A stretch of DNA of 55,686 nucleotides from NCBI GenBank assembly GCA_963575745.1, contig CAUYUJ010000142.1:62001-117686 (forward strand). The letters run 5' to 3'. A program made the position numbers and the translations under genes. This DNA comes from Prorocentrum cordatum (Eukaryota). Within the stretch, counting starts at the first letter, position 1. Each line of letters opens with the position of its first letter. A model generated the notes under the pieces. That model did not search any database and was not told where the DNA came from. It saw only the letters and a list, made by a program, of their open reading frames with translations. This document shows, piece by piece, positions 1-55,686 of this stretch.

Positions 1-556
1 CCCGCTGACGTATCTCACGGTTCCTCCATCCCTCCCTTGAAACCCATCCCTTGAACTCAACATAACGTGGATTCCAAGCAGGATCGTGCCTGTCCGTACC
101 CGCCTTCGTGGATCCACTTGCTACCGACAACCCGTCCCCCTGCTTGAGCTTCTGAACTTCATTGGTGAGGTCCTGGATCGCCGATTCTGTTTTCGATACC
201 CTGGAGTCCAGGGATGTTTTCAGACCGTCCATTTCCGTACGAATAGAGTTCCTGAACGATTGCATGTCTGCCGTCATAGTCTGTTGTCCCGTCATGATGG
301 ATCGAAACATCTGTTCAATGTCAAGGCCAGCTTCCTGGGCAACCTCATTCGCACCCAATGTCTGTCCCGCACCTCCTCCTTCTCCTTTCCCTCCTCCTTT
401 GACATTACGAGCACGGACAGCTCTAGCAAACGCCCCACCCCCATCATCAATTGTCATGTCCTGGCCCATCGCATGCAAGCCTGGAGCACCTGAAACTGAA
501 GAACCTGCTGGCATCGCTGGTGCAGCACCTGAAACTGAAGAACCTGCTGCAGCCAT
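1..556 (-). CDS. Non-LTR retrotransposon ORF1 (coiled-coil protein), N-terminal part, runs off the left window edge
   Basis: Hand translation from ATG 556 is open to the edge: MAAAGSS...DMTIDDGG...IQDLTNEVQKLKQ...SVASGST...WNPRYVEFKGWV. It aligns by eye with ORF1 at 10606-12100 (NMTVDGG, coiled coil, SVASDAST, FSPTYVELKGWV). Absent from the ORF track because it has no stop in the window. Confidence 0.8.
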   Translation of the reverse strand, partial: MAAAGSSVSGAAPAMPAGSSVSGAPGLHAMGQDMTIDDGGGAFARAVRARNVKGGGKGEGGGAGQTLGANEVAQEAGLDIEQMFRSIMTGQQTMTADMQSFRNSIRTEMDGLKTSLDSRVSKTESAIQDLTNEVQKLKQGDGLSVASGSTKAGTDRHDPAWNPRYVEFKGWVSREGWRNREIRQR

Positions 557-984
557 CTTCCTTTTGTGACTGCGTAATATATTGAAATCGTAACCTTCAC
601 CCTGCACGAAGTGGTTACGCAAGAAATTGAAATCGTAACCTTCACCCTGCACAAACGGCACTGTTGGTGTGAGCGATGGCACACAAATAACAGCTCTCCT
701 GTCACCTCGAGGTGTCCCGACCTGTCTGGCAAGATAGTCCCAGTCCGCGTGACTGAAGTCGGACCCCCAGCACTCCGTCGTTCCAAGAGAGAAGAAAAGA
801 GACAATTGCAGCAGTAGCAATAACAATAACAAGTGCAGGCGGCCTAGCACACGCAATAACAATAACAAGTGCAGCGGCCTAGCTGACCTCGACCTCGCTG
901 AACCCGAAGAAGACGAAGAAGGCAGCGATGGCTGCCGCGCCGCCGTCCCGCGGCGGCGCGCCCCCCACACACGCTAGACGCCTG

Positions 985-1056
985 TGGGATCCAGACGCCT
1001 TGATCCAGACTTGAGCCAAGAGCGTCCAAAACCCGGAGAGCAAGCCTTGATCCAAA
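985..1056 (-). other. Cluster of relict dinoflagellate spliced-leader-like motifs
   Basis: The - strand reads TTTGGATCAAG (1046-1056), CTTGGCTCAAG (1010-1020) and TCTGGATCAAG (999-1009). The DinoSL 3' end is TTTTGGCTCAAG. Confidence 0.6.
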
Positions 1057-1120
1057 CTTGGTAGCGCCCAAAACTCGGAGAGCGAAGAGACCGTCGGGAG
1101 GGGGAAAATATTTCCTCGAG

Positions 1121-1620
1121 AGCGCTGGGGAGCTCCCCTGCAGCGCTGTCGAAGCGCTGCCAGGAACGCATCCACACGCGCCTGCACGCGTGCAGGCACA
1201 CGTGGACAGCGCCCCCGTACCAGCTGCCGGGTCGCCGGAGTTTCTGCGAGGCCTGTGGACCGCCGTGGAGGAGCTCCTGGCGGGCACCACCACCGTCCGG
1301 CTTCTAATCTTAAACCCTTTAGCTCTCAGCGAGCTCTCCGGGAATTTTTTTTCCCGGAGAGCTCGCTGAGAGCTGAAGGGTAAGATTAGAAGCCGGACGG
1401 TGGTGGTGCCCGCCAGGAGCTCCTTTCCGTCGCTCCAGAATCCTCGCAGGAGTTCGTTTGAGCCGGCAGCTGGTCCGGGAGAGCTTCCGGCAAGCTTCCA
1501 CGCGCGCCTGCAAGCGTGCAGGCACGCATGGAAGCGATTCTGGCAGCGCTTCTACAGCAGATTCTGGAAGCTATTCTGGAAGCTCCCCTTCAGCAGCGCT
1601 GCAGGGGAGCTTCCCAGAGC
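1121..1620. repeat. ~500-bp imperfect foldback palindrome
   Basis: 1270-1343 is a near-perfect reverse complement of 1352-1423 around a T-rich spacer. Weaker inverted homology extends to about 1121 and 1620. Confidence 0.85.
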
Positions 1621-1849
1621 CCTCCAGGAAAGATCTTCCAAACCGTAGAGCTTCGCTTAGCAAGTTATTGCTGGAAGAGAGTAATACCTCGTAGAGCTCT
1701 TCGGCATCGATGAGCTATAGGAATTCGGGCGCGGGGTGCAGCTAGTACCTCGTAGAGCTCTTCGTCATCGATGAGCTACAGCAATTCCGGCGCGGGGTGG
1801 AGCTAGTTGGTTCCCGGAGAGCTCTCTGAGAGCTAGAGGGTTTAAGATT

Positions 1850-4800
1850 AGGCGCGTTCAGCTGTTGAACACAGAGGTCTGAACTCGGTCTGCTAGCCGT
1901 GCTAGGTCCGCAAACCTATTCGTTTTATTCGAGTCATCTTGACAGACGCTCTCGGTTTTCTGTACTTAACTCGAGCTACAGGACAGCTACAGAGCACGTA
2001 CAGAATCTGATTCAGAATCATCAGTGGCCGTTGTCTGTTGAATCCAGAGCTCTGAACTCGGTCTGCTGCCCGATCTAGAATGGCGAAACTATTGGTATTG
2101 GTCGAGTCATCTTGAGAGATGCTGTCGGTTCTCTGCACTTAACTCGGGTTGTAAGGGGACTGCAGGGCTGGTAATCACAGCAATCGATTCGGGTACCTCG
2201 CGCGTCCGCCTTTCGAATGCAGAGCTCCGAACTCTGTCTGCCGCCCGAACTAGTTCCGCGAAGTTATTCGCATTGTTCGAGTCATCCTGAGAGGTGCTGT
2301 CGGTTTCCTGCACTAACTCGAGCTGTAAGGGGCTGCAGGGCTGGTAATAACAGAAATCGATTCAGAGACATCAGACGCGTCCGCCTGTCGTATGCAGAGG
2401 TCTGAACTCGGTATGATACTCGAGCTACGTTTGCCAAACTATTCGTATTGTTCGAGTCATCTTGAGAGGTGCTGTCGATTTACGCACGTAATGGGAACCG
2501 GCGGTAAACCGTCAACCAGGTTACCGCCGGCGCCCTCGTAGAGCTCTTCTTGCACACAGCGCTCCTCAGTAAGCATCAAGGAAGCGTCCAGGGCAAGACC
2601 TCAGAAACTCGAAAAATCACATTTTTCTGTTTTTGTCCAACGTCGGTTCCTCCAAGTCAACTAATACTAAATCTGGCTCTAGAGAGCTGAGATTCTCAGG
2701 GAACAAAGTTTATATCCCAATGCTCGGAGTCAAAAACTGCTTTCTTAAAATGAATTGCCAAATATCTTTCAAATCTTAGCTAAACCGGCCAAAAGTTATC
2801 ACATCTTCTTTTCTGGTCGGGTCGACCAACTGGGCGCCGGCGGCAAACCGTCAACCTTCGTTACCGCCGGGGGGCTCGGAGAGCTTCCTGACAACATAAT
2901 GTCGAAAAAAATTACACTAAAAAATATTTTTTTCAGCCCAAGCAAGTTCAGACCTATCCGTAACAGCCGAACGCCCCAGATGCTTCTGGATTGTCTTCTG
3001 TACGAGCTCTGTAGCTCTCCTACAGCCCGAGTTACGTGCGTAAATCGAGAGCACCTCTCAAGATGACTCGAACAATACGAATAGTTTGGAAAACCTAGCT
3101 CGAGTATCAGACCGAGTTCAGACCTCTGCATGTGACAGGCGGACGCGTCTGATATCTCCGAATCGATTCCTGTGATTACCAGCCCTGCAGCCCCCCTACA
3201 GCCCGAGTTAAGTGCAGGAAACCGACAGCACCTCTCAGGATGACTCGAACAATACGAATAGTTTTGCGGACCTAGTTCGGGCAGCAGACAGAGTTCAGAG
3301 ATCTGGATTCGAAAGGCGGACACACCTGATGTCTCCGAATCGATTCCAGTCATTGCCAGCCATGCAGCCCCCCTAAAGCCCCAGTTAAGTGCAGAGAACC
3401 GACAGCATCTCTCAAGATGACTCAAACAATACGAATATTTTCGCGATTCTAGATCGGGCAGCAGACCGAGTTCAGAGCTCTGATTTCAACAGACAACGGC
3501 CACTGATGATTCTGAATCAGATTCTGTACGTATCAGCTCTGTAGCTGTTATATAGCTCGAGTTGAGTAAAGAAAATCCAGAGCGTCTGTCAAGATGACTC
3601 GAATAATACGAATAGGTTTGCGGACCTAGCTCGGCAGGCAGACCGAGTTCAGACCTCTGGGTTCAACAGGCGAACGCGCCTGATCATTCTGAATCGATTA
3701 GCTGTGCTTACCAGCTCTGTAGCTGTCCTAACGCTCGAGTTATTTCAAGAACACCGACAGCGCGTGACAAGATGACCCGAAACGGACGATCCCGCCGCAG
3801 TGCTTTTTGGCAGTAAAAGGTACCCGATCGAGCTGAGGTCAAGATGGCGAGCGGGAATAAGATCGAATATCACGGGAAAAAATACTAGAGCTCTAACGAA
3901 TTGTTGAATTTCGAGAACAAAATTTTCAACCGACCAAAAGTCACCAAAATGTCCGTCGATATTTTTCTTGCCGACTAGCTCTCGAGCGCCCCGGAATTAC
4001 TCTTCAGCTTCCAGCAACAACTGGGAACCGGCGGTAAACCGTCAACCAGGTCACCGCCGGGCCCCTCGTAGAGCTCTTCCCTCGCACGGCGCTCTCCAGT
4101 GCACATCTAGGAAGAGTCTGCAGCAAAACTCAAAAAACTCGAAAAAACACGTTTTCATATTTCTATCAAAAGACGGTTCCGCCAAGTGTTTGGATAGTAA
4201 TACTGCGCCTACGGACCTCAGAATTCACTGGCGGACGCGAAGAAACCCACTACAGGTGCGGAAAATACCGGTTCTCAAAACGAATGTTCAAATCTCTCAG
4301 AAAGATCGTCCAACCGACCCAAAGTTCGCACATTGTCCGTCGGGGCCGGGTCGGCCAACTGAGCGCCGGCGGTAAACCGTCAACCTTTGTTACCGCCGGG
4401 GACTCGTAGAGCTTCCTGACAACATATAATGTCGAGAAAAATTACACAGAAAAATAGTTTTCAGCCCAAGCAATTTCAAACCTCTCGGATGCAACAGCCG
4501 AGCCCCCGATGCTTCTGGATTGTCTTCTGTACGAGCTCTGTAGCTCTTCTACAGCCCGAGTTACGTGCGTAAATCGACAGCACCTCTCAAGATGACTCGA
4601 ACAATGCGAATAGTTTGGCAAACCTAGTATCAGACTGAGTTCAGACCTCTGCATGCGACAGGCGGACGCGTCTGATGTCTCTGAATCGATTCCAGTGACT
4701 ACCAGCCATGCAGCCCCCCCCCCCTACAGCCCGAGTTAAGTGCAGAGAACCGACAGCATCTCTGAACTCGAAGACTACGAATAGTTACGCGATTCTAGTT

Positions 4801-5360
4801 CAACAGACAACAGCCTCTGATGATTCTGAATCGATTTCTGTACGTATCAGCTCTGTAGCTGTCCTATAGCTCGAGTTTAGCACAGAAAACCGAGAGCGTC
4901 TGTCAAGATGACTCGAATAATACGAATAGGTTTGCAGACCTAGCTCGGCTAACAGACCGAGTTCAGACCTCTGGGTTCAACAGGCGAACGCGCCTGATCA
5001 TTCTGGATTGATTAGCTGTGCTTACCAGCTCTGTGTCCTGAAGCCCGAGTTAAGTCCATACCGATGGCGCGTATGAAGATGACTCGAAACGGCCGATCCC
5101 GCCACAGTGCTTTTCGATAGCCTTCTACAGTCCGAGATAAGTGCAGAAAACGGTCAGCACCTCTCCAGACGATTCCAACAACACGAATAGTTTCGCGATC
5201 CTAGCTCGGGCAACAGACCGAGTTCAGACCTCTGCATGCAACAGACAAATGCGCCTGATGATTCGCAATCGATTGCTGTGATAATGAGCTCTGTAGCTGC
5301 CCTACAGATCGAGTTAAGTACAAAATACCGACAATGCATATGAAGATGACTCGAAACAGC
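1850..5360. repeat. Diverged ~175-177-bp tandem repeat arrays internal to the HLE2-like elements (1850-2490 in the opposite orientation to 2940-3790 and 4470-5360)
   Basis: Anchor t(c/t)gaactc recurs at about 1878, 2051, 2226 and 2401. Anchor gagttcag recurs at about 3114, 3291, 3468 and 3644. Confidence 0.9.
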
Positions 5361-5888
5361 CGATCCCGCCGCGATGCTTTTTGCGGAAATATTTACCCGA
5401 TCGAGCTGAGATTAAGATGGCGAGCGGGAACAAGATCGAATATGGTCAGAAAAAATACTAGAGCTCAAACGAATTGTTGAATTCCGAGAACAAAATTTTC
5501 AACCGACCAAAAGTCAGCAAAAGGTCCGTCGAGATTTTTCTTGCCAACTGGGAGCCGGCACCGGGAGCCTCGTAGAGCTCGTGCGGAGCTGCCCGCTAGA
5601 CATTAAGAGAGTTTTTTTTTCAAGATATCGTGAATTGACTACAGAAAACGGACAGCACTCGTCAAAATGACTCGAAGAATATAAATAGATTTGCGGACCT
5701 AGCTTGAGCAGCAGACCGAGTTCAGAGCTGTAGATCGAACAGAGGAACGTGCCTCATAATTTTCAATTGGTCTCTGTAAACATCAGCTCTGTAGCTGTCC
5801 TATATCCCGAGATACGTACAGGAAAGCGCCAAAGCGAGTCAAGATGACTCGAAACGGCCGTCGGTTCCAGCAAGTGTTTTGGTAGTAA

Positions 5889-6442
5889 TACCTCGTAGAG
5901 CTCTTCGGCAAGATGAGTTTAGAGGAATTCGGGCGCAGGGTGGAGCTAGTTGGCCGACCCGATCTTAAGAGACAATGTGGTAACTTTGGGTCGGTTTTGC
6001 AATCTTGGTGCAAAATTTTGAAGTTCGTTTTCGGAACCGGTATTTTTCTCACCTGTAGTGGGTTGTGCCGCGTCTGCCAGTGAAATTCTCAGGTCCGTAG
6101 CTGCAATATTACTATCGAAAGACTTGAGGGAACCGTCGGCAGTTTCCCGCATCTTCACACGCGTTGACAGTTTTCTGTCCTTCTCAAGATTTAGGAGAGG
6201 TATAGAGCTGCTACTTACAGAAACCGATTCAGAATCATCAGGCGCGTTTGTCTGTTCGATCGAGAGGTCTGAACTCGATCTGCTACTCGAGCTAGATGCT
6301 CGAAACTGTTCGTATTATACGAGTGATCTGAGAGCTGTCGGTTCCCTAGCTCACGCGTGAGAAAGCTTCCCCATGTGTTCCAAGCAGCGTCGTGCAGACA
6401 AGAGCTCTACGAGGCTTCTGGCGGTAACCTGGTTGACGGTTT
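5889..6442 (+). mobile_element. Non-autonomous HLE2-like copy whose 3' hairpin is broken by the LINE insertion
   Basis: Starts TACCTCGTAGAGCTCTTC. The 3' inverted repeat AAGAGCTCTACGAGG is at 6400-6414, followed by the half-hairpin GCGGTAACCTGGTTGACGGTTT, then LINE sequence. Confidence 0.75.
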
Positions 6443-6634
6443 TTTGCGGACTTCGCGGTCGACTGCGCAGGCTTTCCAGCCTAGTCGGAAGCAAGGAGCG
6501 GGCGCATCGGGAGTAGGCGGAAGCCTCACCGATCCAAACGATCAGAGGCGAAAGCCAACTCTTATTAGGAGGATGAGAGGTCAAGCACACACACACGACA
6601 AACAAAGGCATGGCGTGAGTGAGCACAATCAAAA

Positions 6635-9600
6635 TCACATCATATCCTGTCCGAAATACGCTTGTACAACCCGCGGCAAGATCATAATCGCATGCTCAAC
6701 GGCCGAGACCTCGGCATCAGTCACTGTTGAAGTTGGATCAATCGAGAGTGCCGCACTGTACACCTCCGTCCAAATAATCTCATGGCTGAGTGGCTGCCTT
6801 GAGAGCCTCGATACCCGTCCAACATCTATCCAGCACCCGACTCCCACGCCGTCGCAAGAGACACCACCATCGAATCCAGCTCCGATGGCACAAACGCGAA
6901 ACACCTGTTGTAACTGAGGGGCGTGAAGCCCTATCCTATCTCGAATCACTGGTGGCCCGACACGAGCCGTATGAGTGAGTACATCTGCACGCGTGTTCCA
7001 TTCCCTATATGTGTGGTCTACAATCCCCCTCCCATGACAGGCAGGCCTAATTCCATACCTTTGACACATGTTGTCGAGTTGGTTTATCATTCTGTTGATC
7101 CTATCCTGATAGGTACGATTAAGCACCCTCCAGACACCCTGCAGCCAAGACGCCACCAGAAGGCTGTCCCCAGAAATGTGCACAGGGATCCCAAATGAGT
7201 CGAGGTCGTACTCAACCTCCTTCATATTTTGTAACGCAATACGTTTGGCCAGTTTGTCGTTGAACGCCGCAGTGCCCTCTTGGGCCCCATAGGTGCGCAG
7301 GTCGTTTTGTGTGCTGGTAAGTACCTCCTGCGGGGCCCCACCTGTTGTACCGTACCCTTTTCTTTTCTGAAAATAACTCAACATCGTCCGTGTACACATG
7401 TGCTCGCAGAACTGAACATACGCAGCATCTGTCGGCACAAAGGACCCCCACCATTTGAGTCCGTAGAATTCGCAGAAAGAAAATAGCCAGCATCTCTGGC
7501 CGACAGCTCGACCTGAACTAACGTGTCTCCTTTTTAGCTGCGAAGCCTCTTGGAAGTGAAACATACCCCGCAAGCACTCAGACGCATCCGTCCTGAGTCT
7601 GTCCGACAGTGGGCCATACGCAACCGTAGTCATGTGGTGATCTCTCCACGTACGTTGCGTCGAAGATATTTCCTCATGAGAAGCAGTACACAACATAGAA
7701 ATGAAATCAGCAGCATCCTTAGCGGAGTTCCACACCATACGAAGAAATCGCTGCACCAAACTCGCAAATCCATAAGATCGAAATTGCTCTCTGGCCTCGT
7801 GGTACCGTCGTCGGTTCCAGTCCGCCATAGTCTCCTCCTCTCTCCTCGGCCGTCGAAACATTCGGCACAAACACCATCCCTCGAAGGCATTGAGCACGTG
7901 CAGCGAGGAAGTATCAGCAGTACATGTCTCTAGACAACACAACGCCATACTCTGCACCTTGTATTGATAACGACAAAACTTATCACGAACAGCTACCGCT
8001 CTGTTACGAAAGAAATTCGACTGTCCAATGAAATAAGCACGAGCCTCCTTGATGCGATATTCCACATCAGGATGAGCGGGCACTAAGTAGGTGGAGAAAA
8101 TCTCATGACCCAATACTTTCATTCTGCAAACTCGTCGAAGTCTGAAGTCCTGATATCTCGAGCACGCAGGTATACACAAATCCTCGCTGGTAAGTGTATG
8201 TCCGTCACCGTCCACTTTCGCATTTTCCCCACATGTCATGTACAACAGGCTGCTATCCTTCCATCTCATCCCCCAGTCATGTAGTGGTAGTGTTAGATCG
8301 TGCATCATCTGAGCCAACACAGTTGAGGAGGCAGAGACAAGGTAGCAGTTGTCCGCCCACACAAAGTGGTTCACTATTGTCCGTCGCTCATACTCACCAC
8401 AGACGCCCTCCAGCACATACCCCACTCATCTACTGTCCCAATCCCGAAATATAGGTCCCCACATGGCACATATGATAAGATTAAAGAGAAGAGGCCCCTC
8501 AGGGCCGCCCGTCCGTATGCAGACGTCCCAGTTGATGTCGTGAATGGCCATACCCTCGACAACTAACGACCCCGTAGTGCAAACCAGCGGTGATAGCAAA
8601 GCATACTGGAGATAGGCAGGAATATTGGCATGGCACATAGCTCGCTTGGCGTTTTGAAGGCTGCAGTGGTCGAACGCTTGTTTGATATCGGCGTTAGCGA
8701 TATGGACCGTCTGATCCTTTCCCCAGATGTCCCCATGTTGAGCCAGAGCCTTGAGGGCCCCCACAATTTCCACCGTCTTACGTCCCTCCTGGAAGCCGTA
8801 GATGCCCAGGGGTCCCATGAGGCCAGCCCGAGACACAAATTGTTCGACCAAGATCACCACACAAGCAGAATACCAACGGCTGAGACTGTTTTGCAGACAG
8901 AGGTACCGTGCATCTGTCAGCGATGTCAAGCTCGGCAGCTTGGGCATGAAGGCGATCAAAATTTGCCTCCAGTCCTGCGGACACTGCCGTGCCAAGCGAA
9001 ATATCTCATCAAACATCCGAGCAACGCCACGCAAAGTCGCCCACGGCAATGCCTTGAGTATTTCACAAGGCAGCCTGTCGGGGCCAGTGGCACGCTTGGA
9101 CTTGAGACGTGACCGTGCCTGGCATACCACCGCCATTGTCAGTCCCTCAGTGCAGTACCCGTCACATAGGTTCTGTTGTGCATCCCTCCTCAACTCCTCC
9201 AACATCGCCATATCCCGTCCTCTGACCTCCTCCGAAGTATACCTCTGTCTGGTATGTGCTCTGATCTCCTCCACCCACTCCTCCCTGTCCTCAGATATCC
9301 GTCCCTGCACAATGAGGTGCTTGATACCATGACGCTCTTTGCGCCTGGAGGCAGGAGAGGTCCACGCGGCCAACGCCGCACGATACTCCCTCCGCAGTCC
9401 GTTGGCACGTCTGCGCAAGCTGGGCACATCCACTGACGCTGGCAGAGGCTTCCGTCGCAAAATCTCCTGGCAGGCCGTGAGCCCTGCAGGCCTAATTGGC
9501 GGTAGTCCCCGTCCCGTGGTGGCAGTCGCGAATTTGATTTCCCCCTGCTCAGTACAGGCCCGAATAGTGGTCGACACAAGGTCCCCTGGAGAACAAGTAG

Positions 9601-9790
9601 TACTGGCATCTCCCAAGACCCGATCGATTTCCTTTCGCGCCATATTGAGGTCCCCCCAATTCACCGTCTTATAACCTACCAAACTCTTTTCACGAACTGC
9701 CGTCGGGATACTACGTTTGACCAGCTCAGCGCCTGTGTCACTAAAAGTCCCCTGAAGCAGGCCATGGTCGCTGAGACGACTACGATTTGT
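6635..9790 (-). pseudogene. ORF2 reverse transcriptase + RNase H region (one in-frame TGA at 8426-8428)
   Basis: RT motifs: KRATGPD, PQDWR...FMPK, YGFQEGR, ADIKQAFD, IRTGGPEGPLLFN, WADN, MKVLG. RNase H motifs: GDSLLV, HTYREWNTRAD, FDGG, DAEVSA. Confidence 0.92.
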
Positions 9791-10605
9791 CTTCCCCCAT
9801 TACTCGTGATATTTTCGACCGTCATCTCATCTATCACCCACGTCCTGGGAACAAAAATGCAATCAAGAACCTTCTTACACGTCCCCCACCGAGATACTCC
9901 GTAGCTCTCCCATGTGTGTAGTCGTCGTGGCAAGAACGACTTGGCAGCCTTCATCCCCAGGCGCCCTAGAAAACACAGAACACGCTCGCGCAACTGTTGT
10001 CGTACGTCCCTCCTCACCCGCTGTGCACCACCCTCCTCGCAAGTCCTCCTCTCCTCCTTGGTAGCACTTCCCACCGCCTCATAGACAGTCCCAGTGCGCG
10101 AGCACTGCAGCTGAGTTGATGGGGATAGCTCAACGTTGGCATCGAGCAGCACAGAGACAGTCGCTCCCTTCCAGCGGCTGCGCAGAGTGAGAATAACTGA
10201 CTCGAGCGCGTCCAACACCACGCACTGCACATCTACGGCGTTCTCGACGCCGGGGTCGGGAAGATACGCAGAGGCAACTATCACAGGGGCACTTCCACTA
10301 CCAAAGACCACCACACAGAACCGTTCATATTGACATATTGATTCACGCACACACGTACTCCACTCTTTGTTAAATAATAACCCACACTTACCGTCACAAC
10401 TCACACGATATGAAAGGCCACACCGTCTGATATATGCATCGAATTTGCCTCCAAAAAGATTCTGGCATTCCTGAACACCCCAGATGCAATCTCGCATTGA
10501 AAGGCACCTCAGAATCTCATTCCCCTTGAAATTGGCCGACCCCGCCCGATTGAGGTTCCAGCTACCCAGTCGGATCCCCTTGAACGGTGTTCGGCGTCGT
10601 CGTCG
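9760..10605 (-). pseudogene. ORF2 apurinic-like (APE/EEP) endonuclease, two frameshifts
   Basis: GSWNLN (~10550-10565, in the ORF1 frame), then GVQE, SAYLP, LLDAN, HTW and LDCIF in ORF 9676..10497, then LSDH in the RT frame near 9765. Frameshifts near 10500 and 9795. Confidence 0.85.
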
Positions 10606-12100
10606 TCACACCCTCCTGTTGACTTCCGTCTCGATATCAGCCTTCGTCTTAGTAAACGCAGGTATGAGTTGATGCAACCTGTCGACAGTCTCACTCGACA
10701 CCTCCCATGTCGCCCGCGTCGCGGTAAACTCGGCCAGAAGCATTGGCCTCGGAGCGGCCGTCGTGGGCACTGTCCATATAGTCGATTTGGGCGGCCCCAT
10801 TTCCCCTCGCACAGCAATAACCTCGATACCAATCTGTGTACACATGCTCCGAATAGTGCCGCAGAATCTCCCCACCGCCGGAACGTGGCCCCTCTTCCAC
10901 TCTGGGCACTCGACACTGACTTTGATCGACTCAGGGTTGACAACCTGCTTCATATTCTCAATGAGGCACTGTGGTGCAGCGATCTGGATTCCTGGAGGAG
11001 GCGCGGGGCGTTTAGCAGGGGGTACCGTCACAAGGTCGATGCACCGTTTGACCCTCCAAATAATATCCCTGTCGGTCCCTGGCTTGAATTTGATTTTGGC
11101 CGATCCGAACATGTAACGGCCAGCGTTAATGCGCTCAGTACCGTCAACACACACGTGCACACGATCATCCTCCGAAAGACAATGATTTGTAATGTTATCT
11201 ATGAGCACCTTCACATCCTCCCACATGGGCATCTCCTGAGACCTCCTATCCCTGTCACTCCAGTTGGTGACCCATCCCTTGAGTTCGACATACGTTGGAG
11301 AGAAGTAGGTGGTTCCAGGAGCCTGGTATCTTCCCGTCCTGGTATTATCAGGCCTCGTCGAAGCGTCACTGGCAACTGAACCCGCACGAACCTGTCCCTG
11401 GAGTCCCTGGACGATCGTCTCGAGTCGATTATGTTTAGTCTCAAGCCCCTGAACGCTCGTCTCCAGATTAGAAATCGTAACACCCTGCTTCTGGACCTGG
11501 GCCTGAACGTTGTCGATTGTGGCCCCCTGAACTCCTATGGCATCCTGGATCCTTTCAGTGTTATCATCCATCTTGTGCATCATCTGCAATAGTAAACTCT
11601 GCATACCATCCTTCCCCTCCAAGGCGGCCTTCCTTTCAGCAAGAACCTCCTCACGATTACGCTTCACAGGGGGGGCTCCGCCATCCACCGTCATGTTATC
11701 TGCATGCTCGGGCATTGTGTCAATACACTGAGGTCCGTATCCCCACGAGTGCAACCACTGTCGTGTCACCGTCCGTTCACAGAGAGGTACAACAGATTCA
11801 CTATCTGGAGTGGAGTCGGCAGTATTCAATCTTCCGTCCAATGGGTAGTCACCTGGGGTCTTCTCAATATCCTGAAGTTGTCTTTTACGAGAAGCTCTCT
11901 CGACAGCAGTATCTGGCTTCTGACCGTAATCCTGTGAGTACTGCAAATATGGCACTGTCGGTGATATATCCTCCAGCTGAAACCTTCTCGCGAGAACCGA
12001 AAAGTCGTATCCGTCCGTCTTCACACACGTACAACAAAAGACAACAAGCGCAGCAAACAAAGGAAGCAGCCTAGCTGACCTCGAAGATGCCGTACCCGTC
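10606..12100 (-). CDS. LINE ORF1 (coiled-coil, putative nucleic-acid chaperone); start uncertain (first ATG 11715, frame open upstream)
   Basis: Long ORF directly upstream of APE with a heptad region (VQAQVQKQGVTISNLETSVQGLETKHNRLETIVQGL). Homologous to 1-556. Confidence 0.8.
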
Positions 12101-12147
12101 GATGGCAGCGATGGCTGCCGCGCCGCCTCCCCGCGACGCCGACACCC

Positions 12148-12201
12148 CCTGAGCCCCAGTGGGATCCTGGAGCCCTGGAGCCGAGATGTCTTGAGCCGGA
12201 A
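12148..12201 (-). other. Relict spliced-leader-like motifs at the LINE 5' end
   Basis: The - strand reads TTCCGGCTCAAG, CATCTCGGCTCCAG, GGCTCCAG and TGGGGCTCAGG in succession. Confidence 0.5.
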
Positions 12202-13171
12202 GCCTCGTTCCCGCCCCCAAATTATGTTCGCTCTCTGGGTTTTGGACGCTACGAAGTTCCGTCGCGCTGGAGAGCTAGTTGGCAAGAAAAATCTCGACGG
12301 AAGTTTTGGTGACTTTTGGTCGGTTGAACATTTGGTTCTCGAAATTTGACCATTCGTTAGAGCTCTAGTATTTTTCCCCGTGATATTCGATCTTATTCTC
12401 GCTCGCCATCTTGATCTCAGCTCGATCGAGTGAATATTACTATCGAAAAGCACAGTGGCGGGATCGGCCGTTTCGAGTCATCTTCATACGGGCTGACGGT
12501 TTTCTGAACATAACTCGAGCTTTAGTACAGCTAACAGAGCGCGTAAGCACAGCTAATTAATGTAGAATGATTAGGCGCGTTCGCCTGTCGAATCTAGGTC
12601 TCAACTCGGTCCGTTACCCGAGCTAGGTCCGCAAACCTATTCGTATTATTCGAGTGATCTTGGCAGGAACTCTCGGCATTCTGTACTTAACTCGAGCTGT
12701 AGAACAGCTACAGAGCTGATATCCACAGAAACTAATTGAGAATCATCTGTTACGTTTGTCTGTCGAATCCAGAGCTCTAAACTCGGTCTGCTGCCCGATC
12801 TAGAATGGCGAAATTATTCGTATTGGTCGAGTCATCTTGAGAAGTGCTCTCGGTTTTCTTCACTCAACTCGCGCTGGGGGCTACAGTGCTTCCGGATACA
12901 GAAACTGATTTGAACACATCATGCGCATCTGTCTGTCGAACCCAGAGCTCCGAACTCGGCCTGCTGCTCGAACTAGGTCCGCGAAACTATTCTATTATTT
13001 GAGTCATCCTGAGAGGTGCTGTCAGTTTTCTGCACGTAACTTCGGCTGTAGGGGGGCTGCAGGGCTGGTAATGACAGGAGTTGATCTGCAGACGCGTCTG
13101 CCTGTCGCATTCAGAGGTCAAAACATATTCACTATGAGTCAAAATGTTGGTAGGTGCTGTCAGTTTTCTCA

Positions 13172-13571
13172 ATGGGAACCGGCGGTAAACCGTCAACCAG
13201 GTTACCGCCGGGGCCCTCGTAGAGCTCTTTTCTGACACTGCGCTCCTCGGTAAACATGAAGAGAGCGTCTAAAGCAAGAGTTGAGAAACTCGAAAAATCG
13301 AGTTTTTCTGTTTTTATCGAACGTCGGTTCCTCCAAGTGTTTCGATATAATAATGCAGCTACGGACCTGAAAATTTTACTGGCAAACGCGCCTTAACCTA
13401 CTACAGGTGCGAAAAATCTGTTTTCTCAAGATAAATGATCAAATATCTTTCAAATATTCGCAAAAAAACCCAAAAGTTATCACTTTGTCCGTTCTGGCCG
13501 GGTCGCCCAACTAGCTCCACCCTGCGCCGGAATTCCTCTAGCTCATCGATGCCGAAGAGCTCTACGAGGTA
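13172..13571 (-). mobile_element. Complete 400-bp non-autonomous HLE2 (short subfamily)
   Basis: The left end has the hairpin followed by CCTCGTAGAGCTCTT. The right end is AAGAGCTCTACGAGGTA (15-bp asymmetric inverted repeat). Confidence 0.8.
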
Positions 13572-15062
13572 CTGGGCGCCGGCGGTAAACCGTCAACCTT
13601 TGTTACCGCCGGGGGACTCGTAGAGCTTTCTGACAGTATATAGTGCGGAAAAATCAAAAGAATTTCAGCCCGAGCCAGACCTCTCAAGATGACTCTGGCA
13701 CAAAAAAAAAAAAAACAGTTTGGAACCCAGCTCGAGTGTCAAACCGAGTTCAGACTTCTAAATGCGACAGGCGGACGCGTCTGATGTCTGTGAATCGACT
13801 CCTGTGATAACCAGCCCTGCAGCCCCACTACAGCCCGAGTGAAGTGCAGAAACCGAGAGCAGCTCTCAGGATGACTCGAACAACACAGTTTCGCAGACCT
13901 AATTCGGGCAGCAGACCGAGTTCCGAGCTCTGGATTCGACAGACGGACGCGCCTGATGTCTCCAAATCGATATCTGTGACCAGCAGCATTGTAGCCCTAC
14001 CCCAGCACGAGTTAAGTGCAGAAAACCAAGAGCACTTCTCAAGATGACTCGAACAGTACGAATAGCTTCGCAGACCTAGCTCGGGCAGCAGGCCGAGTTC
14101 AGAGCTCTCGATTGAACAGACGAACGCGCCTGATGATTCCCAATGGATTTCTGTGACTACAGCTCGAGTTAAGTACGAAAAACCGAGAGCGTCTGCTATG
14201 ATGACTCAAATAATACGAATAGGTTACGAATAGGTTTGCGGAGCTAGCTCGGCTAGCAGACCGAGTTCAGACCTCTGGATTCAACAGGCGAACGCGCCTA
14301 ATCATTCTGAATCGATTAGCTGTGCTTACCAGATCTGTATCTGTCCTGAAGCTCGAGTTATCTTGAAAAAACCGACAGCGCGTATCAAGATGTCGAAACA
14401 GCCGATTCCGCCGGAGTGCTTTTTGGCAGTAAAAGGTACCCGATCGAGCTCAGATTAAGATGGCGAGCGGGAATAAAGATCGAATATCACGGGAAAAAAT
14501 ATTAGAGCTGAAACGAACTGGCGCCGGCGGTGAACCGTCAACCTGGTCACCGCCGGGAACCTCGTAGAGCTCCTCTCACTGGTAAGAGTGCAGAGAATCG
14601 ACACAGAATCAAAAAAAATAGATTTTTCGGAAATCTTCAAATTCGATTTTTTTCAATGTTCATATTCGCTCGGTTCCTGGAAGTGAACTCATGCGAAAAT
14701 GCATCGAGAGAGCTGAGCTGCTGTCAGAGAGGAGTTTATATGCCAATGCTCGGCGTAAAAATCTGCTTTCTCAAAATAAATGGTCAAATATATTTCAAAT
14801 TTTCGCAAAACCACCCAAAAGTTATCACATTGTCCGCCTCGGCCGGCTGGGCCAACTAGCTCCACCCCGCGCCGGAATTCCTGTAGCTCATCGATGCCGA
14901 AGAGCTCTACGAGGTATTGTTGAATTTCGAGAACAAAATTTTCAACTGACCAAAAGTCACCAAAAGGTCCGTCGAGATTCTTCTTGCCAACTAGCTCTCC
15001 AGCGCCCCGGAATTACTCTCAAGCTCCCAGCAATAACTTGCCAAGGGAAGCTCTACGAGTTA
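13572..15062 (-). mobile_element. Complete ~1.09-kb non-autonomous HLE2 (long subfamily) carrying a nested 399-bp copy
   Basis: Left subterminal ACTCGTAGAGCTT pairs with right-end AAGCTCTACGAGT(TA). About four 176-bp units lie inside. Confidence 0.78.
14518..14916 (-). mobile_element. Complete 399-bp non-autonomous HLE2 inserted without TSD
   Basis: Flanks aaacgaa | ttgttgaattt rejoin to the empty site seen at about 3896, 5467 and 17662. 14-bp ATIR ACCTCGTAGAGCTC. Confidence 0.88.
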
Positions 15063-15700
15063 CTGGGATCCGGCGGTAAACCGTCATCCAGGTAACCGCC
15101 GGGAGCCTCGTGGAGCTCTATTCTGGCGCGGCGCTGCTCGGAGCACACGAAAGAAGCTTTCTCAAGCGTGAAGAAGAAATATCGGAAAATATGTTGTTTT
15201 TTGTTGTTTAATTTCCATCTTCGCTTCGTGGACCTAGCTGCCAGACCAAGTTCGGACCTCTCGATGCGAGAAAAATCGCGCCGGATGAATCTGGGTCGGT
15301 ATATATGCGTGCCAGCTCTGTAGCTCTTCTAAATCTTCAGTTAAGGGAAACCGACAACACTCGTCAAAATGATCGTATATTACAAATAGTTTTGCGGGCC
15401 TAGCTCGAGCAGCAGATCGAGATCAGTCCACTCGATGGGACAGACGAACGCGCCTAATGATTCTGAATCGGGTTCTGTACGCATCAGCTCTGTAGCTGTC
15501 CTGAATATCGAGTTAAAGACAGAAAACCGTCAACGCGTGTCAAGATGACTCGAAACGGCCGACGGTTCCCTCAAGTCTTTTGATAATAATATAACAGCTA
15601 CAGCCCTCGAAATTTAACTGGCAGACGCGGCGTAACCCGGTACAGGTGGGAAAAGTACCTGTTTGTAAAACGAATTTTCAAATTTTGCACTAAGATAGAA

Positions 15701-16765
15701 CTGGGAGCCGGCGGTAAACCGTCAACCAGGTTACCACCGGGAGCCTCGTAGAGCTTTTTGCTGCCCAGTACACATCAAGGGAGTTTTCTTCAAGATTTCT
15801 GTTCGGAAGAGCTCTCAAGCTCATCTGTAGCTCGAGTTAAGTGAAAAGACACACCATCATCTCCAAAAAAATGGGCCCCATACAAATAGTTTTGCAGACC
15901 CAGCTCGGGTAGAAGACTCTGCTCAGAATTCTGGATGATTCAGCCGAACGCCCCTGATGATTAGGGATCGGTTCCGGTGCGTACCAGCTCTGCAACTCTG
16001 CAGATTCAGTTAAGAACAGAAGACCGACAGTGTCTGCGAAGAGAACTTCAAGAATAATACGAATAGTTTTGCGCACCTACCTCGGGTAGCAGATCGAGTT
16101 CAGACCGCGCGATGCGACAGACGCACGCGCCTAATGACATACATTCCTCTTATGTGCATACCAGCTCTGTAGCTATTATCAATCGTAAGTTCAGTGCAGA
16201 AAACCAGCAGCACTCGTAAAAATCACTCGAAGAATACGAATAGGTTTGCGGAGCTAGCTCGAGCAGCAGACCGAGTTCAGAGTTCTAGATGGGACAGACT
16301 AACGCGCCTCATGATTTCCAATCGGTTTCTGTAAGTGTCAGCTCTGTTGCTGCCCTGAATCTCGAGATAAGCACAGAAAACCGTCGATGTGTGTCAAGAT
16401 GACTCGACACGGCCGTCGATTCCAGCAAGTCCTTTCATAGTAATAATGCAGCTACAGAGCTAAGAATTTTACCGGCGGACGCGGCGTAACCTGCTGCACG
16501 CGATAAAAATACCTGTTCTCAAAACAAATTTTCAAATTTTGCAGAAAGATTGAAAACCGACCCAAAGTTAACACATTCTCTCTTAATGCCGGGCCAACGA
16601 ACTCCACTCTGCGCCCGAATTCCTCTTAGCTCATCTTGCCGAAGAGCTCCACGAGGTATAACCGACCCCAAGTCGTCACATTGTCTCTTAAGGTCGGGTC
16701 GGCCAACTAGTTCCATCTGCGCCCGAATTCTCTTAACTCATCTTGCCGAAGAGCTCTACGAGGTA
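15701..16765 (-). mobile_element. Non-autonomous HLE2-like copy with duplicated 5' region
   Basis: Hairpin terminus at 15701. 5' ATIR termini at about 16658 and 16765. Confidence 0.65.
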
Positions 16766-17767
16766 CTGGGCGCCGGCGGTAAACCGTCAACCTTGGTTAC
16801 CGCCGGGAGACTCGTAGAGCTTCCTAGCTCGACTTAAGTTGAGAAAACCGACAGCACCTACCAACATTCCGACTCATAGTGAATAGTTTTTGACCTCTCA
16901 ATGCGACAGGCGGACGCGTCTGATGTCTGCGAATCGACTACTGTCATTACCAGCCCTCCAGCCCCCCTACAGCCCGAGTTAAGTGCAGAAAACCGACAGC
17001 ACCTCTCAGGATCAATCGAACAATACGAATAGTTTCGCGGACCTAGTTCGGGCAGCAGACAGAGTTCAGAGCTCTGGATTCGACAGGCGAACGCGCCTGA
17101 TGTCTTAAAATCAGTTCCTGGGACCATTAGCACTGTAGCCCCCCCTCAGCGCGAGTTGAGTGAAGAAAACCGAGATCACTTCTCAAAATGACTCGACTAA
17201 TCCGAATAGTTTCGCGATTCTAGATCGGGCAGCAGACCGAGCTCAGAGCTCTGGATTCGACAGACAAACGTAACTGATGATTCTGAATCGGTGTCTGTAA
17301 ATATTAGCTCTGTAGCTGTCCTACAGCTCGAGTTAAGTACAGAAAACCGAGAGTTTCTGTCAAGATGACTCGACTAATACGAATAGGTTTGCAGACCTAG
17401 CTCGGCTAACAGACCGAGTTCAGATCTCTGGATTCAACAGGCGAGCGCGCCTCATTCTACATCGATTAGCTGTGCTTAACAGCTCTGTAGCTGTCCTAAA
17501 GCTCGAGTTATGTTGGAAAAACCGTCAGCGCGTATTCAGATGACTCAAAACGGCCGATCCCGCCAGAGTGCTTTTCGATAGTAATATTCACCCGATCGAG
17601 CTGAGATCAAGATGGCGAGCGGGAATAAGATCGAATATCACGGGAAAAAATACTAGAGCTCAAACGAATTGTTGAATTCCGAGAACAAAATTTTCAAACG
17701 ACCAAAAGTCACCAAAAGTTCCGTCGAGATTTGTCTTGCCAACTAGCTCTCCAGCGCGCTGGAATTA

Positions 17768-17825
17768 CTGGCGCCGGCGGTAAACCGTCAACCTGGTTAC
17801 CGCCGGGGACCTCGTAGAGCTCCTC
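17768..17825 (-). other. HLE2 3' terminus (ATIR + hairpin + CCAG) of the putative autonomous element
   Basis: ctggcgCCGGCGGTAAaccgtcaacctggTTACCGCCGGggACCTCGTAGAGCTC; four differences over ~60 nt from the terminus at 14518. Unrelated sequence follows. Confidence 0.75.
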
Positions 17826-17969
17826 GCACCCTCGAGAGTGCTCGGAAAAAAAAAGCAGAGAGCTTCAGATCTGATCTTCTTAGACATTTCAAACAAGGTA
17901 TTTCCCATGTCCCCATCCGACCCTGAAAGTGTTCGGCGCGAGGTCGAGAAACCGAGTAGCGAAGATGCA

Positions 17970-18576
17970 TTCACACATACAAGCACACGCACACACGAGC
18001 ACAAACGAGCACACACACACACACACAGACACGCAACACACCTAAAAACACAGACATACAGAGAAACATGAAACCACGCGTAGGACAGCATGCGAACACA
18101 CACACATACACACTCGCGCACACACAGACACGCACGCACGCACGCGTTCACACATAATCATATATAATATATATACATACATACATACATACATACATAC
18201 ATACATACATACATACACACAGGCGCACACACCCCTACACACGAGCCGCCCACGCGCGCCTCGCCCCCCGCCCTCTCCGCCGGCGCTCCGGAGGGGGGAG
18301 GCGCTGCGCCATTCCGGGGCCGGCCCTCCCCCCACTCCACCCACTCCGCCCCCGCGGTGCGCCCGAGGCAGGGGAGAGAGAGAAAAGGGGGGGGGCGCGC
18401 GGACCACGGCGCCACCGAGGGCGCGAGCGCGCAGACGCACGCGCACGCACGCACACAGAATCACACGAGCACAGACACAAACACACATCCACACGCGCGC
18501 GCACACTCATCCACGCGCGCCCATTCATGCGCGCACCCCACACGCACGCCCATACCCACACACACACACACAGACG

Positions 18577-18616
<40 letters not shown>

Positions 18617-18711
18617 TACCAGACACACGCGCACCCACTCATACAAACAGAAACACACGCAAACGGAAAAGCACACACACACACACACGCACGAACACAC
18701 AGGCACACGCG

Positions 18712-18746
<35 letters not shown>

Positions 18747-19127
18747 CAGACACACACACACGCACCAGGCACACGAACGCAATCGCGAACACCCACAGAA
18801 AACACGCACTGAGAACAGAGACAGTCACACAAGCAAACGCACACACACACACACACACGCACAAACGAACGCACTTACAACCACACCCACGTCACACGAA
18901 CGAACACTTACAAACACACGCACGAACCCCCCCCCCGACCCCCTCCCGGCGCTCCGGAGGGGGGAGGCACCGCCCCATCTTGGGGCCGGCCCTCCCCCCA
19001 CTCAAACCACTCCGCCCTCGCGGGGCGCTGGAGGAAGGGGGAGGGGGAGCGCGGGGTTGCGAGCGCCGCGCGCGCACACACACACGCACTGACACACACA
19101 CGCACACACACACGCATACACACGCGC

Positions 19128-19188
<61 letters not shown>

Positions 19189-19219
19189 GACGGACAGACA
19201 GACAGACCGACAGACAGAC

Positions 19220-19292
<73 letters not shown>

Positions 19293-19317
19293 CACACACG
19301 CACAGACAGCCAGACAC

Positions 19318-19356
<39 letters not shown>

Positions 19357-22300
19357 CACAGACAGACAGACACACAGGCATACAGACACACAGACACACA
19401 GACACACAGACACACAGACACACGGACACACAGACACACAGGCAACCAGACACACAGACACACAGACACACAGACACACAGACACACAGACAGACAGACA
19501 CACAGACAGACAGACACACACACACAGACACACAAACACAGAGACCCACAGACACACAGACACACAGACACACAGACACGGACACACGGACACACAGACA
19601 ACACACACACAGACAGACAGACACACGGCCATACAGACACAAAAGACACACGGCCATACAGACACACAGACACAGGCACACAGACACACAGACACACAGA
19701 CACACAGACACAAAGACACACAGACACACAGACACACGGACACATAGACACACAGACACACAGACACACAGACACACAGAAACACAGACACGTAGACACA
19801 CAGACACACAGACATACAGACACACAAATACACAGACACACAGGCACACAGACACTCAAGCACACAGACACACAGAGCACCAGATTCACAGACACACAGA
19901 CACACAGACACACAGACACACGGACACACAGACACGCAGACACACAGACACGCAGACACGCAGACACACCAACACACAGACACGCAGACACAAGCACACA
20001 CAGACACGCAGGCACACAGGCACACAGGCACACAGACACACAGACACCCAGACAGACAGACACACAGACACACAGACAAACAAATACACAGACACACTGA
20101 CACACTGACACACTGACACACAGACGCACAAAAACACGGACACACAGACACACAGACACATAGACACACAGATACATAGACACACAGACACACTGACTGG
20201 CAGACAGAGCCCCCCCCACCCCCACCCACCACACCCCCTTCCGGCGCTCCGGAGGGGGGAGGCACCGCCCCATTTTGGGGCCGGCCCTCCCTCCACTCCA
20301 ACCACTCCGCCCTCGCGGAGCGCCCGAGAAAGGGGAAGGGCGGGGGGGGGCCAGCACGGGGCTGCCAGCGCCGCGCGCGCACGCACACACACACACACAC
20401 ACATACACACACACTGACACACACACACACACAAACACGCACGCATACACACACACACACACACGCAAATACACGCGCACAGACACACAGACAGACAGAC
20501 ACACACACAGACGCACAGAAAGACAACACAGACAGATCCACAGGCAGACAGACACACAGACACACAGACAGACGGACACGCAGACACACGGACACACAGA
20601 CACGCAGACACAAGGATACACAGACACACAGCCAACCAGTCACACAGACACACAGACATCCAGACACGCAGATACTCACACACACAAACACGCGGACACA
20701 CAAACACACAGCCATGCAGACACACAGACACGGACACACGGACACAAAAGACACACGGACATACAGACACACAAACCCAGACACACAGACACACAGACAC
20801 ACAGACACACAGACACACAAATGCACAGACACACAGACACACATACACACAGACACACGGACACACAGACACACAAACACACAGACACACAGGCACACAG
20901 ACACACGGACACACGGAACACAGACACCAACACACAGACACACAGACACACCAACACAAAAACACACAGACACACAGACACACAGACACACAGACACACA
21001 GACACACAGACACACAGACACACAGACACACAGACACACAGACACACGGACACGCGGCCACGCAGACACACAACCACACGGACACACACACGGACACACA
21101 GACACGCAAACACACAGACACACAGACACAGAAACAACCAGACACACAGATGCACAGACACACAGACACACAGACACACAGACACGCGGACACACTGACA
21201 GACTGACACCCAGGCACCAAGACACACAGACACACAGACACATAGACACACAGACACACTGACACACTGACACACTGACACACTGACACACAGAAACACA
21301 GACACACAGCCACACTGACACACGGACACACGGACACACAGACACACAGACACATAGGCCGCCAGACACACAGATACACAGACACAAAAACACACGGACA
21401 CAAAGACAGACAGACAAACACACACAGAGGAACAGGGACACACAGACACACAGACACACAGACACACAGAGAGACCCACAGACCCACAGACACACAGACG
21501 CACAGACAAGCGGACACTCAGACACACAGACACACAGACACACAGAAACACAGACACACAGAAAGACAGAAAGACAGAAACACAGCACACAGGCACACAG
21601 ACACACAGACACACAGACACACAGACACACAGACACACAGACACACAGACACACAGACACGCAGACACACAGACACACAGACATAAAGACACACAAATAC
21701 AAAGACACACAGACACACAGACACTCAAGCACACTGACACACAGATGCACAGACACACAGACACACAGACACTCAGACACACAGACACACAGAAACACAG
21801 ACACACAGACACACAGGCACACGCATACACGCACACAGACACACAGACACAAGGACACACCGACACGCAGGCACAAAGGCACACAGGCACACAGACACAC
21901 ACAGACAGACACACAGACACACACAAACGGATACACCGATACACTGACACACTGACACACAGACACACAGACGCAAAAAAAGAAACAGACACACAGACAC
22001 ACAGACACACAGACACACAGACACACAGAAATAGGGACACCCAGACACACAGACACACAGACACACAGACACACAGAGACACAGACACATTGACACACTG
22101 ACACACTGACACACAGAAACAAAGACACGCAGACACACAGAGACACAAACACACAGACACACAGACTCACAGACACACAGACACACAGACAAGGCAACAC
22201 AAACACACAGACACACAGGAAGACACGCAGACAGAAACACAGGCACACATACAAACAGACACACAGACACACTGACTCACAGACATACAGACACACAGAC

Positions 22301-24170
22301 ACACAGACACACAGACACACAGACACACATACAGACAGACAGACAGACAGACAGACATAGACACACGGACACAAAGACCCACAGATACACAAGCACACAA
22401 ACACACAGACACACGGACACACGGACACACGGACAAGCTCTCACACAGACAAACAGACATACGGCCATACAGACACAAAAGACACACGGACACACAGACA
22501 CACAGGCACACAGACACAGACACACAGGCACACAGACACACAGACACACAGACACACAGAGACACAGACACACAGACACACAGACACACAGACACACGGA
22601 CACATAGACACACAGACACACAGACACACAGACAAACAGACACACAGAAACACAGACACGGAGACACACAGACACACAGCCATACAGACACACAAATACA
22701 CAGACACACAGACACACAAACACTCAAGCACACAGACACACAGACACTCAAGCACACAGACACACAGAAACACAGACACATAGACACACGGACACACAGA
22801 CACGCAGACACACAGACACGCGGCTACGAAGGACACACAGACACGCAAGCACAAAGGCACACAGGCACACAGACACACAAACACCCAGACAGACAGACAC
22901 ACAGACACACAGACAAACAGATAAACAGACACACTGACACACTGACACACAGACACACAGACGCACAAAAACACAGACACACAGACACACAGACACACAG
23001 ACACACAGACAAACAGATACACAGACACACTGACACACTGACACACAGACACACAGACGCACAAAAACACAGACACACAGATACACAGACACACAGACAC
23101 ACAGACAGGCAGACAGAGCCCCCCCACCAACCACACCCCCTTCCAGCGCTCCGGAGGGGGGAGGCGCCGCCCCATTTTGGGGCCGGCCCTCCCTCCACTC
23201 CAACCACTCCGCCCTCGCGGAGCGCCCAGAAGGGGGGGGGGGGGGGCGGCAGCGCGGGGCTGCCAGCGCCGCGCGCGCACACACTCACACACTGACACGC
23301 ACACACGCACGCGCACACACACACACACGCAAATTCACGCGCACAAACAGACAGACAGACACACACACACACAGACGCACAGAAAGACAGACACACAGAC
23401 AGATCCACAAACAGAGAGACACACAGACACGCAGACACACACACACACAAAGACACGCAGACACAAGGATACACAGACACAGAGACAACCAGTCAGACAG
23501 ACACACAGAGACCCAGACACGCAGACACTCAGACACACAGACACACGAACACACAAACACACAGACATAGAAACACACAGACACGAGCACACGGACACAA
23601 GGACACAAAAGACACGGGCATACAGACACACAAACAAACAGACACAGAGACACACAGACACACAGACACACAGGCACACAGACACAAAGACACACAGACA
23701 CACATACACACAGACACGCGAACTCACAGACACACAGAAACACGGACACACAAACACACAGACACTCAGACACACAGACACACGGACACACGAACACACA
23801 GACACCTACACACAGACACACAGACACACCAACATAAAAACACACAGGACACACAGATTTTCAGACACACAGACACACAAAGACACATACACACAGACAC
23901 ACAGACACATGGTTACACGGACACGCTGACACACAGACACACAGACACACACACACGGACCCACAGACACGCAGACACACAGACACAGAGACATACAGAC
24001 ACACAAATACAAGGATAAACAGACACCAAGACACACAGACACATAGACACATAGACACACAGACACACTCGCACTCTGACACAGTGACACACTGACAAAC
24101 AGAAACACAGACACACAGACACACTGACACACGGACACACAGACACACAGGCAATCATACATACAGACAC

Positions 24171-24205
<35 letters not shown>

Positions 24206-25724
24206 CACAGACACACAGACACACAGGCATACAGACACACAGACACACAGACACACAGACACACAGACACACGGACACACAGACACACAGGCAACCAGAC
24301 ACACAGACACACAGACACAAAGCCACACAGACACACAGACAGACAGACACACAGACAGACAGACACACACACACACAGACACACAAACACAGAGACCCAC
24401 AGACACACATAAACACAGACACACAGACACACGGACACACAGGCACACAGACAACACACACACAGACAGACAGACAGACACACGGCCATACAGACACAAA
24501 CACACGGACACACAGACACACAGACACACAGACACAGGCAAACAGACACACAGACACACAGACAAACAGACACAAAGACACACAGACACACAGACACACG
24601 GACACATAGACACACAGACACACAGACACACAGACACACAGAAACACAGACACACCAACACACAGACACGCAGACACAAGGACACACAGACACGCAGGCA
24701 CACAGACACACAGGCACACAGACACACAGACACCCAGACAGACAGACACACAGACACACAGACAAACAGATACACAGACACACAGACACGCAAAAAACAC
24801 ATACGCACAAAAACACAGACACACAAACACGGACACACAGACAACACACACACAGACAGACAGACAGACACACGGCCATACAGACACAAACACACGGACA
24901 CACAGACACACAGACACACAGACACAGGCACACAGACACACAGACACACAGACAAACAGACACAAAGACACACAGACACACAGACACACGGACACATAAA
25001 CACACAGACACACAGACACACGGACACATAAACACACAGACACACAGACACACAGACACACAGAAAAACAGACACGCAGACACACAGACACACAGACATA
25101 CAGACACCCAAATACACAGACACACAGACACCGACACTCAAGCACACAGACACACAGAGCACCAGATTCACAGACACACAGACACAAAGACACACAGACA
25201 CACGGACACACAGACACGCAGACACACAGACACGCAGACACGCAGACATACCAACACACAGACACGCAGACACAAGGACACACAGACACGCAGGCACAAA
25301 GGCACACGGGCACACAGACAAACAGACACCCAGACAGACAGACACACAGACACACAGACAAACAGATACACAGACACACTGACACACTGACACACTGACA
25401 CACATACGCACAAAAACACAGACACACAGACACACAGAAGCATACACACAGACACATAGACACACAGACACACTGACTGGCAGACAGAGCCCCCCCCCGA
25501 CCCACCACGCCCCCTTCCGGCGCTCCGGAGGGGTGAGGCACCGCCCCATTTTGGGGCCGGCCCTCCCTCCACGGACCAACCACTCCGCCCTCGCGGAGCG
25601 CACGAGAAAGGGAGAGGCGGGGGGGGGGCCAGCGCGGGGCTGCCAGCGCCGCGCGCGCACGCACACACACACACTGACACACACACACGCACGCACACAC
25701 ACACACACACGCAAATACACGCGC

Positions 25725-25763
<39 letters not shown>

Positions 25764-28700
25764 CACACACACAGACGCACAGAAAGACAACGCAGACAGA
25801 TCCACAGGCAGACAGACACACAGACACACAGACAGACGGACACGCAGACACACGGACACGCAGACACGCAGACACCAGGATACACAGACACACAGCCAAC
25901 CAGTCACACAGACACACAGACATCCAGACACGCAGATACTCAGACACACAGACACGCGGACACACAAACACACAGCCATGCAAAAAACACAGACACGGAC
26001 ACACGGACACAAAAGACACACGGACATACAGACACACAAAACCCAAACACACAGACACACAGACACACAGACACACAGACACAAAGACACACAGAAACAC
26101 AGACACACATACACACAGACACACGGACACACAGACACACAAACACACAGACACACAGGCACGCAGACACACGGACACACAGAACACAGACACCAACACA
26201 CAGACACACAAACACACCAACACAAAAACGCACAGACACACAGACACACAGACACACAGACACACAGACACACAGACAAACAGACACACGGACACGCGGT
26301 CACGCAGACACACAACCACACGGACACGCACACGGACACACAGACACGCAAACACACAGACACACAGACACAGAAACAACCAGACACACAGATGCACAGA
26401 CACACAGACACACAGACACACAGACACGCGGACACACTGACAGACTGACACCCAGACACCTAGACACACAGACACACAGACACATAGACACACAAACACA
26501 CTGACACACTGACACATTGACACACTGACACACAGAACACACAAACACACAGCCACACTGACACACGGACACACGGACACACAGACACACAGGCCACCAC
26601 ACACACAGATACACAGACACAAAAACACACGGGCACAAAGACAGGCAGACAAACACACACAGGCACAGGGACACACAGACACACAGACACACAGACACAC
26701 AAACACAGAGACCCACTGACCCACAGACACACAGACGCACAGACAAGCGGACGCTCAGACACACAGACACAAAGACACACAGACACACAGAAACACAGAC
26801 ACAGAAAGACAGAAAGACAGAAACACGGGCACACAGGCACACAGACACAAAGACACACAGACACACAGACACACAGACACACAGACACACAGACACACAG
26901 ACACACAGACACGCAGACACACGGACACACAGACGTACAGACACACAAATACAAAGACACACAGACACACAGACACTCAATCAAGCACACTGACACACGC
27001 AGCACCAGACACACAGACACACAGACACTCAGACACACAGACACACAGAAACACAAACACACAGACACACAGGCACACGCATACACTCACACAGACACAC
27101 AGACACAAGGACACACAGACACGCAGGCATTAAGGCACACAGGCACACAGAAACACAGACACACAGACACACAGACACACACAAACAAATACACCGACAC
27201 ACTGACACACAGACACACAGACGCAAAAAAGAAACAGACACACAGACACACAGACGCACAGACACACAAACACACAGAAACAGGGACACCCAGACACACA
27301 GACACAATGACACAAAGAAACACAGACACACAGAGACACAGACACAATGACACACTGACACACTGACACACAGAAACACAGACACGCAGACACACAGAGA
27401 CACAAACACACAGACACACAGACTCACAGACACATAGACACACAGACACGGCCTCACAAACACACAGACACACAGGAAGACACGCAGACAGAAACATAGG
27501 CACACATACAAACAGACACACAGACACACTGACTCACAGACACACAGACACACAGACACACAGACACACAGACACACCGACGCACATACAGACAGACAGA
27601 CAGACACACATAGACACACAGACACAAAGACCCACAGACACACAGACACACAGACACACAGACACACGGACACAAAGACACACGGACAAACTCTCACACA
27701 GACAGACAGACATACGGCCATAGAGACACACAGACACACGGACAAACAGACACACAGACCCACAGACCCACAGACACACAGACACAGAGACACACGGACA
27801 CATAGACACACAGACACACAGACACACAGACAAACAGACACACAGAAACACAGACACGGAGACACACAGACACACAGCCATACAGACACACAAATACACA
27901 GACACACAAACACACAGACACTCAATCACACTGACACACAGACACTCAAGCACACAGACACACAGACACACAGACACATAGACACACGGACACACAGACA
28001 CGCAGACACACAGACACGCGGCCACGCAGACACACCCACACACAGACACGCAGGCACAAGGACACACAGACACGCAGGCACAAAGGCACACAGGCACACA
28101 GACACACAAACACCCAGACAGACAAACACACAGACACACAGACAAACAGATACACAGACACACTGACACACTGACACACAGACACACAGACGCACAAAAA
28201 CACGGACACACAGATACACAGACACACAGACACACAGACAGGCAGACAGAGCCCCCCCACCCACCACACCCCCTTCCAGCGCTCCGGAGGGGGGAGGCGC
28301 CGCCCCATTTGGGGGCCGGCCCTCCCTCCACTCCAACCACTCCGCCCTCGCGGACCGCCCAGAAGGGGGGGGGGGGCGGCAGCGCGGGGCTGCCAGCGCC
28401 GCGCGCGCACACACTCACACACTGACACGCACACACGCACGCGCACACACACACGCAAATTCACGCGCACAAACAGACAGACAGACACACAGACACGCAG
28501 GCACAAAGGCACACAGGCACACAGACACACAAACACCCAGACAGACAGACAGACACACAGACACACAGACAAACAGATACACAGACACACTGACACACTG
28601 ACACACAGACACACAGACGCACAAAAACACAGACCACACAGAACACACAGACACTCAGGACACACAGACAAACCAGATACACATACACATGGACACCACT

Positions 28701-31700
28701 GACACACAGGACACACCGGACACACAAAAAAAACACAGAAACACAGCTACACAGACACACAGGACACACAGAACAGCAGACAGAGCCCCCCACCCACCAC
28801 ACCCCCTTCCAGCGCTCCGGAGGGGGGAGGCGCCGCCCCATTTTGGGGCCGGCCCTCCCTCCACTCCAACCACTCCGCCCTCGCGGAGCGCCCGGCAGGG
28901 GGAGGGGGGGCGGCAACGCGGGGCTGCCAGCGCCGCGCGCGCACACACTCACACACTGACACGCACACGCACACGCGCACACACACACGCAAATTCACGC
29001 GCACAGACAGACAGACACACACACACAGACGCACAGAAAGACAGACTCACAGACAGATCCACAAACAGAGAGACACACAGACACGCAGACACACACACAC
29101 ACAAAAACACTCAGACACAAGGATGCACAGACACACAGACAACCAGTCACACAGACACATAGACACCCAGACACGCAGACACTCAGACACACAGACACAC
29201 GAACACACAAACACACAGACATACAAACACACAGACACGACCACACGGACACACGGACACAAAAAACACGGACGTACAGACACACAGACAAACAGACACA
29301 GAGACACACAGACAGACAGATACACAGACACACAGACATACAGACACACATACACACAGACACACGAACTCACAGACACACAGAAACACAGACACACAAA
29401 CACTCAGACACTCAAACACACAGACACACGGACACACGAACACACAGACACCAGCACACAGACACACGGACACACCAACACAAAAACACACAGGACTCAC
29501 AGACATTCAGACACACAGACACACAGACACACATACACACAGACACACAGACACACACACACACATGTTTACACGGACACGCTGACACACAGACACACAG
29601 ACACACACACGGGCCCACAGACACACAGACGCACAGACACACAGACACATGGGCACACGGACACGCTGACACACAGACACACGGACACACACACGGACCC
29701 ACAGAAACGCAGACACACAGACACAGAGACATACAGACACACAAATACAAGGATACACAGAAACACAGACACACAGACACACGGACACACTGACAGACGG
29801 ACACCCAAACACCCAGACACACAGACACACAGACACACAGACACACAGGCAACCAGACATACAGATACACAGACACACAGACACGCGGACACAAAGAAAG
29901 GCAGAAAAAACACACACAGGCACAGGGACACACAGACACACAAACACACAGACACACAAACACACAGACAAAAAGACACGCATACACGCAAAAACTTGGA
30001 CATTCAGACACACAGACACACAGACAGACAGACACACAGACACACAGAAAGACGGAAAGACAGAAACACAAGCACACAGACACACAGACACAGAGACACA
30101 CATACACACAAACACACGGAAGCACAGACACACAGACACACAGACACACAGACACACAGAAACACAGACACGCAGACACACAGACACACAGAGATACAGA
30201 CACACAAATACACAGACACACAGACACACAGACATACAAGCACACTGACACACGCAGCACCAGACACACAGACACGCAGACACTCAGACACACAGACACA
30301 CAGGCACACAGACGCACAGAGACGCAGTCACACGCAGACACGCAAAAACACCAACACACAGACACGCAGACACAAGGACACACAGACACGCAGGCACACA
30401 GACACACAGGCACACAGACACACAGACAGACAGACACACAGACACACAGACAAACAGATACACAAACACACTGACACACTGACACACAGACGCCCAAAAA
30501 AAATACAGACACACAGACACACAGACACACAGACACACTGTCACACTGAAGACACACAGACAGACAGACACACACACACAGACACACAGATAAATAGACA
30601 CACAGACACACAGACACTCAGACACACAGAGACACAGACACACTGACACACTGACACACAGAAACACAGGGCACAAAGACACGCCGACACACAGACACAC
30701 AGACACACGGACGCACGGACACACAGACAAACACGCACAGACAGAAGCACAGACACCAGACACAGACGGCCATACAAAAACAAAAGACACAGGGACACAC
30801 AGACACACAGACACACAGACACAGACACACAGACACACAGACACACAGACACACAGACATACAGACACACAGACACACGGACACATAGACACATCGACAC
30901 AAAGACACACAGACAAACAGACACGCAGAAACACAGACACGCAGACGCTCCGGAGGGGGGAGGCACCGCCCCAATCTAGGGCGGGCCCTCCCTCCACTCC
31001 AACCACTCCGCCCTCGCGGAGCGCCCGGGAAAGGGGGGGGGGGCAGCGCGGGGATGCCAGCGCCACGCGCACACACACACACTGACACACACACACACAC
31101 ACACACACGCGCACACACACACGCAAATACACGCGCACAGACACACAGACAGACACCCACACACACACGCACAGAAAGACAGACACACAGACAGATCCAC
31201 AGACAGACAGACACACAGACATACTGACATACAGAAACGCAGACACACAGACACAAAGACGCGCAGACACAAGGATACACAGAGACACAGACAACCAGTC
31301 ACACAGACACACAGACACACAGACACCCAGACACGCAGACACTCAGACACACAGACACACAGACACACAAGCACACAGACATACAGACACACAGACACGG
31401 ACACACGGACACACGGACACAAAAGACACACGGACATACAGACACACAGACACACCGACACACAGACAGACAGACACACACAAATACACACAGACACACG
31501 GACACACAGACACACAGACGCACAGACACACAGACACACAGACACACAGACACACAGACACACGGACACACGGACACACAGACACCAACACACAGACACA
31601 CAGACACACCAACACAGAAACACACAGACACACAGACACACAGACACACAGACACACACAGACACACAGACAGACAGACACACGGACACACGGACACACG

Positions 31701-33757
31701 GACATGCAGACACACAGACACACGGACACACGCACACACAGACACACAGACACACAACCACACAGACACCCAGACACACAGACAACCAGACACACAGATA
31801 CACAGACACACAGGCACACAGACACACGGACACACTGCCAGACTGACACCCAGACACCCAGACACACAGACACATAGACACACAGACACACAGACACACT
31901 GACACACTGACAAATTGACACACTGGCACACAGAAACACAGACACACAGACACACTGACACACGGACCCACAGACACACAAGCAACCAGACACACATATA
32001 CACAAACACACAGACACACGGACACAAAGAATGACAGGAAGACTGACACAGAGGCACAGGGACACACAGACAAACAGACACACAGACACGCGGACACACA
32101 GACCCACAGACACACAGACACACAGACACACACACACGGACACTCAGGCACACAGACACACGGACAAACAGACACAGACAAACAGAAAGACAGAGAGACA
32201 GATACACAGACACACAGACACACAGACACACATACACACGGACACACAGACACACAGACACGCAGACACACAGACACACAGACACACAGACACACAGACA
32301 CACAGACAAAAAGACACGCATACACGCAGACACACAGACACACAAATACACAGACACACAGACACACAGACACTCAAACACACCGACACACACAGCAACA
32401 GACACACAGACACACAGACACACAGACACACAGACACACAGACACACAGACACACAGACACACAAGCACACGCAGACACGCAGAAACACCAACACACAGA
32501 CACGCAGACAAAGGGACACACAGACACGCAGGCACAAAAGCACACAGGCACACAGACACACAGACAGACAGACACACAGACACACAGACAAACAGTTACA
32601 CGGACACACTGCCACACTGACACACAGACACACAGACGCAAAAAAACAAACAAGACACACAGACACACAGACACACAGACACACAGACACACAGACACAC
32701 AGACACACGGTCACCCAGACACCCAGACACACAGACACACAGACACACAGACACACAGACACACAGACACACAGAGACACAGACACACTGACACACTGAC
32801 ACACAGAAACACAGACACAGAGACACGCAGACACACAGACACACTGACACACTGACACACACACACACACAAACACACAGACACACAGCAGCACAGACGC
32901 ACAGACACACAGAAAGACAGAAAGACAGAAACACAGGCACACAGACACACAGACACAGACACACAGACACACTGACACACAGACACACAGACAGACAAAC
33001 AGACAGACAGACATACAGAGAGACAGACAGACACATAGACACACAGACACACGGACACACGGACACACGGACACACTGACAACCACACACACACAGACAG
33101 ACAGACACACGGCCATACAGACACAAAATACACACGGACACTCAGACACACAGTCAGAGACACACAGACACACCGACACACAGACAAACAGACACACAGA
33201 CACACAGACACACAGACACACAGACACACAGACACACAGACAAACAGACACACAGACACACAGACACACAGACACACAGACACACGGACACACAGACACA
33301 CAGACACACAGACACGAAGACACACAGACACGCAAACATACAGACACACAAATACAAAGACACACAGAGACACAGACACTCAAGCACACAGACACACAGA
33401 GCACCAGAGTCACAGACACACAGACACACAGACACACAAGACACACGGACACACAGACACGCGGACACACAGACACGCAGACACGCACACACAACAACAC
33501 ACAGACACGCAGACACAAGGACACACAGACACGCAGGCAAAAATGAAGGGGCCCCATGACACACAAATGAATACACACAAATTAAACAAATCCCCATATG
33601 TTCCCATATTTTCTGTGTTTTTTTGTCTACCATCCCACTCCCCATATTTTCCCATATATTCGATCGAAGCGACGATTAATTGCGTCTGTGCTTTTTCCTC
33701 CTGACCATAGACACACAGGCACACTGACACACAAACACCCAGACAGACAGACACACA

Positions 33758-33798
<41 letters not shown>

Positions 33799-33930
33799 AT
33801 ACACAGACACACTGACACACTGACACACAGACACACAGACGCCAAAACACAGACATACAGACACACAGACACACAGACACATAGACACATAGAGACATAG
33901 ACACACAGACACACAGACACACAGACAGAG
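17970..33930 (+). repeat. ~16-kb degenerate (CAGACACA)n / (CA)n / (CAGA)n microsatellite array with higher-order structure
   Basis: Directly visible, with strong strand asymmetry (T nearly absent on +). Variant landmarks recur, e.g. gcaaatacacgcgc, cagatccac, agcaccagattcac. Confidence 0.98.
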
Positions 33931-34285
33931 CCCCCCCCCCCCCCCACCCACCACACCCCCTTCCGGCGCTCCGGAGGGGGAAGGCGCCGCACCATTTCGG
34001 GGCCGGCCGCCCCTCCACTCCAACCACTCCGCCCTCGCGAACTCCGACAACCACGCCGACGGAACCAACTCATTTCCCGGCATACCCGAGACCCTCCCCA
34101 GGCCCCTCCAATCATCGATCCCTTCGGAACCATCCACCACTTGATCGGCGCCACCGCCACAAAGAGTTCCAGCCCTTCATCCACGCGCACCCCCCTCCTC
34201 GCTGGCGCTCCGGACGGGGGAGGCACCGCCCCACTACGGGGCCAGCCCCCCCTCCGCTCCAGCCACTTCGCCCTCACGGAGCGCC
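18279..34285. repeat. Ten dispersed copies of an ~85-bp GC-rich foldback cassette
   Basis: Core gcgctccggaggggggaggc.ccgccccattttggggccggccctccctccactccaaccactccgccctcgcggagcgc at about 18280, 18947, 20242, 23144, 25518, 28277, 28810, 30946, 33963 and 34203. Confidence 0.95.
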
Positions 34286-34421
34286 AGCGGAGAGAAAAGA
34301 CTTGAGGGGGGAGGAGCCGAAACTCGCAGCACAGCCTTGCCCTAGTTCACCCGCTCTCCCCCCCCGTCTTGCTTCCCCACTCTTCCCCCCTCAACACCCA
34401 GCTCCCACCGCACCCCCCGCC

Positions 34422-36610
34422 CTATCGACCCGCATGCCAGGCGGACCCCGCAGACGGATCCAGCTCATTCCCCTGCATATCCACGCACCTCCCTCGGGCC
34501 CCCTCCGAGGCCCGCTGCGACGCGCGCGTCGCATCCCCCAAATCGCGGCTGCGCTGGAACGCAGCCAAGTTCTCGATCCTTCCCGCGCCGAAACCTGTCA
34601 CCACTCGCGCGGCGCCGCCGCCACTCGACGGCCCAGACGGCTCCGCGCGCCTCGGGCGCACCAGTACCCCCCCCCGTATATACGCGCCCTCGCCCGCGGC
34701 AGCCCCCTCCTCGACCGCGACGGGGCCGGGCGCAGCTCGCGCCGCCAAACGCGCCGAGCTCCTCCGCGGGACCCCGGCCTCTGACCGAGGCTCCACCTTT
34801 CGTTTCCCCGACGCTGAAACCCGCACCGCCTCCACCGCTGCCGCATCTTTCCCCCCCGCGACACTCGCGCACGCCACATCGCCACCTAGACCCCCGCCGC
34901 CCGCGCGCGCCCCCCCGGACCCTCGAGCACCTCGGACGCGCCCTGGCCCAGCGACGTCGCGCTCCCCGCCGACGTCCCTGACTCCAGCCGCGCCCGCCGC
35001 GCCACCCGCCGCCCCTGCATCCGAGCGAGGCGTCGCCGTCTTTTCCAGTGCCCGCCGCGCGGCGGAACGCGGAGCGGCGCCACCAGGCGAGCCAGAGACC
35101 CCCCCCTCCCTCGGAGACACCGCCCCCCCGCCAACCCCAGCGGTCAAGTCGTGGGCGCCTGCCGCGCCCCTTGACTCGGCTGCGCCCGAAGCCCTGCCCT
35201 TCGTCGTGACCGCTCGCCGCCCAGCCGCACCATCACCATCGACGGCGCGCCCCTCCCCTGACGTCGAAACCGCGCACTTCCTCCGCAGGCGCCTGCTCGC
35301 GGAACGCGGCTCGGCGGCGGCAACCGAGACAACGCCCCCCCTGCGTCCTCCACGGCCTGGTCCTGCACCAACTCCACCGCCGGACGTAGGCTCACCCCTC
35401 GACCCAACAGACGCCGAAGCCCCGGCCCGATCGCCAGCGACGCCGCCCGCGCGCCCGTTCCCTCGGGCCGCCGACGCCCCACTCCCCCCCTCGCGCTCCG
35501 TCGCTCCGTCGGCGTCACCACCAACAGCCCCACCCCCGCCCCATCCGCCGCCACCAGACGCGCTTGCATCACCGCCCCCCGGCCCACTCCCGCCACTGCC
35601 CTGCCCCTCACGCGCTGCGTCCACCTCGGTCGCACCTGCGGCCGCGCCCTGCCCCTGACCGCGGCCCAGGCGGCAATACACTGCCATGTACGCCTCCTTC
35701 TGCTTGATGTGCGCCGGCTCGTCTCGGATCAAGCGCGGTGGCTCGTCGTCGTCAAACATGAAGTACCTCCCATCATAAACGCGGCACAGAGTCGTGTAAT
35801 GGCCGCAATTAACTGACCGCCCATTATGGTAAACCACACCGACCAACTGCATCTGGGGAAGCCCTGGCAGCCTCAGTTGCTCTTCCACCCACACTGCCTC
35901 CCGCGCCTCGGAGCCCCTCCTCGATTGAACCACCAGAACCTGTGGCACACCAGTGGCTCTCGTCTGCCTCACGTGCTTAACCCGGTCGTGCTCGTCGCGG
36001 CAGCACCCCGGGCAGCTCTTCTCGATATCTTCAGGAGCACAAAAGTCGCAGTACAACTCCTGCAGCATCAAGGGCCCACCTGACGCCCATGAACACGCAG
36101 CTTCAGCACATCCTCAGCCTCGTACGCGACAGTCTCGTAATTGCACACGTCACACTTCTCCCGCTTCTCCACGACGAACCCGAACATCTGATCAACGCAC
36201 GTCACCCGCAGATTCACCGCGCGGATGCTATCGGGTTCCCGCTGCGCAAACCGACCTGCCCACATCTCTGCGTCACGCGCAGCCACCATCAGCTTACCCC
36301 AATACGCAAACACATCCTGCTGCTGCCACGGGTCGTTGAACTCACTCGGCCGCCCCATCACATCGTCGTCGCAGTCAACGCTCGTACGCCGCAGCACACT
36401 CACAGGTCCCTGCTGCCAGCGTCGCGAGCACAACTGTTGTACGTCTCCCACATCCCGCACACGCAACAACGCCCCGTGCCCCGGTCCTCGCACTGCTGCT
36501 CTGAATGCCATCGAAGCCACTCCAAGACGGCAGGCGTCCGCAACATAAGCTGCGTCACACTGACCACGTAGCAGGTGTGCCATGGCCGCGGCATCCCTCG
36601 GACGGGCACG
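34422..36610 (-). pseudogene. Ubiquitin-specific protease-like (peptidase C19) domain + Gly/Ala/Arg-rich tail, split over three frames
   Basis: Cys box GMPRPWHTCYVVSVTQLM (~36570), QQQD box, CDVC and CPGC Zn pairs, VPQVLVVQ, and His box LVGVVYHNGRSVNCGHY...YFMFDD...AYMAVY (~35670-35850). Confidence 0.85.
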
Positions 36611-36999
36611 CACCGCACGCTGTCCCACGAAGCCGCGCGAATGCCAGCCACGTTCGGGACATACAAGTCTGCCGGGCACGGTGGCGGCGGAGGCGGGCAG
36701 GGGCTCGGCGGCGGCGGAACCGGGCGACCCAAAGCAAACAAACTCTGTGGCCCGAACGCTGCGGATATCGCTTGTTCCCGACGGCGCTGTCGGCGGCCGG
36801 CAGCCCGCTGCTGCGTCCGCAAGTACAACTCTCGATCTAGTTCCTGCGCCTGCTGCCGGGCCAGCGCCGCAGACTCTCGACCACGCTGTACCCGACTCTG
36901 AACCTCCACACCCTCCAGTCTCTGTGACTGATCGCGCGTCGCCTGCAGCACGACTCGCGCGCGCTGCGCCACGGCCCTCATCTTCTGCCCCCGAGATCC

Positions 37000-37760
37000 A
37001 AAGCACGCGTGGGCACGCACATACCCGAACAGCCCATAGTGGTCGGACATGTGGAACTCGGAACCCTCGAAGAACACCTTCCCTTTCCCTCCCAAGTGCA
37101 CCTCGGACCAGAGATCCGCTCCAAAGAGCACCCGGTCACGTCTCTGGCCGACAGCCCCCCTCTCGCCGAGACCCGAATAGAACTTATTGCCAGGGCAACC
37201 CCAGGATCGGCCCTCATACCATGCGTCCCTCAGACCCAACTGCTCCACGGCTGCCTGCACCTGCGCATCCGTGCTGTTCATGTCGCCCACGATGAGCAGC
37301 CGATGGCATTCGTCCCCGCACTTCGCCACAATCTCCCCAAGTATCGCACGACGCCGTTCCCATGACGCGTCCGTGGGCAGGTGCACCGCCGCCACGTGCA
37401 CGTGCCCATCGCCGCCGGCGCCGCCGTCTCCGGGCACCTGGACACGGCACAGCACGCACGGATCCTGCCCTGGCACAGCCACAGATTCCGCCCGCAGACC
37501 GTGCCTGACGCACAGATGCACATACCCCCTGGACTCGTGCGCCTGCGCAACGCCCGCCAATTGAAACTCCCCTGACAGCTCCTCGTACGCACCCCCGCCC
37601 CCGCACTCCTGCAAGGCAACGACGTCACACCCGCGCGCCTGCCTCCAACGGAGCACCTCGCCAAGAACCGCGGCGCGCTGATCCCGCGCGGTCCAGGAAT
37701 GCGGCGCCACGGCAGCGCGATGCCCACCAGCAATGTTCCACGTCGCAACCGACAACGTCG
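37000..37760 (-). CDS. APE/EEP endonuclease domain of the Helentron polyprotein (within ORF 36400..39825)
   Basis: ATWNIAG, DVVALQE, AAVHLP, IVGDMN, RRDRVLF and MSDHYGL appear in canonical order. Confidence 0.9.
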
Positions 37761-38059
37761 ACGCGCCCTCAAGGCCCTCTCCCTCGCCTGCCTCGTCCAC
37801 GGCCCTCCCCACCACACCCGCCATCGCCCGGCCCGCGCCCGCCGCACTGGGCCCAGACACATCCGCGCGCGGGGCGACGCCGAAGAGGTCCAGAGCGTCA
37901 CGGCACTCCTGGTCCGAGAGCAACAACTCCATGATATCCCGCGCACCACGCGCGCCGACACCCGCGCGGAAAGACGCGAACGCGCCCCGCAACGCACGAC
38001 ACACGTCTGGCACGAACGACTCCGCCGACGCATCCAGCACCCTGGCACCGGCCCCGCGA

Positions 38060-38600
38060 CCAACGTGGCCCAGCAGGAGCCCGAGTGCGCCGGCGATCCT
38101 CTGCGAAGGCACCCGAACTTGCGGCGCCTCCCCAAACTCTACCACTGGTGGCGGGCGCCGCCCATCACTGGCCTGTATCGGCCGCAGCAGCGCGTCGATA
38201 TTCCGAGCGATTCGCCCTGCAACCGCCTCCCTGCGGCCTCGATCGTACACGCACACGGTCAGAGACTTGGCACGCCCGAGCGCCTCCCCCGCCCGACCAG
38301 CCTGGACGCGCACGAAGATCCAATCCTGGGGAACGCCAGACACGCTCAGAGCGTCCACGGCAGCAACCATCAGCAACTCCTTCTTATCGCTGACGCAGCT
38401 CGCGTCCCAAACGCTCGTCCAGTTGTGCGCCACCCGAGCAAAATGCTCTGGGTTCTCCTCCGCGCCGACGTGCTCGCCCACCTTTGCCGAGGCCACAGTC
38501 ATCGGCAGGTCTAACCCTGAGCACATCTGTCGCGCCACCTTCAGGAAGAACTCCAACGCTTGACGCTCCAGTCTGCCCTCCGCCAGAGCGCCCTCCGACC
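38060..38600 (-). CDS. Possible degenerate Ulp1/C48-like protease fold
   Basis: The pattern LERQALEFFL...ELLMVAA...DWIFVRV...VCVYDRG...PQ resembles C48 spacing, but the catalytic His and Cys are absent. Confidence 0.3.
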
Positions 38601-39409
38601 GCACGTTCACGACCCACTTGTCCATCCGCAGCGCGCAGCCACCGCGAACATCCCCGAACGCATCCTTCATCTTCCTGGCCGCCTGATCCAAGCTCCCGTG
38701 CAGTCTCGGCGGCACCAGCGCACCCATGGCCTCCTTCACAGCGCTCATGTGCAGCGGGCCCAGGCTCGGTTCCACGACATCGAACACGCGACCATCCCAC
38801 CGCCCACACGCCACCCAACGATCCACCATCATGTCAGCGACACGGCCCAACAACTCCACTCCGTCGTCGTCCGGGCGCTCCCGCGACAGCCGGGCAGCGG
38901 CAGCCCTCAAACGCCCCCGCAACTCTTCCACCGTGTCAACACCAGCGAAATCCTCTGCATCCCCACCCGCCAGCTCCCGCGCGGCCTCGCGCTCCTCCAA
39001 CGTCACACCGCGCACCCTCTTCCGGTCCAGGAGCCTGTCAGCCACGGCGGTCAGACGCCGCCGCGCGACGTCATCACCCCCCGCCTCGGCATCGCCAGCC
39101 TCAGCCAACGCGGACACGCACGGCGCGCCGTCCTCACCCCAGAGCCAAGTGTCATCATCCACCACTCTGTTCAGACCTCTGAGCCTCTCCGCCTGCGCCG
39201 CACGGACGGTCTCGAGACGGCCCAACAATCTCCCCGCCGCACACCTCTCCTCTGCGGTCCACAAATCCCCCTCGCAGTACCCATACTTCCGCAACGTTGA
39301 CGAAGCGCGCGCCTCCAACCGCAGCTCGAACCGACGGCGCTCCCGGAACGCCGTCGTGTGCCTGGCCCGCATGAAGTCCGCGTACTCCGGCAAGTCTTCC
39401 TCGAACACC

Positions 39410-42380
39410 AAGTCCACGGATGCCTGACGCGCGTCGTTGCGACGAACCCGATCCCAGCGACGGCCGCGGTCTTCGCCGACATGTGCACGCGGACTTTCGC
39501 CAACGACATCCCCTGCGCCTTCCAGTGCGTCAAAGCCCACGCCAGCTGCAGCGGGTAGTTCTCGCGCGCGAGGCCGTCCTCCGTCGTGGACGATACAGTC
39601 TGCCTCCAGATGGGCACCCAGTTCTTGCGCACAGGATCGTTCTTGAAGAAAGACCGCGGCTCGCCAATCTCGTCCTTTCCCAGATCGACGTCGTCGAACT
39701 CGACGAAAACACAAATGGGCGCCTGCAGATCCGGGCGCGCACTGTTGTGCGGGTCCGCCCCGTCCGGCCACATGCACCCGCGCAGCGTGCCCATCGCCCC
39801 GTTCATCAACCCCGCCTCGACCCACAAGTTCTGCGTCAGCAGCACGTGCGCCCCTTCACACATGTGAAGCTCGTTCTCGATCCCTCGGAAATCGTCGGCC
39901 GCCATCTCTTCCGGCCGAGATTTACTTTTATCCTTCCAATTGTGATAGGCGCGCAGAGACGCAATGGGCTTGCCACTGGCAGCCGCCACCTGGTACAGCC
40001 TCTCCCGGTTCACCCTATCCGCGCCGCAGGCACCCGACGCCCGATCCTTCCTGCCATCCATCAGCAGCGGCGCCGTCTCGAACGCTGCGAGCTCCTCCCT
40101 GCCCTCCTTCGTCATCTGCAGCACCGACCTGTTCCGGCGCCTCAACCACGCATGATCCGACTGGTCCGGCGTGCACTGCGCCATTCCTTTGGTCACCTCC
40201 AGAAAACGATCGGCATCCCGCCGGTACTCCGCCTGCCGCTCGGCGGACAGACCCTCCTTCTTCCCACTCCATCTGTGCACGCGCCGTAGCACGGCGACGT
40301 CCTGGAACGTATTGCGCACAAACTGGCCCATGGCCACCAACTTCTCCGTGCTCCACGCATCGTCTGAAGTGCGCTCCGCCCCCCTCGGCTTATTTTTCCC
40401 ATGCCCCTCATACTTGCCCATTCGATACAACGGATCGTCGCCGATGGGCGGCGCCTGCTGCGGATCTCCTGCCAGCACGACATCCTTCCCGCCGAGATAC
40501 ACTGGCTCGTCCTCCTCCATCTTCCTCCCCTTTCCTCCTTTTCCGCCTCCTCCGCGTGCCGCAAACTTCGCATCCGTGCCCAGAGTGTCCTGCACCTTGT
40601 ACTCGATATTCCCCAACATCTGCCGCCCGATCATACTCATCTCATCCAACACAAGCAGCTTCGCCTGCCGCAACCGGTCCCGCGTCCGCAAGAAGCGTTC
40701 ACCGCCCTTTTGCTTCCAAGGCCCGCAGTACCCCACCGGAACGCCGAAAGCCCTGTGCAGAGTAGTCGCCCCATACTTCAACTGGAACGAGGCGCACCCT
40801 GTCGGAGCAGCCAGCAAACAGCAATTCCGCACCTCCTCATCAATCTCCGACTGAGAGCGCCTTTCCTCCCGCATCCCACCGCGGAGGCCCGGCACCCGAT
40901 CCATTCTGGTCCGCGGAGCCGTCTGACGCGCCCTCTGTCGCCTCGCCGCCACAAAACTACGCACCGTGCGCGACTTCCCCTTGCCTGCCACGCCCGTGAC
41001 CATCAGGCGGAGCGGGTCCTTCTCGGAGTGGCGTCCATCCATAACGATGTCGTGGGCAAACTTCTGCCAGGGGTCCAGGTCTTCGCGCAAGTCGACCTCG
41101 GCCCCGTCACCCACGTTGGCCTTGCCGTACCAGACATCCCGCAGCTCCTCGAGGCGCCGCTTCTCCCCTGTGGACACATTGCACGGTTCATCCAGCCAAT
41201 TGAAATCCTTCGGGTTCACACGCACCCTCCCGCGAACGTCCTCCCGCGCCACATCCCCGACTCGCACGTCTGCCGCCTGCACCGCGGGGCCCGCCGCGCT
41301 AACACGCTCATCCGCTGGGCGGCGATCCCACTCGGACACCTCCCCCGCACCTGCGGCACCCTCCACACCCTCCCCTGGTCGCGGGTCGCGCAACACGATA
41401 TCCCGAGGCTCCTCGTTGGGATCGTCCTCGGCGTTCTGCGCGAGTCTGTCCACCAGCTCCTCTACGTCCTCCCCCGACTCCGCCGCATCGCTCTCTCTGC
41501 CAGCGTCACCCTCCCTCGAGCCACCGTCGGAGTACTGGCCCCCCACGTCGCCCGCGGCGTCGCCCGCCCCAGCGTCACGCCCCTGCTGCCGCGCCCGGTG
41601 CCGACGCACCATCTCGCGGCGCGTCCGCCTGAGCAGCTCGCGGTTGGTCCGCACCCCACCAGCCTCCAAGATTGCGCCCAGCACCTCCTTGTAGAACGGA
41701 TTCGCGCGTTCGTACTGCTCCACGACCCACGCCGGCACCCACTGTCGGAGCATCGGGTCCGTGAGCATCTCCATCAACATATCTCCCCAAAACCGATCCC
41801 CCCTGCCCCTCCAAGCCGCCCCCCCCGACTTGAACCACAGATCCTGCACTCCCAGGAACCGATCGCCCCCAGCATGGGGCACGAAATCCGTGGCCCCAAT
41901 GCAGACTTCCGGCACAGGGCGGACGTCGCGCCGCATCTCTGCACCGATCATGGCTCTGCGGTCCGCCGTCGCCATGTGCCGCCAGTGCGCGATGACGTTC
42001 GCACGCGCGTACGCCTCGTGGCAGGCGTGCTCCACGTTCGCACACTCCGCGCTATAGCCGGGCGTCACCTGCAGGCACACCGCAGGGTTCCCGCGCCTCA
42101 GCTTCCCTCGATACACGGCGTACTTCCAGTAAAACTCGAAGAGTGACACATCGCGCACCTCCTCCTCCGTGATGGACCCGTCGCCCCGGGCCCGCTGGCG
42201 CCGCACCAACTCCAGGCGCTTGTCGCATTTGTCCACTTTGCTATCCCAGTGAACCGGCTCATCCTCCGACTTGTCCCGCAGTGCGGACGCAGGCTTCAGG
42301 GCACGCGCGCCCGTCGTGTTCAGAGTCACGACGGGCATCATGGACAAGACCATTGGCAAGCGCAACCCCAGCAGCGCACT
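39410..42380 (-). CDS. PIF1-family (SF1B) helicase of the Rep-Hel protein
   Basis: GVAGKGKS (~40971-40995), AAPTGCAS, TTLHRAF, LVLDEMSMIG, GDPQQAPPIG, VLLTQNLWVEAGLMNGAMG, PLQLAWALTHWKAQGMSL, FVATTRV. Frameshifts at both ends. Confidence 0.95.
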
Positions 42381-44730
42381 TCGTAACAATGGTAATCCCT
42401 CTCCCCGAGCATCCGAGCGAAGAACTTCTGGATCGAGCGTCGGAGGAAGTCGGTGCCCTCGCCGTCGGGAACGTACGCGCATACCTCGTTGACGGCGTCG
42501 TCCAGCACCTCCTTGATCTTCCGCGAGCCCTTGGGCGCTTTCGTCGCATATTTCGTGACGTACTCCACAACGGCCCACAGGTTCAGGACGGGGCGCCAAT
42601 CGATGTTCCCCAAATTGGCCAGGAGCACGTGCTCCTCGTAGCTGTTGCAGAGCCGGTCGTTCCTCGGGAACACCGCCTGCCAGTGGCCCTCCCTGCGCCC
42701 CTTCTCCATCCGGAACGGTCTCGGCCCGACGCGGCCCCACCTCTCTCGCGGAAAATCATACCGGCAGAACACGCACCCCTCCTTTCCGCGCGCACACGCA
42801 TGTACCCCGAGCTTCGGCGGGCCCATGCCATGCTTCGTGTGTCGCGCAACCCTGTTCACCAGCGCGGACACCATTCTCCGAACCGGCTGCACGTCCAACG
42901 TCCCTGCTGCCTCGGACTGAAAGGCCTCGTCCAGAACCTTCCGCAAGTTCAAGCACTCCGGCGCATACGCAGGCACGCTCCGGACCGCCCGGGCCTCCGA
43001 CGTCTCAGCAGCAGCCTGGTCTTCCATCTCCACGTCAACATCGAAGGCCCCAACCTCGTCGTCCCACGTGTATCTGCACGCGCCCTCGTCATCGTAGCAG
43101 GGGTTCCACTCCGAGACCACGTGCCCGAAGAACTCTTAGAACCGCTTCTTCTCCCAACGCTTCTGCAAAAGTAAAAATAAAACAGAAAAAAAAAGACAAA
43201 AAAAAAGAAAAAAGAAATAAAAAAAAAAAAAAAAATGACAAAAAGAGCAACAAAAAAAAGAAACGAAAACAAGGGCCAAAAAGAAGAAAAAACAAAAATC
43301 AAAGAGAAAACAAAGAAAAAAAAAGAAAAAAAAACAAAAAGAAAAAAAAAAAAAAAAAAAGAATATCGGAAACGTTCTCGCGTTCTGGCTTCAGCACGCC
43401 GAAATCAGCGCCAGCACCCGTCAAGCGCTGCAAGCGGGCCCCATCAGGAACCCAGCAGGCCGACCCGCACCGGCGTCCTCTGCGCCGTCACCGCCCTCAC
43501 CGTCCTCCATAGGACTCTCTCCCGGCGCGTCCACAGGCGCGGAAATCTCTCGGCCGACACGCTCGAACGCGACATCTCGTTCTCCTCCCCGACCTCGCGC
43601 ACCCTCATCAACATCAACGATCACCAACCACCCGCGATCCACCAGCGCGTCAAGCTGCGCATCAGCCCTGCCCACGAACTCATCCTCATCGTCGTCGTCC
43701 GCGCCATCCTCACTCCCAGACCCTGAAGCCGCCGTACCCTCACCCCCACGACCCCTGGATGCCCGCGCGCCTGGCCAGCCGGCAGCGGCGCGCAGCACCT
43801 GCTCCAGGACCGCGAGAGCAGCGGCGCGGCGCTTCTGCTCCTGCGGGGGCCAAGCCATCGGCCCCGCCTCCAGCGATGGCAAACACGCCGCCAAGTCGCT
43901 GGTCACGCTCGGCGGGAGCATGTCGCCCTCCCCGTCCACGTCCGCACGCACCCGCGCAACCTCGGGCCCGGGCAACCCTACGCTGAACCCATGGTAGTGC
44001 AGATTCCCTCCCGCGCCACACTCGGCCCTGGCCATGGCCATGTACTTGAACTGCTCAGAGTGCGGCAGCACTGCGGGCATCACCATCCGCATGTTCAGCT
44101 CCACCCGCAGGGCCATCATGTACGCCACCAGGTCCGGGTTGCCCCGAGCGAACCGAAAGCGCTCCTCTCGCCCGTCACCCACCCAATCCCCGAGGGCGCG
44201 CTCCCCTGCCGCCCGCGCCCCCCGGCCTCCTCCCATGCGCTGAATGTCAAACGCGGCATTGTAGAACGGATTCTGCGTCCACCAGATGGGCGGGTGCCGG
44301 CCGAGCCCGACAACATCCGGCACGAGAGGCCGCCTGCGCTGAGTCCGCCCGTTCCCCGCCGGCAAGTCCATCTCGCGCAGGAACCGCCTGCCGACAGGCT
44401 CCGCGCCGTCCGCCAGAGGGCCCTCGACCCAGGGCGGGTGCCAGGACAGGTGCTTCACGGTACTCTGCAACTTCTTGGACTCATAGGACCAATGCATCGT
44501 GGTCGAGGGCACGTCGCGCCCAACGTTCGCCAGCTGACCCACCAGGATCCGCACCCGGTCCTCGCTCTCCAATATCTGCCTGAGCCCACCCTTGGTCATC
44601 ACACTCGGGCCCTGCACCGCGAGCCCCGCCCGCCTGTACATGGTCCGATACACGCCGAAGCCCTTCGCCCGTGCCTCGTTCAGGAGCAGCACGTTCACCA
44701 TAGCCCACATCACGCGCTGCCACGCGGACC
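42338..44730 (-). pseudogene. HUH (Y2) Rep endonuclease core, interrupted by an A/T tract, a stop and frameshifts
   Basis: Motif I-like PPIWWTQN, NPDLVA, motif II AECGAGGNLHYHG (43991-43999), CRYDFP, RNDRLCNSY...ANLGNID, motif III EYVTKYATK (~42540-42565), GERDY. Confidence 0.92.
43167..43360 (+). repeat. A-rich tract interrupting Rep
   Basis: About 195 nt, mostly A, in a ~70% GC context. Confidence 0.95.
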
Positions 44731-46529
44731 ACCAACGAACTGCCCGGTGCGGTAGCGCATCAGGTGCTGCACCCACTCCTGCACGGAGACCCGGCGAGGG
44801 CGGTCCTCGAAGAGGTCGCCGATGCCCATCGGGAACTCCAACGGGAACGCCCTCGCGAAGCGACCGACAGAGCGCGCCGGGATCGGGTCGTCACTCTGGC
44901 CGGGCCACCCGTAAATCATCCGCTCTCCCGTCCGCGCGACCACCTCGTCCTCGTCAAACTCCGGCAAATTCTCCTCCAAGCACCCCGTATCCTTGTCCTG
45001 AGCAGCTCCCACGAACCTGCCGGCCATGGCCAACTCCAGCATCACATCGTCCAGGACCGCCTCCGGAGTCACGCCCCCGTCTGGGTCAGAGAACGGCCCC
45101 CCGACCCGCGGCCCGATCCAGTCCACGAGGAAATCGACGCGCACGCACTCCACGGGCCCCCGATCCCTCTGCACGGCCACCACTGTGCTCTCCCCCCGCG
45201 CCGCGTCCAGCAAGCGCCCGAACAGGTCCTCCGTCGTCTCGTCATCACCAAACTTCCGCCCCTCCACATGGCCCTCCGCCTCCGGCTGCAGCCCCGCCCA
45301 CCATCGCTGCACAGCCCCGCCGTACCTGAACTGCGCCTTCTCGAGCCAAGCACTGAACACATCGCGATCGACGGCCATGGCCTCGTCTCCGTCCCCGACA
45401 TCGAACTGGTCCTCATCTGCCTCCTCGGCACCACCGTCGCCCGCGGCGTCCTGGCCGCCCTCGTCGCCACGCTGTGCGCCGTCGCGGACTCTTGCCCCGC
45501 GCTGAGCCTCGTCACGCGGCCCCACGAAGTGCACGTCGAAGCCCGCGGCAATAAACTGCCGCGGCGTGCCGACGTCGACGCCACACGGAACAGCATCCCT
45601 GGCAATGGCCTCCGCCCGAGTCACCGGCTCGGGCCCCTCGGCTTCCCCTGCCTCGACCCCCCACAGCACGACGCCGTCGTTGCTCTCTTTCGGCGCATAA
45701 CACAGGATGATGTCGTCGTCCGGCAGTACATCAAACAGGCGCGGGTCGTAGTACTTGTGCATGGGCTCATTCGCAGTGCCGCCCAGGCGCCAGGGCCCGC
45801 ACGTGCCGGCGAACGCGCACAGCGCCCGCAGCACGTGCCCACAGTAGCGCCAGCGCACGTGCAGGCCCTCGACCACCTCCTTCCCGAAACCAACGTTCCG
45901 CCGCAGCATCAGACTGAAGTGCACCTTCCTCGGGTGCCAGGGCAGCATCACCCGCGGCTCCACGTTCTCCTGAAGCTCCCTCCCCCTGCCGCCATGGTCG
46001 TAGTCGACGATCACTTCCCCACTGAGCAGCACCTCCGCGACCCGACCGGGAAACACCAGGCGCCCGTACACGTCCACGCCGAAGCGCTGCCGCTCCTCGT
46101 CCGTGCCCCCCCGCGGCAATGCGCTCCGGGCGGTGCGGGTCGTCGGGGCGCTCGCCAGGTCCGCGCACCGAGTTCACGCGATCCCCGACGCGGTACCCCT
46201 TCATTAGCTCGTGACGCCGCGCGAACCCGGCCACATCCTGCGGGAACGAGATGATGTTCTTGCGGAACTTGCGCAGCCCTGTCCGAGACACGGTGGCCAG
46301 ATTCACCTGCATGTGGTCCAGAGCAATGAGCAGGCTCTCCGTGAGCGTGGCCTGGTCGAACAGGTCGCGCAGGTCATCGGAGGGGAACCGGAAGCACGGG
46401 TCCATGTGATTCTGCGCGGTGCGGAGACCCACCACCTGATACAGGTCGTCTTCCGTGGGCGCGGCCGCCGCCTGCTTGTCAGATCCCGCCTACACCGCAT
46501 GCACACGCCCGCGCACTCCAGGTGAGGCG
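44710..46529 (-). pseudogene. Helitron N-terminal region (DUF6570-like + Helitron_like_N), frameshifted
   Basis: TLTESLLIA...KNIISFPQD; LHVRWRY...LRAL; RAFPLEFPMGIGD...RVSVQEWVQHLMRYRTGQF. Confidence 0.8.
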
Positions 46530-46537
46530 AAAAAAAA

Positions 46538-46569
<32 letters not shown>

Positions 46570-46580
46570 AAAAAAAGACG

Positions 46581-46618
<38 letters not shown>

Positions 46619-46674
46619 AAAAAAAAAAAATATAAAAAAAAAGAAAAGAAAAAGAATAAAAAAAATAAAAAAAA

Positions 46675-46745
<71 letters not shown>

Positions 46746-46748
46746 AAA
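46530..46748 (+). repeat. Poly(A)-rich tract interrupting the coding region
   Basis: About 220 nt, almost pure A. Confidence 0.95.
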
Positions 46749-49700
46749 GCCATCCGGCGGGTCGCTCGGCGGCACCTCGTCCCATTCGGCCACCTCCGTG
46801 CTGCACGCAGCCAGCCTGTCCCCGCCGCGACGCAGCAGCAGCATCTCATCCGCCAGCTGGTCCGGCGGCTCGAAGGCAGGGTGGAACGCCGGGAACCGCT
46901 CCTGGCACTCGTGGCACGTGAACTTCACCATGCGCGTCAGGATCGCCTGCGCCGCCTGCACGGCCCGCACGGACGCAACGCGCAGCTGCACGTCATACTT
47001 CGCCACGCGCAGCGGCACCGTCTTCAGCGCCAGCAGCATGCACTTCTGGTGTACGTCCCCTGCAGCAACACGGCCTCGGTGATCCAGCGCGGGCGTCCAC
47101 GCTCCCGCGGTTCCAAACGCATCGCGCAACTCCGCTCGCGGTCGGAACTCCCAGTGGCCAGCCTCTGGCGCGCCTGCAAACACAAACACTCCCCGCTTCC
47201 CTGGGCGCGCGCGGTCGCCCGGGGCCCACCGACTTCGGAGCACAACCCTCAAGTCATTCCCGTACCGACCGCGCTTCTTCGCCGGGCGCCCTCGACCACG
47301 CCCCGCGCGACCCGCCCCCCGCGCTTCCTGACTGGCCTGATGCAACGCGTCGAGCCCCTCTTTCGCAGTGCGCTCGCCCGCGCAGCCCTCAGGCAGCAGC
47401 CCCGCCACGGCCGCGTCCTCCTGCAGCTGGCCCACCCAGACGCGCCCAGGGTTCTCCCCCTCCTCCGCTCTGCGCTCCCGCGGGCCCTGACCCCGCCACC
47501 ACGCCCCCGCCATGTGCGCGGGCTCTGTCCACCCGGCAGGCCGCTCCACAGGCAACTCGACCACGTCGTCATCCCGAACCACGTTCGCTGCGAACCCGGC
47601 CGCGACACGCGACTCGCGCTGCCACAGAGCCTGGAAATCGTCCGCATCGCCCCCGTCTGGCTCATCGCAGCACCGCACCGCCCGCCACTGCGTCCCACCG
47701 CTCTCGGACACGACCGGCGTCTGCAACATACTACACTCGAAACGCACTCGGGGCCACTTCGAGCGACGACGAAAATCCTCCTCCCCGGCTATCGCCTCCC
47801 AAGACGAACGCTCCGCGCTCGGATCACGACCGCGCGCGCGATCCTCCATCTCCAGCAGCACGCGCCCGAACCGCCCTGGCCGCCCCGGCTCCATCAGCGC
47901 ACCCCACAACTTGTCGCCGTCCGACCCCTGGATCCGAAAACTACCCCGATCGCACTGACGACACGACACCATATACTCGCGGACGGCACCGACCAATGCC
48001 AACATGCGCTTGTCCTTGAGGTGGGGCACGGACGCAACTGCCCACGCCCGCGCATCCCCACCTCCGGCGCGACGCGGCGCGCTCCCGCGCCCCTCCTCGG
48101 CCGCTCGCGCCTCTGCCCAGACTGCCTCCGTCGGCGGCCCAGCACCAGCGAAACGCACCAGCTCCGCATCGAGCGCGCTGCGCAGCTCGCGCGGCAGCGG
48201 TGCCGCGTCTTCTTCCGAGGCGCACTCATGATCTGACGCAGAACGCTCGTCGTCGCAATCGGGGGCCGATAACTCCGCCATGCCGACGAATGTCTCGTCG
48301 CCACCGCCCTCCTCGTCCACGGCTCCGCGAGCCGCGCCGCCCGCTTCGGCCCCTTCTTCGGCGGACGTCTTGCGCTCGAGTCTCCGGCGCCCCCGGCGCG
48401 CCTCCGGCACCTCCGCGCCCCCCTCGCCAGCTCGCCCCTCCTCCGCGCCCCTGCGCCCCGCTCCGCTCGCAGCGGCCTCCGCCTCGGACGTCTTGCGCCC
48501 CAACTGCCGCTTCCGCGCCCCGCCGCGCACCGCGACGGGCTCGGCAGCCTCCGCCTCGGATGTCTTCCGCCCCAGGCGCCGCTTCCGAGCGCCGCCGCGC
48601 ATCTCCCCCCCACCGACGCCCTCGTCCGCGCCGCCGCCCTGCTGCATCGCACCCTCCACGGCGTCGCCGCCCCCCCCACCGAGCGCAGCGCCCTGGTCTC
48701 TCGACGCCCCAGCCGCCGCCGCACACCGATGCGCCGCCCCCGTCAACCACCCCTCCCAATCCAAGTCGGTGTCGCGAACCCTGTAGTACTCATCCCCTCG
48801 CGCGCGCGCAGCGCAGGCAGGCAGAAGCTGGCGCCAGCAGTGGCACCGATCGCACTGCGCCCAATTCCGCATACAGAACAAGTGCGACGCCCCGTCGTCG
48901 GCTCCCCCGCACGCAACGGGCCTGGCGCCGCCGTCGCCGCCCCCCTGCGGATCCTCTCCGGGCGCATGCCCCATTTTCTCGTTCGCGTGCAGCCTGTTCT
49001 CCTTCGAACGCGGATCAATGTGCGGATAGCACTGCGGGCCTGCGTGCGGCTTCAGATACTGCTGCTTCATTGGGTACCGCCGGATCTCCTCGCTGGTCAA
49101 CCGCAACGCCTCCACGCAGTCCTTCTCGCTACAATCCATTTCGGAAGCTTGCAGCTGCCCCAGGTACTTGTTGAAGACCGCCCTGCTGTACCACATGAAC
49201 ACCTTCCCCCCCTGCTGTCCATTGTAGGACTCCCTCTCCGATCCGAACCGAGTAGTTCCCTCCCCGCAGCGATCCTGCAGTGCCCGCACCCCTGCCCCCT
49301 TCTCGCATACGAAGCCAGAACGGCCATGGTTCTTATTAGTTCGGAGATTGTCATGGACTTGCTTGAGGCACTGCTCGTACTCGCTGTTCGTAAACACAAA
49401 TCGCTTGTGCTCGTCCACATCACACAAGGACTTCAGCTCAGGCTTCATCTTCGACGCCACGTCCCACATCGCGTGCCGCGCGTACCACTGCTTAGATGGC
49501 TTGTTTGCCTTGAGCGCGAACTCCTGGAACTTATCCAACGCGCCTGCAGGAATCGGGCCCCTGACGCGCCCGTGCGGGCACCCATATCGAGCGCACTTCC
49601 CGCACACGTCGCCCCCCGTCTTCGGCCGAAACCGGCACTGTTCTCGCCCCCAGCCCCCCCCCCACGTCAGCCCTTTGCAGCGGTCCTCGTCCACGTAATC

Positions 49701-50696
49701 CGGCTGGAACTGCCGGGACTCTGCCTCGGACGCAAGCGCCCCGTCCGCGGCCCCGCGCTTCCGGCGCGCTCTCCGGGCACCGCGCGGACGCGCGGCCGGC
49801 CCGCTGCCATCGCTTGCACCCTCGTCAGCACCCCCGACGTCCACGGTCACTCCAGGGATGACAGGCATCTCCTCGCCATCAGAATCGCTCGGCGGCGCCG
49901 CGGCCGAAGCCGCGCCCCGAAGAGCGCGCCTCGCAGCCGCTGCCTGCGGTGCGACGGCGTCCGATCGCGCCCGAGCAGCCCCCGCGTCAGCCTCTTCCAC
50001 CGAAACCCCTGGAAGCATCGGCATGTCCTCACCCGAATCGCTCTCGTCCCCAGACGCACGGCCATGCGTGGCGGCCGCAGCTGCAGGTCGACGAAGCACG
50101 GACGCCCCCGCAGCATCGCCCGAATCGGCATCGTCGACGGTGACTCCCGGGATGACTGGCATGTCCTCGCCAGACTACGACGGCGCCCCATCCTCACCGG
50201 TCGCGCGTCGCTCCCGCGCAGCAACGCCCGCCATGACGTTCGGGTTCTGCGCACCGCGGAGATGCGCACCTCGCTGGCTTTTCGCGGCGGCCTTCTTTTT
50301 CGGCGCACTCCTCTTCGGCGCGCCTGCAATCGACCGCAGCCACGGCGCGGCGCCTGCGTCTCCGAGAGATACGCCAGCGGCCAAGCGACCGTCCACATCA
50401 ACAACCGTCGCGACATGGCCCTGTGGGTACCACACAACGCTGCCGATCTCGGCCCCCCCCCGCGGAACCCAAAAACCATGCGCCGGAACACTCCCCACGC
50501 AGTAAACCATCTGCACTCTCCGCCTCATAGACTCGCATCCTCGAACGGCGCGCCTCCAGCCAATCCTGCACGAAAGCAAAGTTCGCCTTCTCCGTTGCGT
50601 CACCGCACGCCCCAGCTCCGGAATCATTAGCGCACTGCAACTCGAAGAAGCACTCCGCCTGCGCGCGCGCGCCAGCACCCCCGCACCGAGCGACAC
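46749..50696 (-). CDS. N-terminal region of the Helentron polyprotein with Cys-rich/Zn-finger motifs (frameshift near 50170)
   Basis: RCKGLTW...QCRF...CGKC; NWAQCDRCHCWRQL (CW-like); CRQC; FECSML...CCDEPD; CHECQERFP. Same strand and collinear with the Rep region. Confidence 0.65.
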
Positions 50697-52109
50697 TCAA
50701 TTGCAGACACTAATTCCGCCACGGCCCCAGGCGATCTCCCGCATCAACAACTCCGAGTCGCCCCGACGCGACGCCACGTCGAAGGCGCCGCCGCCACGCG
50801 CGGGACGCGCCAGACCCCCCAGCAGCACCGAGTCGTCCCACGCGGGAACACACATCCCAGAAATCACCGCCCAGCGCGGCGAAGACACAGGCCACGCGCA
50901 GAGCCGCATCGCCAACGCACTGCCCCGCCCTCTGCGACGCCCTCCAGGCAGCGCCCCCCACCCACTCGTCCGCGCCCCGGCCCGCCCTGGCCTTGGCAGC
51001 GCGGATGCCAATGCCGGGGGAGAACCTGCGCGCGCACACGCGCCGCCCCCCGCACCTCCGCGCGGAGAGCCCACGCAGGCCACAGTAAAACCACTTGGCG
51101 ACCCGAACCTTCGCGGAAAACGGCGCCGCATCGGACGGAGCGTCCACGTCGCGCCAGAAGCTCTCTCTCTCTTTCCACATCCGCGCGCGCGCCATCGCGC
51201 GCGTCACAGCGCGGCCACCCGAAATAACTTGTGGCCTTGGCGGGAACAGACCCAGCGCAGCAAAAACTGAAACTGCAATCAGCGCAACCTCCCCGACTGA
51301 CAGCGCAGACACCCGCGCTTCCAGAGACGACAGCGCCCCGCGCGGGGTGGACACCGAATCGACAGCCCGCGCCACTCGGGCATTCAGAAACTGCTGCAGT
51401 CGCGCGCTTCTCCGCCCCCCCAGCGCCGCGCGGGGCACCCAGGCACGCCGCGGCGACTCATCGCGCGCACGCGGCGACTCATCGCGCGGAAGAAGGCGCG
51501 GCTCGACTGGAAGCGGGACACGGACCGCCATCTCTTCGTTACGCGCCGCCGCCGCCTCCGTCCGCCGCGCCCACTCCGCCTCCCGCCGCGCACAGCGCGA
51601 TCTCCGAAGCGACGCGCGGCACGCCTTGCGATGCGCTTTCTGCTCGCGCTGCGCTGCCTCCCAGGCGGGATCATCCACGACTTCCTCCCTGATCACGTCG
51701 TGCTCTGCGCGCAAGCTCTCACGCAGCCGGTCCTCCCACTCCACAGATCCCCCCAGCTGCGGGGCGCGCTCCGCGCCCCGCACAGACGGAGCCAGGACCG
51801 AGACCACGGCCGCGACAGAAGCCGAGGCCAACGCCACTGCCAAAGAGGAAGCCGGGACCGGGGCTGACCAGACGACGTCGTCAGCTCCAAACCAATCGTC
51901 GTCATCGTCATTCTCGTCGTCGTCGTCACAATCGCTGGCGGCAAAAGCATCAAGTTCCCCCGCGTCGAAATACTCTATAAATTCACGGCCATCACTGCTT
52001 TCCCACGGCGAATGATCAGCGAGCCGCGCTGGGACGGGCAAAGCAACAGAATCCGAGGCCCGCGCGATCTCGCCTGGCAAGACCGGAGCCGAAGCCCGCG
52101 ACGCAGCCG

Positions 52110-52650
52110 GAACCTCCCGCGAAAAGTCCGAAAGAAACTCTCCCTCCCAGCGCCCTGACCCCGTAGCCTCCTCTCCGCAGCGCACAGCCCGCGCCAGAGC
52201 CGAAGACGGCCGCGAAAATTTCGCGAGCGTTTCCTGCTCCGAACGCGGACCGCAGTCGCGTCCGCCCACCGCGCCCGCCGCTCGCGCAGAATCGAGAAAC
52301 TCTCGCGGAAAATTCGCGATAGTTTCCCCCTCCAAGCGCGCTGCCTCCGAAAAGACACATCCGCACCGAGCGGCCCCCGGAGCAGAAGACCCTCGGGAAA
52401 AATCCGCGAGCGTTTCCCCCTCCGAGGGCGCCAATCCCGAGACGCCCGCTCGGCCCAACAGGCCACACGCCGAAGCAGAAAACCGTCGCGAAAAATTCGC
52501 GATAGTTTCCCCCTCCCAGCGCACTGACCCAGAGGCCTCCTCCCCGCGCCGCACAGCCCGCGCTGGCGCCGAAAACGCCCGCGAAAAATTCGCGGGCGTT
52601 TCGTCCTCCCAGCGCAGACCGCAGTCGCGTCCGCCCACCGCACCCGCCGC
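52110..52650. repeat. ~92-bp-period diverged repeat with core cgcgaaaaattcgcgatagtttccccctcc
   Basis: Cores at about 52118, 52211, 52303, 52393, 52487 and 52580. Intervening segments recur after four units. Confidence 0.85.
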
Positions 52651-53640
52651 GCCAACGCCACACCACGCTTCCGCACATACAGACATTCTCTCCAAACCTT
52701 CGTTTCCTTCAGTGTAACCCGATGTGATAACCACCGGGTCCCCTTGGCACGAGGCCCACCTGGAGGGGAACCAGGGCCCGCTTTCGCGGGACTTTCCCCG
52801 GCCGCACAGCGTGGCGCGGCCAGGCGCCCAGCCGGAGCTGGGGCTTCCACAACAGCTAGCTGCCAAGGGAGAGGAGACTCCCGAGCGCCCGCTGCATAGG
52901 TCCTTTTTTTAGCCTCGGTAGGATCGAGGTGCCCTTCACTACTATCTCTCTCGGAGAGTGGAGACTCCCGAGCGACTGCCGTGAAGTGTCGATGAACCCC
53001 GGTGTGGTTAACCCGGGGGTGTCCGCGCATCGCACCCGCGGAGGGAGAGCCGGCATCAACCAGCATTTCTCTCGATCACTCGAGAGCACAACCGCGTACG
53101 CGGCCGAGCCTTCCCCCACAGCGTGCTCGAAAGCTTCTGCGGGCTCCAGCGTTTCCTCAGATTGCTCTGAGGCACACCCCGAAGGGCGGCCCGGGCAGGA
53201 GATCCCAGGTCTTGAAGAGAGAGGTTCCCGGGTTCTCACCGGGCACGCCGCAGTCCCCGGAGGGAGCCACAGCTCTGCTGGGCTTTCACCAACTCCCCCA
53301 CCGCCTCCCGGAGGAAGCAGCAGAAGGTCGTCGCGGGTTTGCACCGGACGCGCCGCACTCCGCGCAGGGACGCACGACTCTGCTAGGCTTGCACCAGCTC
53401 CCCCACCGCCACCCGGAGTCAGCAGCAGGTCCTGGGCTTTCACCAGGTGCCCCGCCATCTCCTGTGAGACAGCAGATCTCCCTCGGGTTAGCCCCGAAGG
53501 TAGGCCCCAGAGCCCGCCGCCGCTCCCTGCGGAACGACTGCAGACCCCCGGGCCGCGCTAGAAGCTCACGGCTCCTTGAGCCTAAAGGAAGAGAAGGAGG
53601 AGCGCCTGTGGAGGCTGCGCGGCGGCGGCGGCCCCCCCCC

Positions 53641-54690
<1,050 letters not shown>

Positions 54691-55686
54691 CCCCAGCCGC
54701 GGCCGCGGCCGGAGCCGCAGCCGCGGCCGCGGCCGCGGCTGGAAGAAAAAACCACCGCGAAAAATTCCCGATAGTTTTCCCCCTCCCAGCCGCAGCCACA
54801 GCCAGAGCCGCAGCCGCGGCCGCGGCCGCGGCTGGGAGAGGAAAACCACCGCGAAAAATCCGCGATAATTTCCTCCTCCCAGCCGCGGCCCCAGCCACAG
54901 CCAGAGCCGCAGCCGCGGCCGCGGCCGCGGCTGGAAAAGGAAAACCACCGCGAAAAATTCGCGATAGTTCCCCCCTCCCAGCCGCGGCCGACGCCACAGC
55001 CAGAGCCGCAGCCGCGGCCGCGGCCGCGGCTGGAAGAAGAAAACCAGCGCGAACAATTCGCGATAGTTCCCCCCTCCCAGCCGCAGCCGCAGCCGCAGCC
55101 GCGGCCGCGGCTGGAAGAAGAAAACCACCGCGAAAAAATCGCAATAGTTTCCCCCTCCCAGCCGCGGCTGGAAGAAAAAAACACCGCGAAAAAATCGCGA
55201 TAGTTTCCCCCTCCCAGCCGCGGCCGCAGCCGTAGCCGCAGCCGCGGCCGCGGCCGCGGCTGGAAAAGAAAAACCACCGCGAAAAATTCGCGATAGTTTC
55301 CCCCTCCCAGCCGCGGCCGCAGCCACAGCCAGAGCCGCAGCCGCGGCCGCGACCGCGGCTGGAAGAAGAAAACCACCGCGAAAAATTCGCGAAAGTTTCC
55401 CCCTCCCAGCCGCGGCCACAGCCGCAGCCGCAGCCGCGGCCGCGCCTGGAAGAGGAAAACCACCGCGAAAAATTCGCGATAATTTCCCCCTCCCAGCCGC
55501 GGCCACAGCCACAGCCAGAGCCGCATACGCGGCCGCGGCCGCGGCTGGAAGAAGAAAACCACCGCGAAAAAATCGCATAGTTTTCCCCCTCCCATCCGCG
55601 GCCGCAGCCGCAGCCGCAGCCGCACGGGTGCCCGCGGCTGGAAAGAAGACAAACCACGCCGAAAAATTCGCGATAGTTTCCCCCTC
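54691..55686. repeat. Tandem minisatellite of variable length (55-110 bp) with two hairpins per unit; runs off the window
   Basis: Unit: gaaaaccacCGCGAaaaatTCGCGatagtttccccctcCCAGCCGCGG(ccgcag)nCCGCGGCTGG; about 11 units. Confidence 0.95.

Follow-up and report, generated by a model that had tools for sequence, protein, structure and literature searches.

The question raised by this locus is whether an RNase H domain encoded with its C-terminal half ahead of its N-terminal half is a natural circular permutant or something else. The window (the whole 55,686 nt stretch of Prorocentrum cordatum contig CAUYUJ010000142.1 that was analysed) carries on its minus strand the ORF2 of a dinoflagellate-type LINE (non-LTR) element, whose C-terminal domain occupies positions 6638-7192 (Table 1). 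Few nuclease folds have been studied as much as RNase H, which is a reference for protein folding and retroelement evolution; type-1 enzymes have a five-stranded sheet (order 3-2-1-4-5) and clustered acidic residues, and depend on metal to cleave the RNA of RNA:DNA hybrids. A sequence-only reading of this DNA had proposed that here the C-terminal half of the domain precedes the N-terminal half with all four catalytic acids kept. Translation of 6635-8425 (minus strand) gives P0001, a single 596-aa open frame in which the motifs are found where that reading had placed them and in the order GDS, YRE.N..AD, FDGG, T.AE, stop, and D420, D481, D519, and E572 align to the canonical acids. The domain is very probably a type-1 RNase H of the archaeal (RVT_3-like) kind in natural circular permutation, with its new termini at the canonical αA-β4 loop. 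This interpretation has held on motif order, homology of both halves, conservation in the family, and the prediction of a single domain.

Table 1. Features of the LINE element and its C-terminal RNase H domain (positions are those of the window; residues are those of P0001)
Feature	Position	Strand	Residues	Remarks
Circularly permuted RNase H domain (very probable)	6638..7192	-	aa 412-596	C-terminal 185 aa of LINE ORF2
Half 1: β4 (GDS), αB, αD, β5, αE (YREWNTRAD)	6956..7195	-	aa 411-490	canonical RNase H C-terminal half
Linker, end of αE (old C-terminus) to start of β1 (old N-terminus)	6902..6955	-	aa 491-508	18 residues
Half 2: β1 (FDGG), β2, β3, long αA (TDAE)	6638..6901	-	aa 509-596	canonical RNase H N-terminal half
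Motif VHISGDS	7183-7163	-	aa 415
Motif HTYREWNTRAD	7015-6983	-	aa 471
Motif AGFDGG	6880-6863	-	aa 516
Motif TVTDAEVS	6727-6704	-	aa 567
D420 codon (GDS)	7166..7168	-	aa 420	equivalent to E. coli D70
R474 codon (YRE)	7004..7006	-	aa 474	archaeal-type RNase H arginine where E. coli type has histidine
D481 codon (RAD)	6983..6985	-	aa 481	equivalent to E. coli D134
D519 codon (FDGG)	6869..6871	-	aa 519	equivalent to E. coli D10
E572 codon (DAE)	6710..6712	-	aa 572	equivalent to E. coli E48
ORF2 stop codon	6635..6637	-		24 codons past catalytic Glu
Conserved helix DKLAKRIALQ before β4	7226..7255	-	aa 391-400	AF2 H2-11; consensus LAKRLA in family alignment A3
All-helical region between RT and RNase H	7256..7894	-	aa 178-389	AF2 of aa 178-596
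Reverse transcriptase (RT) part of ORF2	8348..9799	-		RVT_1 stretch 8462-8806; FVWADN motif 8348-8365
In-frame TGA within RT	8426..8428	-
Frame change, endonuclease-like part (frame -1) to RT part (frame -3)	9793..9796	-		tblastn of P0143
N-terminal endonuclease-like part of ORF2	9793..10485	-		colinear with P0143 aa 7-232
ORF1-like frame upstream of ORF2	10606..12190	-		limits approximate; weak coiled-coil-like matches only

The window ORF2 is near full length and colinear with full-length relatives, with one frameshift and one TGA codon upstream of the RNase H, and its RT is of the non-LTR type. In tblastn, the 1279-aa relative P0143 aligns with aa 7-232 on 10485-9793 and aa 232-1278 on 9796-6650. 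The Pfam RVT_1 match in the window (E = 1.2e-4) lies under the cut-off, which is passed in relatives P0024, P0013, and P0023. A profile of seven full-length relatives matches human LINE-1 ORF2p (8uw3_A, E = 2.2e-11) and the R2 RT (8gh6_A, E = 0.0019) in the PDB. For the endonuclease-like part, a single weak Exo_endo_phos match in P0023 (E = 0.05) points to that family; no endonuclease match was found by Pfam in the window, and the PDB search with the profile of full-length relatives brought up no endonuclease chain. The first ∼94 codons of the ORF1-like stop-to-stop frame, which extends up to 12477, are satellite sequence.

Because of the frameshift and the TGA, the window copy of the element is probably dead. 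The TGA site is a sense codon in all covering contigs of three other runs (1, 21, and 1 contigs), and the RNase H part of the window copy is intact. Near-identical contigs span the RNase H domain in four other runs (RNA libraries, which can contain DNA). Among in-frame differences, 21 of 37 are synonymous (9 of 15 in the RNase H part); this is only a hint of purifying selection on the frame, since of 151 differences the counts take in the 40 with the best support.

Are both halves RNase H in sequence? When a profile of the family was searched against PDB sequences, all six matches at E ≤ 10 were type-1 RNase H chains, and the archaeal type (aRNH; RVT_3, PF13456) provided the sole matches, which range from E = 2.8e-7 (4e19_A, the best) to 6e-3. 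There R474 lines up with the arginine of PRE.N..AD in 3u3g and 3aly. In all five printed HMMER alignments GDS..RAD lies on the C-terminal half of the chain and FDGG..AE on its N-terminal half; together with the hhalign comparisons below, these matches supply the pair of partial RNase H alignments, in swapped order, that the sequence-only reading had predicted. Half 1 is readily recognized: against a canonical profile of 79 sequences hhalign aligns it to positions 65-132 (probability 98.7%, E = 2.1e-16), and at a threshold of E ≤ 0.1 Pfam RVT_3 matches 28 of 48 relatives, invariably at profile positions 57-123, with three of the 48 passing the curated cut-off over half the profile only.

Half 2 is much more diverged. 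It aligns by hhalign to canonical positions 4-60 over 55 columns (score 25.0, P = 4.6e-4, probability only 33%), in register, D519 falling on the aspartate of DG and E572 on the glutamate of AE. Column-shuffled controls had a mean score of 8.9 (sd 1.8, maximum 16.9) and none of 200 reached 25; the reversed alignment scored 9.8. Against a doubled canonical profile, hhalign returned one alignment of 128 columns that runs from the C-half into the N-half (query 22-194 on positions 65-194, the linker appearing as a 19-residue insertion) and scores 104.0 versus 88.0 for the C-half alone. Pfam RNase_H positions 6-56 also match the second half of relative P0100 (E = 0.038), and by ESM features the closest clusters are those of RNase_H and RVT_3 (score 0.92), which we treat as a lead only. 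The half 2 stretches in the HMMER search of the PDB are not significant alone (i-E 24 to 1200), and against a low-diversity canonical profile (120 near-identical sequences, Neff 1.9) hhalign found no signal (probability 0.15%). The window protein itself has no Pfam match, and single-sequence phmmer against the PDB gave none that is usable. A tblastn search of plasmids with half 1 gave chance matches only (E 1-10), and an RVT_3 search of the E. coli K-12 record found none. A word-index protein search with the family profile, with at least 11 proteins among the matches listed, supplied the canonical seed P0156.

The swapped order is not peculiar to the window. At E ≤ 1e-3 it is carried by 121 representative clusters from independent assemblies, including proteins labelled Prorocentrum cordatum and Polarella glacialis, and a motif scan found all four motifs, ordered as in the window, in every relative covering them, so that chance does not account for it; other copies share the permuted order and not the canonical one, as the sequence-only reading required of them. 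When 153 sequences were aligned with hmmalign, 70 covered all four acidic columns and 68 of these keep D-D-D-E; by column the counts are 110/118 for D420, 126/127 for D481, 110/111 for D519, and 89/90 for E572, and R474 is arginine in 124 of 126. Pairwise identity among the relatives is only 20-55%. Full-length ORF2s (1279-1455 aa) have the permuted domain at their end, P0004, P0152, and P0147 share the C-terminal end seen in the window, and the tail after the catalytic Glu has a family median of 27 aa (≤45 aa in 84 of 90). Searched with an HMM of canonical RNase H, 135 of the 153 sequences have a C-half match and three an N-half match, all of the latter downstream. No canonical N-half was detected upstream of GDS in any of the 153, the finding that would have spoken for an ordinary domain, and the region upstream is predicted to consist of helices.

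AF2 (51 sequences) predicts a single domain with a pLDDT of 95.1, a pTM of 0.89, and block pLDDT values of 91-98 across the junction. Its elements follow the order β4-αB-αD-β5-αE-linker-β1-β2-β3-αA, with half 2 as E120-134, E137-150, E162-173, and H179-206 and the linker as a short strand and a short helix (E104-107, H114-119), and each acid lies at its canonical place within its own element. The expectation that the halves would co-fold is supported, to the extent that the AF2 element string and confidence values can tell; the clustering of the acids would be part of the mechanism proposed below. In a longer construct (aa 178-596) the RNase H part is predicted alike, and N-terminal to it only helices and no β strands are predicted, to model residue 235 (pLDDT 35-77). 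In the model, the helix before β4 is the tether of the RNase H domain to the remainder of ORF2. This helix was also considered as a relic of the αA of a first copy, and it has no signal against canonical αA (score 5.6, P = 0.65).

Foldseek with the whole model found no PDB match at E ≤ 0.001, and we do not regard its best rows (PelC and others, TM 0.25) as credible. The best rows of a wide VIA-align search (Z 5.0-5.2) are unrelated α/β proteins (RlmH-like, CinA), a likeness that we read as generic α/β arrangement; its RNase H rows (3u3g_D, Z 4.5; 4e19_A, Z 4.0; 3aly_B, Z 3.9) cover model residues 13-104 only. The failure of such order-dependent searches on the whole model should be taken as fitting a permutant, and not as positive proof of one.

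Several other explanations of the locus were weighed. A decayed or misassembled copy, with a rearrangement private to this locus, is suggested by the frameshift and stop codon, and is refuted by the same order in the 121 clusters of independent assemblies (full-length ORF2s included) and by the near-identical contigs over the domain in four other runs; we give it practically no weight. It is also quite improbable that half 1 alone is a truncated RNase H relic and that FDGG..AE belongs to an unrelated three-strand-plus-helix module with DG and AE by chance. The failure of half 2 to reach significance alone in HMMER, its being missed with the shallow canonical profile, and the lack of confirmation of the N-half by Foldseek and VIA-align would all suit such a relic. 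Against it stand the in-register 55-column alignment that no shuffle equalled, the gain of 16 score units net of linker cost with the doubled template, the near invariance of D519 and E572, and the packing of both halves into one confident AF2 domain, and a C-terminal half of RNase H alone has no stable sheet.

Even less probable is an arrangement in which the halves complement each other between two ORF2 molecules, as a domain-swapped dimer whose unusual order is a dimerisation device: an 18-residue linker could in principle permit swapping, but the single-chain prediction is confident over the junction, and is so in the longer construct as well. The most serious of these alternatives, though still an unlikely one, accepts the permuted fold and makes it a non-cutting module of ORF2, one that binds hybrids or other nucleic acids or is structural, comparable to the degenerate RNase H found as the "connection" domain in retroviral RTs. 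The far divergence of half 2 from canonical sequences would fit this, as would the fact that many LINEs are without an RNase H of their own, according to the parts of PMC5348765 covered here. On the other side, conservation of the four acids and of the aRNH arginine stays at 93-99% among relatives with only 20-55% identity, a pattern expected of an active site and absent from degenerate connection domains. We thus prefer the reading as a circularly permuted RNase H, and from the residues retained it seems likely, with somewhat less assurance than the permutation itself, that the domain is catalytically active.

Archaeal-type enzymes, such as Sulfolobus tokodaii RNase HI (3aly/2ehg), Halobacterium RNase H1 (4e19), and LC11-RNase H1 (3u3g), have in common with the permuted family GDS..v..l.G.w, RE.N..AD (with Arg, not His), DG, AE, and the four acids. 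Their canonical order is β1-β2-β3-αA-β4-αB-αD-β5-αE, whereas that of the permuted family is β4...αE-linker-β1-β2-β3-αA; by hhalign the latter also has an 11-residue insertion before β5 and a 14-residue insertion between β2 and β3, and its αA is longer and is the last element of the protein. Since the canonical linear order is absent, the family is a permuted derivative of aRNH and not a regular member. In the sections of PMC5348765 covered here, the aRNH hallmark is described as an arginine that stands, ahead of the last Asp, where the E. coli type has histidine, and LINE aRNH domains are of this same subtype and occupy the same site, the very end of ORF2. Those domains differ from the present ones in having the canonical order, in being found by ordinary aRNH profiles, and in belonging to another host group, and a CCHC motif lies upstream of them, whereas the A3 consensus here has no conserved Cys/His motif; the text of that paper makes no mention of permutation, dinoflagellates, or Alveolata. 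By the PDB profile search, the closest solved ORF2 to the elements with the permuted domain is of the L1 type.

Natural circular permutants that arose by duplication and trimming are known in other folds, including DNA methyltransferases, saposin/swaposin, and lectins. These differ from the present case in having a fold other than that of RNase H and resemble it in that a linker connects the former termini, the new termini lie in a surface loop, and the active-site residues are kept. No description of a permuted RNase H catalytic core was found in a full-text literature search or in the 2014 survey of the RNase H-like superfamily. The permutation would most likely have originated when the RNase H was duplicated in tandem and the outer halves were then lost. 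An HMM for a second GDS..RAD half found no duplication intermediate among the long-tailed relatives P0021, P0099, P0065, P0085, P0117, and P0100, whose tails after αA are low-complexity or unrelated.

In the mechanism that we propose, D420, D481, D519, and E572 would converge as the usual two-metal site, and, once the adjacent RT has made an RNA:DNA hybrid in target-primed reverse transcription, the domain would cut its RNA strand. Moving the chain ends from β1/αE to the αA-β4 loop would alter the place and manner in which the nuclease is tethered to the RT, and the permutation may have been kept because of the new RT-RNase H geometry that it set. The full proposal, in which the domain is the first circular permutant from nature for the RNase H catalytic core, serves a whole widespread dinoflagellate LINE lineage as its working RNase H, and was kept for this geometry, is quite possible as a whole and is advanced tentatively.

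More than 100 relatives share the permuted arrangement, which standard domain searches miss. Ordinary profiles see half a domain at most, so such elements would at present be annotated as lacking an RNase H, and because Pfam finds nothing in the window protein, RNase H would be under-counted in dinoflagellate repeat annotation. If the assignment is true, a conserved natural permutant with an intact active site would mean that the RNase H fold tolerates re-wiring in nature, and the domain would offer folding and engineering work a construct already built by nature. It would also extend the use of aRNH to a LINE lineage beyond those of plants and oomycetes, and the shifted point at which nuclease and RT are tethered would bear on how the two activities are coordinated in target-primed reverse transcription.

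The LINE-like element on the minus strand of the window encodes an ORF2 whose last domain is RNase H-like, permuted and conserved, with all four acids of the tetrad intact. The four motifs and the stop codon that a sequence-only reading had assigned to a circularly permuted RNase H lie exactly where it placed them in the translation of P0001, the C-terminal part of this ORF2 (Table); the stretch like the C-terminal half of canonical RNase H (half 1) precedes the one like the N-terminal half (half 2). The homologue survey that this reading had called for was run with HMMER as a complete scan of 1.84 billion representatives, the query being aa 340-596. It yielded 121 clusters at E<=1e-3 (46 with E<=1e-10), and a motif scan gave the identical, swapped order in every relative that covers the motifs. 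Judged from these sequences, the permuted arrangement is a feature of the family and not a single-locus oddity. The proposed retention of all four acidic residues extends to the relatives: among 153 distinct sequences aligned with hmmalign, D-D-D-E is present in 68 of the 70 that cover all four acidic columns, and both exceptions (P0108 and P0153) are altered at the GDS aspartate. The tail after the Glu has a median length of 27 aa and is <=45 aa in 84 of 90 proteins.

The domain occupies the extreme end of ORF2s of 1299-1455 aa (P0013, P0023, P0062), and the fragments P0005 and P0024 (678 and 688 aa) likewise end in it. P0143, from the cluster of P0005, is an additional full-length member (1279 aa), and P0004, 52% identical across 421 aa, terminates at the same residue as the window protein. 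The named relatives are unnamed or uncharacterised proteins of the dinoflagellates Prorocentrum cordatum and Polarella glacialis and a few fragments (P0006, P0019, P0148, P0154; 84-93% identical to the window protein) with the transcriptome label Pyramimonas sp., a green alga; these could reflect culture contamination or a broader host range.

A Pfam search of the window protein gave no match. Among 48 relatives, 28 match RVT_3 (RNase H-like, archaeal type) at E<=0.1, always over profile positions 57-123 and on the GDS..RAD stretch, and three exceed its curated cut-off (P0102, 30.2 bits; P0076, 25.9; P0061, 24.2). When a profile of the family alignment (A1, 51 sequences) was run against all PDB sequences, the six matches at E<=10 were without exception type-1 RNases H (Table). 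Against a canonical RNase H profile built from a bacterial seed and 78 loci of many phyla (79 sequences), hhalign places half 1 on positions 65-132 (probability 98.7%, E 2.1e-16). The Arg conserved here in YRE.N..AD marks the archaeal-type subgroup, according to PMC5348765.

The homology of half 2 is, by sequence, the weaker leg of the case. hhalign gave no signal when the canonical profile was a shallow one of 120 near-identical sequences. Once this was replaced by the 79-sequence one, half 2 could be aligned across 55 columns with canonical positions 4-60 (score 25.0, P 4.6e-4, probability 33%), in a register that sets D519 upon the DG aspartate and E572 upon the AE glutamate. None of 200 column shuffles reached 25 (mean 8.9, sd 1.8, maximum 16.9), and the reversed alignment scored 9.8. 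The two partial RNase H matches in swapped order that HMMER had been expected to give appear in 5/5 printed PDB alignments, the second stretch never being significant alone, and the second half of relative P0100 matches Pfam RNase_H positions 6-56 at E 0.038. Circular permutation is classically tested by aligning the query with a doubled template; the doubled canonical profile yields a single alignment of query 22-194 on its positions 65-194 (128 columns, score 104.0 vs 88.0 for the C-half alone), in which the linker between the halves is a 19-residue insertion.

The expectation that AlphaFold would fold the halves into one domain agrees with the 207-residue AlphaFold2 model made from A1 (mean pLDDT 95.1, pTM 0.89), whose predicted elements are, on the canonical scheme, b4, aB, aD, b5, aE, linker, b1, b2, b3 and aA. 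The acids take their canonical places in this model: D420 closes b4, aE contains D481, D519 lies close to the end of b1 and E572 stands at the start of aA. How the sheet is ordered, and that the four acids cluster, we infer. Order-dependent structure searches fail to detect the domain as a whole, and RNase H chains align to model residues 13-104 only (Z 3.9-4.5). In ESM features the nearest clusters are RNase_H and RVT_3 (score 0.92), which is a lead only. It might be objected that a canonical N-terminal half lies upstream of GDS; the canonical RNase H HMM finds none there in any of the 153 sequences, and a second model (aa 178-596) keeps the RNase H unit, with pLDDT >90 in most blocks, and gives the 235 residues upstream of it as helices only, at low confidence. 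Together these results dispose of the objection.

The label LINE ORF2 is also borne out, since a profile from seven full-length relatives matches human LINE-1 ORF2p in the PDB at E 2.2e-11 (R2 RT is matched weakly); the support for the putative endonuclease part is colinearity and a single weak Pfam match only. The P0001 frame joins the next frame, interrupted only by an in-frame TGA, and the upstream ORF2 piece is in a different frame (Table). By tblastn the entire ORF2 is colinear with P0143 (aa 7-232 at 10485-9793, aa 232-1278 at 9796-6650), and the window copy therefore carries one frameshift and one stop. Near-identical sequence occurs in many public runs, poly-A RNA libraries among them, and contigs from four runs cover the RNase H domain. 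At position 8428 all covering contigs in three other runs (1, 21 and 1 contigs) carry another letter that makes a sense codon, so the TGA, which lies in the RT, is private to the window copy. In the best-supported 40 of 151 differences between contigs and window, none touches a catalytic codon; 9 of the 15 within the domain are synonymous, which in this biased subset is only a hint of purifying selection. In the 3' untranslated region, contigs from three runs have 116 bases replaced by 23 other letters, and several also diverge at ~6438-6442 and at 6628, a pattern suggesting that 3' ends vary and that the element stops near 6440.

Satellite arrays (~172-177-bp unit) flank the LINE on both sides, and it therefore appears to lie within this satellite. 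The stop-to-stop 'ORF1' frame reaches up to 12477, and its initial ~94 codons, which resemble further copies of the satellite, are probably non-coding. The 8-mer ACACACAG, repeated about 1800 times over 14.5 kb, largely accounts for the window's strong strand asymmetry (C 19572 vs G 12508; A 15533 vs T 8073), and other repeats extend to the window's right end (Table).

Table. Positions of the ORF2 motifs, predicted structural elements and window features, with residue conservation and PDB matches
Feature	Position	Strand	Conservation or score
GDS	aa 419-421 of P0001		
YREWNTRAD	aa 473-481 of P0001		
FDGG	aa 518-521 of P0001		
DAE	aa 570-572 of P0001		
D420			D in 110/118
R474			R in 124/126
N477			N in 126/126
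D481			D in 126/127
D519			D in 110/111
E572			E in 89/90
AF2 elements (model residues)	H2-11, E24-30, H33-40, H48-68, E70-72, E80-82, H89-100, E104-107, H114-119, E120-134, E137-150, E162-173, H179-206		
4e19_A			E 2.8e-7 (A1 profile vs PDB)
3u3g_D			E 2e-6 (A1 profile vs PDB)
3aly_A			E 7e-6 (A1 profile vs PDB)
2ehg_A			E 8e-6 (A1 profile vs PDB)
4h8k_A			E 8e-5 (A1 profile vs PDB)
3hst_B			E 6e-3 (A1 profile vs PDB)
ORF2 stop	6635-6637	minus	
P0001 frame (596 aa)	6635-8425	minus	
In-frame TGA	8426-8428	minus	
Next ORF2 frame	8426-9799	minus	
Upstream ORF2 piece	9676-10605	minus	
Replaced stretch, 3' untranslated region	6489-6606		
Satellite arrays	1872-2481, 3001-3781, 12473-12876, 13743-14157, 16962-17452		
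ACACACAG array	19076-33536		
Long A-rich runs	43173-43360, 46530-46748		
(TCG)n array (~228 copies)	53642-54341		
GC-rich tandem repeats (81-99 bp)	54692-55686		

A full-text literature search, covering few subscription journals, found no description of a permuted RNase H; in the two most promising "permuted" papers the term means label shuffling and the RT thumb, and the main text of the paper that surveyed the RNase H-like superfamily in 2014 has no word beginning 'permut'. The permutation probably arose through tandem duplication followed by loss of the outer halves. The HMM found no duplication intermediate among relatives with long tails after aA, nor did the helix before b4 show any sign of being left over from a first-copy aA. 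In P0021 a GDS-like stretch lies ~30 aa past the AE motif, in the tail after aA and at about the distance expected of canonical b4; it could be a remnant of the half that was lost, the second one, a reading to which the HMM gives no support. The permuted domain would adopt the usual RNase H sheet and bind two metals. In plant and oomycete L1 elements the archaeal-type RNase H (aRNH) domains are thought to degrade the RNA template after first-strand synthesis and, by analogy, the permuted domain would play the same role in these elements once the first strand has been made.
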